Positions 1-64,000 are shown, counted from the stretch's first letter. The stretch is 64,000 nucleotides of DNA from an uncultured virus (IMG/VR IMGVR_UViG_3300037502_002629) (IMGVR_UViG_3300037502_002629), one strand, 5' to 3'. A program made the numbers and translations. The notes: generated by a model from the sequence alone, not told the origin.

Positions 1-1
1 T

Positions 2-136
2 AGCATTTATGCTTTCGGACAATTTGGTGACTTGTTGTGCTTTAATGGGGCGGTTAATACCTGCCAGCAGATTAAGTTTTGTATTTGCTGTGGTATATTT
101 AACCTGCAATTTTGATAATGCAGTAGATTTTTTCAT
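2..136 (-). CDS. 5' part of a CDS running off the window start; possibly ParB-like/DGQHR-type N-terminal domain
   Basis: Own translation from ATG at 136: MKKSTALSKLQVKYTTANTKLNLLAGINRPIKAQQVTKLSESINA... with no stop. The NR-x-I...V-x-x-L-x-x-SI pattern resembles ParB-like N-termini. Same strand as neighbouring genes. Confidence 0.45.
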   Translation of the reverse strand, partial: MKKSTALSKLQVKYTTANTKLNLLAGINRPIKAQQVTKLSESINA

Positions 137-264
137 TTTGAATACCAGTGATTTAAATTTTATACTATTGATAATGTCAGTTATTATTGGTAACTTCTGA
201 GTATCTCATTCAGTTACACAGTTTGGTTAAGGGGGAGAGATTTTTTTGGTGCTACCTTTTTTTG

Positions 265-585
265 TCAGTGATTTACTTTATGACGTTTACTACGAATACA
301 TCCATGTAACAACATTCTTTTATTGATTTTGAGGATATGTTCTTTATCGCCTGGTATAACTGATGCGTATTCTTTTTTGAATACTGCACCAATAAGGCGG
401 TTTATAGCATAGCATATATCACTAAGTTCATCTTTGGATGGTTCACTAACAAATTCTTTAATCTCATCCCACAGGTGTACAAGCCCCTCCCTGATGGAGA
501 GAGGCTTGTAACATGGGCAGTACTTATGCATAATCTTCAGCGTTATAGGTATCAGTGGGGTCTTTGACATGATTGCTCCAATCAA
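265..585 (-). CDS. hypothetical protein, possible MazG-like NTP pyrophosphohydrolase
   Basis: ORF contains ExxE...ExxD (DEIKEF...DELSDICY), as in all-alpha NTP-PPases. True start may be downstream. Confidence 0.45.
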   Translation of the reverse strand: MIGAIMSKTPLIPITLKIMHKYCPCYKPLSIREGLVHLWDEIKEFVSEPSKDELSDICYAINRLIGAVFKKEYASVIPGDKEHILKINKRMLLHGCIRSKRHKVNH

Positions 586-1063
586 TGTACTGTACTACTG
601 TAGGGGAGACCACTGTAAATCCAGTGCGTAATATCATGTAGTAAATTCCATTAACATGGATTACATCACCTACGCAGGTACTACGCACGCCTAATTGATC
701 CCAGTGTGTACCCAGATCATTTTGCGCCATAGCGAATGCATCACTCAGGGAGTGAGCGGATACTGTACCTACCTTACTGTATTCATACACACCGCGCTCG
801 CAGTCATGATTAATTTCACCACCATAGGGGTGGTAAATATCATAATCTTCTAATGGATCAATAGCTTCATAGAAGTCGATCCAATAGCCATAGGAGGTGG
901 TTACCATAGCGTAGTATCCCTCGGGTACGATAAGGTCATGGAATTTCTCCTGAATAGCCTGCGGGTCTGTACATTCTACACCTTCGCATTGTTTAAGGAT
1001 ATGGTGCAGGGGGTGGTGGATATCTGATCTCACCTTACCGTAATCAACTAATCGTAATTTCAT
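524..1063 (-). CDS. YodL-like domain protein
   Basis: C-terminal RSTCVGDVIHVNGIYYMI...GF matches the RSxSVGDV...GF pattern of YodL-like domains. A/C-rich leader upstream. Confidence 0.55.
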   Translation of the reverse strand: MKLRLVDYGKVRSDIHHPLHHILKQCEGVECTDPQAIQEKFHDLIVPEGYYAMVTTSYGYWIDFYEAIDPLEDYDIYHPYGGEINHDCERGVYEYSKVGTVSAHSLSDAFAMAQNDLGTHWDQLGVRSTCVGDVIHVNGIYYMILRTGFTVVSPTVVQYIDWSNHVKDPTDTYNAEDYA

Positions 1064-1090
1064 GTGGTTTTTTTTTGTTGGTTTAACTGT

Positions 1091-1327
1091 TTAGAGTTCG
1101 GGATCTAATGAGAATTCATCTTCAAATGAGTCAACATGCTGATAGCCATATTGAAATGCAAACAAGTCAGATTGATAGACATGTATAGAACAGTCTTCAA
1201 CGAGTTGTTTATGGGCGATATAGCTTTCACGTTGTTCAAGGGTCCAACTAATTGGGAATTTCAGGTTTATCTGTTGGTGATAATCTGAGTTGTCAATAAC
1301 TGTGGCAGTGATTTTGAGGTGCTGCAT
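1091..1327 (-). CDS. hypothetical protein
   Basis: 78-aa ORF, co-oriented, AT-rich leader, acidic tail. Confidence 0.6.
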   Translation of the reverse strand: MQHLKITATVIDNSDYHQQINLKFPISWTLEQRESYIAHKQLVEDCSIHVYQSDLFAFQYGYQHVDSFEDEFSLDPEL

Positions 1328-1361
1328 ATTTCTTTAAGATTTAGTGTTATAATGCTATTGA

Positions 1362-1402
1362 AACAAGTAGCCCCCACGTCATTTGACGCAGGGGCGCTTG
1401 TT
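1362..1402 (-). terminator. intrinsic terminator-like hairpin
   Basis: AACAAGCGCCCCTGCGTCAAATGACGTGGGGGCTACTTGTT on the minus strand, just after the 1424 stop. Confidence 0.55.
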
Positions 1403-1423
1403 CACTGAAAAGCTATGAACCAT

Positions 1424-1618
1424 TTACGCTGAATACACTTCATCTGCTACTATTCCACTGATAGTGGAATTGAGCACAATCATAATCACCACGAATAATG
1501 GGTTATGCACTACTTCTGCATAATCCACCATGAATACAAAGCTGATGATAAGTGCGCTGATGAACGCTATGATTGTCCAACACAGCATAAAACCAAGAAT
1601 TGCTTTTAATGTTTTCAT
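1424..1618 (-). CDS. small two-TM membrane protein
   Basis: Two hydrophobic stretches. Likely start MKTLK at 1618. Confidence 0.65.
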   Translation of the reverse strand: MKTLKAILGFMLCWTIIAFISALIISFVFMVDYAEVVHNPLFVVIMIVLNSTISGIVADEVYSA

Positions 1619-1635
1619 TGTTAGTTTTTTAAGGG

Positions 1636-2052
1636 TTATATACACTGTTTGTCAATACTCACTAGTTTGTTGACTCTGTCTTCGATACGTACAGCGCGGA
1701 ATGGGCTATTAAGAAGCCATTCTTTACCATATGTATCCTTGAGGGCGGTGATCATGGGCAGTGGGCAAAATACTACATCCACTGCTTCGAGTTCATACAG
1801 AAAAGCATAACGTACAATAGCATCTTTGACTTCTTCGGTTAGTTCAAACTCCAGGCTGATGTCACCTTTATGATTAAGTTCTGTTTCTATGAACTCAATT
1901 TTGAGGGCATTAGCTGTGTCTGCATCGTGCGCGGGCAATACAGTTCCATCAGTAAACCTAAACTCGTGCGGGCTACTGAAGTTGGCTACTTTCTTACCAT
2001 TGGTGAGAGTAACGATTGGACTGAGGTCTGTTAGATAGGCTGTTTTGGTCAT
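1636..2052 (-). CDS. hypothetical protein
   Basis: 138-aa ORF with globular composition. Confidence 0.7.
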   Translation of the reverse strand: MTKTAYLTDLSPIVTLTNGKKVANFSSPHEFRFTDGTVLPAHDADTANALKIEFIETELNHKGDISLEFELTEEVKDAIVRYAFLYELEAVDVVFCPLPMITALKDTYGKEWLLNSPFRAVRIEDRVNKLVSIDKQCI

Positions 2053-2071
2053 ATGCTTGTTTAATTAATAT

Positions 2072-2174
2072 TGGTGGTCAAGGTTGGGCTCGAACCAACT
2101 TATTCGCTGTATCATCGGACGTTTACAGGATTTATCCATATTGCATCCCTACATCTGTAAGGACACACTTGACC
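2072..2174 (-). ncRNA. tRNA-like RNA (atypical or degenerate, possibly Tyr-derived)
   Basis: Acceptor stem GGTCAAG/CTTGACC, discriminator A and CCA. T-arm GTTGG-TTCGAGC-CCAAC. The 68-nt centre lacks a canonical D arm and anticodon arm but contains CTGTAAA. Confidence 0.65.
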
Positions 2175-2454
2175 AAAGAATGAACACCCAAGCCTACAAC
2201 AGTGTTCTGCCACGAGAGCATCATACGTTCATATGATCGCGGGTTTACGGGTATCTGACCTGACAGATATTAGTTCCCATTATACTGCACACCACGCGTC
2301 CGCGGTATAGCACAAGGTATACAAGACATTATAGCGATGATATATCGCGGGGCTTAGTCTTGCAAGTTGCGACCAGGTTTTGCCCACCCTGGCACAGCAG
2401 ATTAGATTTTTTCCATGATAATTGATTTTTAAGTGGCGGATAACAAGGACCTTT

Positions 2455-2562
2455 CTGCACTCAGTTGTAATTTCCAATTACATCAATCAGTATAATCTAT
2501 AACAGTACAAAGACTGAGATTAAATCTGTATCAGATTTCTGGCTTATTACAACTAAGTACAG
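2455..2562 (-). ncRNA. structured non-coding element
   Basis: 17-bp closing helix CTGTACTTAGTTGTAAT/ATTACAACTGAGTGCAG, with two G-U pairs on the minus strand, enclosing inner hairpins. Confidence 0.45.
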
Positions 2563-2570
2563 TATTTACA

Positions 2571-2798
2571 TTAATGAATGATGAGATAGTCTATACCTTC
2601 AGTTGAGGATTCTAAGTAAGGTTTCATGCACGCGGCGGGACACGTAAGGATCGCAACCTTATTAGGAAAGGCAACAATGACGCGGTAGCTGTCCCATTCA
2701 TTAAGCTTATACTTAGGAAACTCTCTAGGACCATATGCCCTGGCTTCCCATTCATCGAGATATTTAAGGTAGTTGCTTTTGATTAGTAGTGTGGTCAT
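2571..2798 (-). CDS. hypothetical protein
   Basis: 75-aa co-oriented ORF. Confidence 0.6.
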   Translation of the reverse strand: MTTLLIKSNYLKYLDEWEARAYGPREFPKYKLNEWDSYRVIVAFPNKVAILTCPAACMKPYLESSTEGIDYLIIH

Positions 2799-2823
2799 AT
2801 GTTATCTAGTGCCGCGTTTTTAG

Positions 2824-2839
2824 TGTTTCACGTGGAACA
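2824..2839. promoter_or_regulatory. parS: parS site (ParB/Spo0J binding)
   Basis: TGTTTCACGTGGAACA, reverse complement TGTTCCACGTGAAACA, matching the bacterial parS consensus TGTTNCACGTGAAACA. Intergenic. Confidence 0.8.
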
Positions 2840-2850
2840 ATTAAGTTGAA

Positions 2851-2885
2851 TGAAAGAGCGTGAGGGATGTAGACCCCTCACACTC
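2851..2885 (-). terminator. intrinsic terminator
   Basis: GAGTGTGAGGG-loop-CCCTCACGCTC followed by TTTCATT on the minus strand. Confidence 0.65.
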
Positions 2886-2925
2886 AATCACTTACAAGTT
2901 CAATCTCCTACTAAGTTAGTAGGGA

Positions 2926-3300
2926 TTACAGCGATGCATCACTCATGTCAATCGTTGGGCGAGCTACAGGTACAGATGCCACAGGAGTTTTAACTTCGTT
3001 AGCGAGAATTACTCGTTTGAGCTCGAAGTTTTCGTTGGTCATAGGTCTGTAAGCGTCTACAAGGACACTGCCCACCTTAGATTTACCTTTAACTAGCGTG
3101 ATTTGGTCACCATAGAACCTGGTGCTGTGGTACAATGGCATCTTACTCTCGCTATCTTCGCGGTAGTTAACACCCTGAGTAACAGCATAGTCTGCAAGTT
3201 CCTCTGGTGTACCTTCTACCACTTTGTACACGTACATGTCAATTGGTAATCCGTTCTTTGCAATCTTCGTGTACTGATTGCTACGTACTGCTTTAATCAT
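2926..3300 (-). CDS. hypothetical early protein
   Basis: 124-aa ORF with an A-rich leader, downstream of hairpin element 1. Confidence 0.75.
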   Translation of the reverse strand: MIKAVRSNQYTKIAKNGLPIDMYVYKVVEGTPEELADYAVTQGVNYREDSESKMPLYHSTRFYGDQITLVKGKSKVGSVLVDAYRPMTNENFELKRVILANEVKTPVASVPVARPTIDMSDASL

Positions 3301-3357
3301 TTTGTTTTTGTTTTTTATTGTTAGAATTAGTTGAATTATGACAATATGTATGTTACA

Positions 3358-3396
3358 ATAGGTGAAGAAACAAACCAGGCGAGCGCAGCGAGCCTG
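3358..3396 (-). promoter_or_regulatory. hairpin+box element 1 (putative vRNAP promoter)
   Basis: + strand: ATAGGTGAAG (3358-3367) and CAGG-CGAGCGCAGCGAG-CCTG (3376-3396). Confidence 0.6.
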
Positions 3397-3435
3397 TCTA
3401 CAGCTTGAAACTATTCTGATAGAACACTTGCACTG

Positions 3436-3566
3436 TATTAGAAAAGTACAAGCTTTTGCTTTGTTTTACCTTGAATCTTCTGCTTGAAGTAGCAAATTTC
3501 TCGGGAAAACACTTTACCTCAAGTTTGCAACTTGCTGATGTTCTAGAGACTTGTACTTTACTGATA
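3436..3566 (+). ncRNA. rod-like structured non-coding element
   Basis: Pairings 3436-3452/3550-3566 and 3487-3499/3521-3533. G-U pairs favour the + strand. Confidence 0.35.
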
Positions 3567-3610
3567 GAAAAATGCATGGGGAGAGGTATAAAACTCACCT
3601 CTCCCCTGCA
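3567..3610 (-). terminator. intrinsic terminator
   Basis: GGGGAGAGGT-loop-ACCTCTCCCC followed by ATGCATTTTTCT on the minus strand. Confidence 0.7.
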
Positions 3611-3617
3611 AGCTAAC

Positions 3618-3971
3618 TTACCATGAAAGCTCTGATTCGTAGTACTCGCGCTCGTCTACTTCGTGCTGATACTCAAGCTCGAGGTCATACGCGATAGGAT
3701 TCTTCATCCTGTTATACTTCGCGTTGAGCTTTTGTTGGGCATGTGCATGAAGTGCCTTAATGACACCTTGCACTACCCCGCGTGCAGTTTCACCTGTGCC
3801 CTGGTACAGAATCTCCCACTTGCCACTACTCAGGCGGTGGTAGCGAACGCTATCAGGCAACTGTTCAAAAGGAAAGTCGCGGTTTACGCGCAACTTGATA
3901 GTGGTTACTGTTACAGTACCCACTAGTACACTGTTAATGCCGTAGTTAATCTTGATGTTACTGTTAGCCAT
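3618..3971 (-). CDS. hypothetical early protein
   Basis: Likely start MANSNIK at 3971. Acidic C-terminus. Confidence 0.7.
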   Translation of the reverse strand: MANSNIKINYGINSVLVGTVTVTTIKLRVNRDFPFEQLPDSVRYHRLSSGKWEILYQGTGETARGVVQGVIKALHAHAQQKLNAKYNRMKNPIAYDLELEYQHEVDEREYYESELSW

Positions 3972-4075
3972 TGTTTTTGAGGGTTTTATGGTTAGTATAC
4001 ACTGATGATTCTTATTTGCATGCATAAACTTGAACTGACAAGTTGTAACTATTCAAGTTATACATGTGCGTGCTA

Positions 4076-4112
4076 ATAGGTGAAGGGACAAGCTGAAGCG
4101 AACGCAGTGAGC
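4076..4112 (-). promoter_or_regulatory. hairpin+box element 2
   Basis: ATAGGTGAAG (4076-4085) and G-CGAACGCAGTGAG-C (4098-4112); short outer stem. Confidence 0.55.
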
Positions 4113-4116
4113 GACC

Positions 4117-4156
4117 ATAGATGAAGATACAGCAGCGAGCGAACGCAGTGAGCTCG
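4117..4156 (-). promoter_or_regulatory. hairpin+box element 3
   Basis: ATAGATGAAG (4117-4126) and CGAG-CGAACGCAGTGAG-CTCG (4136-4156). Confidence 0.6.
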
Positions 4157-4169
4157 TCAGAGAGCGAGA

Positions 4170-4202
4170 GAGTGGGTAGAGACTAATTGTCCCTACCCAC
4201 TT
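4170..4202 (-). terminator. terminator-like hairpin
   Basis: AGTGGGTAG...CTACCCACT inverted repeat after the 4222 stop, with a pyrimidine tail. Confidence 0.55.
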
Positions 4203-4221
4203 CGCCATGAGGTGGCAGAGA

Positions 4222-4461
4222 CTAATCGTCGTCTCTTACCACCTCGAAGCCTCGCGTATCACCTATCACACGCATGCTTGCGTATGATATGTGACTGGTG
4301 CACCCGCAACCACAGTAGTCGCGGGTGATGTTGATGCTATCATCACTGCTATCAAAGTAACAGTGAGTGTCAACTGGCCCATTTTCGAGCCAGTTGATGA
4401 AAGCATTTGCATCCTCAACAGGGACGCTTCCCTGCTGAAGATAGTTTCTAAATTTTTCCAT
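4222..4461 (-). CDS. hypothetical early protein with CGCGC motif
   Basis: 79-aa ORF flanked by terminator hairpins. Confidence 0.65.
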   Translation of the reverse strand: MEKFRNYLQQGSVPVEDANAFINWLENGPVDTHCYFDSSDDSINITRDYCGCGCTSHISYASMRVIGDTRGFEVVRDDD

Positions 4462-4481
4462 GGTTCTTGTGCGTTACTGGT

Positions 4482-4518
4482 TAAAGAAAAGGGGGAGAGC
4501 GTTGTGCCCTCCCCCTTG
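4482..4518 (-). terminator. intrinsic terminator
   Basis: AAGGGGGAGGGC-loop-GCTCTCCCCCTT followed by TTCTTT. Confidence 0.7.
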
Positions 4519-4535
4519 TGAACCATGATGATGGC

Positions 4536-4931
4536 TTAGAGCCTAACGTCATCAGGGTCAACCGCGAGTTGTGGTCGCGGCGCAGTGGTTGTTACACCAC
4601 TGTTGCTTGCTTTGGCCGCACGAATTTGTGCGACCTCTGCGAGGGTTGGTCGATCCACAGGGTAGATCGCCAGCTGCCCTTTTTTGTTCAGGGTGGGCTC
4701 CCCTATCTCGCACTTCTCGCATATAGCGAGAGTCGTGCGAAAAATTAATAGACCCCTTTCGAGGTCTATTGTTACCAATGGAGGGAATGGCACTCCCCGC
4801 GCATCAACGCGAGGAGGCTTGCTCGCCTCATTGGTGTAAAATGAAAGTTGCTCGCTTGTGAGGTCAGCGAGCGCAACCTGGTATGACGCCATACCCGATA
4901 GCGTCAAACCAATGCGGTGCGCAATGGCCAT
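4536..4931 (-). CDS. hypothetical early protein
   Basis: Likely start MAIAHRIG at 4931, 11 nt downstream of the element-4 box. Confidence 0.7.
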   Translation of the reverse strand: MAIAHRIGLTLSGMASYQVALADLTSEQLSFYTNEASKPPRVDARGVPFPPLVTIDLERGLLIFRTTLAICEKCEIGEPTLNKKGQLAIYPVDRPTLAEVAQIRAAKASNSGVTTTAPRPQLAVDPDDVRL

Positions 4932-4942
4932 AGTGAATACAG

Positions 4943-4982
4943 ATAGATGAAGAAAAAGCATGAACGAGCGCAGCGAGTTCAT
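4943..4982 (-). promoter_or_regulatory. hairpin+box element 4
   Basis: ATAGATGAAG (4943-4952) and ATGAA-CGAGCGCAGCGAG-TTCAT (4960-4982). Confidence 0.6.
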
Positions 4983-4987
4983 AGAAT

Positions 4988-5022
4988 CCCACACACCACA
5001 GAATCCCTCTGCAGTGTGTGGG
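4988..5022 (-). terminator. terminator-like hairpin
   Basis: CCCACACAC...GTGTGTGGG inverted repeat just after the 5032 stop. Confidence 0.55.
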
Positions 5023-5031
5023 CGGATGGTC

Positions 5032-5154
5032 TCACGCGTTTATCAGCCTCATTTGGCTGATTGCGTGAGCGATCGCTGTCTTAATGCAGCGACCCACCCC
5101 GATGACCACTTGGCCATTTGGGGCGACCATCCTGACAGTCGTTAAGCTGTTCAT
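5032..5154 (-). CDS. 40-aa small protein (not in ORF track)
   Basis: MNSLTTVRMVAPNGQVVIGVGRCIKTAIAHAISQMRLINA. ATG lies 11 nt after the element-5 box; a hairpin follows the stop. Confidence 0.55.
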   Translation of the reverse strand: MNSLTTVRMVAPNGQVVIGVGRCIKTAIAHAISQMRLINA

Positions 5155-5165
5155 GGTGTATACAG

Positions 5166-5203
5166 ATAGATGAAGTCACACCCACACGAACGCAGTGAGT
5201 GTG
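5166..5203 (-). promoter_or_regulatory. hairpin+box element 5
   Basis: ATAGATGAAG (5166-5175) and CACA-CGAACGCAGTGAG-TGTG (5183-5203). Confidence 0.6.
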
Positions 5204-5290
5204 TAGCTTCAAGCAATGCAAGGGATTAGTTGCTTCCTCGATGTAGGTTATGAGGAAGCTCTTGCACTTGCATGCATTGCTGACTGATAC

Positions 5291-5329
5291 ATAGATGAAG
5301 AGACACGTCACACCGAACGCAGTGAGGTG
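5291..5329 (-). promoter_or_regulatory. hairpin+box element 6
   Basis: ATAGATGAAG (5291-5300) and CAC-CGAACGCAGTGAG-GTG (5311-5329). Confidence 0.6.
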
Positions 5330-5470
5330 AGAGCTAGCAGAGTCATTGATTATCTATTGGTTAAGAATTCTTTTTTGTTTGCTCCCTGGTTTTCAAAGCG
5401 CTAGCCAAAAGAGGTGGGGGTAGGCGGTAGAAATTTTGTTGGCGGGGATTGTTTCATTAGGTACCCCACA

Positions 5471-5543
5471 CATCCTCCAATATATCCACCAATATATCCT
5501 CTAACATGTGTTTCTAATATGTCTTTTAATGTATCCCTCTTAA
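5471..5543. repeat. degenerate ~12-bp tandem repeat
   Basis: cctccaatatat / ccaccaatatat / cctctaacatgtg / tttctaatatgt / cttttaatgtat / ccctcttaa. Confidence 0.5.
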
Positions 5544-5561
5544 AGTAATGAAAGGAAGAAA

Positions 5562-5594
5562 TTTGGAAAGTTTAAATTTATGTTTATATATTTG
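5562..5594 (+). promoter_or_regulatory. Bacteroidota housekeeping-type promoter
   Basis: TTTG (5562-5565), 21-nt spacer, TATATTTG (5587-5594), matching the -33 TTTG / -7 TAnnTTTG consensus. Confidence 0.7.
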
Positions 5595-5617
5595 TCCTAT
5601 AAACAAACTATCAGCAA

Positions 5618-5830
5618 ATGAAAAAGGCTAGTAAGTATAGTATAGGTAGTGTGTTCTACTTACCTACTATAAAGCAATATGTGATGGTGGTGACTCCTGT
5701 AGAGGCGGGGACTATAGTGCATGTAGTATCGGCGGGGGATTTAGATAAAACAATGAAGTATAATATTAGAACTAATTATTTAGAAACATGTCAGAAGAAC
5801 AAAAAGCTCAGCCCACGCGCGAGCAAATGA
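5618..5830 (+). CDS. hypothetical protein
   Basis: First ORF after the promoter. Confidence 0.55.
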   Translation: MKKASKYSIGSVFYLPTIKQYVMVVTPVEAGTIVHVVSAGDLDKTMKYNIRTNYLETCQKNKKLSPRASK

Positions 5831-6027
5831 TCCAGTGGTACAAAGATGAGATTGAGTTAGCATCACTCCGCGCTGAATTGGCAAAACTGCAACGGGATGC
5901 TACAGTATCAGAAGCAGAAAGAATTCAGGCCATTGGAGCTATTGCCCAAATGACCCAGGCGCCAGAAGAAGAAAATCCTAAACAAAGGAAATTAAAAAAA
6001 GAGACAGTAACAGAAGATGCAGATTAA
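5788..6027 (+). CDS. small coiled-coil protein
   Basis: 79 aa, helical heptad pattern. Confidence 0.7.
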   Translation: MSEEQKAQPTREQMIQWYKDEIELASLRAELAKLQRDATVSEAERIQAIGAIAQMTQAPEEENPKQRKLKKETVTEDAD

Positions 6028-6466
6028 CAAGGTAACAAGAAAAGTGAGGTTGGACTCTAGACTGGATGCTATAAAATATCAGCTCGTTACTGAGCTTATG
6101 TTTTTAAGAAAGCATCCTTTGATAGATACCGACCTCACTTATCTTGCCTTGCTCGTTGAGCTTGGGCCAATTCCTCTTAAAGAATTTTGCCACAAAGCAG
6201 TGCTGCATGTGTATGGTCCATCTGTAGTGACAGATGTTGAAAAACACCCTGTTAGAGTACAAACTGTACGTAATAGATTAGGTGTTATGGAAAAGCGGGG
6301 ACTCATTGTTAAGGAAGGAAAAGGTAAAAAGATCCTGCGCATTAACCCCAATATTCCTCTCACCAAAGACGGCGATATATTATTGGAATATAATTTCTTA
6401 TATATTGAGACCCAAGAAAACAAAAGAACTGATTCCACAGCTCGCGAAAGAGCTGGGACTTACTGA
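6017..6466 (+). CDS. putative winged-helix DNA-binding protein
   Basis: VQTVRNRLGVMEKRGLIVKEGKGKK resembles a recognition helix plus wing. Confidence 0.55.
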   Translation: MQINKVTRKVRLDSRLDAIKYQLVTELMFLRKHPLIDTDLTYLALLVELGPIPLKEFCHKAVLHVYGPSVVTDVEKHPVRVQTVRNRLGVMEKRGLIVKEGKGKKILRINPNIPLTKDGDILLEYNFLYIETQENKRTDSTARERAGTY

Positions 6467-6791
6467 GCAAGAGGTAAAATCTGTTATTGATTTGTACTGG
6501 GATCAGGTACGCAAAACACTCAGTTCACTTGAACATAATAGATTGTTCCTGCGTGGACTGGGTGTATTTTACATTAAGCCATGGGCGTTGGAAAAAAGAC
6601 TTAAAGCCAATGCCACTAAAGTAAGTGGATACATGGATAATCCATCCACCCATGGGCTTGATATGATGAATGAAATATTTAAAGAGAACATTAAACTTGA
6701 GGTAGTAAGAGAACGAGAGTTAGAAGAAAATCGCCAAAAGTTTAAAAAAAGAGATGAAAGACGTAATCAAAATCTGGAAGGAGAAGGGTAA
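6405..6791 (+). CDS. HU/IHF-like DNA-binding protein
   Basis: KELIPQLAKELGLTEQEVKSVIDLYWDQVRKTLS...LFLRGLGVF is an HU/IHF pattern. Likely TTG start at 6405. Confidence 0.7.
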   Translation: MRPKKTKELIPQLAKELGLTEQEVKSVIDLYWDQVRKTLSSLEHNRLFLRGLGVFYIKPWALEKRLKANATKVSGYMDNPSTHGLDMMNEIFKENIKLEVVRERELEENRQKFKKRDERRNQNLEGEG

Positions 6792-7131
6792 GATTCTGGA
6801 AGGTATTAAGAATAATATCTTCAGAAACGCTGATGTCGAACACATTGCAGCAGAGCGCATGAGTATATGCGAGACTTGCCCGTTTATTGATCTTACAGGT
6901 AGCACATGCATGGTTCCAGGTACACAACCCTGTTGTGGAAAATGTGGATGCTCTTTAGCACTCAAAACCAGGGCATTGTCAGCAGCCTGTGATGCTGGCA
7001 AATGGTTGGCTATTGTCTCTCACGAAGAACAAATTATTATTGATCGACATCTGGCAGAAATAGAAAAATCTACAACTGATGAAAATACTATTCGACCAGA
7101 TAACCCACACCTACAAGACAACAGAGAATGA
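6754..7131 (+). CDS. Cys-rich (Zn-binding) hypothetical protein
   Basis: RMSICETCP...CGKCGC...C...KW motif, common in phages. Confidence 0.7.
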   Translation: MKDVIKIWKEKGKILEGIKNNIFRNADVEHIAAERMSICETCPFIDLTGSTCMVPGTQPCCGKCGCSLALKTRALSAACDAGKWLAIVSHEEQIIIDRHLAEIEKSTTDENTIRPDNPHLQDNRE

Positions 7132-7897
7132 TGAATATATAAGTGTAACAAAATTACTGTCAAAATATAAACAGCCCTTTGATCAAATCACTGCTTCTGT
7201 TAAAGCATCACGCAATAAAAAAAGCAAGTGGTATGGAATGAAACCTGAAGAGATTGTCGAGGTCTGGAAAAAAGAATCAGAACGAAGTGTACAATTAGGG
7301 AATTGGTATCACAATCAACGAGAAGCTGATATACTGGAATGTAATTCTATTACCTACGATAATACATTATTGCCTGTATTTCCCTGTTCACACGATGAAA
7401 GCGGAAATAAAATTGCAATAGATCAAAAACTGGATGAAGGGGTATACCCAGAATTTTTACTGTACTTACCCTCAGCGGGTATAGCAGGGCAAAGTGACAG
7501 AATCACCATTGCCAATGGTAAAGTTGATATCCTCGACTATAAAACCAACAAGGAAATCAAAGCCAATTCTTTTAAGAATTACGAAGGTATTTCTCAAAAG
7601 ATGCTATATCCGCTGAATCATCTGGAGGACTGTAACCTGAATCATTACACCATTCAGCTTTCTATTTATATGTACATTGTCCTCAAACACAATCCCCAAT
7701 ACTCACCTGGGAAACTTACGCTGCATCATATCATTTTTCAAGAGGACTTTGATAAAGATCCATATGGTTATCCTATCTACCTTAAAGACAGCGATGGTAA
7801 CTTCATTATTAAAGAAGTTATTCCATACGAAGTACCTTATCTTAAGGATGAGGTTATACAATTAATCCAACACTATAAACTTACCCACCGTGATTAA
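7079..7897 (+). CDS. PD-(D/E)XK exonuclease (RecB/Cas4-like)
   Basis: ISVTKLL, GNWYH, AGQSD...ILDYKT and YTIQLSIY motifs. Confidence 0.85.
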   Translation: MKILFDQITHTYKTTENDEYISVTKLLSKYKQPFDQITASVKASRNKKSKWYGMKPEEIVEVWKKESERSVQLGNWYHNQREADILECNSITYDNTLLPVFPCSHDESGNKIAIDQKLDEGVYPEFLLYLPSAGIAGQSDRITIANGKVDILDYKTNKEIKANSFKNYEGISQKMLYPLNHLEDCNLNHYTIQLSIYMYIVLKHNPQYSPGKLTLHHIIFQEDFDKDPYGYPIYLKDSDGNFIIKEVIPYEVPYLKDEVIQLIQHYKLTHRD

Positions 7898-8402
7898 ATT
7901 ATTTGATGTACATAATAATATAGTGGTGCCCACCGAACATTGCTTCGTATTAAAAGATCTCAAAGCAGTGGTAAAACAATACCCTAATTCCTATATTAAT
8001 GTATTTGCGTATATATTCTATATGACCTGCCCCAATCCAGAATTGAATCCGTTTTTTGATGTGGTGGAAACTGACAAAGAATCTTTAATTCTTAAACAAA
8101 TAGACTGCACGTTTTCCACAGAAGATCAAGTGATAATTGATGCTGTGAAATTCTGCGAAAAACTGTATGAAACTCCTACACTTAGGTCTTACATGGGTAT
8201 TAAAAAAATGCTGGACAGGCTGGCTAAGTATATGGAAACAGCGCCCATCGAAGCTGGTAGGGATGGTAATATTATGGCTTTGGTTAATACGGCGGCCAAG
8301 TTTGAAGACATCAGACAAAGCTTCAAAGGAGCCTACAAAGATTTACTCGAAGAACAACAATCAACTGTTAGAGGAGGACAGCAACTTGCATATGATCAAT
8401 AA
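7890..8402 (+). CDS. conserved phage protein, possible terminase small subunit
   Basis: Helical 170-aa ORF just upstream of terL. Function inferred from position only. Confidence 0.5.
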   Translation: MIKLFDVHNNIVVPTEHCFVLKDLKAVVKQYPNSYINVFAYIFYMTCPNPELNPFFDVVETDKESLILKQIDCTFSTEDQVIIDAVKFCEKLYETPTLRSYMGIKKMLDRLAKYMETAPIEAGRDGNIMALVNTAAKFEDIRQSFKGAYKDLLEEQQSTVRGGQQLAYDQ

Positions 8403-8601
8403 AGAATCTCTCTATGAGTGGGTGTTTCATTACAACCATTACACAGAACTCTGGAGCGCGTTCCAGCGAAAAGACTACGCGCAGTATTTTAACGATCCAT
8501 CTGACCCAAATCTGATGGTGATCAAGTCAAAAGAAGTGAAAACGCTGATAGATATCCTTTATCGTATTAATGGTGATGAAAATAAAATCGCTGAACTATA
8601 A
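8392..8601 (+). CDS. hypothetical protein
   Basis: Start MINKESLYEWVFHYN at 8392. Stop overlaps the terL start. Confidence 0.65.
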   Translation: MINKESLYEWVFHYNHYTELWSAFQRKDYAQYFNDPSDPNLMVIKSKEVKTLIDILYRINGDENKIAEL

Positions 8602-10811
8602 TGGAGCTATTTATCAAAATACCCACATATGATGTCCAAACAGAAGTATGGTCGCACACAATGTTCACAACCAGGAACGAATTTGTGCAGTTCTTACAAG
8701 GAATATTTAAAGAACCTGGAAAGTATGAATTTGACCAAACCAGTCTGCTCTTTAACTCCCAAGCCAGACAATTCAACAAGCACAAATTCTACTGTGCCGC
8801 CCCCATCAGATCAAGAGATTATATCCAGTATTGGGACTTTGAAAAAGAAAAGTGCAGGATGGGTGTTATATTCAAGAATAAAGAAAAGACTTGGTATCTC
8901 ACTCGGGATTATTACATGTGGCTCAACTTTCTTCCGATCTACAATAAAGAGATTGCGAGGTTTGGTTTCCCAGATGTAAGGGATGCACAGTATCACATGG
9001 CTCTGTATGAGGATCTTGCCAAGTACAGTTATAAACATGTGGCTATCCTTAAGAAACGTCAGATAGCATCCAGCTACTTCCATGCTGCCAAGATGATCAA
9101 TGGATTTTGGTTTGAAGAAGGCTGGATCAATAAGATAGCTGCCTCCCTAAAGGATTACATTAACGAGAAAGGAACATGGCGTTTTCTGGATGAATATCGA
9201 AACTTTCTCAATACACATACTGCATGGTATCGCCCCACTCAACCAGATAAGACTTTCAACTGGGAACAAAAGATTGAGATTTCTCAGGGTGGCAGAAAGA
9301 AAGATGTAGGATTGAAGTCAGTGATGATCGGTGTTACATTAGAGAAAGATCCTACCAATGGTGTGGGTGGTCCATGCTCATTCTTCTTTCATGAAGAAGC
9401 TGGGATTGCACCACGCATGAATGAAACGTTGGAGTATCTCCTGCCAGCACTTAAATCAGGTATGATATACACAGGTATGTTTGCAGTGGCAGGATCTGTG
9501 GGTGACCTTGATCAGTGTGAACCCCTGCGGGATATAATTATGAATCCTGACTCAAAAGATGTTTTGGCTGTTTCCACTAATCTGCTAAATGAAAATGGTG
9601 ACATTGGAACCTGCGGTCTCTTCATACCAGAGCAATGGAGCATGATTCCATGCATTGATGAGTATGGAAATTCTCAGGTGGAAGATGCTTTGGACATGAT
9701 CCTGGAAGAACGCAAGAAGTGGAAAAAAGATCTTAAAAGCAATGATTATCAACTTCGTGTATCACAAAAGCCTATCAATATTGAAGAGGCATTTGCGTAT
9801 AGGAAGTCTTCAGTATGGCCCCTCCATTTGATCACTGGTCAAATGAGAAGAATAGAGGACAAAGAATATTACTGTGAGGCTGTCGAACTGATATATAATG
9901 ATAAAGGTGAGATAGAGGCAAAGCCAACCAAGCGTTTGCCTATCATGGAATTCCCTCTTTCTCCTAAGACAGAGAACAAGGAGGGGGCCATATTGATGTG
10001 GGAAAAACCAGTGAAAGATGCACCCTGGGGTACATATTATGCATCCATTGACCCAGTGGGTGAAGGAAAAACAACGACCTCAGAATCATTGTGCAGTATA
10101 TTTGTATATAAGACACCACTGCAAATTACTAAACGAAAAGCAGATGGTAGTGTTGAAAATCATATTGAACAAGATCAACTAGTGGCCTCCTGGTGTGGGC
10201 GATATGATGATATTAATAAAACCCACGAACTTCTTGAAAAACTCATTGAGTATTACGGGGCATGGACAATAGTGGAGAACAACATCTCTCTATTCATCCA
10301 GCACATGATACACAAAAAGAAACAGAAGTATCTGGTGCCTAAGTCCCAAATCCTGTTTTTAAAAGATCTGGGTTCTAACAATAATGTATTTCAGGAATAT
10401 GGGTGGCGTAATACAGGTACGCTATTTAAATCACATCTCATATCTTATGGTATTAACTTCCTTACCGAAGAGTTGGACGTGGAAACTAAACCCGATGGTA
10501 CAATTGTTAAAACCACCTATGGCATAGAACGAATCAAAGATCCTGTACTTCTCAAAGAGATGCAACAATATAGAGAAGGTCTGAACGTGGATAGACTGGT
10601 GGCTTTTTGTGCTTTAGTGGCGTTCGCCAAGGTGCAACAATCCAATAGAGGATATGCTCACAAAGTTGAAACTGAAACAAAACTGGGGCAAAACGCTAAA
10701 AAGTCAGATAATTTGAGTAAATTAAATATGAGCCCTTTTCGTAATTTAGGCAAACCCATGTCTAGTAACAAAGATAAAGTAGTAAGACAAGCATTTAGAA
10801 ATTTAAAATAA
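8601..10811 (+). CDS. terL: terminase large subunit
   Basis: Walker A-like KKRQIASSY, Walker B FFHEEAG, RNase H-like ASIDP, VENN and NVDRLVA. Precedes portal. Confidence 0.92.
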   Translation: MELFIKIPTYDVQTEVWSHTMFTTRNEFVQFLQGIFKEPGKYEFDQTSLLFNSQARQFNKHKFYCAAPIRSRDYIQYWDFEKEKCRMGVIFKNKEKTWYLTRDYYMWLNFLPIYNKEIARFGFPDVRDAQYHMALYEDLAKYSYKHVAILKKRQIASSYFHAAKMINGFWFEEGWINKIAASLKDYINEKGTWRFLDEYRNFLNTHTAWYRPTQPDKTFNWEQKIEISQGGRKKDVGLKSVMIGVTLEKDPTNGVGGPCSFFFHEEAGIAPRMNETLEYLLPALKSGMIYTGMFAVAGSVGDLDQCEPLRDIIMNPDSKDVLAVSTNLLNENGDIGTCGLFIPEQWSMIPCIDEYGNSQVEDALDMILEERKKWKKDLKSNDYQLRVSQKPINIEEAFAYRKSSVWPLHLITGQMRRIEDKEYYCEAVELIYNDKGEIEAKPTKRLPIMEFPLSPKTENKEGAILMWEKPVKDAPWGTYYASIDPVGEGKTTTSESLCSIFVYKTPLQITKRKADGSVENHIEQDQLVASWCGRYDDINKTHELLEKLIEYYGAWTIVENNISLFIQHMIHKKKQKYLVPKSQILFLKDLGSNNNVFQEYGWRNTGTLFKSHLISYGINFLTEELDVETKPDGTIVKTTYGIERIKDPVLLKEMQQYREGLNVDRLVAFCALVAFAKVQQSNRGYAHKVETETKLGQNAKKSDNLSKLNMSPFRNLGKPMSSNKDKVVRQAFRNLK

Positions 10812-10818
10812 TAGAGTT

Positions 10819-13548
10819 ATGGCCTTAGTAATCAACGCAATGCAAGCGAAGGCTGGTGTGAAAACAGATCACACCAGGATGGGCACACTCACCCAGCCTC
10901 TTCAGTTTTTACCCAAAGCTCAGAAAGATGGTGAGTGGGGTGCATGGAATATGGATTGGTTTGAGATGGAAGGTCTGCGTCAGATCAGAAGGAATGCGCG
11001 TAAACTTCTTAAAAACTATAAACTCGCCAATGGCATCATTGATCGAACAGACTATGTAGTAGAAGAAGATAATGAATATGCTGATCTGATTGAGACCCTC
11101 ACGCGCGAGGATGCTTCAGCGCTGGAATTAAAGTTTTATCCCATCATCCCTAATGTAATTAATGTAATGTGTGGGGAGTTTGCAAAGCGTACGGATAAAG
11201 TACAGTACGTAGCCACTGATCCACTAAGCTTTAATGAAATGCTCGAAGAAAAACGAGCAATGGTTGAGCAAACATTGGTGCAACAAGCGGAGATGAAACT
11301 GGCTATGAACCTGATCAATCAGGGTGCAGATCCAGAGTCAGAGGAATTTAAACAAGCACTCTCTCCTGAAAACATCAAATCTCTTCCTGAAATCGAACAG
11401 TTTTTCAAGAAAAATTATCGATCCCTTGTTGAGCAATGGGCTAACCATCAACACGAGGCTGATACTGAGCGTTTTAAAATTAAAGAACTGGAGAACCGTG
11501 CTTTCAGGGATATGCTTACCACTGATCGTGAGTTTTGGCATTTTAACATGTTTGAGGACGATTATGATGTAGAATTATGGAACCCTATTCTCACATTTTA
11601 TCATAAGTCTCCTGACATCAGGTATATTTCCCAGGGTAATTTTGTAGGTAAAATTGAACTGCATACTGTCTCTGATATTATAGACAGGTATGGATATTTA
11701 ATGAACGATGAACAACTTAGATCACTTGAAGCAATCTACCCTAAAAAAGCTGCGGGGTATCCTATCCAAGGTTATCAAAATGATGGCACTTATTATGATG
11801 GCACCCGTTCTCATCAGTGGAATGTTACTGGGCCTAGTCTTGGGTTTCGTCAGTTTACTTCTGTTAATGATTATTTCCTTGCTGCTGGTGATGATATTAT
11901 TACCAGGATTCTTAATGAAAGTGAAGACCTCCAGGACTTCGGTACCTACCAACTACTCAGGGTCACCACCGTCTACTGGAAATCACAGCGAATGGTAGGT
12001 CATCTGACCAAGATTGATCCAGAAACAGGGATGAAGTTTCATGAGGTAGTTACAGAAGATTATCAGATTACTGTACCGCCTGTATATGATACCAAAGTCA
12101 ACAAGACTAAGGATGAAAATACATTAGTACAGGGTGAGCATATCAAATGGATCTGGATTAATCAGGTGTGGGGTGGATTGAAAGTAGGACCCAATAGACC
12201 TAGCTTCTACGGTAATGCAGACTATATGGGAATACAACCTATTTATCTGAACATTAAACCCGTTAAGTTTCAGTTCAAAGGTGATTACACTTTATATGGA
12301 TGTAAGCTTCCTGTAGAAGGGTCAGTATTTTCTGATCGCAATTCGCGTTCTGTATCGCTGGTGGATAAGATGAAACCATTCCAGGTAGGATACAATCTAG
12401 TGAATAATCAGATTTCAGATATTTTAATTGATGAGTTAGGCACTGTTATTCTGCTTGATCATAATGCTTTACCTAAACATTCTGCGGGTGAAGACTGGGG
12501 TAAGAACAACTATGCTAAAGCATATGTAGCCATGAAGAACTTCCAGATGTTACCACTGGACACTTCTATTGCAAATACAGAATCGGCTCTAGGGTTTAAT
12601 CACTATCAAGTGTTAAATCTTGAACAGACCCAGCGTATGATGAGCAGGATTCAATTGGCTAATTACTTTAAGCAGCAGGCTTACGAAGTAATTGGTATTA
12701 CTCCTCAGCGCATGGGGCAGGTTAATTCTCAAGAAACAGCCACGGGTATTGAGCAATCAATTAACGCAAGTTATTCTCAGACAGAAATGTATTTTGTGCA
12801 ACATTCAGAATATCTGATGCCGCGGGTGCATCAGATGCGCACTGATTTGGCGCAGTATTACCACTCCAATCGTCCTAGCGTAAGACTCTCCTACATGACT
12901 ACTTTAGATGAGAAGGTAAACTTTGAACTCAACGGTACTGAATTATTATCCAGAGAACTTAATGTGTTTGTCACCACTAAAGTAAATCATAAACAAGTGA
13001 TGGAACAGATTAAACAACTGGCAGTACAAAATAACACAGCAGGTGCGTCTATCTATGATTTAGCAGAGATTGTAAAAGCTGATTCTATGTCAGAGGTTAC
13101 ACATGTATTGAAAACAATACAGGACAAAACTGAAATGCAGCGTCAACAGGAAATGCAACAGCAACAAAGCTTGCAGCAACAACAGCTACAGGCACAACAG
13201 CAAATGCTGGAATCTAAGCAGAAGTTTGAAGCTGAGCAAAATGCACTTAACAGGCAGACACAAATTGATGTGGCTGAAATCAAAGGTGCGGGTTATCAGG
13301 TAGGTGACCAGAATCAAAACCAGCAATCTGATTACCTGGATTCCTTACAGTACTTAGATAAAAAACGCCAGGCAGATGAAACCATAGCTCTCAAACGAGA
13401 ACAAGAGGTAAACAAAAACAATCGCGACGCCCAATCTTTGAACTTAAAACGCGAAGAGTTAAACACCCGCAAAGAGATTGCAAACAAACAATTGGAAGTA
13501 GCTAAGGAAAACAAAAACAAATACGATAAAAAATCTAAAAAAGAATAG
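10819..13548 (+). CDS. portal protein
   Basis: 909 aa after terL, podovirus portal features (GITPQRMGQ...TATG), Gln-rich coiled C-terminus. crAss-like gene order. Confidence 0.88.
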   Translation: MALVINAMQAKAGVKTDHTRMGTLTQPLQFLPKAQKDGEWGAWNMDWFEMEGLRQIRRNARKLLKNYKLANGIIDRTDYVVEEDNEYADLIETLTREDASALELKFYPIIPNVINVMCGEFAKRTDKVQYVATDPLSFNEMLEEKRAMVEQTLVQQAEMKLAMNLINQGADPESEEFKQALSPENIKSLPEIEQFFKKNYRSLVEQWANHQHEADTERFKIKELENRAFRDMLTTDREFWHFNMFEDDYDVELWNPILTFYHKSPDIRYISQGNFVGKIELHTVSDIIDRYGYLMNDEQLRSLEAIYPKKAAGYPIQGYQNDGTYYDGTRSHQWNVTGPSLGFRQFTSVNDYFLAAGDDIITRILNESEDLQDFGTYQLLRVTTVYWKSQRMVGHLTKIDPETGMKFHEVVTEDYQITVPPVYDTKVNKTKDENTLVQGEHIKWIWINQVWGGLKVGPNRPSFYGNADYMGIQPIYLNIKPVKFQFKGDYTLYGCKLPVEGSVFSDRNSRSVSLVDKMKPFQVGYNLVNNQISDILIDELGTVILLDHNALPKHSAGEDWGKNNYAKAYVAMKNFQMLPLDTSIANTESALGFNHYQVLNLEQTQRMMSRIQLANYFKQQAYEVIGITPQRMGQVNSQETATGIEQSINASYSQTEMYFVQHSEYLMPRVHQMRTDLAQYYHSNRPSVRLSYMTTLDEKVNFELNGTELLSRELNVFVTTKVNHKQVMEQIKQLAVQNNTAGASIYDLAEIVKADSMSEVTHVLKTIQDKTEMQRQQEMQQQQSLQQQQLQAQQQMLESKQKFEAEQNALNRQTQIDVAEIKGAGYQVGDQNQNQQSDYLDSLQYLDKKRQADETIALKREQEVNKNNRDAQSLNLKREELNTRKEIANKQLEVAKENKNKYDKKSKKE

Positions 13549-13649
13549 TGTTATAATACGCTGAATTTTTTAGAATCTTTAGCTGCATAACCTTTTAAAG
13601 TTTAAAATTGCATATATTATAATAGGAAGACAATCAAAACCAACTAAAT

Positions 13650-14867
13650 ATGTCAACCAACGACACAAGTACCCAGGACATTAACCTGGATGAGTTCTTA
13701 CCAATGCCAGGAGCCGATGATATTCTAACTGCTCCAGAAAACACTAAAAATACAGTCTTTTCTAAAACCAAGGATATTGATACTAGTTTTCTTGATGCTA
13801 AGAAAACACAGGAAGAATCCAAAGACGAGTCCAAGAGCGAGCAAAAACCTCAGGATATTGAAGAGGTAAAAAAAGTGGTGGATGAGATCGTAGCCTTAGA
13901 TCAGGCTACAGATGAGGTCAAAACTGGAAATGGTCGTCCTAAGCTGGACAAGTCTGGGTTAGTAGAAACATTCTCAAAACTTATTGAGGATGGCCTTATA
14001 GTACCATTTGACGATGAAAAGTCAATGGATGAATACTCAATCAAAGACTGGAAGGAACTCCTCCAGGCAAACTTTGAAGACAGAGAAAATAAAATTAAGC
14101 AGGAAGTACCTGCATCGTTCTTTGATAGTTTACCAAATGAACTCAAGTATGCATATAAGTATATAGCAGATGGAGGTCAAGATCTAAAAGGTCTGTTCAA
14201 AGCGCTCTCCCATGTAGAAGAGGTGCGGTCACTGGATCCCAGTGATGATAATGACCAGGAATTAATTGCACGTCAATATCTTAGAGCCACACAGTTTGGA
14301 TCAGAAGATGAAATTGATGAGGAAATTAATACATGGAAAGATCTGGGGACGCTGGGTAAAAAGGCAACTCAGTTCAAACCCAAGCTGGATAAGATGCAGG
14401 AAGAAGTTGTGCAATACCAGCTTCAACAGCAACAGCAATTTAAACAGCAACAACAGGAAGCAGCCCAGCAATATGTCGATAACGTTTATCACACCTTAAA
14501 ACAAGGCGAAATAAACGGTGTCAGATTGGACAAAAAAACCCAGGCATTCCTGTTCAATGAACTTACTCAACCAAAATATGAATCTATGCAGGGTCGTAAT
14601 ACAAACCTGCTTGGACATTTGCTGGAACGATATCAGTTTATTGAACCCCGATATGATTTGATTGCCGAAGCTCTCTGGCTCTTAGCTGATCCAGATGGCT
14701 ACAAAAATCAGATCAGAACAATTGCTAAAAGCGAAGCTACGCAAGAAACTGTGCGTAAATTAAAGACAGAGGAATCCCGTAAGATCCCAACGTCTGTTAC
14801 AGAAGAAAGCGAAGAACAGCCACAGCGGAGAAAATTGCCAAGAGCACAAAATATATTCAAACGATAA
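13650..14867 (+). CDS. putative capsid scaffolding protein
   Basis: Acidic, helical protein between portal and MCP. Confidence 0.6.
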   Translation: MSTNDTSTQDINLDEFLPMPGADDILTAPENTKNTVFSKTKDIDTSFLDAKKTQEESKDESKSEQKPQDIEEVKKVVDEIVALDQATDEVKTGNGRPKLDKSGLVETFSKLIEDGLIVPFDDEKSMDEYSIKDWKELLQANFEDRENKIKQEVPASFFDSLPNELKYAYKYIADGGQDLKGLFKALSHVEEVRSLDPSDDNDQELIARQYLRATQFGSEDEIDEEINTWKDLGTLGKKATQFKPKLDKMQEEVVQYQLQQQQQFKQQQQEAAQQYVDNVYHTLKQGEINGVRLDKKTQAFLFNELTQPKYESMQGRNTNLLGHLLERYQFIEPRYDLIAEALWLLADPDGYKNQIRTIAKSEATQETVRKLKTEESRKIPTSVTEESEEQPQRRKLPRAQNIFKR

Positions 14868-14900
14868 CAAACAAACCAAAACAATAATTAATCTAGAAAA

Positions 14901-16529
14901 ATGGCTACACCAGTTTTAAACAATGGCCTATTCTTGCGTGATACGCAGTATCAAGCAAGTTCACATGTTGACAGTTACCATCTTGTCAATATGCTGCGGG
15001 GCACAGAACCGATGGATATGGGTCCAGTTGACCTTTGGGCAATGGCTCAAAAAGTAGAAATGCCGCTCTATCAGATGGCATCATTTGGAGGTAAAAACAC
15101 TATTCTTGTAGACAATCCACGCGGTGAATACAAGTGGCAAACTCCTGTAGTTCAAGATCTTCCATATATTGTGGAAAATCTGGAGACCTCAGAAGGTGGC
15201 GTAGGAGCAGACGGTGTAACTTTTAAAATCAAACTCAACAAGCGTATTTTCGGTCATGGTGATATCATCACCTACGATAAGTACAATGGTATGGAACTTT
15301 ACATCACAGCGGATGATATCATCCCTGCTGGTGACGGTTTCATCTATACTGTACAGTTGGTGAACAATGATAACACAGCTTCATTGTCATCTTCGTACAT
15401 GGAGCCAGGAACTAAATACTTCAGAAAAGGTTCTGCTCGCGGTGAATACGGTGAGCGTTTTTCTGATATTATGGTTCAAACTGGTTTTCGTGAGTACTAC
15501 AACTACGTAGGTGGTGCTGAAGCTCACGTGCACTATTCTATCTCTTCTCGCGCAGAGTTGATGATGAAAGGTGGCTTGAATGCTGATGGAACAATCCCTG
15601 TGACTGAGATCTGGCGTATGTTTGACAAGCAAGCTGACCCTTCTATTACCAGTCTTGAAACAATGGTTTCCAAGATGGGTAAGGAGTATGTAAAGCGTGC
15701 ATATGACAATGGTACACTCACTCGTTCCTTTGTTACAGCACTTGAAGCTGCCCACCTTACTAAAGTAGCTACAGACATCGAAACCTACTTGATGTGGGGA
15801 CAAGGTGGACGCATTAAGCAAGATGGTCCAGATGATATCCGCCTTTCTGTGGGTCTGTGGCGTCAGCTTGACAATGCTTATAAGCGTATCTACAACAAAG
15901 GCCAATTCTCTCTTGAATTGTTCCGCGCTGAGATCTTCAACTTCTACAATGGTAAGGTTGAGTTCAAAGGACCAGATCCTAATCGTCAGCTGATTGTTCA
16001 GACTGGTATGGGTGGTATGAAGATGGTGAACGAAGCTATCAAGCGTGAAGCCATTTCTGCTGGTCTTGTAATCAACGCTGGTAATGGAGGCAATGGTATT
16101 GGAGCGATTTCTGGAACTAATGCAATGGATCTGAACTTCGGATTTGCATTCACCAGCTACACTATTCCATTCCTGGCAAACGTGAAGTTTGTATTGAATC
16201 CTGCCTTTGACAACGTACATACCAATGACATTGAGAATCCGATGATCGATGGTTATCCGCTGTCTTCGTACAACTACATTATCTTTGATATCACTGATAA
16301 CACTAACGACAACATCTTCCTGCTCAAACTTAGCTGGGATAATCAGTTGAAGTGGTTCTATCAGAATGGTACCATGGATTACATGGGTCGTACGGGATTC
16401 CAATCCAATGGTCAGTTCAATGGTTATCGTGTATATATGACACAGACTATGCCTGCTATCTGGGTAAAAGATCCTACCAAAGTGTTGAAGATTGTAATGC
16501 GCAATCCGATCACAGGAGGCTCATTCTAA
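14901..16529 (+). CDS. major capsid protein
   Basis: 542 aa, crAss-like position, biased codon usage suggesting high expression, followed by a terminator. Confidence 0.85.
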   Translation: MATPVLNNGLFLRDTQYQASSHVDSYHLVNMLRGTEPMDMGPVDLWAMAQKVEMPLYQMASFGGKNTILVDNPRGEYKWQTPVVQDLPYIVENLETSEGGVGADGVTFKIKLNKRIFGHGDIITYDKYNGMELYITADDIIPAGDGFIYTVQLVNNDNTASLSSSYMEPGTKYFRKGSARGEYGERFSDIMVQTGFREYYNYVGGAEAHVHYSISSRAELMMKGGLNADGTIPVTEIWRMFDKQADPSITSLETMVSKMGKEYVKRAYDNGTLTRSFVTALEAAHLTKVATDIETYLMWGQGGRIKQDGPDDIRLSVGLWRQLDNAYKRIYNKGQFSLELFRAEIFNFYNGKVEFKGPDPNRQLIVQTGMGGMKMVNEAIKREAISAGLVINAGNGGNGIGAISGTNAMDLNFGFAFTSYTIPFLANVKFVLNPAFDNVHTNDIENPMIDGYPLSSYNYIIFDITDNTNDNIFLLKLSWDNQLKWFYQNGTMDYMGRTGFQSNGQFNGYRVYMTQTMPAIWVKDPTKVLKIVMRNPITGGSF

Positions 16530-16540
16530 ACATTCAAATA

Positions 16541-16574
16541 AAGAAGGGGGAAGCTATTAAGCTTCCCCCCTTTT
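16541..16574 (+). terminator. intrinsic terminator
   Basis: AAGGGGGAAGCT-ATTA-AGCTTCCCCCC followed by TTTTT. Confidence 0.85.
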
Positions 16575-16598
16575 TAATCATTTTAAAAACAATAAATT

Positions 16599-17027
16599 AT
16601 GGCAATCTACCCTCCTGGACCATTAAAATTTGTTTGGCAATATCTAAGTTCAACTCTGTCTAACTTTAAAGTTAAGTTATTGGGATATAGAACATATAGA
16701 GCACTACTCACCCAAAGCGGATTATCAGTAGCTCCAACCGCAATAGTATTAGAAAATACAATTGATCCGACATTAACCTGGACAGTTGGAGGATCTGGTG
16801 AATATTATATTAATTGTCAAAGCCCAGCATTTAAAGATCCATCTAAAGTGGCAGTAAGCATTGGTCTTTCTGCAGCATCAGGAGGTATAGGAAGTGCTTA
16901 TGGATTTTTTGCTAACTATGAAATTTCATCCCCCACTGATTTGGGATTGTATACTACAGACCCGACAATATTTCCAATTGATAGTGTATTAGCCAATACT
17001 GAGTTTACTATAAAGATATATCTTTAA
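16599..17027 (+). CDS. putative virion protein
   Basis: Beta-rich ORF after MCP. Confidence 0.65.
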   Translation: MAIYPPGPLKFVWQYLSSTLSNFKVKLLGYRTYRALLTQSGLSVAPTAIVLENTIDPTLTWTVGGSGEYYINCQSPAFKDPSKVAVSIGLSAASGGIGSAYGFFANYEISSPTDLGLYTTDPTIFPIDSVLANTEFTIKIYL

Positions 17028-17047
17028 CCAATTAATTCAATCAAGGC

Positions 17048-17308
17048 ATGAACACAATTAAACTATATGAAGTTGGTGATGGTAGTCAAGTTATACAGCT
17101 TACTCCTACATTACAATATCATCTGCTAAATGGAGCTGTGTTACGATCAAATATTACTGTGGAAAATCTTCCAGAAGCTGTATTTGATATTAACACTCAG
17201 GTTCTAATTTCAAACGCTGTAGCAAGCGTTGAAAAACTTGTTTGTAATAAAGAATCATTAGAAATTTTAATGTCATTAATCCAAGAAAAAATAGAAGACT
17301 TCGACTAA
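17048..17308 (+). CDS. hypothetical protein
   Basis: 86-aa ORF in operon. Confidence 0.6.
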   Translation: MNTIKLYEVGDGSQVIQLTPTLQYHLLNGAVLRSNITVENLPEAVFDINTQVLISNAVASVEKLVCNKESLEILMSLIQEKIEDFD

Positions 17309-17309
17309 C

Positions 17310-17801
17310 ATGGGATACTTCAAACTACTCAACAAAATATTTCCTGCTTCGCCAGATCAAATCCTCAAGAAGGCAACAGATGCTGAAGCAGCAGTCGCGC
17401 GCATGGCGCACGTGAACACAATTATCAATGATCTAAGTGACATTGCTCATTACGAATTAGATGCAGATGTTACACTTGAACTGTCAGTCAATACTAATAA
17501 AGGTATTATTGACGTTATTAATTGGGACAGCCAAGTGCCAGACGAGGATTGGGGGACATCAACAGTCATTACCTTGAAGAATGACCCTATATTGAATATT
17601 GCTAATAGGGATAATCTTTATATTCAGATTACACCTTATTATAGTCCCGCAGTGGATGACAACTTTATTCCATATGTTCTTGCAACAGGGTTTACAGATG
17701 GGTTAAATTTAACCGTATGGAATGCAAATCCTACGGCAGCAGATACAAATAATGGAGCAGGTAGTTTTTATCTTTACTACGAAATCAAATACATTGGTTA
17801 A
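17310..17801 (+). CDS. putative head decoration/fibre protein
   Basis: N-terminal motif shared with the next ORF; beta-rich C-terminus. Confidence 0.6.
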   Translation: MGYFKLLNKIFPASPDQILKKATDAEAAVARMAHVNTIINDLSDIAHYELDADVTLELSVNTNKGIIDVINWDSQVPDEDWGTSTVITLKNDPILNIANRDNLYIQITPYYSPAVDDNFIPYVLATGFTDGLNLTVWNANPTAADTNNGAGSFYLYYEIKYIG

Positions 17802-18439
17802 TGCCCATAAACAAACTTGTACCCAAGGTACCAGATCCATACATAAGCAAAAATGAGCAGAACCAATTTTGGCCTGCTCGTTTTGGCCATTTAGATTATA
17901 TAGTAGATCAGATCAACAGTGGCGGGGCTATACCAGAAGGCTTTTCTCAAGTATACACAGAGTTAATTACCATACCTGGGACGGTGTATGCAAGTGGCGG
18001 ACCATTAGCATATGATTTTCCTAGTGATGGATTGTCTCAAACATTGTCTCAGCAAGGCAAATTTATTATTCCTGTTGGCTTTACTGTAGCAGCGCTGGAT
18101 ACTGTTGCACCAGCTTTAAGTCCAATTATTTTTGGTAATATGTACTTCAATGTTCTTTCGCCAACTTCAGGTTCTAATACAAAAATTACTAATAACTGGC
18201 AACTTTCTGGAGGTGCTGGACCTTATCCTGCTGCAAATTATACATATATACCAGCACTAGCCGAAATAGGGGGTATTATAGTCCAATCTCCTATTCCAAT
18301 TGATCAATCTGGTCAAATTTTTCAATTGTGCACAATTCCAGGACAAGGTGGATATTTTGGTACAGCGGATAATTGTCTTAAAATTGCATTTAGTTTTCAA
18401 GCGATAGATATTGATTGGTTATATAAACTAACCAATTAA
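17801..18439 (+). CDS. putative head decoration/fibre protein
   Basis: N-terminus paralogous to the 17310 ORF. Confidence 0.6.
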   Translation: MPINKLVPKVPDPYISKNEQNQFWPARFGHLDYIVDQINSGGAIPEGFSQVYTELITIPGTVYASGGPLAYDFPSDGLSQTLSQQGKFIIPVGFTVAALDTVAPALSPIIFGNMYFNVLSPTSGSNTKITNNWQLSGGAGPYPAANYTYIPALAEIGGIIVQSPIPIDQSGQIFQLCTIPGQGGYFGTADNCLKIAFSFQAIDIDWLYKLTN

Positions 18440-18469
18440 TCAAACATAAAACCAACAAAAACCAACAAC

Positions 18470-19486
18470 ATGAGTGTAACACTAGTAGAAACAAATCCAG
18501 TTAGTAAAAGGTACAACAGCACGATTGCAATCCGCCCCTATGTGGATTCATCTAAGTCTAATATGGGCTTAGAAAAATATGAGCTTGCATTGTTTGACGG
18601 TATCTTTCACGAAGAGCAGCTTGCCTGTCTAGAAGTAAATGGAATTAAGCGTTATGTAACAGGGCTTAATGAATTTGCCCCTGAGATTAAAAAACTCCCT
18701 GCTGAAGAAAGAGAAGCTGCTATAATTGAAATACGCAAGATTGTGTCTCAACTCGAAGCAGAACTTGCTGCAAATTTTGTAGAGCCTGGTGATAAAGAAT
18801 TCTGGAATAAGATTAAGTTACTTGCTCCCAATAATGATGAATTCTGGAGTAAAATTACTATCCGCGTATCCAACGAGCCCGTATTTCTTAATCCGCAGGA
18901 TCCACATGATTTGATTAAACTCAAAGCAATTGAGGCTGGTGGATTTTCAATGATTGCCAGATCTTTAGATGTGGCGCGTAAGTTAGGTAGCAGCTGTAAA
19001 TTCTATCTTGATAAATTTGAAGAAACTGCTTCTATTAAAACTGAAGTAAAAAAGCTGCGTAATAAAGCACTTGCTGAGCTGGAAAAACTGGCCAACAAGA
19101 ACGTAAACAAATTAATGTATGTCTCTAAAGTAGTTGATCCTAACTCTCCGCAATATAAGAAAACCACCCCTACAGATGTCATGTATGATAACATGGATAA
19201 ATACATCAATGGTGAAACAGTGGATACTGACAAGCGTAAAACGGCGCAGCGTTTTCTTGATGTTGTAAATCTGGATATGGAAACGCTCAAGATCAGAGCC
19301 ATTATCAAAGATTCAGCATATTATAAATTGATTGTAACCCGCGGGGATGGATATATTTATCACACTGAGTCTAACACTATGCTTGGTAAAAATCCATCAG
19401 AAATCGCGGAATATCTTAAAAATCCGCTCCACGAAGACATCCTTGTAAATCTTACAAAAGGTGTAGAGCGATACTGGAATAACTGA
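18470..19486 (+). CDS. conserved crAss-like capsid-module protein
   Basis: 338-aa ORF. Assignment from synteny. Confidence 0.6.
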   Translation: MSVTLVETNPVSKRYNSTIAIRPYVDSSKSNMGLEKYELALFDGIFHEEQLACLEVNGIKRYVTGLNEFAPEIKKLPAEEREAAIIEIRKIVSQLEAELAANFVEPGDKEFWNKIKLLAPNNDEFWSKITIRVSNEPVFLNPQDPHDLIKLKAIEAGGFSMIARSLDVARKLGSSCKFYLDKFEETASIKTEVKKLRNKALAELEKLANKNVNKLMYVSKVVDPNSPQYKKTTPTDVMYDNMDKYINGETVDTDKRKTAQRFLDVVNLDMETLKIRAIIKDSAYYKLIVTRGDGYIYHTESNTMLGKNPSEIAEYLKNPLHEDILVNLTKGVERYWNN

Positions 19487-20196
19487 TGACAAACGCAGAA
19501 TTACAGATAAAAGTTAAAGAGAGGCTAAATAAACTAGCCTCTCTTGACTATGATAATTTCGAGTGCTGGCAGATTGTTGAAGCTTTTAACAAAGCTCAGC
19601 TGGAGTGGATACGTCGTCAGGTGATTGGAGTTAATCAATCCAAGCGTGGCGAAGGCTCTTCTAAAGTAGTATACGACGATCTTCAAAAACTCATTAAAAC
19701 TGTTTCTATATCTGGTACAAACTATCCAACAGATAATCCTTCCAATTTTGAAACAGACCCTTTTCCAACAGATTACCTATACTACAGTTCATTATACGTT
19801 ATGGCAAAAACAGATTGTTGCCCAGAACGTAATATGCTGGTATACATTGTTGATAAAGAAGATCTGTTTGTTATTTTGCGAGATGCTAATAAAAAACCAA
19901 GTTTTGAATGGGGTGAAACCATCGGTATTTTTGCAGGAAATAGAATAACTGTTTATACAGATGGAGATTTTGACATTACATCACTCAATCTGACATATTA
20001 CCGTAAACCAGTTCCTGTATCATTCCAAGGGTGTGTGGATATTACAAGTGGTCAAATAACAACAGATGTACCTTGTGAGTTCAAAGATGATATTGCTGAA
20101 ATTCTAGTTGACAATGCAGTGGCTATTCTTGCAGCAGATATTGAGTCATTTAACCAATACACCAGAGCAACTAACTCTGTTCAATCTAATACATAA
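19486..20196 (+). CDS. putative head-tail ring/adaptor protein
   Basis: FNKAQ...YYRKP...EILVDNAV pattern of crAss-like ring proteins. Confidence 0.6.
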   Translation: MTNAELQIKVKERLNKLASLDYDNFECWQIVEAFNKAQLEWIRRQVIGVNQSKRGEGSSKVVYDDLQKLIKTVSISGTNYPTDNPSNFETDPFPTDYLYYSSLYVMAKTDCCPERNMLVYIVDKEDLFVILRDANKKPSFEWGETIGIFAGNRITVYTDGDFDITSLNLTYYRKPVPVSFQGCVDITSGQITTDVPCEFKDDIAEILVDNAVAILAADIESFNQYTRATNSVQSNT

Positions 20197-20810
20197 TGGA
20201 GAACAATTCACCGCAGCGTTCCCTAAAAACTATAGATACGAAGGTTGTTAAACCTACGCTATCCAGACCATCTGAAAAAGAGGCGCCTAAACCTGCACCT
20301 GCTGATAAGAGTAAAAATCCACTTATTACAGATGACTGCGTGAAGATGCTCAATTACAGGATTGAGCAGGAGGATTACTCTTCCAGAGTATATCTTGCTA
20401 TGTCTTTATGGTTGGATGATAAAGGATATGTAAATGCATCTAAGCTTTGGAAAAAATACTCAGATGAAGAACGTGCTCATGCAGACATGGCCAGGGAATA
20501 TCTACTGGACCTGGGAATACGGCCTATAACACCCTTATTAAACCAACCAGTGCAAGACTTTTCAGGACTCCCTCAGATAATCAAAGACTCTCACGAGCAC
20601 GAGGCTGAGATTACCAGGCAGTGTAAAGAACTGGCTTCTCACGCTATGAAAATGGGAGATCATATGCTTTATCAGCTAGCGGCCACCTACTTAAAGGAGC
20701 AAATTGAGGAGTTAGGAAAAGCACAGAATTGGTTGGATCAGCTAGAATCCTTTGGCGAGGACAAGATCGCAATGCGCCTACTTGATCACGAAATGAAAGA
20801 TTATCTGTAA
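20196..20810 (+). CDS. ftnA: non-haem ferritin
   Basis: LNYRIEQEDYSSRVYLAMS, EERAHA, EHEAEIT and EQIEE ferroxidase-centre motifs. About 40-aa N-terminal extension. Confidence 0.85.
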   Translation: MENNSPQRSLKTIDTKVVKPTLSRPSEKEAPKPAPADKSKNPLITDDCVKMLNYRIEQEDYSSRVYLAMSLWLDDKGYVNASKLWKKYSDEERAHADMAREYLLDLGIRPITPLLNQPVQDFSGLPQIIKDSHEHEAEITRQCKELASHAMKMGDHMLYQLAATYLKEQIEELGKAQNWLDQLESFGEDKIAMRLLDHEMKDYL

Positions 20811-20877
20811 AAAATTTGGATATTCGCATAGAATACCTTATATTATATCATATTGTAACCCTTAAAACTTAAAAATC

Positions 20878-22149
20878 ATGTATTTCAATCACGCGTTTCA
20901 AAAAACGCTTATTAGCACAAATGGCTTCTACACAACTGCTGGACAACCCACTAGTATTCTGGTTCAGCATCCTGGTAAAGTGGCAGTAGTAGCTAGCTTA
21001 ACAACAGGTGCATTTAATGCAAATGAAGTAATTAATACTTCTGTAGCATTTGGTGCCACTACTATTCAAGACCTTCCAATGATCTATTTGGCCCAAGGTT
21101 CTATCAACACCACTGATAAACTTGGTCCACTTGCTGGAGGTTATCAAGAGTCTGTGAAGACAAAAGGTATTAACCCTAAGTATGTATCTAAGTTTTTCCG
21201 CGTTGATCCATCCTGTGCGCAGAATGAGATTCAGACAGTGTGTCTGTGCCCTGAAGCTGTACCTCAGTGTGGTACATCTTATTACCTGCGTATTGATGTT
21301 AAAGGATCACCTGCGCTTCGTTTCCTGAGCCATAACGTGTATCGTACATATGCTTCGAGCAATGTATGCTGCCCTGCAGATCCTACAGCTTCTACAGCAA
21401 TTGATCCAATGCAGGTTCAAACTTCCTGGGCTTGGCAGATTGCTCGTGACCCAATTATGAGCCAATTTATTGCACCTACTCTTACATGGGATAGTACAAG
21501 TGGAGAATTTGATGTAGTTGCTTGGTTTGCTGCTAATCCAACTTTATTGGATACAGATTTATATGTAGCGATTCAAGATTCTGGTAGCCCTTATTTAACT
21601 GGTGATGAATATGTACCTGGTACTTCAGATACTCAATGTTTAGTATTAACAGGAGCATATGTAGATACTCAATTTGGAACATGTTCCTTCCACCCGCAAG
21701 ATTTCTATGAGCTTGCCCCTGTGAAGATCTATCCTTCTATCACTGATCAAAATGGTGATCCTTGTGTAGATCAGATCTGGTGTACTACTCTAGATACGCT
21801 TGGTCAGCAAGGTAGTGGATATGGGCACAAGCTTCTGCGCGATGTAATTCTATTCCGCCGCTATATGCAAGAGCAATATGTATATGATCCACGTCTGCGT
21901 GAGGTTATGAATCAAGATCAGGCATACAATTATATCGTTGGTTCAGACTTCTACACAACATATGGTATCTTGCATTCTGTTCCTCGTTTCAATAACCCAA
22001 CAGGTGTATTTGACAATGATCAGTATCTGATTACTATTGTTATGCCAAGTAGTGCTTGTGATTCTAACTCGGATGTTGCTAGCTTTGAAGCATGGATGAA
22101 TGATTATCTCGCAGCAGCTGGTAATCCAGTTCAGTTAGAAGTACTTTAA
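20878..22149 (+). CDS. putative auxiliary capsid/structural protein
   Basis: 423 aa, own promoter-like region and terminator, high-expression codon bias. Confidence 0.6.
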   Translation: MYFNHAFQKTLISTNGFYTTAGQPTSILVQHPGKVAVVASLTTGAFNANEVINTSVAFGATTIQDLPMIYLAQGSINTTDKLGPLAGGYQESVKTKGINPKYVSKFFRVDPSCAQNEIQTVCLCPEAVPQCGTSYYLRIDVKGSPALRFLSHNVYRTYASSNVCCPADPTASTAIDPMQVQTSWAWQIARDPIMSQFIAPTLTWDSTSGEFDVVAWFAANPTLLDTDLYVAIQDSGSPYLTGDEYVPGTSDTQCLVLTGAYVDTQFGTCSFHPQDFYELAPVKIYPSITDQNGDPCVDQIWCTTLDTLGQQGSGYGHKLLRDVILFRRYMQEQYVYDPRLREVMNQDQAYNYIVGSDFYTTYGILHSVPRFNNPTGVFDNDQYLITIVMPSSACDSNSDVASFEAWMNDYLAAAGNPVQLEVL

Positions 22150-22170
22150 TTAACACAGATTAGTCCTTAA

Positions 22171-22214
22171 ATAAAGGGGGAGTGAGAGTTTAGCTCTCCT
22201 TCCCCTTATTTTTT
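22171..22214 (+). terminator. intrinsic terminator
   Basis: AAGGGG...CCCCTT inverted repeat followed by ATTTTTT. Confidence 0.75.
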
Positions 22215-22246
22215 AAAGAAAAAATTCGTATCTTATAATAAGAGCC

Positions 22247-22900
22247 ATGGCATTACGACACCAATTATCCCTTAATATAGTAGATGGTTGTAACCCTAAC
22301 AATTTTACAATCATTGATACTAGTAATTATGTAAATGCACCAATTAGTTGTCCTACATTAGGAATAACAATGCCAGGGGCAAGTGGTCCTATATATTATG
22401 TGGATCCAACACAAACTCCTGGAGATCAATATTATCCGCTTCCTGATGTGTTGCAGGTAAATTGTAATCCCTGTCCACCATGTCCTCCTGGTACATTTCA
22501 ACCCTATATTGGTAAGCCTAAGTTTGTCTATACAATAGATAATTTGTTTTTAAAAATCCAACAGCCTGGTGAAATGCTTAGTTCTATTCCTGATGGAATT
22601 TGGACTATCAGTTATTGTGTTGCTCCTTGTGATAAGTTAGGTGTTGAATATTATTATCTTCGTATCACTTCTGCTTTGAATCAATATGCATCTTTACTTT
22701 GCAAGTTACGGTTATCCAACTGCTTGCCTAGTGAAGAAACATTAAAGATGATTGACCAACTGCATATAATTAAGATGTATTTAGATGCAGCAAAGGCCAA
22801 AGTAGAACTATGTCACGCTCCCAATGAAGGCGTTGCTATGTATGAATATGCACTAAAGCTGATGGCTAATTGGGAAAAAACGTGTTGTAGCACTTGTTAA
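22247..22900 (+). CDS. Cys-rich virion structural protein
   Basis: IPDGIWTISY motif and helical C-terminus ending CCSTC. Confidence 0.6.
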   Translation: MALRHQLSLNIVDGCNPNNFTIIDTSNYVNAPISCPTLGITMPGASGPIYYVDPTQTPGDQYYPLPDVLQVNCNPCPPCPPGTFQPYIGKPKFVYTIDNLFLKIQQPGEMLSSIPDGIWTISYCVAPCDKLGVEYYYLRITSALNQYASLLCKLRLSNCLPSEETLKMIDQLHIIKMYLDAAKAKVELCHAPNEGVAMYEYALKLMANWEKTCCSTC

Positions 22901-22922
22901 ACCAACATAAAACCAATAAACA

Positions 22923-23075
22923 ATGGCTAGAGTATCATGTCCAAATTGCGGCATTCCATGCACAGGTTGTGCGGGCGCCCGCCTTACAACTGCATCTGAT
23001 GGCACAAAATGTTGCACAAAATGTGTCGGTGCGTTAGAATTACAAATCAAAGCAAAAAGTAAAAATTCACAATGA
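22923..23075 (+). CDS. 50-aa Cys-rich protein (not in ORF track)
   Basis: MARVSCPNCGIPCTGCAGARLTTASDGTKCCTKCVGALELQIKAKSKNSQ. A/C-rich leader; stop overlaps the next start (ATGA). Confidence 0.7.
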   Translation: MARVSCPNCGIPCTGCAGARLTTASDGTKCCTKCVGALELQIKAKSKNSQ

Positions 23076-23317
23076 GTTGCACAATCGTACCCTCTTTATC
23101 TGCTGAAACTAAAATTGACATCCTTATTAGCAATGAAGGATTCAACCGCTATCGTAATGATTATTACGGTATGAATGTATGTAAAGAGGGGTACGATTTT
23201 AAGTATCTTATGGATATGAAGTTTTTATTGCAGATGAGTGGGTGCGCAGAATCTGAGTGTCATTGCTACTGTCAATGTTCATATACAGCGGTTAAAGAGC
23301 GAATAAATACTTTATGA
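23072..23317 (+). CDS. small Cys-rich protein
   Basis: 81 aa, translationally coupled on both sides. Confidence 0.65.
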   Translation: MSCTIVPSLSAETKIDILISNEGFNRYRNDYYGMNVCKEGYDFKYLMDMKFLLQMSGCAESECHCYCQCSYTAVKERINTL

Positions 23318-24681
23318 AGCCAATACAAAAACCAGTAAATAATAAGGTTACATCCTGTGACGATGTTACATCGACATGCGTTACATGGGATGGTCCAGCC
23401 TTATCATTTGCTTGTATGAATATTGAAGTTTGCAAAGGCGAAACTATTAATGTTGTACTGTACGAATTATTCAAAAACCTATGCATTGCTCTTGAAAAGA
23501 CTGACATTACAGGCATAAGTACAACTTGTTTATTTGATCTTCCTTCAGAACCCGATACTATAGAAGATCTTTTAAATTTAATAATACGCAAGTTATGTGA
23601 TCAGGATGTAAGAATACTTAGTCTGGAAGATGTGGAATATAGAACATATTCTGCAAATCTTCCTTACTGTTTGCAAAACATCAACGATACACTCACAATA
23701 ACCAAGCTTCCCATTGATCAATATTTTAACAAAGTTGCTGTTAAAATGTGTGAGCAGATAGCTGACCTAAATGAAATTTCTAATTCAGATCCTGCTACAA
23801 CTGATCAACTTGAAGAAATACAAACGCAGCTTGCATTACTTGAATCAGAAATAACCGCGGCTTGCGCGCCCATTGCAGGATTAGAAGTTACACCCACTTG
23901 CTCTGCACCCGCGGTACCCACACCTCTCAATACTGCCCTAGAGTACTTAGAGTCGGCTTTCTGTTCATATATAAACTTCACAGGTTCTGCTGAAGAGTTA
24001 AATAAGGCAATAGCATTGGATTGTCCTAATTTGGGTAGTTTACAAGCATTATCCAATACTAATCAAATGGATCAAATTTATGGGTGGGTTGACACACCTA
24101 TAAATGTAGCTGACAGTGTAAACAATCTCTGGCTTACCATATGTGATATGCGGTCTGCTATTCGTAATATTTTAACGAGTTGCTGTGTAGATAGTCCTTG
24201 TTTATCTTTTGTTGTATTTTACGAACTGCAGTTTGATCCAAATAATCAGTGGATGGATATTGTGTTTAACGATAATGTATACCCTCCACTCTCTCCAATG
24301 CCTGGGTTATATGGAACACAAACTATTATAAAAAATTTAGCCAGAACACTAACGTACGATGGATCTATAGCTCCTCCTGCGTGGATAGCTACAGACTTTC
24401 CCACTATAGGGAATGTAATTATTACAATTAACGATGGGTCTGGCGATATTGTATTGGACACAGGAAGCACACTCGTTGACCTAATGTACTTTGCTGGACC
24501 AACTGGTGGAAAATATCGATTCAATTACACTCCAGACTATGACTATAATGCTCCAGTAAAAAGTATCAAAATAGAGTTTAATTATAGGTGGAATAATCCA
24601 TCACCCCCAGTTCCAGGTGGAACAACTTGCGAAGAATGCGAATGTTGTTGTACCTACTCAATAATAAACGGAATTTACTAA
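23314..24681 (+). CDS. Cys-rich fibre-like virion protein
   Basis: N-terminal ~290 aa paralogous to the 24683 ORF. Confidence 0.7.
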   Translation: MKPIQKPVNNKVTSCDDVTSTCVTWDGPALSFACMNIEVCKGETINVVLYELFKNLCIALEKTDITGISTTCLFDLPSEPDTIEDLLNLIIRKLCDQDVRILSLEDVEYRTYSANLPYCLQNINDTLTITKLPIDQYFNKVAVKMCEQIADLNEISNSDPATTDQLEEIQTQLALLESEITAACAPIAGLEVTPTCSAPAVPTPLNTALEYLESAFCSYINFTGSAEELNKAIALDCPNLGSLQALSNTNQMDQIYGWVDTPINVADSVNNLWLTICDMRSAIRNILTSCCVDSPCLSFVVFYELQFDPNNQWMDIVFNDNVYPPLSPMPGLYGTQTIIKNLARTLTYDGSIAPPAWIATDFPTIGNVIITINDGSGDIVLDTGSTLVDLMYFAGPTGGKYRFNYTPDYDYNAPVKSIKIEFNYRWNNPSPPVPGGTTCEECECCCTYSIINGIY

Positions 24682-24682
24682 T

Positions 24683-27600
24683 ATGAAACCTGTCAGTTCA
24701 AATATCAAACCTAATAACAAGTGTCTTAATCCAGTTACAACAAAATGTGTAACATGGGATGGACCAGATATTACATGTTTGGACGGTACTACGCTATGTA
24801 AAGGGCAGACCATAGAAAACACAGTGTACCTGTTAGCAAGTAAATTATGTTTAATATATGAGTCTATTGGCTTAGAGGGTCTTAATACCTGCATAAATAA
24901 TATTCAGGATGGTACGTCAGTAAGCGTTGGTTCTAACTCCACATTGAAAGAAGTTTTTTCAGCCATTATTAATAAGGTGTGCACGCTTAATACAAGAGTG
25001 GAAACCTTAGAAAACACAGATTGCCCAGAAATAAGGGCGGTGGTTCCAGCATGTTTGATTAATGACACTACTTTGCCTGTGCAAGTAGAGAGTTTTTTAG
25101 GGTGGGATAGTACAAACAATACCTTACCTATTGAATCGTATGCGAGCTATGTGGCGCAGATTATCTGCTTCATGCTCATTAAAATAACGACAATACAAAA
25201 CCAGATCATCAGCATAAACCAAGCAATACAGGATTTATGGGATGCGTTAAACAGTTGTACTAACAATTGTTCTTTTAACGTACAACCTACCTGTACAAAT
25301 GATTTCACACTCAATCCTACTAACCAGCCTGTATTTATATCAGATGCTTATCAGTGGTTAGAGGCTGATTTTTGTCAATTGCAATCTGCGGTAGGCACAC
25401 CTGCAGAAATTACAAATGCTATCAATAAACAATGTGCTAATCTGGGTGAACAAGATAAGCTTTCATCTGGCGGGGTAATGGAAAACACAGCTGGTTGGGT
25501 TAATAATCCAGTCACCTTAGCAGACAGCCTGTCTAACATGTGGCTTACAGTATGTGATATGCGCCAGGCTGTAAAGCAAATTTTAGATGGATGTTGTTTT
25601 TCATTATGTAATTATCTAGAATTTGGATATGACATCACGTGGTCTGTAGATGGTACCAGTATTGAGTTTTCACTAAATACTCCTGGATCCCAAACTGTTT
25701 ATACAAGTGCAAATGTTCCTCCTGATCCTAATTATCCTGCAGCTGCTGGAGTTCCATTACTAGCGTGGGTATTAACACAGTTTCCTACAGCATTTCAAAG
25801 TAACATCATTATTACATTTGATGATGGAGTGGGAACTCAAGCAATCTGGCCTACAAGTGTAAATTTAAACACACTGGCTGTTGCGGCATCGCCTCTATCA
25901 TTTTCATTTCCTTCTGGTTATAGTTATACATCAAATCAGCAAACAATTAATATCAGCTTTACTTACGTAGTAGATGATCAAGTTACTCCACCTGTGACAT
26001 GTGAAATTAATCAAACAGATAGTTTACCGTATGAATGTTGTTCTCCACCGCCTGCACCCTACGACTGGGCTTATGACATAAGTTCAACAACGGGGTCAGA
26101 TATGACCATTATAGTAAGAGGATTAGAGGAATCAACAGGTGTTGTTTATCCAACTAGTGGAACAGCTAATCCAACTGGAATTGGAGCAAATACTCTAACT
26201 GATACAGCAGCAACATTTCTTGCTGCATGGGCTACTGCTGATTATGGTTATATTGTAAGAATAACAAGTGGTCCAGGTGCTGGTCAGGTTAGATATATTA
26301 CAGGCGTAAATCTTATTACTTTCGATGAATTAACAGTTAATCAAAACTGGGATACTCCACTTCCAGATGTTACCAGTACATATGAAATTCAAGATATTTA
26401 TTGGCCATTTCCATTAAATGGTCCTGATTATCCATGTGGTGTTTCATCTCCTGATCCATCACCGCTGCTGAGTCTTAAGGTTCAAGTAATTGAAATTGAT
26501 AGCGGATATAACCCTAATGATCCTAATACCTGGAATATACAGGTTCAACAAACAAACGTTACCGATGCAGCAATCCTATCTGGTATTACTATTCCAGATG
26601 GAACTTTAAATCCAAATACAGATTATGCAGTTGCTGTATTTGCAGAGTATGCCTGTGATTTTTCTGAACCCACTATTTATGACGTTATAACACCTATTTC
26701 TGGGTCTGTAGTTATTGAATTTGGTACGCAAACTGCGCCTGCTGCAAATGTTTTTAATAGTGCGACTACCACAGTTATTGTTGATAATATTACAAGTAAC
26801 GCACTAGCTCCGAACATTCCAGATGCATCTGTTATTCAATCAAATCCTGCATTATTTGCATTAACACTTCCTGTAGGTGCAAATCAAACAAGATTCCAAG
26901 TCATACCAAATCCTGCAGCGTGGAATACAACTCAGGGAATTTTACCTAGAAGCTATTCTTTATGCGGATTAAATTATGATCCTTGGGGAACTAGTGGTGC
27001 TCCACTAAATACACCAAATCGTGATATTGCACTTGGGCAGTATAGAGGTTATGAAGTGGAACTGATTGACATGTCTAATCCGTTATCACCCACTCCTATA
27101 CTAGATGCTTGCGGAATACCGTTTAAAACAAACTCATTAGATGATCCTAATTTAGTATTCATATATAATCAACCTTTTGGATTTTCTTCAACTTGTCCAT
27201 CGCCTGCTGTACCATTGTGTACACCTGCGCCACCTGCACCTACATGTTCAACTGCAGGTAAGCCTATTACAATTGATATACCATCTACGTATCCCTCTAA
27301 TTTTGCAGCGGTTAAGGTGCGGTATAATCCAAACCCCTATAAAGTAAATCTCAGTGATGATTTTCACAAGGTTACCATAAAGAGTGGTAGTAAATTAACA
27401 ATAGTAAATAATGCCATTAGTAGTTTGACCATAACAGGTACAGAACTGTTTTTTTATGCTCATATCTATAAATACGATCCGACTACTCAATCATATGTAG
27501 ATTACAGTACCCCTATCTATAATACATTCACAACAGGATCCCAAACTCTAGCACCTGGTGCTTCTTATTCAACTACGCTGCTAACAGATCAATCTGTTTC

Positions 27601-27901
27601 CTGTAAATATGGAGATGCAATGTATTGTCAACTAACATATGATAAAACAGTTTCAAGTTATGGGTCTAATTGTTTTATAGGTACTGCACCATCATTAGCT
27701 CCATTAGTATTTGGCCCTGCAGCAACCTCGCAATTCTCATGCAATATACCATCTCCAGTTATTAAATCATTTACTAATTCAGGTACACAGCTACCAATTA
27801 ATTCTGCTAATCCAGCAGAGAGAATTACAAGCTATAAATATTTAATTACAGAAGATCTGGAGATATCATTTGATGTTTACGTCATAATTACGACACCATA
27901 A
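24683..27901 (+). CDS. large Cys-rich fibre-like protein with FN3/Ig-like segments
   Basis: 1072 aa. LNPNTDYAVAVFAE is an FN3-like motif. Confidence 0.7.
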   Translation: MKPVSSNIKPNNKCLNPVTTKCVTWDGPDITCLDGTTLCKGQTIENTVYLLASKLCLIYESIGLEGLNTCINNIQDGTSVSVGSNSTLKEVFSAIINKVCTLNTRVETLENTDCPEIRAVVPACLINDTTLPVQVESFLGWDSTNNTLPIESYASYVAQIICFMLIKITTIQNQIISINQAIQDLWDALNSCTNNCSFNVQPTCTNDFTLNPTNQPVFISDAYQWLEADFCQLQSAVGTPAEITNAINKQCANLGEQDKLSSGGVMENTAGWVNNPVTLADSLSNMWLTVCDMRQAVKQILDGCCFSLCNYLEFGYDITWSVDGTSIEFSLNTPGSQTVYTSANVPPDPNYPAAAGVPLLAWVLTQFPTAFQSNIIITFDDGVGTQAIWPTSVNLNTLAVAASPLSFSFPSGYSYTSNQQTINISFTYVVDDQVTPPVTCEINQTDSLPYECCSPPPAPYDWAYDISSTTGSDMTIIVRGLEESTGVVYPTSGTANPTGIGANTLTDTAATFLAAWATADYGYIVRITSGPGAGQVRYITGVNLITFDELTVNQNWDTPLPDVTSTYEIQDIYWPFPLNGPDYPCGVSSPDPSPLLSLKVQVIEIDSGYNPNDPNTWNIQVQQTNVTDAAILSGITIPDGTLNPNTDYAVAVFAEYACDFSEPTIYDVITPISGSVVIEFGTQTAPAANVFNSATTTVIVDNITSNALAPNIPDASVIQSNPALFALTLPVGANQTRFQVIPNPAAWNTTQGILPRSYSLCGLNYDPWGTSGAPLNTPNRDIALGQYRGYEVELIDMSNPLSPTPILDACGIPFKTNSLDDPNLVFIYNQPFGFSSTCPSPAVPLCTPAPPAPTCSTAGKPITIDIPSTYPSNFAAVKVRYNPNPYKVNLSDDFHKVTIKSGSKLTIVNNAISSLTITGTELFFYAHIYKYDPTTQSYVDYSTPIYNTFTTGSQTLAPGASYSTTLLTDQSVSCKYGDAMYCQLTYDKTVSSYGSNCFIGTAPSLAPLVFGPAATSQFSCNIPSPVIKSFTNSGTQLPINSANPAERITSYKYLITEDLEISFDVYVIITTP

Positions 27902-27911
27902 TAGTAAAACC

Positions 27912-29090
27912 ATGAATATAAATAATAACTGCGAACCTTGTAATACAACCCCTGGAGCACCTGTTAATCCCGCACCTACATGTCCTACGCCTGCATGTGA
28001 AGAATTAACACCTACAGAATGTGTCATTAATAATCTATTAGATGACAGTTGCACAAGTTACTTGTATCAATATGATCAAGATACAGGTGCTTTAATCATT
28101 GACCCACAAACAAATGCACCAACACCTATTGTTGATGCAAATGGTCAACCTGAGTATCCCTTGGGTTTAACCATACAATCAGGTCAAAATCTAAATACAA
28201 TTCTGACTAATCTGGTAGATGCTCAAAACTGCGCATTCAATCCTAATTTTATTGCAGGAATGTTGCAGGTTATACAAGCAAACCCAAATCACCCTGTTTC
28301 TCAGATATTCTGCAATCTAGTCTGCGCGTGCGCATGTGATGATGAATGTCAGATTACCCAGGTTGAGCAGGTTGTCTTTAACCCAATAGATACAAATCAT
28401 GTTACTATGACCTGGTTTGCAATTCCAGGTTATACATATGATTTTACCTTTACTAATACAAGTACAATCCCATCAGAAGTAAGTCAGATTCTTAACTTTT
28501 CTGTTCCTGTTGGAAGTGTTCCCATAGGTGGGGGTGAATATACATTAGACACATCTACTTTACCTGATACTCCAGATCTTGTGAATTTTCCATTAGATTC
28601 AGGGGCGTCGTATCAATTGACCATTACGGCTAATTTTCAAGGTGCAAGTTGCGACAGTATTACTTGGTTCTTTAACACCGTAACAAGCCTGGATTGTGAA
28701 TGCCCAGATGTAGTAATACAGATTACAGCTGAGCCAGGTGCTCCTCTTGATGCACTTGCATTTAATATTGTGTGTATTTCATGTAGCACAGTACCTCCAA
28801 GCAGTGTTATCCCAATTGAATATATTGTAGAAGTTCAGGCTGGTAGTACATTCCCGAATCCAGGTGATGTAGTATTTGGACCATCTCAATATGCATACGC
28901 AGGTGCAACTACACCTGTTTGTTTTGGCTGTGCAGGTGGTATAGTAGGTGGAGAATATGTAGTGTACGTTACACCTGTATGCAGTGAAAATCCAGATTGT
29001 TTTGGTACTCAAATATTCGAAACAATCACTGTTGCGGGGCCTCTTACCTGCGATGTACCTGATATTGTAAGTATCTCATCTAACCCATAA
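27912..29090 (+). CDS. Cys-rich FN3-like virion protein
   Basis: LDSGASYQLTITA and GGEYVVYVTPVC motifs. Confidence 0.65.
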   Translation: MNINNNCEPCNTTPGAPVNPAPTCPTPACEELTPTECVINNLLDDSCTSYLYQYDQDTGALIIDPQTNAPTPIVDANGQPEYPLGLTIQSGQNLNTILTNLVDAQNCAFNPNFIAGMLQVIQANPNHPVSQIFCNLVCACACDDECQITQVEQVVFNPIDTNHVTMTWFAIPGYTYDFTFTNTSTIPSEVSQILNFSVPVGSVPIGGGEYTLDTSTLPDTPDLVNFPLDSGASYQLTITANFQGASCDSITWFFNTVTSLDCECPDVVIQITAEPGAPLDALAFNIVCISCSTVPPSSVIPIEYIVEVQAGSTFPNPGDVVFGPSQYAYAGATTPVCFGCAGGIVGGEYVVYVTPVCSENPDCFGTQIFETITVAGPLTCDVPDIVSISSNP

Positions 29091-29094
29091 GTAA

Positions 29095-29781
29095 ATGTCG
29101 GAGTTTATAACATATACAATTGGATATAGGGTAGTTGGTAGTGGCGCCTCTAACGTACAAATTGCATATAAAGGAAACAATGATGCAATCTATCAGCCTT
29201 TGACTGTAATCAACAATCAGCTTCCAAATCCTGCGCCCGCTGCTCCCTATAGCTACACTCTTCCAGCTAATACGTTGTATAAACATCGGGTATATACAGT
29301 GCAGATTTCATCTATCTGTGATAGTCGGGTATTCTTTGGAGATCTTGTTTATTTGGTTACACAAGAATGCAATGAGGTAACAGCAACTGTTAACGGTGCT
29401 ACAATTGATCTAACATGGGATTCATGGGCGCCTCAATCAGGAGATTCGGTTAAAGAATATCGAATTGAGTATAAAGAAGTGGGTTCACCTGGTCCATATT
29501 ATGTAGAAACTATTCTTATGAGTACAGTAGTGGCAGGTTCTAATTACCCAAGTTTTACTTATACACTTACTACAGGTATAGTACCCGCCGCAACCTATGA
29601 AATAAACTTCTATACTGTACTAGAGTATACATATTATACTAACTACGGATCTTCACAAGCCCAGATTACAATAGGTCCGTGTCCAGTCTCTGGATCTACT
29701 TCAACTGTTGCATTTGAAGAATTAGAAAATAATAACCCAGGGATACAAGAAAATAATAACTTCTCAATACTTGAACAATAA
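29095..29781 (+). CDS. FN3-like virion protein
   Basis: IDLTWDS...YRIEYK...PAATYEI motifs. Confidence 0.65.
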   Translation: MSEFITYTIGYRVVGSGASNVQIAYKGNNDAIYQPLTVINNQLPNPAPAAPYSYTLPANTLYKHRVYTVQISSICDSRVFFGDLVYLVTQECNEVTATVNGATIDLTWDSWAPQSGDSVKEYRIEYKEVGSPGPYYVETILMSTVVAGSNYPSFTYTLTTGIVPAATYEINFYTVLEYTYYTNYGSSQAQITIGPCPVSGSTSTVAFEELENNNPGIQENNNFSILEQ

Positions 29782-32576
29782 TGGCAAATACTAAAATATC
29801 ACAATTAACATCGGGTGCACCTGCACAAGGTATCGATGAGTTTCGTATTGCGAGATTCAATGGTGTAGATTATGATGATTATAAACTAGAGGTTGATGAT
29901 GTAGTCAACTATGTAGACACACAATTAACTCCCATTTCTTCAACTGATATTGGGACACCAGGTGGCGTTGCACCACTGGATGGTAGTGGGTTAGTGCCCG
30001 CAATTAATCTTCCATATACTGCCATTACATACCAAGGAACATGGGATGCTGCCACTAATACTCCCTTTATTACATCTGGTTCAGGTACGTTAGGTGATTT
30101 TTACTGGGTCATGACTGCAGGATCTACAACTATAGATGGAATAAGCTCATGGTCTGTTGGGGATGCTATTGTATTCAATGGTAGTGTATGGCAGAAGGGT
30201 ACAATGGGTTCACCTGGTACACCTGGTCCTGCTGGTAATACAATTCTCAGTGGTGCTGGTAATCCAACTGCTGGTACAGGTACAAATGGTGATTTCTACA
30301 TTAATACCACTACTAATTTCATATTTGGCCCTAAAGCATCTGGTACATGGCCAGCTGGTGTATCATTAGTTGGTCCTGCAGGTGCTGCAGGAGCAGCTGG
30401 TAGTAATGGTACCAACGGTACTAATGGAACAAATGGTACTAATGGTAGTAATGGTGCTGATGGAAAAACTATTCTTAATGGCAGTGGTGCTCCTAGTAAC
30501 AGTTTAGGTGTAAATGGAGATTTTTACATTGATACACTTAACACTGTTTTATATGGTCCAAAAGCATTAGGTGTTTGGTCAACCCCAGGAGTAAGTTTAG
30601 TTGGTCCACAGGGGCCAGCTGGTTCTGGTACGGGAACAAATGCTATAAACACAGCATCTTATTGGGGTGCGGTGGGTACAGGCTCATTTGTTTCTGTAGC
30701 TAATGCAATCAATCCACTTACAGGTAACCCATATGGAGCTGGTGGATTAGCTGCTGCTGAAACACGGTGGAATCTTGTGCGTGAACGGTGGTCTATTGAT
30801 ACATTTGATTTAACAAATATTACATCTTATCCTGTTGGTGGTACTTTTACGGTAACTACTTCATTGGGTAACGTAACATATACGGTTTCTGGACCACCTA
30901 GCACTTTAGCTCAATTAGCTCAAGAAATTGCAGAAAGTATAAATAATGCAAGTGGTGGTAATAATGCTTTGTTTAGGGCTGCTAATTCTAGCGGAAATGT
31001 AGTGCGGGTTTACACCAAGAGCACTAATGCTGTAACCATGACAAAATCGGCAACTGTTCTGGGTACTATAACCGCTGCACGAACTAAGATTTTTAACAAT
31101 ACTACAATCAACATGACAACAGATTCTGTTGATTGGGTGGCATTGCAGCAACTATTGTATCTAACTGAAACTACACAAGGAGCTAATACTGTAGAATTTG
31201 GCGCGGGTAATACATATGTGTTAAGTAGACCATTAGATCTGCCCAATAGAACTGTTGGTAGTTTTGATGCACTCACAATTAATGGAAATAACTGCCAGCT
31301 CAGACCAATAGACATTAGCACAAATGCCTCACGTGTCAAACTAATGTATAGAGATATACCTGCGCAGAGATACGCCTTGGATGGTATACAGAGCAATCTC
31401 CCTAAAATAGACATTAACAATATCTATTTTAGATTGCCTTTTTATACGACCAGAGATCTAAATGTATCCACTCAAAGTGTAGGTTGCATGTTAATAGGGT
31501 ATAACTGCACTGTTTCTAATTCATATTTTGCTGGTGGAGATATAGGTCTCGATTTTCAATTTAATCTTCAAGGATTAGTACAAAGCTGTGTATTTGTTGA
31601 ACAATCTGTTTATGGTGCTGTAGCAAGAAATGGTCAGTGGTTGCAAGCTGGATCAGCAGATGCTCAATCTAATGGTACAGTAATGAAAGCTATTAAGATG
31701 CGTCTTGCTGACAGAGATAACTTTACCACAGATGCGCAACTTTATGGTTTATATATCGCTGGAGCATCAGATTGCAGAGTAGAAGATATTATACTTGAAG
31801 GCGCAGAGGGAGCCAGGGGTGGTACTTCACTTAGTACAGTTACCTATGGAACAGGTGTTAAAACATGGAATACCACTAACTTTCAAGGTACTGTAGGTCA
31901 ACAAGTTTTTATAGAAGAGACTCAGTTTAGATACATGGCAGGAACTGTCACAAGTTATTCAGGCGGAGTTCTTACAGTAAATGTAACAACATCTGTTCCC
32001 AATGGAGCTGTTTCAAATAATAATTGGTCATTTAGAATAGGGAATAGAGTAAACTATGGAATATACTTTAATAATCAGGGAGCAACAGTTGTTAAAGACT
32101 TTGCTATTTACAATGTCCACGTTGAGAAAGAATTTGAAAACTATGCTATTAAAATAAGAGCTTCAGCAGATACACAAGTTGATATTAGAAAAGTTGTCCT
32201 TATTGCAACTGCAGATTTCTGTAGGCTAGTGGAATCAGAGTGTATAGGAGGAACTATTCGTTTAAATCTCGAACAGTTTCCTTACGAGCCACCTAGTAAT
32301 TCTGGTCCTATATTAAAGAACTACAATAACGGGGGAGCTACCGCATGGCGCGTTAAAGATGTTATGACAGATACAGTAAGCTGCCCAGGTTTATTGACTA
32401 TAAGTAGTTTTGGTACAGTGAATCCTTATAATCTGGATTACACAGGATCTTGTACTATAGGAATTACTCCATCATTAGGTTGGTTAAATCCCACCAGAAC
32501 TGATGTATGGGATCTTACAAGTGGAGGGTCTATTCCACCAAATAGCAGATTTCAAGCAATACCGATGTTATTATGA
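29781..32576 (+). CDS. tail fibre/spike with collagen-like repeats and probable beta-helix domain
   Basis: MANTKISQL start, YQGTWDA module, G-X-Y repeats, beta-helix-like C-terminal part. Confidence 0.75.
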   Translation: MANTKISQLTSGAPAQGIDEFRIARFNGVDYDDYKLEVDDVVNYVDTQLTPISSTDIGTPGGVAPLDGSGLVPAINLPYTAITYQGTWDAATNTPFITSGSGTLGDFYWVMTAGSTTIDGISSWSVGDAIVFNGSVWQKGTMGSPGTPGPAGNTILSGAGNPTAGTGTNGDFYINTTTNFIFGPKASGTWPAGVSLVGPAGAAGAAGSNGTNGTNGTNGTNGSNGADGKTILNGSGAPSNSLGVNGDFYIDTLNTVLYGPKALGVWSTPGVSLVGPQGPAGSGTGTNAINTASYWGAVGTGSFVSVANAINPLTGNPYGAGGLAAAETRWNLVRERWSIDTFDLTNITSYPVGGTFTVTTSLGNVTYTVSGPPSTLAQLAQEIAESINNASGGNNALFRAANSSGNVVRVYTKSTNAVTMTKSATVLGTITAARTKIFNNTTINMTTDSVDWVALQQLLYLTETTQGANTVEFGAGNTYVLSRPLDLPNRTVGSFDALTINGNNCQLRPIDISTNASRVKLMYRDIPAQRYALDGIQSNLPKIDINNIYFRLPFYTTRDLNVSTQSVGCMLIGYNCTVSNSYFAGGDIGLDFQFNLQGLVQSCVFVEQSVYGAVARNGQWLQAGSADAQSNGTVMKAIKMRLADRDNFTTDAQLYGLYIAGASDCRVEDIILEGAEGARGGTSLSTVTYGTGVKTWNTTNFQGTVGQQVFIEETQFRYMAGTVTSYSGGVLTVNVTTSVPNGAVSNNNWSFRIGNRVNYGIYFNNQGATVVKDFAIYNVHVEKEFENYAIKIRASADTQVDIRKVVLIATADFCRLVESECIGGTIRLNLEQFPYEPPSNSGPILKNYNNGGATAWRVKDVMTDTVSCPGLLTISSFGTVNPYNLDYTGSCTIGITPSLGWLNPTRTDVWDLTSGGSIPPNSRFQAIPMLL

Positions 32577-33289
32577 GTTTTGGTCAGCCAGTATCTCCAA
32601 ATGTTATATCTCTTATTGGATATCCAATTGAGCTGGCTAACTATTCTCAAAATTTAATTGAGCTAAAATATTACCCTGTACCATCTGAACCACTAATAAC
32701 AACAAGTTATTATCTTGATAAAAAAATAACTTTTGTTCAATTACAAACTACCTTACCATCTGATCCTACTGCTGTTTCCACCACGATTTCACTTAGTACT
32801 ATATATGGAGAAAGTTATCAATTTCAATATTACGATGTAACTATACCTGTTATAAGTGATGCTCAGGAATTGGTAAATACAATTGCGGGTTGGCTCGGGT
32901 ATATATCTGATGTATCAGTAAACGGCGGGTCTCCTGTACAACTATTTAATACATTAAACCTAATTGAAGGATCTAATATTACAATTGTAACTACCCCTGA
33001 TCCAATAAATAATGTATTGGATGTAACAATTAGTGCATCTGGAGGAGGTGGTGTTACAACTTTTTCAGGCGGCACAACAGGACTAACACCTGCAGCTCCA
33101 ACCTCAGGTGCTGTAACACTGGCTGGAACTCTTGTAGTAGCAAATGGTGGTACAGGGTTGAGTGCATTAGGCAGCGGCTTGCAGTACCTTAGAGTAAACG
33201 CGGGAGCAACTGCATTGGAATACGCAACATTCCCATCTGTAGTTACAGATGATCCTTTTCCTAAAATATTAATGCTAATGGGCGGATAA
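32573..33289 (+). CDS. tail fibre-associated protein
   Basis: GVTTFSGGTTGLTP...VANGGTG fibre motifs. Confidence 0.65.
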   Translation: MSFGQPVSPNVISLIGYPIELANYSQNLIELKYYPVPSEPLITTSYYLDKKITFVQLQTTLPSDPTAVSTTISLSTIYGESYQFQYYDVTIPVISDAQELVNTIAGWLGYISDVSVNGGSPVQLFNTLNLIEGSNITIVTTPDPINNVLDVTISASGGGGVTTFSGGTTGLTPAAPTSGAVTLAGTLVVANGGTGLSALGSGLQYLRVNAGATALEYATFPSVVTDDPFPKILMLMGG

Positions 33290-33290
33290 T

Positions 33291-33629
33291 ATGGCTACCA
33301 CCTATAAAGTACTAGGGCAACAAGCCCCCTTAGGCAATACAGAGGTAATACTCTATACTGTGCCCGCCGCTACATCTACTGTAGTAAGTTCTATTACTAT
33401 CTGCAACCGCGACACTGACGCATGCACCTTTAGAGTATCTGTAAGCATTGGGGGTTCTGCCACTGCTAATACAGACTATATATATTATGATGTAACTTTG
33501 GCTGGAAATGATACATTTATAGCTACCATTGGAATCACAATGGCAGCCACTGATGTAATCAGAGTTCGAGCATCTGGCTTAGGGGGAGATAATGTAACAT
33601 TCCAGGCATTTGGATCTGAACTGACATAA
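33291..33629 (+). CDS. small tail-fibre-associated beta protein
   Basis: YKVLGQ...LYTVPA...FGSE pattern, common in aquatic phages. Confidence 0.65.
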   Translation: MATTYKVLGQQAPLGNTEVILYTVPAATSTVVSSITICNRDTDACTFRVSVSIGGSATANTDYIYYDVTLAGNDTFIATIGITMAATDVIRVRASGLGGDNVTFQAFGSELT

Positions 33630-33630
33630 G

Positions 33631-34881
33631 ATGGCACAAGGGTATTCAGGATATAGTATTATTGATAGCAACTTTACAATCAAGGACAGTGCAAACCTTG
33701 ATGCGTTCAGCAGGCTCAGGGTGAGTAATCCCTTGACGCTGTTCAACGCTCAGTTTACATATAATCTGCACCCTCTTTTATTTGAGCAGATTACCAGTGG
33801 TGCGGGTGCTACGATAGCTTACAATACCACCAATAGATATGCTGCTATGACGTTTGCTGCTACTCCCACGGGAGGGCAGTGTTACATGCAGAGTTACGAG
33901 TATCTCCCATATCAACCTGGTAAAAGTCAGCTATCTTTTCTCACATTCAACTTTGAGGGAGGGGTGGCAGATGTCCTTAAGTTTGCTGGATACTCAGACG
34001 GGGTAAATGGAGTGGAATTTCAGCTCAATGGTGCCACGCCTAGGTTTGCGATATATTCAGGGACGGGAGCAGGGAATCAGTTTGTGAACCAGTCAAGCTG
34101 GAACCTTGATAAGCTGGATGGTACGGGTGCTAGTGGGTACACTTTGGACTTGACTAAGGTGCAGATATTAGTTATTGACCTTCAGGCGTTGTATGCGGGT
34201 AGGGTAAGGGTAGGTTTTGACATAGGGGGAACTATCATCTATGCCCATCAATTCTTGCACGGTAACAGCGTAGCTCCACCATACTTGCAAACGGCTAGTT
34301 TACCTGTAAGGTGCGGTATGACGTGTACTGCTACGGTGAGTACCACTATGTACTTCTTATGTTCTACGGTGATTAGCGAGGGTGGGTTGGACGATGTGAA
34401 CCAGTTTGGGTACACGTTCACTCAAAGCAGTACAGCGGTCAGTGTGGCTACCTCACCTACTCATGTGTTGAGTTTAAGACCTAAGTTGACGTTCAATGGG
34501 ATTTCGAACAGGAGCAGGGTGGCTTTTATTGATGTAGAAATATTCAACAATGGCAACCAGCCAGTATATTGGCAGCTCTGTATAGGTCAGGCTATCACGG
34601 GAACTACTACCTTTAATGATGTGAACACTACCTACAGTAGTACAGAGTATAACATCTTGGGTACAATAAGTGGATCTCCTGCGATAATAATAGATGCAGG
34701 ATATGTGGCAGCTTCAGGTGGTGCTAAAGGGGTAACAAATACAGCGATAAACTCCAGGTATCCTATAACACTAAATGCTGCGGGGGCGCACAGGACACTT
34801 GGAACTTTGTCATTAGTGTTAACTTCAACCAGTGGCGCACAGAGTTGCTTTGGGGCTATGAAATTCAGGGAGATAAGATAA
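33631..34881 (+). CDS. putative lectin-like virion protein
   Basis: DAFSRLRVSNP, YQPGKSQ, WNLDKLDGTG and GRVRVGF motifs. Confidence 0.65.
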   Translation: MAQGYSGYSIIDSNFTIKDSANLDAFSRLRVSNPLTLFNAQFTYNLHPLLFEQITSGAGATIAYNTTNRYAAMTFAATPTGGQCYMQSYEYLPYQPGKSQLSFLTFNFEGGVADVLKFAGYSDGVNGVEFQLNGATPRFAIYSGTGAGNQFVNQSSWNLDKLDGTGASGYTLDLTKVQILVIDLQALYAGRVRVGFDIGGTIIYAHQFLHGNSVAPPYLQTASLPVRCGMTCTATVSTTMYFLCSTVISEGGLDDVNQFGYTFTQSSTAVSVATSPTHVLSLRPKLTFNGISNRSRVAFIDVEIFNNGNQPVYWQLCIGQAITGTTTFNDVNTTYSSTEYNILGTISGSPAIIIDAGYVAASGGAKGVTNTAINSRYPITLNAAGAHRTLGTLSLVLTSTSGAQSCFGAMKFREIR

Positions 34882-35138
34882 TGGCACAAGGAACAACAAA
34901 AGGAGTACCTATAGATATTGATCCTACTCTAAGCACGGATAGTGATTTGTTGGTAGCATCGCAGAAGGCGACTAAGGCGTATGTTGATACTGAGTTATTA
35001 TCAAAACAGGATAGTATTAATCTGACTACTACGGGAAACAGTGGTCCTGCTACATTGGCGGGCAATACGCTTAATATTCCTGAATATACGGATGTACCTA
35101 TTGTAAATAAGGTTATGTCATTCATAAGCACATTCTAA
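34881..35138 (+). CDS. short fibre-associated protein
   Basis: Start MAQGTTKG at 34881; SQKATKAYVD motif. Confidence 0.6.
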   Translation: MAQGTTKGVPIDIDPTLSTDSDLLVASQKATKAYVDTELLSKQDSINLTTTGNSGPATLAGNTLNIPEYTDVPIVNKVMSFISTF

Positions 35139-36364
35139 TGTATTTAAGCGCGACCACACATATACTTGAGATACTCTCTGATGCGACAGCGACAACGAAC
35201 GAGCCTGTCTATTCAGTTGCGTACAACGATCACACAAGTGCAGGGATGACCTTGCCACAGAGCAGCAGTCAGGGATTGCTCACTGGCACTACACCAGTGA
35301 CTGCGGTGAGCGCACCGGGTGCGAGTACGACTCGGCAGATCGCACACTTGACCGTGTACAATGCAGACACGGTGACGAGGATCATCACGGTGCAGAAGGA
35401 TGTGAGTGCTACCAACTACATCGTAGTGAAGGCATCGCTTGCGAGTGGTGCTACCTTGCAGTTCAGTCGTGAGAATGGATGGACGGTGCTGAACACTGGA
35501 GCAGGGCAGGAGAGTCTTGTGCTGACGCAGTTCATTGCAAGTGGCACGTGGAACAAATCAGCGACACTCAAGGCAGCGTTAGTATGTTGTCTTGGTGCAG
35601 GTGGCGGTGGTGGTAGTGGAAGACAGGGAGCAGCAGGTGAGAACAGATTTGGTGGTAATGGTGGAGGTGGTGGTGCAATGTCATGGCGAGTGTTCCAAGC
35701 ATCGAGCATGAGTTCATCCTATGCTATCACAGTGGGTACTGGTGGTGGTGGTGCAGGGGGTCAAGCATCTACATCAAGCAACGGTAACACAGGTACGACA
35801 GGTGGAGACAGTTCATTCGGCAGTGCGGTGATTGCGAAGGGTGGTTCTGGTGGTGTAGGTGGCACTACATCTCAGCAGACGCAGACATCAGGAGGACTTA
35901 GTTCAGGATCATCCCCTGCACTTGGTCCATACTCGATTGATGGAGGCGTTGGTGTAGCTGGTCAAACAACAAGTTCATCATCGAATACTAATTATGGCTT
36001 GAATGGAAGATACGGTGGTGCAGGTGGCGCAAGTGGACAAGGCATAAGTAGTGCAAACGTATCTGGAGTAGCAGCGAGTACAGGTGCTGGTGTCTATGCG
36101 AATGGCACATTAGTAGCAGGACCTGCGACAGGAGTTGCAGGAGCATCGAATCAATCGTTGAATTTTATGTTCAGCACATCGCTAAGTGCGGTGTATGGTC
36201 TCGGCACAGGTGGAGCAGGTGGTGTACCTGCAAACATCGCAGGCACAGCAGGAGGATCATACGGTGCTGGTGGTGGTGGCGGTAGTGGTACGCTCAACGG
36301 TACAACAAGTGGTGCAGGGGGTGCAGGTGCAGGAGGATTGGTAACAGTATTAGAGATATATTAA
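35138..36364 (+). CDS. glycine-rich domain tail fibre protein
   Basis: FIASGTW...GAGGGGGSG...GGAGAGGLVTVLEIY. Confidence 0.75.
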   Translation: MYLSATTHILEILSDATATTNEPVYSVAYNDHTSAGMTLPQSSSQGLLTGTTPVTAVSAPGASTTRQIAHLTVYNADTVTRIITVQKDVSATNYIVVKASLASGATLQFSRENGWTVLNTGAGQESLVLTQFIASGTWNKSATLKAALVCCLGAGGGGGSGRQGAAGENRFGGNGGGGGAMSWRVFQASSMSSSYAITVGTGGGGAGGQASTSSNGNTGTTGGDSSFGSAVIAKGGSGGVGGTTSQQTQTSGGLSSGSSPALGPYSIDGGVGVAGQTTSSSSNTNYGLNGRYGGAGGASGQGISSANVSGVAASTGAGVYANGTLVAGPATGVAGASNQSLNFMFSTSLSAVYGLGTGGAGGVPANIAGTAGGSYGAGGGGGSGTLNGTTSGAGGAGAGGLVTVLEIY

Positions 36365-36384
36365 AAAATTTATTAGTTAAAAAA

Positions 36385-39300
36385 ATGAACATCATTGTAA
36401 ATTGGGCACCTGATTCGTTATCACTTCTTCCAACAGATGAATATGACGTATTATATAAAGTAGCAGACCCTGCTAATCTTAATAATTGGATTGTTGCTAA
36501 TTTGCAACAAGCGCCATTTGGACCACTAGCTCCAGGTACTACATCTTATACAATCAATAACGTATTACCCAATACAGTATATAGAGTTGCTGTTGCTAAA
36601 AGTTGTAACGGCACTCCAACATTTGTAACAGAAGCCTCTATTATAGTAGAAGATTGCTTAGTAACTTCGTTTTATCAGGGGCCACCTATAAATGGATACC
36701 CTACACTTTTTTACACTCTATCATCTCCCAACTCTTTACATTTAATTAGCAATCCAGTTTTGATGCTGGATATGACTGCTGGTGATTATCCCTTCCTCAC
36801 AGAATGTAGTGTAGGTCCTCCAAATGACTTTCTTGCTCCAATAGGTAGAACCATACCTATAAATGAGGGTTGTCCAAACGATCTGCCATATGAAACACCT
36901 CCAATATCAGGATTAGTTTGTATACCTGATAGTGTAAATTATCTATCACCAAGTGGTAATACATCTGCTGGAGGATATTATGGAGTTGGTAGTTTTACTT
37001 TGGCAGCACCATGTGCACAGGTAGGTGCGACAGGCCAGGGTCAACCTGTTCTATTTAATTACAATAATGATTATAAACTCTACTATTTAGCAAATGGTTC
37101 AGGTTCTGCATTCAACGTAGGAGTAGCTTATAATTATGAATTTCCACCTGAACCTATTTTTTCTGCTGTATCTAATAATGCTTGTTTTTCTGATCCATCT
37201 CTATATCCAACCTTCACGCCCACTTTGATTCCCTTAGATTATTTAAGAATTAGTGGCGCATTATTACATAATCCATCAACGGGTGCAGTTAATCTAAGTA
37301 TTGATGATGGGACAGGTCAGACAAATATTGAAGAGTATTCTATTGAATATTATACAGATGATCCAACATTATCATCTCAGCTCCAGCTTGTAAATTCTAG
37401 TAGTGTGCCTCTTTCTTTACCTAACATTACGTATGATGTATATTGTCCAATAGAATTAGATCCTGCATTAGACCCTACTCAGCTGAGTTCTGGCATGAGT
37501 GTTAATGTGTTTTTGTATGATCCTGGTTTAAACAACGTTGCAACAATAACTTCTGCAAACTATACTGGATTAACTTTTTTGCAAGCTTGTCAAAATATTG
37601 CAACATATTTAACTAATAACACAATTTATTCTGCTGATGTAGTTACTATAGGTGGAACCTTGTATTTAAGAATTACAACCCCAGGCACTAATATTGTTTC
37701 AGGTTTAGTGACTATTGATGGGCCTGTTTTATTTGGTCCTAACTTACCAGACTTACCTCAAGTATCTCCTACTGGTTTAACAACACCCTATCGAATACAG
37801 GATGCTTTTATTTATGATTCAGGTTCTGGAGATAAAATTTATGGCACACGCGGTTTTCCAGGAACTAGTACAGGATGTGAAATAGAAGTTAGTGACATAA
37901 CAACTTCAACAACAAGTGAATACTCTCATCCTATAGAACTTCCAGCAAGTCGTATAACACTAGTGGATGCACTACCTCCATCAGAAGCATGGGACCTTAA
38001 TGTATCAGATCCCCAACCTGGAATTGGAGGATTAAATCAAGCTATTGTTAAAAATCCTTCAGCATGGAATGATGGATATGTATATCGTTTATTTTACGAC
38101 GACACTAATGGAACTACTATTTCAGTCACAGATCCTTCTGGTACATTCATTGATTCTGAACCATTGGTTGGTCTTGGAAATAACGAATGTGCAAGGTTGA
38201 TTGAAATAAATCAATCTACAGGTGTGGATATGGTAGTTATTGTAGATAATCCATCTACCCCTGGTACATGTACTGCAGAATTTATTCAGCATCTAAACAT
38301 AGGAATATGGGGAAGTGTAGGTACTGTTACTATTCCAAGCAGTAATGAAATATATAAAGGTACTATTACTGGAATAGGACCATTTACAATTGCAAGTGTT
38401 GGTAATGGCTTCATAACAGTGGCAGGTAGTCCATGGACTGATAATCAATGGAATTCATTTAGAATAGAGGTAATTACTGGTACAAATGCTGGAAAACAAT
38501 TTAGTCTTTATGATTATGCACCAACAGCTGTTCCTCCCCAAACTAATTTTAGCAATAATGCAAACACCTTATTTGTAGATCCAAATCCAACATGGAGTTC
38601 ATTTAACCCCAATATTCTATCTCCTGGTGATACGTTTGTATTTCTGGCATCAAGATTTTCTTTTGATGTTTTTTACGATACTGCTGCAAGTTTTACTCCA
38701 AATGAATATCTAAGATACAATCTTGTAATAGAAGATGGGCCTTTATTGGGCAATCAATTTTTAATACAGTCACAAACAACAGATAGAATTGATTGGGATA
38801 ATAAAGGAGCTTTTGGTAGTTATTTTCAGAGAGGTGGGGCAGGACCACAAAGTAATGTGGTATATGACCTGCCCTATAGAATTTATAAAATCAACGATGG
38901 GGGTATAATATACAATCCAGACACTGATCGCTATTTTTATTCTTGCGGAAATGGACAAGTGATTTTGTTAGATGCATCTGCGTATTCTATAGATTTAACA
39001 GTACAATTAACTGAACCAGATGGAATAACAAATGCAAATGGTGCATATCAGTTTGCATATAATTCAGGTAGTGGCGAGGTTTATGCAATAACCAGAGATT
39101 GCTCATTATCTCAGCCAAACATTGCATGGCCTTTTACTCAATTAACAAGTAAACACATTTATGATATTTCTGCGTCTGGTGTTGCACTTCCACCTATAGA
39201 TGGATCTGCTTTATGGAACGAAAACATTGCTGGTAATATCTCCTTTTATGACGATGGGGTGGATCAACACTTATACTTTACATCAATAGATTCTCGTACA

Positions 39301-41142
39301 TTATATAAATATACTTTAACCACAGCTGCACTTGCAAGTAAAACTATACCTCCAGTTTATAAAAAATCCGACGCAGTTGAGTTAGTTCAAGGAGCTGTTC
39401 ACATTGATAACGAACGTTTTGTTATGATGAACAGAGTCAATAATGAAACATCACCGACTATTTTAACTAGTTACACTTTTACTAACTTATTTGTATATGA
39501 CTGGAATAGCGAAACAGTGTTGCAGGTTTTAGTTGGTGCTTCGGGAGCAACTATACCTTATACAGGTACTATTGCAGGTTGGAATACTGGAAACTATGGT
39601 GAAATGTTTGCGGAGTGGGCGGGGATGAAAGACTACTGTTTTGGTATGTCCATAATTTACAACAATGATATTATCTATTGGAGGGCCTGGCCAGAAGATC
39701 AACACTATCAAGCTGAGTTATATAATGAAACAGGTGTAGCCCAGATATGGGGTATATCTGCGCAAATGGGTTGGAAATTAATAAGGATATGGAATATACA
39801 ATCTAATGGTAGTCTTACACCTTCGGTGAGATCTCTTTATATATTTTCAGGAAACAGATCAGGTAAGGTAGGTCCAGTTTATTTAGTTTACGATACATTT
39901 TATAATCACTTAATCGGTGCTACATTTAATGATAATGGTGTAATTATGATAGATCCTGATAATTTAACAGGATATTATGGAGGTCCATATTTTCAAGAAT
40001 ATAATGGATTTACAAGTCGATTTGCATTATACACATTAGATCCAGTTACAAATACATTAGTTTGGCCTGTTTATTTCATATCTGATAACCAAGGTGCTGT
40101 AACAATTTTTGGAGCTCAGAATGGTACAGGAAAACCATTATATGTTCGTTATACATCTGTTGATTTATTAGGATCAGGTAATACAGTAACTGCCAAAGGA
40201 TTTTATGATGTTGATCCAACTTTAAGAATATTTGATATTGGTTTTAACCCTGGATTTAGACATCAGTATGTAGCAAGTACAAATGAGTTCTGGGTTATGG
40301 GCTATGATCGTTTACAAGTGGTACCTCCCATAGATAGAGAACAAATTATTGCAATTATTGATCCTACAACGTTGGCAATAACAAACATAATAAACTTAAC
40401 AACCCAATTTGCTGAAATAACTGGTACAGTTGGATATTATTATTTAAGTTTTCAGATTCCATCTTTGAATCTTATTGGTTTTGTTGGTGCAACAGGTGGT
40501 GAACTTGTATTACTGGATGTTAATACAAAGGCTATTCTTTATAATGGACTACTTGATACGATGCTTGATTTCTTAAGACCCGTACCAACATTTGGTGGTG
40601 CATTCGGATGGATAGTTCCATATCAAAATGGTTTTTATCTGGACTACACTAATAATACTGCTACCGCTGAAGTATGGAGTTATTTGACTCCTCAGACTAT
40701 TAGCTATACAGGACTAACACATAATATATTAAGCATTACTGCTGATTCTAACGTTGTGTTATTGCAAGATGATGTATATAGCACAACCCTTACAGGAAGC
40801 ACATTTGGGCAGTGGAAAGTTATAACGAATACTACATGGGCAAGCATTCCAGGCGGCGGCACTATTAATATTAATCCTAATGAAATAATTGAGTTTGTAA
40901 TGTTTAGTCAAGACATAACGCTGATAGAGGTTGAAAATCTTACAACCTCGACAGTATATGATCTGGCAAACTATAGCAATCTCAGTACCTTACCTACCTA
41001 CAATACTTTAAATACGATCAAAACTTTTTCTATAAAAGCTGACAATGTTATTCTAAATAATAACGATCAGTTAAAGTTTACTTTTAGCAACCCAAACAAT
41101 ATTAATAATCCATATATCAATACAGTTACAATAACATTCTAA
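36385..41142 (+). CDS. very large virion adhesin-like protein (FN3 plus probable beta-propeller)
   Basis: 1585 aa. N-terminal FN3-like motif VLPNTVYRVAV and repeated beta-strand blades. Confidence 0.7.
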   Translation: MNIIVNWAPDSLSLLPTDEYDVLYKVADPANLNNWIVANLQQAPFGPLAPGTTSYTINNVLPNTVYRVAVAKSCNGTPTFVTEASIIVEDCLVTSFYQGPPINGYPTLFYTLSSPNSLHLISNPVLMLDMTAGDYPFLTECSVGPPNDFLAPIGRTIPINEGCPNDLPYETPPISGLVCIPDSVNYLSPSGNTSAGGYYGVGSFTLAAPCAQVGATGQGQPVLFNYNNDYKLYYLANGSGSAFNVGVAYNYEFPPEPIFSAVSNNACFSDPSLYPTFTPTLIPLDYLRISGALLHNPSTGAVNLSIDDGTGQTNIEEYSIEYYTDDPTLSSQLQLVNSSSVPLSLPNITYDVYCPIELDPALDPTQLSSGMSVNVFLYDPGLNNVATITSANYTGLTFLQACQNIATYLTNNTIYSADVVTIGGTLYLRITTPGTNIVSGLVTIDGPVLFGPNLPDLPQVSPTGLTTPYRIQDAFIYDSGSGDKIYGTRGFPGTSTGCEIEVSDITTSTTSEYSHPIELPASRITLVDALPPSEAWDLNVSDPQPGIGGLNQAIVKNPSAWNDGYVYRLFYDDTNGTTISVTDPSGTFIDSEPLVGLGNNECARLIEINQSTGVDMVVIVDNPSTPGTCTAEFIQHLNIGIWGSVGTVTIPSSNEIYKGTITGIGPFTIASVGNGFITVAGSPWTDNQWNSFRIEVITGTNAGKQFSLYDYAPTAVPPQTNFSNNANTLFVDPNPTWSSFNPNILSPGDTFVFLASRFSFDVFYDTAASFTPNEYLRYNLVIEDGPLLGNQFLIQSQTTDRIDWDNKGAFGSYFQRGGAGPQSNVVYDLPYRIYKINDGGIIYNPDTDRYFYSCGNGQVILLDASAYSIDLTVQLTEPDGITNANGAYQFAYNSGSGEVYAITRDCSLSQPNIAWPFTQLTSKHIYDISASGVALPPIDGSALWNENIAGNISFYDDGVDQHLYFTSIDSRTLYKYTLTTAALASKTIPPVYKKSDAVELVQGAVHIDNERFVMMNRVNNETSPTILTSYTFTNLFVYDWNSETVLQVLVGASGATIPYTGTIAGWNTGNYGEMFAEWAGMKDYCFGMSIIYNNDIIYWRAWPEDQHYQAELYNETGVAQIWGISAQMGWKLIRIWNIQSNGSLTPSVRSLYIFSGNRSGKVGPVYLVYDTFYNHLIGATFNDNGVIMIDPDNLTGYYGGPYFQEYNGFTSRFALYTLDPVTNTLVWPVYFISDNQGAVTIFGAQNGTGKPLYVRYTSVDLLGSGNTVTAKGFYDVDPTLRIFDIGFNPGFRHQYVASTNEFWVMGYDRLQVVPPIDREQIIAIIDPTTLAITNIINLTTQFAEITGTVGYYYLSFQIPSLNLIGFVGATGGELVLLDVNTKAILYNGLLDTMLDFLRPVPTFGGAFGWIVPYQNGFYLDYTNNTATAEVWSYLTPQTISYTGLTHNILSITADSNVVLLQDDVYSTTLTGSTFGQWKVITNTTWASIPGGGTININPNEIIEFVMFSQDITLIEVENLTTSTVYDLANYSNLSTLPTYNTLNTIKTFSIKADNVILNNNDQLKFTFSNPNNINNPYINTVTITF

Positions 41143-41143
41143 T

Positions 41144-42223
41144 ATGCCAGGTCCAGTTACATTTAATATAACATATACATGTAGTCCAAATGCAGTATCT
41201 GGATTACTGGAGTACAGACATGTATTACCTGATGGAACATGGTCAACATGGTCTGTCAACACATCATTGGGTAGTTTTCTAATAAATCCTCTTACAGGGT
41301 TAACGAAAATAATTAATGCGGTTGTTGGCAACGGTGCGGAGTTTAATTTTAATACAACCTATCAATTTAGAATTGAGCAGACATGCCAGGATGGTACTCA
41401 GGTTTATTCAGATCCTAGTGCTGAAGATTATGCTGAGGCGTGTATTGATTATGTAGTTACATTAGGTCAGGAAGGATATGTAGATAGTAGCTATTATCTT
41501 GATATTATATTCTCAAATCCCACTGGTTTAGGTGGAATAATTGATCCACTGTTATCAAGTATTACGAGTTATATATTTACAGTTTATGAAATAACAGGAG
41601 TAAATAGGAACAATATAGGTTCTATTACAGTAGATTACACTGATATTATTCCTAATTCCTTATCGCATTTAGTTACTGTAACAAGCAATGATCTAACAAC
41701 TCCTCTTGTATCATCTGGAGTGTATGAAGTTGATTTGCAAATAAGGTTCTTAACATCAACCCAAACAATTCTTGTAGATTGTCCTGCTGAAGCTCCTATT
41801 GTTTTACCACGGTGTGAAGTCTATAAAATATGGACAGCTGAATGGTGGAGACTTGAATATACAGATTGCAATGGGATAGTACGTAAGATTTATAACAGCG
41901 CTCCTCAACCATCTGGTACTGTGCTGGGTCTGACATCTTATTTTTTTGTGTGTGCACAATCTGTCCCAACTGGTGCTACTTGTTTAACTTCTGCTGTAGG
42001 TCCTTTTCCAGCTGGGCTTAATCCTCCTGCTTACTTTAACTTAGTAACTAACCAAATCACCCCTATTACTAATCCTGTTACTCCAGGATCATGGCCTCAA
42101 ACAAATCACCTACTGGGAGCTGTGGTAGAAATCGATCCAAATTCTGTAGGATGCGATTCTACTTACAATGGCACAGCAGGTTTATCTAATCAAAATGTGA
42201 CAGTGTTTAATCCAATATGCTAA
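41144..42223 (+). CDS. FN3-like Cys-containing virion protein
   Basis: FNTTYQFRIEQTC motif. Confidence 0.65.
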   Translation: MPGPVTFNITYTCSPNAVSGLLEYRHVLPDGTWSTWSVNTSLGSFLINPLTGLTKIINAVVGNGAEFNFNTTYQFRIEQTCQDGTQVYSDPSAEDYAEACIDYVVTLGQEGYVDSSYYLDIIFSNPTGLGGIIDPLLSSITSYIFTVYEITGVNRNNIGSITVDYTDIIPNSLSHLVTVTSNDLTTPLVSSGVYEVDLQIRFLTSTQTILVDCPAEAPIVLPRCEVYKIWTAEWWRLEYTDCNGIVRKIYNSAPQPSGTVLGLTSYFFVCAQSVPTGATCLTSAVGPFPAGLNPPAYFNLVTNQITPITNPVTPGSWPQTNHLLGAVVEIDPNSVGCDSTYNGTAGLSNQNVTVFNPIC

Positions 42224-42262
42224 TAAATATCAGGTTAGTTGGTAATCCTGGAAGGTGGATAA

Positions 42263-42284
42263 CCCCCGGTGAAATATCTGGGGG
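42263..42284 (+). terminator. terminator-like hairpin
   Basis: CCCCCGG-TGAAATAT-CTGGGGG; weak U-tract. Confidence 0.5.
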
Positions 42285-42345
42285 CTTCACTGATAAACTT
42301 TAAAAGTTTAATTTTCTTTAATCATTAAAATTTAGTATCTTAACT

Positions 42346-42927
42346 ATGAAAGACGTAATAGAACTTAACAGAAAAGGACCGCGGCACAGAGCAAAGCGTT
42401 ACAACATGGCTTCCCCTGAAAATATAAAGGCGATTGCTGATCATCCTGATTGCTTGGTTAAAGACCCAGCTGCAGTAAAGAGAGTTATTATGGCGGTTCA
42501 CCATGGAATAAGAGATACAATCATTAACACGCGGGATGGAATAGAACTACCTGAACAATTGGGATATATGTTTCTGGGAACCTGCCAACCTAAGATTAGA
42601 AAAAATGTTGACTTTAAGACATCAAACCACTACCTTAAAGTAATTCAGCACCGCAATTGGGAAAGCGATAACTACCTTGCTAAAATCTTCTATACAAACT
42701 ATGAAACTAAATATAAGTTTAAATATAATGAGTTGTGGGGGTTTAAGGCAGCAAGAGAGTTTACTAAAATGGTGGGGCAAGAATACCCCAAAAAGTGGAA
42801 GATGTATATACAGGTAGACCACACGCTTAAAATTGCACGACTATATCGAGACTACATTCGCAAAACCAATAGGCAAGAAGAAGATGATATATTAGCTGAA
42901 GATTATAATCCATTAGAAATTGATTAA
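42346..42927 (+). CDS. basic HU/IHF-like protein
   Basis: VKRVIMAVHHGIRDTII...GIELPEQLGYMFL, a divergent IHF-like pattern as seen in crAss-like tail modules. Confidence 0.55.
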   Translation: MKDVIELNRKGPRHRAKRYNMASPENIKAIADHPDCLVKDPAAVKRVIMAVHHGIRDTIINTRDGIELPEQLGYMFLGTCQPKIRKNVDFKTSNHYLKVIQHRNWESDNYLAKIFYTNYETKYKFKYNELWGFKAAREFTKMVGQEYPKKWKMYIQVDHTLKIARLYRDYIRKTNRQEEDDILAEDYNPLEID

Positions 42928-43468
42928 AATGTTTAAAGCAATGATCCAGTTCATTAAAAGTATTATAAAAGGTATTATTGATCTGAAAGAAACTACTCAG
43001 GAATTATCAGGGTATCGTCAGGTTTCTCCTGATGCCGCCTTAATGATCAAGGAGTTTGAAGGATTTAGAGAAAATGCATACTTAGATAGTGCTGGAGTCT
43101 GGACTATAGGATATGGAAACACTTATTACGCGGATGGGACACCTGTTAAAAAAGGAGATAAGATTAGCAGATCAGATGCAGAATTGCTTTTTGATGATAT
43201 TCTTGAATCCTTTGCAGATGAAGTAAATCAGCTCATTACTGTAAAGATTAACGATTGTCAATTCGGAGCAATAGTTTCTTTAAGCTACAATATTGGAATC
43301 ACAGCATTTAAGAAAAGCACATTACTGCGCAAACTAAATGCTAATCCAAATGACCCTGCTATAGAGGCAGAGTTTGCCAGGTGGATAAAAGCTGATGGGA
43401 AAACATTGAATGGTTTGGTTAAACGCAGGAAAAAAGAGTCGGATTATTACTTTAATCAAAACTGTTAA
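42920..43468 (+). CDS. GH24 lysozyme (endolysin)
   Basis: EFEGFRENAYLDSAGVWTIGYG (E-D-T triad), STLLRKLN and GLVKRR. Confidence 0.92.
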   Translation: MIKMFKAMIQFIKSIIKGIIDLKETTQELSGYRQVSPDAALMIKEFEGFRENAYLDSAGVWTIGYGNTYYADGTPVKKGDKISRSDAELLFDDILESFADEVNQLITVKINDCQFGAIVSLSYNIGITAFKKSTLLRKLNANPNDPAIEAEFARWIKADGKTLNGLVKRRKKESDYYFNQNC

Positions 43469-43480
43469 ATTTAAAAACAG

Positions 43481-44155
43481 ATGGTAGCAACAGTATCAGA
43501 AGCAATTAGTAGAATTAAGAATCAGATAAAATCTGTAAACATAGATGCATTTGTCACAGATCGATATATCTTTTCTCTTATTCTCAAGCATATATCCTGG
43601 CTTATAAAAAGAGAAGATGACAAAGGAATATTGCGCAAGTACAATAACATATTTCATAGTTTGGATTATTTTCCAATGATTGATGTTGATAAATCAGATA
43701 CGGGTTGTTTTTGTATTACATCTGGTTGTACTATTAAAAGAAGCAAATATAAAATACCACCTACCTATGATGGGTCATATGGTCCTATAATAAGATCTGT
43801 AACAAGCATCGATGGAACAACACCATTGACACTTACTTATCCTATTACTTATCAGTCAATGATAAAACAAAAAACATATAAGTATAACACCACCTTTTAC
43901 TATTATATAGTAAATGATTACATCTATGCGCCCAATATAACTTGGCCAGCAATAAGAGTAGAGGGGTTATTTAGATCTGGTATAGGTAATTATAATTGTG
44001 ACATAGAACATGATTGTATATATGTTCAGGATGAACCATTTTCTGTGCCGATGTATCTCTGGGCAGAAATGGAACAAAATGTAATGAAAGATCTTTCACT
44101 AAGTATTCAGATTCCAAGTGATCAGCAGTCAGACTTTATCAGCAATACACAATGA
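43481..44155 (+). CDS. putative tail ring protein
   Basis: Synteny and YYYIVNDYIY...VEGLF pattern. Confidence 0.55.
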   Translation: MVATVSEAISRIKNQIKSVNIDAFVTDRYIFSLILKHISWLIKREDDKGILRKYNNIFHSLDYFPMIDVDKSDTGCFCITSGCTIKRSKYKIPPTYDGSYGPIIRSVTSIDGTTPLTLTYPITYQSMIKQKTYKYNTTFYYYIVNDYIYAPNITWPAIRVEGLFRSGIGNYNCDIEHDCIYVQDEPFSVPMYLWAEMEQNVMKDLSLSIQIPSDQQSDFISNTQ

Positions 44156-45264
44156 AAACAGAACTTCAATATAGAACATTTGATGATTTAATGTATTCTG
44201 TACGGAGTGATCTGTACACATTGGATCAGGATAATTTTATTAACCCACAAGAGTTAATAAAGATTGCTATTAAAATTAACTATGAGCTTGGTCTTAAGAT
44301 TAATCCATCTAGAGGAAAGCTTATCGATGTGTCCAAGGGTTTGGGTAAGCTACCCCCTGATTTCTATGTAATGAACTTTGCTATGCTATGTGGCGTAGGT
44401 ACAGATACTTATACTACGTGCAAATCATCTGAGATTACTACCATGTATGACCAGATGCTTAAGCTAGCTGAGATTGTAAATGCACGACCTAAGATACAAG
44501 TAGCTGATTTAACAGTTGATTGGAATATAGTTACTCATAATCTAGGATCCACAGATATTGTAGTCAAGGTACAAGACTCTAACAAAGACTACATTAACTT
44601 TGAATATGTAATTCTTAATGAGAACCAAGTCAAAATCAAAGTCTACGAGTACTACCCTGCTGCAAGAATTACTTTTATTGCCGCAGCAAATGTTGTGGCA
44701 AACTGTTCTATTGTTTTGGATAACTGTCCTGATGGTTGCAAGATTATTGAGAATAAACCTGGATTGATTAGGGAGTTTCCTCGACCAGTACCTATTGAGA
44801 TATTACCCTACAACTATGGAGAGCCTGAATGTAACCTTAGCAAGGTGGGGTCGTACAACTACAGATTAAAGATTAAAGATAAATTCATCCACACCATCAA
44901 CTTTGCGGAGGGTAGGGTATACATAAACTATGAATCATTAATGGAAGATGACGATGGTAACTTGCTTGTCTTGGACCATCCCACTGTAAATGAATACTAT
45001 GAGTATGCTCTCAAGGAGCGAATACTTGAAAATTTATTTCTTAATGGTGAAAATGTTAGTCAGAAACTACAGTTGATACAAGCTAAAATACGACCATCCA
45101 GAAATAATGCATTGAGTTTCATAAATACACCAGACTATGGTGAAATGAAGAAGGTTTGGGAAAAGAATAGAAAAGCAATGTATGCTAAATACTATAACAT
45201 GTTTAATAGTTACGCATGGTATGGTGGTTTTAAGACTGTAAGAGGACCTTACGAACAATATTAA
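44152..45264 (+). CDS. putative tail ring/tubular protein
   Basis: KLPPDF...VYINY...DDDGNLLVLD pattern with an inserted VTHNLG domain. Confidence 0.55.
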   Translation: MKTELQYRTFDDLMYSVRSDLYTLDQDNFINPQELIKIAIKINYELGLKINPSRGKLIDVSKGLGKLPPDFYVMNFAMLCGVGTDTYTTCKSSEITTMYDQMLKLAEIVNARPKIQVADLTVDWNIVTHNLGSTDIVVKVQDSNKDYINFEYVILNENQVKIKVYEYYPAARITFIAAANVVANCSIVLDNCPDGCKIIENKPGLIREFPRPVPIEILPYNYGEPECNLSKVGSYNYRLKIKDKFIHTINFAEGRVYINYESLMEDDDGNLLVLDHPTVNEYYEYALKERILENLFLNGENVSQKLQLIQAKIRPSRNNALSFINTPDYGEMKKVWEKNRKAMYAKYYNMFNSYAWYGGFKTVRGPYEQY

Positions 45265-45265
45265 G

Positions 45266-48200
45266 ATGGCGGAAAATAAAAAGGATACAAATAATCTTAA
45301 TAGTGATAAATCCAATACCTACACTAAAGGTCTTACTAAGGATTATAATGACTCTTATGTTCCCGAAGGTGTTTGGATTAATGCTATAAACGCGGTCACT
45401 ACTTCCCATAAAGGGGACGCTGGAGTAATAGGCAATGAACCATCTAATATTTATTGTTTTACAGCACCCTATACAGTAATTGGGATAGTTCGCAGAGATA
45501 CAGATACTTGGGTTGTATTTTCAACAAATGATGTGCAATCAGAAATAGGTATTTTTAAAGAATCAGATTGTTCCTACACAAAAGTAATATCTGACAAATG
45601 CCTTGGTTTTAAACGCACAAATCTGATAACAGGTCATATACAATATAATTTCGACTGTACTTATTCTGTATTTTTTGCAGACGGTTTAAATCCTGATAGG
45701 ACAATCAATCTTGATAATGTACCTTATGAAATAACTGGTTACGATCTTACTAATCCTGATTGTCCTATTCCTATTTATTCAAGCTGTCTTGATTGCGAAA
45801 AAATCAGATTAAACTATTTAACTGATCCTCCCTGCTGTAATGTAAAAAAAGCAAAAGGAGCAGGATCGCTTTTGAATGGTTCATATCAGGTAGTTGTTGC
45901 TTACACAATTAATGCACAGCGCGTTACAAATTATTTTACACCAAGTAATATTGTAGGTCTTTGGGACCACGGTGGAATAGGTGGCGGTCTTGAAATAACC
46001 ATTACAAATCTGGATGTCAGATTCGAAGAGTATGAGCTGGTTATAATAAGCACTGTCAATAGTCAAACTACTGCCAGAAAACTGGGATATTATAACATCA
46101 ATCAAAATACAGTTTATGTAGATGCATATAACGAATCACTTCCCTCTGTTGATATTTCATTAATATCATTAGTCACACCTGTTTATGAAAAGTGTGATAA
46201 AATGTTTGTATTAAATGGGTATCTTCTTCGATCAGGAGTGTATTCTAAATATGATTTTAACTATCAACCTCTGGCCAATCAAATTACTACCTACTGGCAA
46301 GAAGTGCAATACCCAGCTGATTACTACTTTAAAGGGGGTACAAATACTTCTTACTTGCGTGACGAACAGTATTGTTTTTTTATTCGGTGGCTATACAACG
46401 ATGGTGATAAATCAGCAAGTTACCATATACCTGGTCGATCTGCCAATTCTACTGACTTTCAGATCAGAACTGGACCAGATGTTTTATTTGGAGATAATCT
46501 TGAATGGCAAGTTTATAATACAGCTACTGTAACTAATTCTAATGTAAATTCAGCTCTTGCAGATGGAGGTATTGTATTACGTGAAGGATTAATGGGATAC
46601 TGGGAATCAAGCGAAAGATATCCTGTAAACAGACCAGAGGTATGGGGCGATCTTTGTGGAGTACCTATACGACATCACAAATTTCCTGATAACGGTGTTA
46701 CACATATTCACAATCAGGGTGGAGATAAGATTAATATATTAGGTGTTAGATTTGATAACATCAGACACCCTGTAGACAATAACGGCAATCTTATTTCTAA
46801 CATCATAGGATACGAGGTACTCAGGGGATCGAGAGAGGGTAACAGAACAATCATTGCAAAAGGATTGCTTAATAATATGAGGATATATAAAAATCCTGAC
46901 GGTAAAGAAGTTCTGTATCAAAACTATCCATATAATTCACTAAAAGCTGATTATTTTCTTAGGCAGAGTTTAGCAAATGGGGGCGAATCACCTGATAATG
47001 ATGGTCAAGCGCTAACAGGTTACAAAAGAGATTATTATTCTTTCCATAGTCCTGATACAAATTTCAATAGACCATTTCTTAATATAAACGAAGTACGACT
47101 GTATACTAAGCAGTATGGTAGCACAGCAGGTCGATTTGATTATGTATATGGACATCCAAAACAAAAACTCATTACTAATGTTTCTTACTTAATAGCATTG
47201 TTCTTAGGTATAGGTATTAGTCTTAAAGCAGCCTTTGGTAATAGAAACATTGAAAAAACTGCAGATGATGTAACAGCTATGGCAGGCGCTGGCCTTATAG
47301 CATCATCCTATGGCCTTTTTGGTGTTAACGGAGGTGCAGTTGGTGCCCTAGCCTCTAGGTTAGGCCTAGCTCCAACCGCAATTTCATCTGGTAATTATGG
47401 TGGATATCTTGCTGGTACGACTAATGGTATACATGGCGGTAATTGGGGCGGTATACAGTTTCCTTCAGTTGTTGAAACAGGTGGTGATTTATCACGATTA
47501 AATTTTGGATCTCTTTTTCCTGGATCTATGACAAAACCTGGACGTGTTGCAGTCGAACTTGCCGACTATGCATTATATATAACAACTATTGCTTATTGGG
47601 CAGGATTAGGATTAGATGCTGCTTTAAATATAATCTATCAGCTCATTCCATTTACAAAATACGCTCTTCAATTTAATTCGCATGGCTTTTATGATAAATA
47701 TAAACCTATTGGTTTACAATATCCTAATACAATTGGACATGTAAGAAGAGAGCATGATTTGAGTTTGTATATTAATAATCAGCTACAGACATTTGATGCA
47801 ACATACAACATCAATAACCTATATAGGAATAACTATGTTGGTGTTAAAATCAAAGGTACTTTTCAGGATGTTTCAGCAGGGGAGCCAAGCATAGTAGATA
47901 ACTCACAAAAGAGGGTGAGGGATTCAAATGCTGTGTCTTTTAATAATCCTATAAATGGCACAGTAACTGCAACAACTTCTGCATATTATGCTGGATTAAA
48001 AGTGGACTATGTAAATCAATACGGGCAATTAAACGGAGTAGTGCAGATTCCAATACAACCTTGTTATGCCCCAACTTCTGCCAAACTGCCAGATAAAATT
48101 TATTCTTCTCCTACGCTATTTGGAGGAGACATCTACATTAATAGGTACACTGAAAAGAACCCATTTTTTTATTTTGTAGAGTGGTTGTATGATTTTCCAG

Positions 48201-50095
48201 ATGGTACTCCCTTTGATTACTCTCAATACTCGAATCAATTTTATCCACGCTATTGGGCAAATTTTGAAAAGTTTGATAGATCTGACATACAATCACCTGT
48301 GAGTTGGGGCGCTATAAAATCTTTTACAGGTGGCAAACTGTCGGATGCACTACTGGGTTGGACAAAAGCGGCTAGTGCATATCATCATTTAGATCGTAAT
48401 GTTAGTGCGACAAATAGTTTTATTGTAACCAGTGCGTGGTTTTATCTTTTTAACAATGGTGTAAGAGACTTTTTTGTAGAAAGCGAAGTAAATCTCGCAT
48501 TTAGAGATTATGGTGAAATTAACAGTGAAAGACACTATGATAAGTACAGTTATACAGACCTTAACGCGATGTTTAGATCTGACATTATTAAAAGTGGTAA
48601 TTATTATAAATACGATTACTCTCTTTCAGTAAGTAAGTTGCTAAATCAGTACAAAAGTTTTAGTGTGATTTTGCCGCGGTCATATGATCCAGCAGTAGCA
48701 GAAACATGCTATAGTTATTATCCTTCTACAGTTTACTATAGTTTACCACAACAATCAGAACAACAGCGAGATGCATGGCGCATTTATCTGGTTAATAACT
48801 ACAAAGACTTTGAGTTTGTAGTTTCAAGTATCAAGCCTATAAACAGAACTGGTGCAATCATATTGTTCCAGGATGCAGAACCAACCAGTATTACGGGTGT
48901 GGACCAACTTGAAACAGGGTTGGGCACTAAGATTACAATTGGTGATGGTGGATTATTTACGCAACCTTTTCAATCTTTAGTTAATGCAGATGATGAGTTT
49001 GAATATGGATCATGTCAAGACACCCGATCAGTAGTTAATACCCCATATGGTATGTTCTACATGAGTAGAGCAAATGGTAAAATCATGCAGTACATAGGGG
49101 GTCAACTTATTGACATAAGCATGAACGGAATGCGGTATTGGTTCATGGAACATCTTCCTTATGTGTTGACTACTCAATTTCCTAAGTTTGATTTAATAGA
49201 AAATACTGTTGTTGGCATTGGTTGTCAGGTTGTATATGATCCTCAGTATGAGATTGTATATTTCTGCAAACGAGATTTTAAAGCCATTGCTACAGTATTC
49301 TACGATGTAGAAGGGAAGTTCTGGTATATCCAAAGACAAAGTGGAACAGAAAAAATTGAGCTTGGTGATCCTAAGTATTTTGAAAACTGCTCATGGACAA
49401 TAAGTTATGATCCAAAAACTAAAATGTGGTTAAGCTTCCACGATTGGCATCCAAACTTTGTGCTGGGTATTAATGATCATTTCTATTCAATAAAAGATCA
49501 GACTTTCTGGAAGCATAATGACACATGTAATAGTTTTTGTAATTATTATGGTATTGATCATCCCTTTGAAGTAGAGTTTCCAGTTAACACGGGCAGTACT
49601 ATTACAACTATAAAAAATATAGAATATACTCTTGAGGTGCTTAATTACTCAACAGATTGCATTGATCCATACCATGTATTGGATGCTAATTTTGATTATG
49701 CAATGTTGTATAACACAGAACAAAATTCGGGGCTATTGAAGTTAAACCTAAAACCTTACAGTCCCGTCAAAATGCTAGAGTATCCTAAAATATTAGCTAA
49801 TCAGATTGAGATTTTGTATTCCAAAGAGGAGAACAAATACAGATTTAATCAATTTTGGGATTCCACTAAAGACCGCGGTGAGTTTACAGGTAATCAGTGG
49901 CGGATGTTTAATACAGAACAAAATGGATATCGTAAAGTATTAAATCCTACTTTTATAGATTATCTCAAGCCCCCGCTACAACGCAAAAAGTTCAGGCATT
50001 ATGGTAATCGTTTGATCCTGGGTAAAACTGTATCAAACAATCTGAAGTATAACCTTAAAGTAGTCAATACTAAAGAAACATTTAGTCCACGATGA
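45266..50095 (+). CDS. tail muzzle/stabilisation protein
   Basis: 1609 aa, beta-propeller-like; C-terminal WTISYDP...WLSFHDWHP. Precedes the cargo genes as in crAss-like phages. Confidence 0.75.
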   Translation: MAENKKDTNNLNSDKSNTYTKGLTKDYNDSYVPEGVWINAINAVTTSHKGDAGVIGNEPSNIYCFTAPYTVIGIVRRDTDTWVVFSTNDVQSEIGIFKESDCSYTKVISDKCLGFKRTNLITGHIQYNFDCTYSVFFADGLNPDRTINLDNVPYEITGYDLTNPDCPIPIYSSCLDCEKIRLNYLTDPPCCNVKKAKGAGSLLNGSYQVVVAYTINAQRVTNYFTPSNIVGLWDHGGIGGGLEITITNLDVRFEEYELVIISTVNSQTTARKLGYYNINQNTVYVDAYNESLPSVDISLISLVTPVYEKCDKMFVLNGYLLRSGVYSKYDFNYQPLANQITTYWQEVQYPADYYFKGGTNTSYLRDEQYCFFIRWLYNDGDKSASYHIPGRSANSTDFQIRTGPDVLFGDNLEWQVYNTATVTNSNVNSALADGGIVLREGLMGYWESSERYPVNRPEVWGDLCGVPIRHHKFPDNGVTHIHNQGGDKINILGVRFDNIRHPVDNNGNLISNIIGYEVLRGSREGNRTIIAKGLLNNMRIYKNPDGKEVLYQNYPYNSLKADYFLRQSLANGGESPDNDGQALTGYKRDYYSFHSPDTNFNRPFLNINEVRLYTKQYGSTAGRFDYVYGHPKQKLITNVSYLIALFLGIGISLKAAFGNRNIEKTADDVTAMAGAGLIASSYGLFGVNGGAVGALASRLGLAPTAISSGNYGGYLAGTTNGIHGGNWGGIQFPSVVETGGDLSRLNFGSLFPGSMTKPGRVAVELADYALYITTIAYWAGLGLDAALNIIYQLIPFTKYALQFNSHGFYDKYKPIGLQYPNTIGHVRREHDLSLYINNQLQTFDATYNINNLYRNNYVGVKIKGTFQDVSAGEPSIVDNSQKRVRDSNAVSFNNPINGTVTATTSAYYAGLKVDYVNQYGQLNGVVQIPIQPCYAPTSAKLPDKIYSSPTLFGGDIYINRYTEKNPFFYFVEWLYDFPDGTPFDYSQYSNQFYPRYWANFEKFDRSDIQSPVSWGAIKSFTGGKLSDALLGWTKAASAYHHLDRNVSATNSFIVTSAWFYLFNNGVRDFFVESEVNLAFRDYGEINSERHYDKYSYTDLNAMFRSDIIKSGNYYKYDYSLSVSKLLNQYKSFSVILPRSYDPAVAETCYSYYPSTVYYSLPQQSEQQRDAWRIYLVNNYKDFEFVVSSIKPINRTGAIILFQDAEPTSITGVDQLETGLGTKITIGDGGLFTQPFQSLVNADDEFEYGSCQDTRSVVNTPYGMFYMSRANGKIMQYIGGQLIDISMNGMRYWFMEHLPYVLTTQFPKFDLIENTVVGIGCQVVYDPQYEIVYFCKRDFKAIATVFYDVEGKFWYIQRQSGTEKIELGDPKYFENCSWTISYDPKTKMWLSFHDWHPNFVLGINDHFYSIKDQTFWKHNDTCNSFCNYYGIDHPFEVEFPVNTGSTITTIKNIEYTLEVLNYSTDCIDPYHVLDANFDYAMLYNTEQNSGLLKLNLKPYSPVKMLEYPKILANQIEILYSKEENKYRFNQFWDSTKDRGEFTGNQWRMFNTEQNGYRKVLNPTFIDYLKPPLQRKKFRHYGNRLILGKTVSNNLKYNLKVVNTKETFSPR

Positions 50096-52590
50096 AGACT
50101 GATAAACTCTTACATCTTATCCAACAGAAGAATGCAATGCGTTCTGGTGGAGCTCTTCCATTACCTAAAGCTCAGAGTGGTAGAGATCAGTTTTTAGGAC
50201 CTACAGTAGAGAAAGCTAAGCTAATGTTTCCTATTCCAGCTCCTAAATTACCATTGGGGTTGCATCCATATGTAAACTTTGTAGATACTAGAGTTATGGA
50301 TCCTGTAGTACCAGGTAAAGTACTGGAAGCAACAAGAAAACATGATATCCTTGGAGTGCCTAGAGAACAGCTGATTAAAACTGTAAATCAAGCACGAGAG
50401 GTAGGAACTGATCCAGCTACTTTAGCTGCAATATTTGCATGGGAAACTAGATTAGGTGAAACTGATCCTCAACTGGGACATTCTAGATATCATGATACTC
50501 CAACTATTGAAGGTCTTGATGAGTTTAGTACACAAGCAAATATTGGGGCTCAGTCTTTAAAAGATCAGTTAGAATATGGTAGAAAGATATATCCTAAAGG
50601 TCCTTTTTATAAACAGTTACAAGCGTATCAAGGATATGGACCTCTTTATCCTGACACTGAAAAAAGTTATTACAAAAAGGAAAACCAAGCATTTTTTGGT
50701 ATTCCAGTAACAAAGAAAAATCCACTAAGAACTAACAAGGTATTTCCTTATGGTAAAACTATACAGCAATATAGAGATTCAGTTATCATACCTACTTTAG
50801 AGAAGTATGGTATTGACTATAAACAAGATGGTGGTCCAATAATGAATCCTTATATGCCTGGTGTACCCATTGCAACAGGTGCGGCTACTCCTGTGATGGG
50901 TCCTGTTGATTATGCACTTATTGGTTTACCAAGATCAATTGGTGAAGGTGTAGTTTTAGCTTCACGAATGCTTTCTAAAACGCCAGACTTATATGATGTA
51001 AGTAAAGCTAGAAATATATCCTATGCAAATGAGTTATATAAAGACATAAAAAATACATTTACTAATCTATCTAAAAAACAAAAAGGTGGTCCAAATAACT
51101 CACAACTAGCAGATTTAATTAAAGAATATCAAACTGTACAAGAACAAGTAAATAAAGGTCCTCAAGATCCTTATGTAGATAAAATGCGGGAAGTAGCTGA
51201 TAGACTAATCGCAGAAAATTTTGATCTTGAATTACCTGAAGATATAGCAAATCATCCAACAACAACAGGTAAGTGCATTGGAACATCGTGTTATTTAGCA
51301 AGAGAGTCAGGTGATCCATTTTTCTATTATAGTAATTCTGCAGCTCAAGATGCTGCAATGGATCCTGAGTCAAGTAGACGTCTTACGCAGGATGTCAAAG
51401 AAATTGAACCTGGTTCTATTGTTCAGTTTAAGAGAGATAATGATCCAAAAAAAGGACCATATCACGCTTATACAGTATATGATATTTTAGCGCCCGATGA
51501 AAACGGTGTTAGAGAAGTTGTGATGGTTGGGGATCCTGGGTCTCAAGGCATTACAAAAAATAGTTATTATTTAGGACCCGATAACAAACTATATAGAGAT
51601 AAAGATTTAAAAGATAAAAGAGAAGTTCAGCTTTTAAATAGAAAATCATCTGCTAGAAGTACTTACAATGAATTAGTTAGGCAAAGAGATGCTTTAAAGA
51701 CTCAAATAGACGAGTTAGATCCTAAGTACTTTAATCCCCAACGTACTTTATATTATGAAGAAGACTCTTATAAACCCTTAGAGGTATTTTTCAACAAGGG
51801 TGCTTTTTATGGTGGTGATCCTGAAAATTATGAATACGATACACCAGAACGAGATCAAACATATGCATTAGGTGTAGATCGCGGTGATAATAGGTTCAGA
51901 GAACAAATTAATTTAAAAGACTCTAAGCTTGGTGAAATAATGAAAAATGCCCGTGACATGAAGCTTGATGTTATGAAGAAATATAACATTGGCAGTCACG
52001 AGTACGATGCTATTGTAAAAAACATGCTTGGTGTTTATGGTGCTGAAACTAAGTTTGGTACTGATTATGTATCTGATAAAAAACTAAAGCATTTACCAAT
52101 AAAAGTACCTATTCCAGAACCACAATGGCTTAGTAAAATAATAGGTGTGGGTACTGTTGGTCCTTTTCAATTGGGAAGGAAAAACTTTAGCAAAGAACTA
52201 AAAGAAAAATATAGTAATAAAGATCTTCATGATCCTGTAAAAGCTTCGCAAGCTGCCATAGAGTATTTTGCTGAAAATATATCTAATCTTAGAGCAAGAT
52301 CTAAAGCCAGCCCCGAAAGTAAGTATTATATGCAGAATGTAAATCCCGAGAATTATTTAGAGTACCTTCCTTATATATACTCAGGCCAAAGCTGGTTAAC
52401 GGGAGACAAGAATACAAAGAAGAGATATAACGATGTAGTTGCAGGAGAGCATCCATATAAAAAGTTAGTAGATTATTACTCAGGTTTATTTGATGTATTT
52501 TCTCCTGACTTTGATCCTGTTGAAATTACAGGAAAGAGAAGGAAAGGTGGTCAGAATAAACTTAAAATCAGAATAAAAAAATCAAACTAA
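50092..52590 (+). CDS. virion cargo protein with putative peptidoglycan-hydrolase domains
   Basis: Lysozyme/SLT-like AIFAWETRLG...QAYQG; NlpC/P60-like KCIG...PGSIVQF...HA; second SLT-like GAETKFG...GPFQL...DP. Confidence 0.6.
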   Translation: MKTDKLLHLIQQKNAMRSGGALPLPKAQSGRDQFLGPTVEKAKLMFPIPAPKLPLGLHPYVNFVDTRVMDPVVPGKVLEATRKHDILGVPREQLIKTVNQAREVGTDPATLAAIFAWETRLGETDPQLGHSRYHDTPTIEGLDEFSTQANIGAQSLKDQLEYGRKIYPKGPFYKQLQAYQGYGPLYPDTEKSYYKKENQAFFGIPVTKKNPLRTNKVFPYGKTIQQYRDSVIIPTLEKYGIDYKQDGGPIMNPYMPGVPIATGAATPVMGPVDYALIGLPRSIGEGVVLASRMLSKTPDLYDVSKARNISYANELYKDIKNTFTNLSKKQKGGPNNSQLADLIKEYQTVQEQVNKGPQDPYVDKMREVADRLIAENFDLELPEDIANHPTTTGKCIGTSCYLARESGDPFFYYSNSAAQDAAMDPESSRRLTQDVKEIEPGSIVQFKRDNDPKKGPYHAYTVYDILAPDENGVREVVMVGDPGSQGITKNSYYLGPDNKLYRDKDLKDKREVQLLNRKSSARSTYNELVRQRDALKTQIDELDPKYFNPQRTLYYEEDSYKPLEVFFNKGAFYGGDPENYEYDTPERDQTYALGVDRGDNRFREQINLKDSKLGEIMKNARDMKLDVMKKYNIGSHEYDAIVKNMLGVYGAETKFGTDYVSDKKLKHLPIKVPIPEPQWLSKIIGVGTVGPFQLGRKNFSKELKEKYSNKDLHDPVKASQAAIEYFAENISNLRARSKASPESKYYMQNVNPENYLEYLPYIYSGQSWLTGDKNTKKRYNDVVAGEHPYKKLVDYYSGLFDVFSPDFDPVEITGKRRKGGQNKLKIRIKKSN

Positions 52591-52592
52591 AT

Positions 52593-54275
52593 ATGAAGGA
52601 GTTCAAACCTATTATATCTAATCAGGAAGGGCAGAATCTTTTCCCTGGATATCCTACTGTAATTAAGGGAACAGATATTACTATGAAAAACACTGAACCT
52701 CAAGTTGCTATAACGCCCTATGGAGCATCTTATATGTCACCTGGTCAAGATTATTCTTTTGCTGGTGATTCTGCAAAAGCTACTATTGCAGAATTTCCCA
52801 TCGCTCAAATGGGTGGACAAGGAACTCAAGAAGATGGACAGGAGCAGCTGATGCAAATACTACAGATTTATGCTCAGATGAAGCAAATTCCTATTGAGAA
52901 ACTTGTTGAGCAGATTAGTGCACTTAGTGACAAAGAAAAAGAGCAATCTATAACAGCTATAGTTGAACAAGTGCAAAGTGCAATGCAAGAGCAACAGATG
53001 CAACAGCAGCAAATGGCGGCTCAACAAATGTCTGGAAACCAACAACAGATGCCCATGGCTATGGCTGGTGGTAAAGCTTGCATTGATTGTGAAGAGCAGT
53101 TTCCCCAAGCGCAGAATCTTAATTGGTTCTACAAAGCTGAAGGTGGAGAAGCTTTTCCACAAGCTAATCCATATCCTCACATGTATGCTGATGGCGGTGA
53201 AGCATTTCCTCAAGCTCAAACATATCTTCCATATGATAGACCTGGTGAAACTAGACCTAACTTCATGTTTCAATCAGGTGGTCTTTCAGATCAATATGGT
53301 GGTACTACTGACATTGATCAGGCATATCAGATAATGAAGCGCGGCGGCATGGACATGAATCCTAAAAAGAAAAAAGGTGGCAAGTTTACCCCAGAATCAT
53401 TTGAAGAGTATGTGATGAAAAATGGTGGTTATCTACCTAAACATCAAGCAACTGGTTCAACGTTTGCAGATGAATACAATAAATTTCTAAAGCAAAAAAA
53501 TGATTTCACAAATAGTCTTAATGAACGTGATCGAATAACTCTTGAAAATTACCGCTTACAAAACTCAAAAAATACACCCGAAAATCCAAGATATGCTTCA
53601 CGTTGGCTAAATGCGGGGATGTTACCTACTAAAAGTAATGTTGGATTATCAGCCCTGAATGCATTAGCTAGTGCAATAGATTTTGGCGCAAATATGGTTG
53701 CAAGACAAGGTGGTGGATTGCCAAAGCATCAGTTTATGAATTCAACAACTGGTTCAAACAATATGAGATTAAAAGAAAATCAAAGTGTTTTTGGCGGGCT
53801 GGATGCACAAGGTAATCGTACTTATAACTTTGATAATATACCTGATACAGGTTTATCTGGTGACAAAGAAAAAGGAGCGGGTAATAGATTTTCATTTAAC
53901 ACGCCCTTTGCTGCCCAACAAGTTAACAAGCTTAACGCTATAGGGGATTTTTTTGAAGGTATCAATGCATTGAAGGAAGAAGACAAATTATTAGCAAAAG
54001 GTCCTAATACCTCAGCTTGGATGCCTGTTATGCAATCAAATGATAAAGGAGATTATATGGCAGGTATGTTTAGACCCAATGATTACACATATTCTCAATC
54101 AGGCCGCGGTATGCAAAATCAACAAGCATTTTATGGTCAAGCTGGTGGTACTAAAACTATGCTTGATTTTTATCAAGATGGTGATGAAGTAGATTTAGAT
54201 GGTATGTCTGAACAGGAGGTTCGCAACTTTATCAATGCAATCTACGCTGCAGGTGGATCTGTTGAATATCTTTGA
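52593..54275 (+). CDS. virion cargo protein, low-complexity with xxGG repeats
   Basis: 560 aa, Q/M-rich, many xxGG motifs. Confidence 0.7.
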   Translation: MKEFKPIISNQEGQNLFPGYPTVIKGTDITMKNTEPQVAITPYGASYMSPGQDYSFAGDSAKATIAEFPIAQMGGQGTQEDGQEQLMQILQIYAQMKQIPIEKLVEQISALSDKEKEQSITAIVEQVQSAMQEQQMQQQQMAAQQMSGNQQQMPMAMAGGKACIDCEEQFPQAQNLNWFYKAEGGEAFPQANPYPHMYADGGEAFPQAQTYLPYDRPGETRPNFMFQSGGLSDQYGGTTDIDQAYQIMKRGGMDMNPKKKKGGKFTPESFEEYVMKNGGYLPKHQATGSTFADEYNKFLKQKNDFTNSLNERDRITLENYRLQNSKNTPENPRYASRWLNAGMLPTKSNVGLSALNALASAIDFGANMVARQGGGLPKHQFMNSTTGSNNMRLKENQSVFGGLDAQGNRTYNFDNIPDTGLSGDKEKGAGNRFSFNTPFAAQQVNKLNAIGDFFEGINALKEEDKLLAKGPNTSAWMPVMQSNDKGDYMAGMFRPNDYTYSQSGRGMQNQQAFYGQAGGTKTMLDFYQDGDEVDLDGMSEQEVRNFINAIYAAGGSVEYL

Positions 54276-54338
54276 TATTCCAAGAATTATTCGTAAATTT
54301 AAACAACTGGTGTTTACACTAATAAACTTCAAAAGTTT

Positions 54339-57300
54339 ATGAAAATTAAAATAAACAGAGTAAGAGGTGGTAGTATGGGCGATCAGCGCGACTATGGGCT
54401 GGTCACAGGTAGTGTATGGAACTACGAGCTTAAACCTGACACTAATCGTGTATCAGATGTATTGAGTCCAGTACCACGTGATGAAGCTAACATAGAGGCT
54501 GAGCGCGGGGAAACTATCGTGGGAGATCTAAACAACGATGGTATGGTAGAACATGCTATCGTGGGCGGCAAGCGACACTTCCAAGGCGGAACACCTCTTA
54601 ACGTACCTGATGGTAGCTTTGTATTTTCAGATTATAACAAGCTCAAGATAAAAAATAAAGATCTTCTTAAAGGAATCTTTAACTACGGTGGTAGTAAGGG
54701 TGCTACACCTGCACAAGTAGCTAAGCGTTACGAACTTAATAAGTACGTAGATATCCTCAATGACCCTGAGTCAGATCCATTAGATAAAAAGACAGCGCAG
54801 TTAATGTTGGATAACAACATGAAGAAGCTGGGTCAGCTTGCGCTGGTTCAGGAAGGTATGAAGGGATTCCCAGATGGTATCCCTGATATTGCTGCTCCTT
54901 TATTTGCTTCTGACATAGCAGTTTCTAGTCCTTCACAACAAGTAATGAAGAGGGGTGGACTTGTTAAGTATCAAGCAGCTGGTCAAAAGAAACAAATGAG
55001 CGAGGATGAAAATTCGGCAATGCATGGCAGGGTTAGGAAAAAAGCATTTGATAACGCATATAAAAAATGGCTGAAATCTCCAGTTGGTAGTCAAGAAAAA
55101 AAAGATGCATATCAGGCGATGGTTAATACTAATTATAATATACCTGATGATGTTAAAAAGTTCTATTTAGACCGTATGACTCCTGCTCAACGAGAAAGTG
55201 CAGCAAAAGCAGATAGTACTGCTCGTTCAAATTCTAAAAGAGACTGGGATGAATTTTGGCCCGCTAGTCTATCAATGCCAGATATACCATATCAATATAA
55301 ACATTCTGCTGAATATTTTAAAAAATATATCTCAAATGAGAGGGCAATGAATCCTTTGTTTGGCATGTATAGTAGTCCATCAGAATTAATGGAGATTGAT
55401 GAATATGTTAAAGAACAAGAGAAAAAATATCAACAGGCAGTAAGAGATTCAACAGCTCAAGCAACAGCTCAAGCAAAAGTTAATCAATACAGAGCAGATT
55501 TAAGTTCTAAACCAGCACCTGCAGGTAATGATCCTTACAATCAATTAAGTAGTTTATTTTATAACTGGGAAAAAAAGTGGAAAGCTGCATTAGCTTTAAA
55601 TGATACTGAAGCTATTAAAAAGCTAAAGCAGGAGGGTGCTAATCTCAAAACTTTATTATATGAAACTGACATACCTGGATCTCTAACCTTCAATCTTTCA
55701 TGGCTATATCCATCTACAAGAGATGTAGCCTGGGGTACTGAACAAGGTAAAATACAGGACATGGGTGACATAGTTCAGAACTATATAGATTATTATGATG
55801 AAAGTGGTAAAAAAGCATCTCAAGCAGCTGAGTTTCGAAGAAAAACACTACCAAATAAAAAAGTATTAGAAAAGGATATAAATAACGCACAGAGTATTGT
55901 AAACACATTTGTTCAGACAGGTAAACTACCAAGTGGTGTAACAACAGATGATTATTTTAATGCTCAAAAGCTTCTTGATGAAGTCAAACCACGGCTTACT
56001 GATGCGTATTCCAACTATTTTGAACCTGGTACAAAAGCGTTAGAAACATATTATCCATTACAAGATCCTAATTTTATTTACAATTACGCAAGCCCATTTA
56101 ACAGTACGCCTGCTAAGCCAGCTACAGTACAAGTAGTTAATGAAGAACAAGTACAAGAACCAGTTCCCCCAGCTGGAGGAGATGCTATGGTTACAAACCA
56201 ACAGTCATCTACACAATCCACTGCAACTACTCCTAAAAAAGACAATAAAGTTATTACTGTAGATCCTACTTCTGTATCACCAAATAGATATTATTACAAT
56301 CCTGGTGATACGTTAGGTCCAGTACCTCAAAAAGAAGGAGGATCTTTGCAGTTATATCAAAGCGCTGGAACCTTCCAGCAATACCCCACAAAATCTTTTA
56401 TAAAGAGTAATGATAAATTTAAAGTAGTTCCAACTGCTAAAAAATACGGATCATTTAATGTTCAGAAGTTTGATCCACAAACAGGTTATTATAGTGTTGT
56501 CAATCCCAGTACTGGTCAAACTGAAAAACTTGATATCGATGATTTTATAACACGACAAAATGCAATTTTATCTAAATATACAGGAGGCGTTGATGAATGG
56601 AAAAAGAACCTTGTATCACCTAATCAAGTTACACGCGAAAGTGCTATAGATTGGTTTCAAGATGAATATGACAAATTTCGTCAAGCTAGTGGATTTTCTC
56701 CTTATTTCTTTGGTAGAGCGGGTGATTCTAAAACACGAGCATATGCCCGAGATAAAAAATTTGGGGTATATACATTTTCAGCTCCAGGTATTACAGCAGT
56801 AGAACCAACTCCTCCAGCAACTAATCCTCCAGCTGCTAATCCTCCTGCAGATGGTGGTACTCAACAAAAAACAACAGTAAGCGACCCGTCTGTGCCTCAG
56901 TATACACAAGGGGCAGTAGGTGCTCCTTGGTGGAATTACGATATAGTTAATTATGCTAATCAGTTAGCGAATTATTATGATATTGAACGCGGTAATCTTC
57001 CTCCTTACCAAACCTTTAATCCATATGTAGCAAATCCTGTATATGTAGATCCAGCCAGAGCCATTGCACAACAGCAAGGTCTTACAGCTCAAACACAGGA
57101 AGCAATAGGTGCAAATTCTAATCCTACGCAAGCAAGGGTTAATCAGATTTTAGCTGCTGCTAATGCATCTAAAAATATTGCCGATACTATGGCTCAATAT
57201 GATAATCAAAATGCTCAGATTGCTAATCAGTTTAGTCAGCAAAATGCGCAGGTGATGAATCAAGCTCAGCTACAAAATTTGAATTTACGTAAGAGATATG

Positions 57301-57740
57301 CAGATGAGATTGAAACAAGAAGGCAGCAGTATCTCAATGCATTAAGAGAAGGCAGGACAGATGTTGCTGAATCTATTATGCAAGGTATGAAAAATGCAGC
57401 TGAAACTTCTTGGGTAAATGCTACATCTGACAGTTATGCTGTAGATCCTCGTACAGGAACTGTGTACTTTAAACAAGGATTTGATCCTAAAACGGGTGCT
57501 TATAGATCTAAAAATAATCTCACGTATGCTGAATGGGTGAAAGCAAATGGACTTGAAGGTGCAGCTGATCAAGCTACTTTAGTAAAAGCATATACTGAAT
57601 ATCTCAGTGATCAACGCGATGAGAGAGCTCAAAGTCTTACAAGAAGAAGAAGTACTGCTGCAAGTAAAGCAGGGGGTAAAGTAAAATACATGCACGGAGG
57701 AGTAGTGTTCAATCCTATTGATGACATTTGGAATATTTAA
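54339..57740 (+). CDS. virion cargo protein
   Basis: ANIEAERGET...GKRHFQGG...FVFSD N-terminal domain typical of crAss-like cargo proteins; Q/N/A-rich C-terminus. Confidence 0.7.
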   Translation: MKIKINRVRGGSMGDQRDYGLVTGSVWNYELKPDTNRVSDVLSPVPRDEANIEAERGETIVGDLNNDGMVEHAIVGGKRHFQGGTPLNVPDGSFVFSDYNKLKIKNKDLLKGIFNYGGSKGATPAQVAKRYELNKYVDILNDPESDPLDKKTAQLMLDNNMKKLGQLALVQEGMKGFPDGIPDIAAPLFASDIAVSSPSQQVMKRGGLVKYQAAGQKKQMSEDENSAMHGRVRKKAFDNAYKKWLKSPVGSQEKKDAYQAMVNTNYNIPDDVKKFYLDRMTPAQRESAAKADSTARSNSKRDWDEFWPASLSMPDIPYQYKHSAEYFKKYISNERAMNPLFGMYSSPSELMEIDEYVKEQEKKYQQAVRDSTAQATAQAKVNQYRADLSSKPAPAGNDPYNQLSSLFYNWEKKWKAALALNDTEAIKKLKQEGANLKTLLYETDIPGSLTFNLSWLYPSTRDVAWGTEQGKIQDMGDIVQNYIDYYDESGKKASQAAEFRRKTLPNKKVLEKDINNAQSIVNTFVQTGKLPSGVTTDDYFNAQKLLDEVKPRLTDAYSNYFEPGTKALETYYPLQDPNFIYNYASPFNSTPAKPATVQVVNEEQVQEPVPPAGGDAMVTNQQSSTQSTATTPKKDNKVITVDPTSVSPNRYYYNPGDTLGPVPQKEGGSLQLYQSAGTFQQYPTKSFIKSNDKFKVVPTAKKYGSFNVQKFDPQTGYYSVVNPSTGQTEKLDIDDFITRQNAILSKYTGGVDEWKKNLVSPNQVTRESAIDWFQDEYDKFRQASGFSPYFFGRAGDSKTRAYARDKKFGVYTFSAPGITAVEPTPPATNPPAANPPADGGTQQKTTVSDPSVPQYTQGAVGAPWWNYDIVNYANQLANYYDIERGNLPPYQTFNPYVANPVYVDPARAIAQQQGLTAQTQEAIGANSNPTQARVNQILAAANASKNIADTMAQYDNQNAQIANQFSQQNAQVMNQAQLQNLNLRKRYADEIETRRQQYLNALREGRTDVAESIMQGMKNAAETSWVNATSDSYAVDPRTGTVYFKQGFDPKTGAYRSKNNLTYAEWVKANGLEGAADQATLVKAYTEYLSDQRDERAQSLTRRRSTAASKAGGKVKYMHGGVVFNPIDDIWNI

Positions 57741-57743
57741 TCT

Positions 57744-60551
57744 ATGGCTACATATATAAAAGGAGTTACTGATGTTTTACCTGGGCCAAAAGCAATGGCT
57801 CCAGATTATGCATTGCTCTCAACAGCACTTACTACTCTTCAAAATAAGTACGACAAAGGCTTTGATCAAGTAAAGTCCATGTACACCTCACTGATTAACA
57901 GTGGGTTATCGTCATCTGATAATGAAAAGTTTAGGCAGGATTATTTGAAAAAAGCAGATAGTTATTTGAGTCAGTTATCAGGTGTAGATTTATCTAATGC
58001 TAATAATGTTTCACAAGCTCTGCGTTTGTTTGATCCACTTATCGATGATAAGCAGTACTCCAGAGATTTGTATTTAACAAAAGCCCAGGATAATGAGATC
58101 CAAAAAATGCGTTCAGTAAAGCAAAGTACTGATCCTAAGGTCTATGCTCAATATAATCCTACTATGGAAGAATATCTTATGATAGGAAAAGAGCGCCTTA
58201 GTGAAATGAAGCGGGATGATGGGTCTATTGAAAGAGCTTCTTACAATCAGTTTATACCCTGGCAAGATCCTATTGAGTATGCAAAAGAAGTTGCTGGTAA
58301 AGAAGGGTTAGAAGTTAAATACACAGAACAAGATGGGTATTATTTGATTAAAACTGTAAATGGTCAACGATCAGAAAATACCTTTAAAAATTGGTTTCTT
58401 AATACAGTAGGTAATAGGTTTGATAATCAGTTTAGAATTGAAGGTGTTGTACGTCATGAGCGTGAAATAAGAAGTACCATGGCGCAGAATCCTAATATGA
58501 ATAGGGGGCAGGCTATTGAAAAACTTGCACAGGATTTTTCTGGTAAGTATCTTACTGCTTATGACGAACAGATTAGCGAATTGCAACAAACCGCTGATGA
58601 AATTGATCGTACTATACGCCTGACAAAAAGAGCTAGTCCTAATGGAGCTGATGCTAAGACATTAGCTTACTTAGATCAGTTAAGTAATAGACGTACAGAG
58701 GCTTTAAATCTTAAAAACAAACTCAGCCAAGATCGTGGTAATGATGATGCACTAAAAGCAAAAGGTGCTCAGATGTATACAACAAACGCCGCGGGCTTAT
58801 ACATGGATGAAATTAAAAAAGATTACGCCAGGCGTTTTGCGTATAATCAAGCATATGGTAAACAATCATATGATATAGAAGCAGATCAGGTCAAGTTGCA
58901 ATTTGGTTTACAGAATGATAGGCAAGCTCATGATTGGGCAATGGAAAAAGCAAGGCAAAACTTTGAGCTAGAAAAACAACGAAGAGATCAAGAAGCAGCA
59001 GTGCAGCTTGCTCTTCTTAAAAAAGAAATACCTGGTGTAGATACAGGTGCTCAAATTGGACAAGCACAGGATGTAGGAGCATATTCATTAGATCAGACTT
59101 ATAACAGACTTGTATCTCAATCATTTACTAATGGATTGAAAGCATATGCTGATCCCCAGGTGTTAGCTGTAGCTGGTGGATATAATATCAGCAAAGGTGG
59201 TGTAATAGCAGCCCCAGCGAATAGTGTTGATATCTCAAATGTTAGTGCTGCTATCACAAACGTTGCAAACAACAAACCGTTAACAACAGCTCAGAAATCA
59301 CAATTAGTCACCTATCTTAATGGATTAGGAACAGGTAAAACCTATACTCAAAATAGTAATATAACTTTTGCAGAAATTCAAGCAGGCATAACCCAAGCAG
59401 TAAGAAAGAATAAAAATAACTATCCTGATTTGGCAGTTCAAATAACCAGATCATTGGATGCATCTGCGTCAGCTAGAACAGAGTATGCCAATATGTATAA
59501 TCAAAATAATAAACACTTGTATGATCTTTATCGCACTGATTCTGCAGCACAACCATACATTAAGTTTACAGCAAATGGTGTCTACTCTATTAACTATGAT
59601 AAGTTAAATGATCTTGATGCAGAAGAAAGAGCGGCTATGTTGGAGAAACTAATTCCTGATGCAGAGATGGTCAGATCTAAGTCTTCTACGCAAATGAATA
59701 CTATTGTGCTTAATCCTTCTGATCCTGATAAGTTTGATTATAATATATTGGCCTCAGTTATTAATAATGCTACAAACATTGGTGTAACTGTTGAAGGTGA
59801 GTTAAACGAATATGATGAAGATCAAATCCGTGAGTTTAGAGAAAAAGTTGTCGGATCTGAAAATATGAAAGCAGTTTTTGATCCTAATCAAACTACTTAT
59901 CAGCGAGTAGCATATAATAATCAAGATTATATTAAGGTCACCATTCCAGTGAAGCGCGACGCCACTAGTGGAAAAAGCATGGCTACAAAGATGTCTTTTG
60001 ACTTATCTAAGGATATTGCAACCAGTAATAATATTGAGTTTTATGTTCCTGTTAGTAAAGTACGTTCAATAGCAGGTAATGATGCTACCTATAGAGATGT
60101 AACAGGTAATATAAAAACTATACCCAATGATCTTAGAAAGATGCTGATGAGTATGGCAGGTGAAAGTCTTGTAGGTCAACCTCTTAGCTGGGTAAGTCGT
60201 GGTGGACTTTTAAAAGATGGTAAATCGCTATTACCTGAAAATGATTATGGATATAAAATAAGAGGTGGTTCTGTTGTTCGCACAGGAGCAGATGAGAATG
60301 AACTACGTCTTAATGTATATACTGATGATGGTAAATACCAATCAGTAAGTATAACAGACCAAACAGGTATTACATTTAATGAGCTTCAAATGAATCCAGG
60401 AATGTATGATGATAAGATACGAGGCTTTGTCGATAATATAGTTGCATCGTATGATGCACGCGTTACACAAGCAGCTCAGCAACAGCATACTACTAATAAA
60501 CTTAAGACTGGTTTAACACCTTGGAGTAAAACCCAATACGCTAATTACTAA
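57744..60551 (+). CDS. virion cargo/ejection protein
   Basis: 935 aa, helical; cargo-module position. Confidence 0.7.
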   Translation: MATYIKGVTDVLPGPKAMAPDYALLSTALTTLQNKYDKGFDQVKSMYTSLINSGLSSSDNEKFRQDYLKKADSYLSQLSGVDLSNANNVSQALRLFDPLIDDKQYSRDLYLTKAQDNEIQKMRSVKQSTDPKVYAQYNPTMEEYLMIGKERLSEMKRDDGSIERASYNQFIPWQDPIEYAKEVAGKEGLEVKYTEQDGYYLIKTVNGQRSENTFKNWFLNTVGNRFDNQFRIEGVVRHEREIRSTMAQNPNMNRGQAIEKLAQDFSGKYLTAYDEQISELQQTADEIDRTIRLTKRASPNGADAKTLAYLDQLSNRRTEALNLKNKLSQDRGNDDALKAKGAQMYTTNAAGLYMDEIKKDYARRFAYNQAYGKQSYDIEADQVKLQFGLQNDRQAHDWAMEKARQNFELEKQRRDQEAAVQLALLKKEIPGVDTGAQIGQAQDVGAYSLDQTYNRLVSQSFTNGLKAYADPQVLAVAGGYNISKGGVIAAPANSVDISNVSAAITNVANNKPLTTAQKSQLVTYLNGLGTGKTYTQNSNITFAEIQAGITQAVRKNKNNYPDLAVQITRSLDASASARTEYANMYNQNNKHLYDLYRTDSAAQPYIKFTANGVYSINYDKLNDLDAEERAAMLEKLIPDAEMVRSKSSTQMNTIVLNPSDPDKFDYNILASVINNATNIGVTVEGELNEYDEDQIREFREKVVGSENMKAVFDPNQTTYQRVAYNNQDYIKVTIPVKRDATSGKSMATKMSFDLSKDIATSNNIEFYVPVSKVRSIAGNDATYRDVTGNIKTIPNDLRKMLMSMAGESLVGQPLSWVSRGGLLKDGKSLLPENDYGYKIRGGSVVRTGADENELRLNVYTDDGKYQSVSITDQTGITFNELQMNPGMYDDKIRGFVDNIVASYDARVTQAAQQQHTTNKLKTGLTPWSKTQYANY

Positions 60552-60552
60552 T

Positions 60553-63500
60553 ATGGAGAATATCCTTAGTTCAGAAAGTGCTGAATTTAATCCCATTGAT
60601 GTTCCATTAATATTTTCAGGAGACACTGACTCTCCTACTCCTGGTGGTGATAACAATCCTCAAGTTTCAGCAAGTAGCAATAGACCAACAGAAGACCCTT
60701 TTACAGCTGCAGTGGGGGATGCAACCAAGTCTTTTCAGCAGACCCAAGCAACAGACTTAATTACTAGCAGTACATACGATCCTGAAATAAAAGAAAGATA
60801 CAAAGGAGATCCTAGTATATACAATGATTATTTTGATCCTTATTCTGATAATGAGAGTGTCGCTTATCGTAATTGGGATACATGGGATGCAATTGGTTCA
60901 GCATTAGGAGGCTTTAAAGATAATTTTGCAGCTGCATATAGCGAATCTGCTTATACATGGGTGCGTGCTGGTAAAGCGCTTTTTAACATGGACGTTGATT
61001 ATCTTTCACCTACTATTGAGAATCTTGATGAAATGTCATACGCACAACGGCGTGCACAAATCGAGAATCCGATATTTTATGCACCTGGTGAAGAAGATGA
61101 TATTTTATCAAAGGGGTTTTTAGCAGAAGCTATCAGTAACTTAGGTTTTACTTTTGGTACTATAAGCGAAGTTATTACAGAGCAAGTAATCACAAAAGCT
61201 ATTGAAGCTGGTTTAACTGCTACAGGAGTAGGTGCAGGTGCAGCTGCAGGTTTAGAGGCTGCAGCGGATGTTCAAGCTGCCACCAAGTTGGGTAGAATGT
61301 GGAAACAACTATCTAGTCTGTTTACAGCTAAAGCTCTGGGCAAATCTGAGACATTAATCAATGCTGCAAAAAGTGAAGCAGATGATCTATCAATAGATTA
61401 TTTAACACAGTTTTCAGGGGATGTAACAAGCATGGCTCATAGTCTAAATGCTATGAATAATGTAGTAACCAATGGTGTTAGGTATAGCAAAGGATTTTTA
61501 GACAATGCTTTGTCTGTAGCAAGCAAGGTACCATTTGTAGGTGAAGTCGCTGATGCTGCACGTATAGCAAGAGCTGGCAAAGGAATACTGAATTCTGAGG
61601 AAATAATAAGATTAGGTGCAGGTGGTTTACGACGCTCGTTTGCGGAATGGCAAATGGCAGCAGGTGAGGCAGCGATTGAAGCTGGAGGTAACTACAAAGA
61701 ACTAATGGATAAAATGACCGATGATTTTCGTACTGAAAATAATCGCGGTCCATCTGCAGAAGAGCTGCAGGGTATGAAACAAATAGCCCTTAAGAGTTCC
61801 ACTATTGATTTTGGAACTAATGCAGCTATTTTGGGTGTAATGAACAAACTCACATTTGGTAATCTTTTAGGAAAGTTTGCAACTGATAGTAAAAAAGTAG
61901 CGGCCATAAAAGACTTCATTACAAGTAACGCAGCAAAAAAAGGTGTTTACACAGTAATGGATAAAGCTGCAAACAAAGCAGTTAATTATCAGCTTGGCAC
62001 CTTAGGTGTTTTAGGTATTCTTCCTAAGATATCAAGTGACTTTACAAAAAAACAAGCGTTATGGGAGTTTGGTAAAAGTACTTTAAGAGGGGTAACGCGT
62101 ATTGAAGTAGCAGAAGGTATACAGGAAAATTTACAGGAAGGCACTAACGAAGGTCTTATTGACTATTATTATAGTATCTATAAGAATGACGTAGCAGACT
62201 GGGGGCAAAGTTTTAATGAAGCGCTTGCTTCACAAACTACAAAGCAGGGTGCAAAGACCTTTTTGATGGGTGCTCTTACTGGTATTTTTTCAAGACCAGG
62301 AATGATGGCTATTGAGAAAATACAAGAATCAAAGTATCTTAATCCTTCATATGCTGCTCATAAAGAATCAGTGGCAGAAAGCTTAGAGTTTTTAAATAAA
62401 TTCTATGATCCTAAAAATATGGAAAATACCATGAAGGAAGCTGTTAAACAGATTAAACTTCAAAGTACTTTTTCAGAAGCGATGGTTAGTTCAATATCAC
62501 TTAATGATAAACTTCAGTATTATAATAATCATGACTCTGCTGTAATTAAAGCAATAATGCACGCTAAACGTACTGGTACACTTGATACGTTAACTGCTAT
62601 GTTAGGCGGATATGGTACTAACTTTAATGAAGCGCAGTTTAAAGAAGCCTTTGGATATACACCTAAAGAACTAGGTAAAAGCAGTGTGTCTGATGTAATG
62701 AGCAGTATTGCTGACTCTGCTCAAAAATACAGTGACATATACGACAAGTATAGTACTAAATTTAGTCTTTTACTAAGCGCAGGAGATTTGATAAAAGATC
62801 CTAATGCAAAAGCTAAGTTCGAAGTAAGAAAAGCTGCGTTATTAGATGCAATATCCACCGTTGCCTTTATAGGATCTAAATCACAAGCTGTCTTAGACAG
62901 AGCGGCTAACATAGTACAGCGTCTTGCGAAACACGAATCAATTGGTCAAAGTTTGGCTACTTCATTCCAAACTTTAACAAACAATGACAAACTATCCAAT
63001 AGTATATTTTTACTTGAACAGGAGATACGAACCTTAGAGTCAGCGCAGACTGCTGGGACGCCTGTTGATCCAGCGACTAAAGAATTAATAAATAGTAAAT
63101 CAGAAGAACTGGCATTATTGCAGGAAATCCAAGAAACAATGTTTCAAGCTCTTCCGCAAATAAATCCAGAGACTGGTGGTGTTGAAATGTCATATGTGCC
63201 AGATGCTTTTTCACTTGGGCGTGGAAGACTGGGTTATTTATCTCAGATAATGAGTAGATATTTTACTATCAAAAATGCTCAAAATGGTAATAGTACTGTA
63301 GTTACAAAAACTGATGTAGACGGCGCAATACAGGACATATATGATTATATGATTTTAGGTAGAGACCATCAAGAGTATAGTGATGCTGTCAACATGCTTA
63401 ATGATCCTGAGACTTTTGGCAAGTATCATGAGCGTATTATGGATGCCAGAGTTGCAGCTCATGCCAGATTATTTTACGATGACATTCAAAAACTAGCGGA

Positions 63501-63999
63501 GATAAGCGAAGTAGCTAAAAAGTGGGTACAAGATAACCAGGATATTTTGGATAAATTGCTTAAGTTCTCAAAAATGCCCAGTGGTACTTATGCTAATTTA
63601 GCTGAACTAGAAAAAATAAGAAAACTAATCTTAGAGAAAACAAAAGAATTTAGGACTGGGGCAGCTGCAGCAACTGCTAAACCTGCAGAATCAGCTGGTT
63701 CTATGACTGACGAAGAACGAGCTGCGATTATTCAAAAAAACAAACAGGTTAAGCCTGCTGCTGATTTACATGATAATCCAGCTACGCGGGATGAAGCCAA
63801 TGAGTATATGGCGTCTAGATATGATCTAGAAGAGATTGAAAAGAATTTTTCTTTTACCAGTACTGATCCAAAGCTAAGAAGTGTAAAACGTTATTACTTT
63901 AATGAAAAGGGTGAACGTGTGCCTTATGGTACTGTAACTGTTGCTAGTGAATGGAATTTTGGACTAGGTAATGTTCCCGTAGATAATATGGAGTCTTTG
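60553..63999 (+). CDS. giant virion cargo protein, 5' part (runs off window)
   Basis: Starts MENILSSESAEFNPIDVP; absent from the track, consistent with no stop before the window end. G/A-rich hydrophobic helices. No RNAP motif seen in this part. Confidence 0.75.
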   Translation, partial: MENILSSESAEFNPIDVPLIFSGDTDSPTPGGDNNPQVSASSNRPTEDPFTAAVGDATKSFQQTQATDLITSSTYDPEIKERYKGDPSIYNDYFDPYSDNESVAYRNWDTWDAIGSALGGFKDNFAAAYSESAYTWVRAGKALFNMDVDYLSPTIENLDEMSYAQRRAQIENPIFYAPGEEDDILSKGFLAEAISNLGFTFGTISEVITEQVITKAIEAGLTATGVGAGAAAGLEAAADVQAATKLGRMWKQLSSLFTAKALGKSETLINAAKSEADDLSIDYLTQFSGDVTSMAHSLNAMNNVVTNGVRYSKGFLDNALSVASKVPFVGEVADAARIARAGKGILNSEEIIRLGAGGLRRSFAEWQMAAGEAAIEAGGNYKELMDKMTDDFRTENNRGPSAEELQGMKQIALKSSTIDFGTNAAILGVMNKLTFGNLLGKFATDSKKVAAIKDFITSNAAKKGVYTVMDKAANKAVNYQLGTLGVLGILPKISSDFTKKQALWEFGKSTLRGVTRIEVAEGIQENLQEGTNEGLIDYYYSIYKNDVADWGQSFNEALASQTTKQGAKTFLMGALTGIFSRPGMMAIEKIQESKYLNPSYAAHKESVAESLEFLNKFYDPKNMENTMKEAVKQIKLQSTFSEAMVSSISLNDKLQYYNNHDSAVIKAIMHAKRTGTLDTLTAMLGGYGTNFNEAQFKEAFGYTPKELGKSSVSDVMSSIADSAQKYSDIYDKYSTKFSLLLSAGDLIKDPNAKAKFEVRKAALLDAISTVAFIGSKSQAVLDRAANIVQRLAKHESIGQSLATSFQTLTNNDKLSNSIFLLEQEIRTLESAQTAGTPVDPATKELINSKSEELALLQEIQETMFQALPQINPETGGVEMSYVPDAFSLGRGRLGYLSQIMSRYFTIKNAQNGNSTVVTKTDVDGAIQDIYDYMILGRDHQEYSDAVNMLNDPETFGKYHERIMDARVAAHARLFYDDIQKLAEISEVAKKWVQDNQDILDKLLKFSKMPSGTYANLAELEKIRKLILEKTKEFRTGAAAATAKPAESAGSMTDEERAAIIQKNKQVKPAADLHDNPATRDEANEYMASRYDLEEIEKNFSFTSTDPKLRSVKRYYFNEKGERVPYGTVTVASEWNFGLGNVPVDNMESL

Positions 64000-64000
64000 C

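Follow-up and report, generated by a model that had tools for sequence, protein, structure and literature searches.

Six copies of a compact element, each combining a DNA hairpin with a sequence box, lie at the head of leftward units in a 64,000-nt stretch of DNA from an uncultured virus (IMGVR_UViG_3300037502_002629), the whole of which is called the window here. The preferred reading, given a probability of roughly 0.5, is that they are the promoters of mostly single-gene early units heading the leftward block and are read by a crAss-type virion RNA polymerase (RNAP). That the elements act as promoters of the leftward genes at all is, judging from sequence, likely; that a virion RNAP is the enzyme reading them is, by analogy, about an even bet. 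Crassvirales rank with the most abundant known phages, and the promoters of the RNA polymerase that they inject are undefined; for phi14:2, no common early motif was recognised by the authors of its study.

Layout and sequence of the six elements

The hairpin core CGARCGCAGYGAG is found six times in the whole 64 kb, always on the + strand, against 0.05 matches expected, and none of 100 shuffles reaches this count. The box ATAGRTGAAG is exact at the same six sites, separated from the core by 12, 13, 13, 12, 11 and 13 nt in elements 1 to 6. With one mismatch allowed, the box alone gives 11 matches against 10.75 expected; it is not enriched by itself, so its significance derives from the fixed spacing of 11-13 nt to the core. 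Beyond the core, the outer stems add 4, 1, 4, 5, 4 and 3 consecutive Watson-Crick pairs. The loop is GCA in all six copies, within a heptamer that reads GCGCAGC in two and ACGCAGT in four (Table 1). Elements 4 and 5, with the leaders CTGTATTCACT and CTGTATACACC, occupy the entire gap from the upstream hairpin to the ATG. A T-rich tail accompanies copies 1 and 4 only, and on the + strand no T run lies 3' of the six hairpins. A covariance model scan of the window finds no further copy.

The first-pass annotation had described these elements at the positions given in Table 1, all on the + strand, with the box 11-13 nt before the core, with outer stems that differ in sequence and still pair, and with the box of copies 4 and 5 placed 11 nt before an ATG; each of these observations is reproduced. 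Its term 'intergenic' depends on the gene calls, as copy 4 falls inside the longest possible ORF (GTG 4994), yet upstream of the likelier ATG 4931. Of its 'minus-strand early units', the leftward orientation stands, 'early' is an analogy, and gene 4222-4461 has no element. The leftward units are probably early on this analogy; in phi14:2, the block opposite the structural genes forms the early, rifampicin-resistant class.

Table 1. Elements, genes and signals in and beside the leftward array (window positions)
Feature	Positions	Strand	Description
Terminator-like hairpin	2856..2885	-	Closes unit 1; left edge of the swappable module
124-aa ORFan	2926..3300	-	Headed by element 1; orthologues in G001, L008 and L098
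Element-headed array	2928..5347	-	One module; L099 carries other cassettes at that place
Element 1	3358..3396	+	Box 3358-3367, 12-nt spacer, core CGAGCGCAGCGAG 3380-3392, outer stem CAGG/CCTG; heads leftward gene 2926-3300
Terminator-like hairpin and T run	3578..3606	-	Closing hairpin of units 3 and 2, with element 1 about 180 nt further on
117-aa ORFan	3618..3971	-	Headed by tandem elements 3 and 2; element-headed relatives in L098 and L100
Element 2	4076..4112	+	Box 4076-4085, core CGAACGCAGTGAG 4099-4111, outer stem G/C only; downstream partner in the tandem pair (with element 3) heading gene 3618-3971
Element 3	4117..4156	+	Box 4117-4126, core 4140-4152, outer stem CGAG/CTCG; upstream tandem partner
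79-aa ORF	4222..4461	-	Within the array, without its own element
Intrinsic-terminator-like hairpin and T run	4489..4517	-	Closes unit 4
131-aa ORFan	4536..4931	-	Headed by element 4; element-headed relatives in L007, L098 and G001
Element 4	4943..4982	+	Box 4943-4952, core CGAGCGCAGCGAG 4965-4977, outer stem ATGAA/TTCAT; box end 11 nt ahead of ATG 4931; ATG-loop centre distance 40 nt
40-aa ORF	5032..5154	-	Headed by element 5; then hairpin 4989-5023, abutting element 4
Element 5	5166..5203	+	Box 5166-5175, core 5187-5199, outer stem CACA/TGTG; box end 11 nt ahead of ATG 5154; ATG-loop centre distance 39 nt
Candidate small structured RNA	5204..5290	-	Between elements 6 and 5; no ORF of at least 30 aa
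Element 6	5291..5329	+	Box 5291-5300, core 5314-5326, outer stem CAC/GTG; most upstream copy, heads the structured non-coding stretch
Candidate late-block promoter	5562-5594		TTTG-N21-TATATTTG, preceding the first rightward gene

Gene units, terminators and an exchangeable module

Neither Pfam nor PHROG holds a family that matches any element-headed gene. A scan of the window region yields seven terminator-like sites against 2.6 expected, five of them on the - strand, and the near-identical relative L099 has six against 2.2 expected, all on the - strand. None of the six elements is among the seven sites, so that an identity as intrinsic terminators is rejected for them; separate canonical terminators lie upstream of the elements, and the order terminator, element, gene is seen both in the window and in L099. 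The non-coding stretch between elements 6 and 5 folds at -28.6 kcal/mol (z -3.65), a value equalled by none of 200 shuffles. It has no Rfam match, and the Rfam scan of 2500-6000 returns one chance-level match only, away from the six elements.

L099 is 95-98% identical to the window on both flanks of the module (95% on the right flank) and replaces the array as a block, with a breakpoint just past the first element. The array adjoins a divergent intergenic region. A blastn search of 3300-5400 against named phages gives no match, and a search of IMG/VR for the exact two-part pattern returns 0 stretches. Placed after a terminator, before a gene, before the orthologues of that gene and within one small module, the elements have a position and orientation that fit a promoter, a conclusion supported at the level of sequence.

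A hairpin family selected for structure

The hairpin belongs to a family of 30 copies in eight genomes, namely the window and seven related uncultured phages, and all copies share one orientation. Random orientation in relatives, which the first-pass annotation had named as telling against its reading, is thus not what is seen. A regular-expression scan gave 22 hits, 21 of them on the + strand, of which two were discarded as chance hits; a second scan gave ten on the + strand and none on the - strand. Across the 30 copies, 81.4% of the pairing cells are paired, compared with 57.7 +/- 2.3 in shuffles (0 of 500 as high) and at most 45.2% when the register is slid. Pairs 6-20, 7-19 and 10-16 are intact in every copy, exchanging GC, CG, AU and UA by double changes, and RNAalifold recovers the same four core pairs. 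These patterns support a real hairpin selected for its structure, and the earlier proposal that structure rather than sequence is conserved is borne out.

The association with genes is also retained. Orthologous genes at 30-50% identity keep the upstream element in three to four genomes; the orthologues of gene 2926-3300 do so with 72-86 nt between loop centre and ATG, and this distance is 38-42 nt in ten of the 30 copies. G001, a complete 124-kb relative, has five copies clustered in 3 kb at a distance of about 2-5 kb from its strand switch; its terminal repeat falls within the portal gene and for that reason looks like an assembly overlap. A fixed-spacing box accompanies nearly every family copy. 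In L099, the hairpin core is kept and the box is unrelated to that of the window; the hairpin, not the box, is the part that evolution keeps.

The reach of the family is narrow. The expectation that a covariance search would find copies oriented with genes in one region of related genomes is borne out within the near clade, where they share one module, and not beyond it: the model finds nothing outside the near clade among 87 + 80 sources. Relatives at 50-68% protein identity carry no hairpins of this family in the loci examined. Leptolyngbya phage Lbo-JY46 and Cellulophaga phage phi17:2 give no match to the model, an empty answer that is uninformative there. Generic C-GNA-G hairpins are not enriched on either strand: 75 IMG/VR loci have 16 on + and 10 on -, and 77 metagenome loci have 11 and 13. 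Direct-repeat scans of five more distant loci reveal no comparable family.

The fold belongs to the template strand

The purine mismatches distinguish the two strands. The tandem purine positions are G.A in 30 of 30 copies and A.G in 30 of 30, while column 5-21 is Watson-Crick in 16 copies and A.G in 14, with nothing else. All non-Watson-Crick cells at the three purine-pair positions (74/74) are G.A or A.G on the + strand, so the fold belongs to the + strand, which serves the leftward genes as template, as the first-pass annotation had claimed. The triloop is G-N-A in 29 of 30 copies, where N may be C, A, G or T (GCA 14, GAA 10, GGA 4, GTA 1, GGC 1), and its C-G closing pair is invariant (30/30).

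The core CGAG-C-GNA-G-CGAG equals one CGAG block (C:G, sheared G:A, A:G, G:C) capped by a GCGNAGC mini-hairpin, with the C-G-closed G...A loop of that class and a predicted sheared pair. According to PMC10085684 and PMC13037366, both are DNA structures solved by NMR and very stable, and the title of PMC3201870 points to work on the closing pair in d(GCA) hairpins. Both are structural motifs rather than a functional class, and in the phage DNA they are recognised from sequence. By analogy with such structures, the hairpin is taken to be stable on one strand alone, the one from which the leftward genes are copied. Nearest-neighbour DNA parameters barely separate the strands (means of -3.5 and -3.2 kcal/mol) and give register-shifted folds in L007 and L008; because of this poor separation, these energies are left out of the evidence. 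RNA parameters give a + strand mean of -6.9 against -5.4 kcal/mol, and the wobble count for the folded strand is 6 G.T against 4 A.C. The strand argument rests instead on the published G.A and GNA structures, since energy models miss these motifs.

The candidate polymerase

G001 encodes a 3,882-aa protein that carries the crAss RNAP motif DFDID and matches the crAss 'RNAP catalytic subunit' (E about 1e-13). PHROG holds no match for this giant protein, and PDB holds none for it or for three window proteins; PF00940 finds no match in G001, a weak absence as the control genomes are also silent. Among the window proteins, no DFDxD or DxDxD is found, and the last window ORF has no similarity to the N-terminus of the giant protein. 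Gene order and size in the relative suggest that the vRNAP gene of the window phage lies beyond the window end. The earlier proposal of vRNAP early promoters is supported for the promoter-like position; its link to a virion RNAP is tentative, the gene being seen in G001.

The virion RNAP of phi14:2, gp66, transcribes single-stranded or denatured DNA and hardly any double-stranded DNA. The template strand of the phi14:2 early module contains 0 C-GNA-G hairpins of at least 3 bp; lacking these as well as a common early motif, phi14:2 indicates that the hairpin is no general rule for crAss-type virion RNAPs. The two-barrel vRNAP gp96 of P23-45 uses an AT-rich sequence motif as its promoter. As the L099 box is unrelated to that of the window despite 95% right-flank identity, the box may not be the signal of a shared polymerase; either a shared polymerase does not read it, or the polymerases differ.

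Alternative explanations

It is unlikely that host RNAP reads the array as promoter cassettes resembling the PeSLs (promoter-early stem-loops) of T4-type phages, in which the box and the AT-rich stretches after it (such as TATATCTAC and TATCTGTAT) would form the promoter, the hairpin falling near the expected -35 position. The hairpin would then be an accessory, acting as an attenuator or insulator against read-through, a regulator site or a recombination linker for ORFan shuffling. The architecture resembles that of PeSLs as described in PMC2839356, the entire array is swapped between near-identical phages, and the box is lineage-specific, as expected of an operator or promoter with a module-encoded factor. 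A weak sigma-70-like match also lies between element 1 and gene 2926-3300. However, five of the six elements lack such a match; the total in 2400-5800 is at chance (6 against 6.7 expected), and none coincides with elements 2-6. A Bacteroidota-type promoter pattern occurs three times in the window against 3.5 expected. TAnnTTTG, a Bacteroidota-type consensus that may not be the host's, is absent from 1-5586, leaving the module without a -7 motif of this type; the contrast in TTTG between this region and the first rightward gene is weak evidence for that reason. Host reading is further opposed by the retention of the hairpin rather than the box, by the invariant purine-purine mismatches, which would make a poor sense-strand RNA terminator, and by outer stems that are variable yet complementary within one genome, which argues against a sequence-specific double-stranded DNA operator.

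A role as RNA in the leftward transcripts, with the hairpin as a processing, stabilising or protein site and the box as a translation-controlling leader, is improbable. Covariation alone makes no distinction between DNA and RNA, the fixed ATG distance (38-42 nt in those ten copies) suits a translational operator, and in T7 the hairpins between early genes are sites of mRNA cleavage. Nevertheless, the sense strand would present U.C and C.U, an extra C.U and a U-N-C loop, none a known stabilising motif, and RNase III substrates have a stem far longer than that of the family hairpin. The terminators between units imply that most units need their own start, the box is pyrimidine-rich in the leftward sense and not Shine-Dalgarno-like, and no Rfam family corresponds. 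Signals on single-stranded DNA for replication or recombination, be it primase or primosome entry (G4 oric, ssiA) or recombinase targets, are similarly improbable. The neighbouring divergent intergenic region is a common location for an origin, and the 13-mer core of the window presumably also occurs in the ColE1/pBR322 region. The same type of mini-hairpin is present at the G4, St-1 and alpha3 complementary-strand origins and at ssiA, according to PMC13037366. Replication would nonetheless leave unexplained the fixed short start-codon distance, which this alternative, raised with the first-pass annotation, fits poorly, along with the orthologous genes downstream and the terminators before. 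It is also at odds with the clustering of four to six gene-linked copies in 2-3 kb of a single strand, nearly all with a fixed-spacing box. Very improbable is a role for the fold in + strand RNA made by rightward transcription, whether in antisense RNAs that target the early genes or in nut-like sites for antitermination into the late genes. The order of box, spacer and hairpin on the + strand recalls boxA-boxB, and tandem G.A pairs and GNA loops are stable in RNA too, as the RNA energies indicate; against this, no + strand promoter-like site or gene accounts for transcription through 3300-5400, a candidate promoter of the late block lies elsewhere (Table 1), and the copies track leftward gene starts, with no + strand T run after the hairpins.

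Proposed mechanism and significance

In the preferred reading, promoters recognised by a virion RNAP, the conserved determinant would be a mini-hairpin formed by the + strand DNA that acts as template. It would comprise a C-G pair, tandem sheared G.A/A.G, two Watson-Crick pairs, a C-G-closed G-N-A triloop and a variable outer stem, with a lineage-specific box at a fixed 11-13 nt on its gene side. Entering DNA would be underwound, allowing the hairpin to extrude, and a polymerase preferring a single-stranded template would bind it, the crAss-type virion RNAP of which G001 has an example being the most likely candidate. Transcripts would begin within the box or immediately beyond it, as mRNAs with very short leaders. 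More tentatively, the crAss-type two-barrel enzyme may have converged with the unrelated T7-like enzyme of N4 on extruded template-strand mini-hairpins, the core being the universal signal and the box a module-borne second signal, either the start region or the operator of an early regulator.

A literature search found no paper describing hairpin promoters in Crassvirales. The elements offer a candidate, specific to one strand and about 40 nt long, that has compensatory variants in nature and can be tested on oligonucleotides though the phage is uncultured. If the proposal is true, two unrelated injected polymerases share the same unusual DNA structure, which would give general insight into how transcription starts on freshly entering phage DNA and a handle for annotating the first-expressed genes (host-takeover, anti-defence) in metagenomic crAss-like genomes. 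If convergence holds, promoter and cassette array could be exchanged between phages as a self-sufficient 'first genes' module. Should host RNAP read the sites instead, they would be a clear PeSL-like mobile regulatory cassette outside T4-type phages.

Comparison with known systems

The injected two-barrel RNAPs of phi14:2 (gp66) and P23-45 (gp96) transcribe the first genes, as is proposed for the hairpin clade, and gp66 prefers a single-stranded template; the family differs in its template-strand C-GNA-G hairpins, absent from the phi14:2 early module, and from the AT-rich motif of P23-45. PeSLs (PMC2839356) are stem-loop and promoter units repeated among the small ORFans of a plastic early region in T4-type phages, with strong sigma-70-like -35/-10 sequences and Watson-Crick stems (GGGG...CCCC) that act as terminators at varying positions. 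The family likewise has repeated stem-loop units flanking ORFans in a plastic region, as cassettes exchanged among close relatives, but it lacks a host-type consensus and has fixed spacing, strand-specific purine mismatches and separate terminators. A PeSL-type terminator role for the hairpins is unlikely: none is flagged as terminator-like, and the sense-strand stem has pyrimidine mismatches. G4 oric and ssiA of RSF1010 resemble the family as mini-hairpins on single-stranded DNA recognised by an initiating enzyme; they serve replication, untied to gene starts or terminators.

The closest likeness is to the N4 virion RNAP (gp50) promoters P1-P3, which are template-strand hairpins with a 3-nt loop and carry the heptamer GCGGAGC (PMC13037366). 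In N4, transcription starts 11 nt from the loop centre, conservation is confined to -17..+1, the genome end bearing the promoters is the first to enter, and gyrase and SSB are required for the hairpin to extrude. At its loop centre N4 has a purine (-11G; GGA/GAA), whereas all six window copies have C. The family further differs in having a second conserved box, at 19-28 nt from the loop centre and without counterpart in N4, and an invariant tandem G.A block in the stem; the polymerase is a T7-like single-subunit enzyme in N4 and the unrelated crAss two-barrel type (DFDID) in the hairpin clade. N4 injects its own RNAP, and in the hairpin clade the DFDID protein is seen in G001, its injection being proposed by analogy. 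Both systems place a template-strand hairpin before early genes, with a C-G-closed G-N-A loop of three nucleotides on a short stem (5-7 bp in N4; in the family, five core stem positions plus one to six outer pairs), and in both, stem positions are kept by complementarity in few copies over a small part of the genome. The GC-rich heptamer is likewise common to the two, and as the G001 core contains GCGGAGC itself, in four of its five copies, the likeness to N4 is closer than the first-pass annotation had claimed.

Hairpin elements in the window

The window derives from a distant crAss-like phage. Its terminase (about 27% identical to those of crAss phages), its portal and its major head protein all have matches among Crassvirales PHROGs. 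Small leftward genes extend from about position 5400 to the window start, and structural genes run rightward from 5618 onward, with an HU/IHF-like DNA-binding protein encoded immediately to the right of the strand switch. A virion protein of 1,609 aa can be aligned over 98% of its length to a hypothetical Leptolyngbya phage Lbo-JY46 protein (26% identity); it has further matches to structural proteins of an epsilon crAss-like phage and of the Cellulophaga phages phi17:2 and phi4:1.

The six elements reported by the first-pass annotation, each a box, a spacer and a hairpin core, all lie exactly where it had placed them (Table). For the core CGARCGCAGYGAG there are six matches (0.05 expected), each on the + strand, and the box ATAGRTGAAG matches exactly at the same six sites, 11-13 nt ahead of the core. 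In the covariance-model scan which that annotation had proposed, the other 58 kb of the window hold no further copy. Outside the elements, the window has a single strong C-GNA-G hairpin, located where the major head protein gene begins. Element 6 heads an ORF-less stretch, a candidate small early RNA; in phi14:2, a phage with a two-barrel virion RNA polymerase (RNAP), abundant early non-coding RNAs are made from intergenic regions. The CCAATATATCC repeat, in tandem within the divergent intergenic region, may bind a protein or be origin-related.

Coordinates of the elements and associated features
Feature	Sequence	Position	Strand	Remarks
Element 1	window	3358-3396	+	4 outer-stem pairs
Element 2	window	4076-4112	+	1 outer-stem pair
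Element 3	window	4117-4156	+	4 outer-stem pairs
Element 4	window	4943-4982	+	5 outer-stem pairs
Element 5	window	5166-5203	+	4 outer-stem pairs
Element 6	window	5291-5329	+	3 outer-stem pairs
Candidate small early RNA	window	5204-5290	-	87 nt, between elements 6 and 5; -28.6 kcal/mol, z -3.65
Gene lacking an element	window	4222-4461		within array
Element-headed array	window	2928-5347		
Replacing cassettes	L099	56-2534		
Common terminator patch	window	4171-4230		60 nt
Terminator-like hairpin with T run	window	4747-4770	-	inside 131-aa ORF 4536-4931
Tandem CCAATATATCC	window	5477-5487, 5489-5499		
TTTG-N21-TATATTTG	window	5562-5594	+	24 nt ahead of first rightward gene
HU/IHF-like protein	window	6282-6791	+	Pfam Bac_DNA_binding, E 3e-6
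Exonuclease	window	7079-7897		
Major head protein gene	window	14901-16529		
C-GNA-G hairpin	window	14933-14959	+	12 pairs, GCA loop closed by C-G
1,609-aa virion protein	window	45266-50095		
3,882-aa ORF	G001	56583-68231		L092 16583 to L093 8231 (pieces of G001)
GGGTTGAAGGTT motif with flanks	L027; L022	30-432; 81-394		far end of loci

Distribution in relatives

The search covered 80 IMG/VR loci around portal relatives, 80 metagenome loci around relatives of the exonuclease, and G001, a complete 124-kb relative with a portal 87% identical to that of the window. A structure-aware regular expression gives 22 matches across the window, G001 and a further 75 IMG/VR loci; two, both in G001, lack flanking features and were excluded, one of them on the - strand. 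Applied to the metagenome loci, this expression yields 10 matches, every one on the + strand. The resulting family comprises 30 copies in eight genomes (window 6, G001 5, L098 5, L008 4, L099 4, L007 3, L010 2, L100 1), and a covariance model adds one weak match in L008 (E 0.08). The five G001 copies fall inside 3 kb, and the strand switch is some 2-5 kb away from them. As the first-pass annotation had anticipated, copies occur in other genomes and all 30 are oriented alike with respect to the portal or exonuclease. Within the loci scanned, relatives at 50-68% protein identity show neither the family nor an excess of similar hairpins. In two more distant relatives, whose portals are 66-67% identical, another motif, GGGTTGAAGGTT, is repeated and may serve them as an early signal.

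Structure and strand of the hairpin

In the 30-copy alignment, 81.4% of cells pair, compared with 57.7 +/- 2.3 in shuffles (0 of 500 reach it) and at most 45.2% in slid controls. Three pairs are never broken: 6-20 (GC 16, AU 8, CG 5, UA 1), 7-19 (CG 18, UA 6, GC 4, AU 1, UG 1) and 10-16 (GC 22, AU 8). RNAalifold, unaided, predicts the same four core pairs. Columns 8-18 are G.A and columns 9-17 A.G in every copy, at 5-21 the copies divide between Watson-Crick (16) and A.G (14), and 29 of the 30 have a G-N-A loop, with N taking all four bases. The CGAG block is a C:G, sheared G:A, A:G, G:C stack with NMR structures (PMC10085684), and the GCGNAGC mini-hairpin is a described DNA motif (PMC13037366); the element core matches precisely the former capped by the latter.

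On the opposite strand the invariant purine pairs become pyrimidine-pyrimidine mismatches, so the fold belongs to the + strand, the template of the leftward genes, which upholds the original strand assignment. Nearest-neighbour energies hardly separate the strands; because they miss these motifs, the strand argument rests on the published structures. The outer stems of the window copies differ in sequence yet pair, and such variation within one genome speaks against a symmetric double-stranded DNA operator. The purine-pair pattern points to a template-strand DNA hairpin as the probable working form.

Position relative to terminators and genes

Terminator-like sites are in excess on the leftward strand, with 7 in the window (2.6 expected; five on the - strand) and 6 in L099, a related locus (2.2 expected; all on the - strand), and the order gene, terminator, element, next gene recurs. 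Two L099 elements start 22 and 32 nt past a terminator, and elements 4 and 5 occupy the entire gap from the preceding hairpin to the ATG. In a third of the copies (10 of 30, six genomes), 38-42 nt separate the loop centre from the start codon; a brief (T/C)AC-N-ATG context often comes next. A transcription start inside or beyond the box would leave very short leaders. The headed genes are ORFans, matching neither Pfam nor PHROG families; four of their families recur in other genomes at 30-50% identity, each with the upstream element kept. A terminator-like hairpin inside a 131-aa ORF could be an attenuator, or the ORF may be two genes.

An exchangeable module

From 5348 rightward, L099 and the window are 95% identical; left of 2927 the figure is 98%. 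The stretch between these positions, which is exactly the element-headed array, holds other cassettes in L099. The breakpoints fall just past the first element and where the last headed gene has its stop codon; one terminator patch is common to both arrays. The four L099 elements keep the hairpin core, with a T-A closing pair, a GAA loop and paired outer stems, and their box, AAGTAACGTTAGT, is unrelated to that of the window. L010, another related locus, has a third box type. With boxes differing and the core kept, the hairpin core is the family constant and the box is lineage-specific.

Promoter function and candidate polymerase

This anatomy and comparison support well a promoter role of some kind (probability about 0.8). 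The main rival is a cassette like the promoter-early stem-loops (PeSLs) of T4-type phages, read by host RNAP. According to PMC2839356, PeSLs share with the window array the cassette logic and the shuffling, but their host-type consensus, terminator stem and variable spacing are missing from the elements. A TTTG-N21-TATATTTG sequence, which we take to be the Bacteroidota-type -33/-7 promoter form, lies ahead of the first rightward gene. TAnnTTTG is absent from both strands of window 1-5586, and the Bacteroidota-type pattern is not enriched across the whole window. Action at the RNA level and a role as replication signals both fit poorly with the strand asymmetry and the start-codon tie.

As to the enzyme reading such promoters, no protein with DFDxD or DxDxD is encoded within the 64-kb window. 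G001 encodes a 3,882-aa ORF with DFDID at residue 2599, and the surrounding region matches the 'putative RNAP catalytic subunit' of crAss002 and Carjivirus communis (E ~1e-13). The resemblance to crAss RNAP catalytic subunits is confined to about 270 residues around the motif; the ORF has no PHROG or PDB sequence match and is much longer than phi14:2 gp66. Judged by gene order and size alone, the window homologue would start near 65 kb, past the window end; the last window ORF shows no similarity to the N-terminus of the G001 protein. In phi14:2, the early class is a block opposite the structural genes, with only a moderate rifampicin effect. We reasonably infer, at about even odds, that an injected crAss-type RNAP reads the elements.

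Comparison with known systems

The literature outside subscription papers and closed supplements yielded no paper defining crAss virion-RNAP promoters or describing such hairpins. In the early module of phi14:2 (1-41 kb) the template strand carries no C-GNA-G hairpin of at least 3 bp, and the two-barrel virion RNAP of phage P23-45 uses an AT-rich motif as promoter; both count against hairpins as a general rule. The T7-like virion RNAP injected by coliphage N4 is unrelated to the crAss-type enzyme. Its promoters, as described in PMC4496689 and PMC13037366, are hairpins on the template strand that have a 3-nt loop, a sheared G:A pair and, centred at -11, the heptamer GCGGAGC. This heptamer is also present in four of the five G001 copies.
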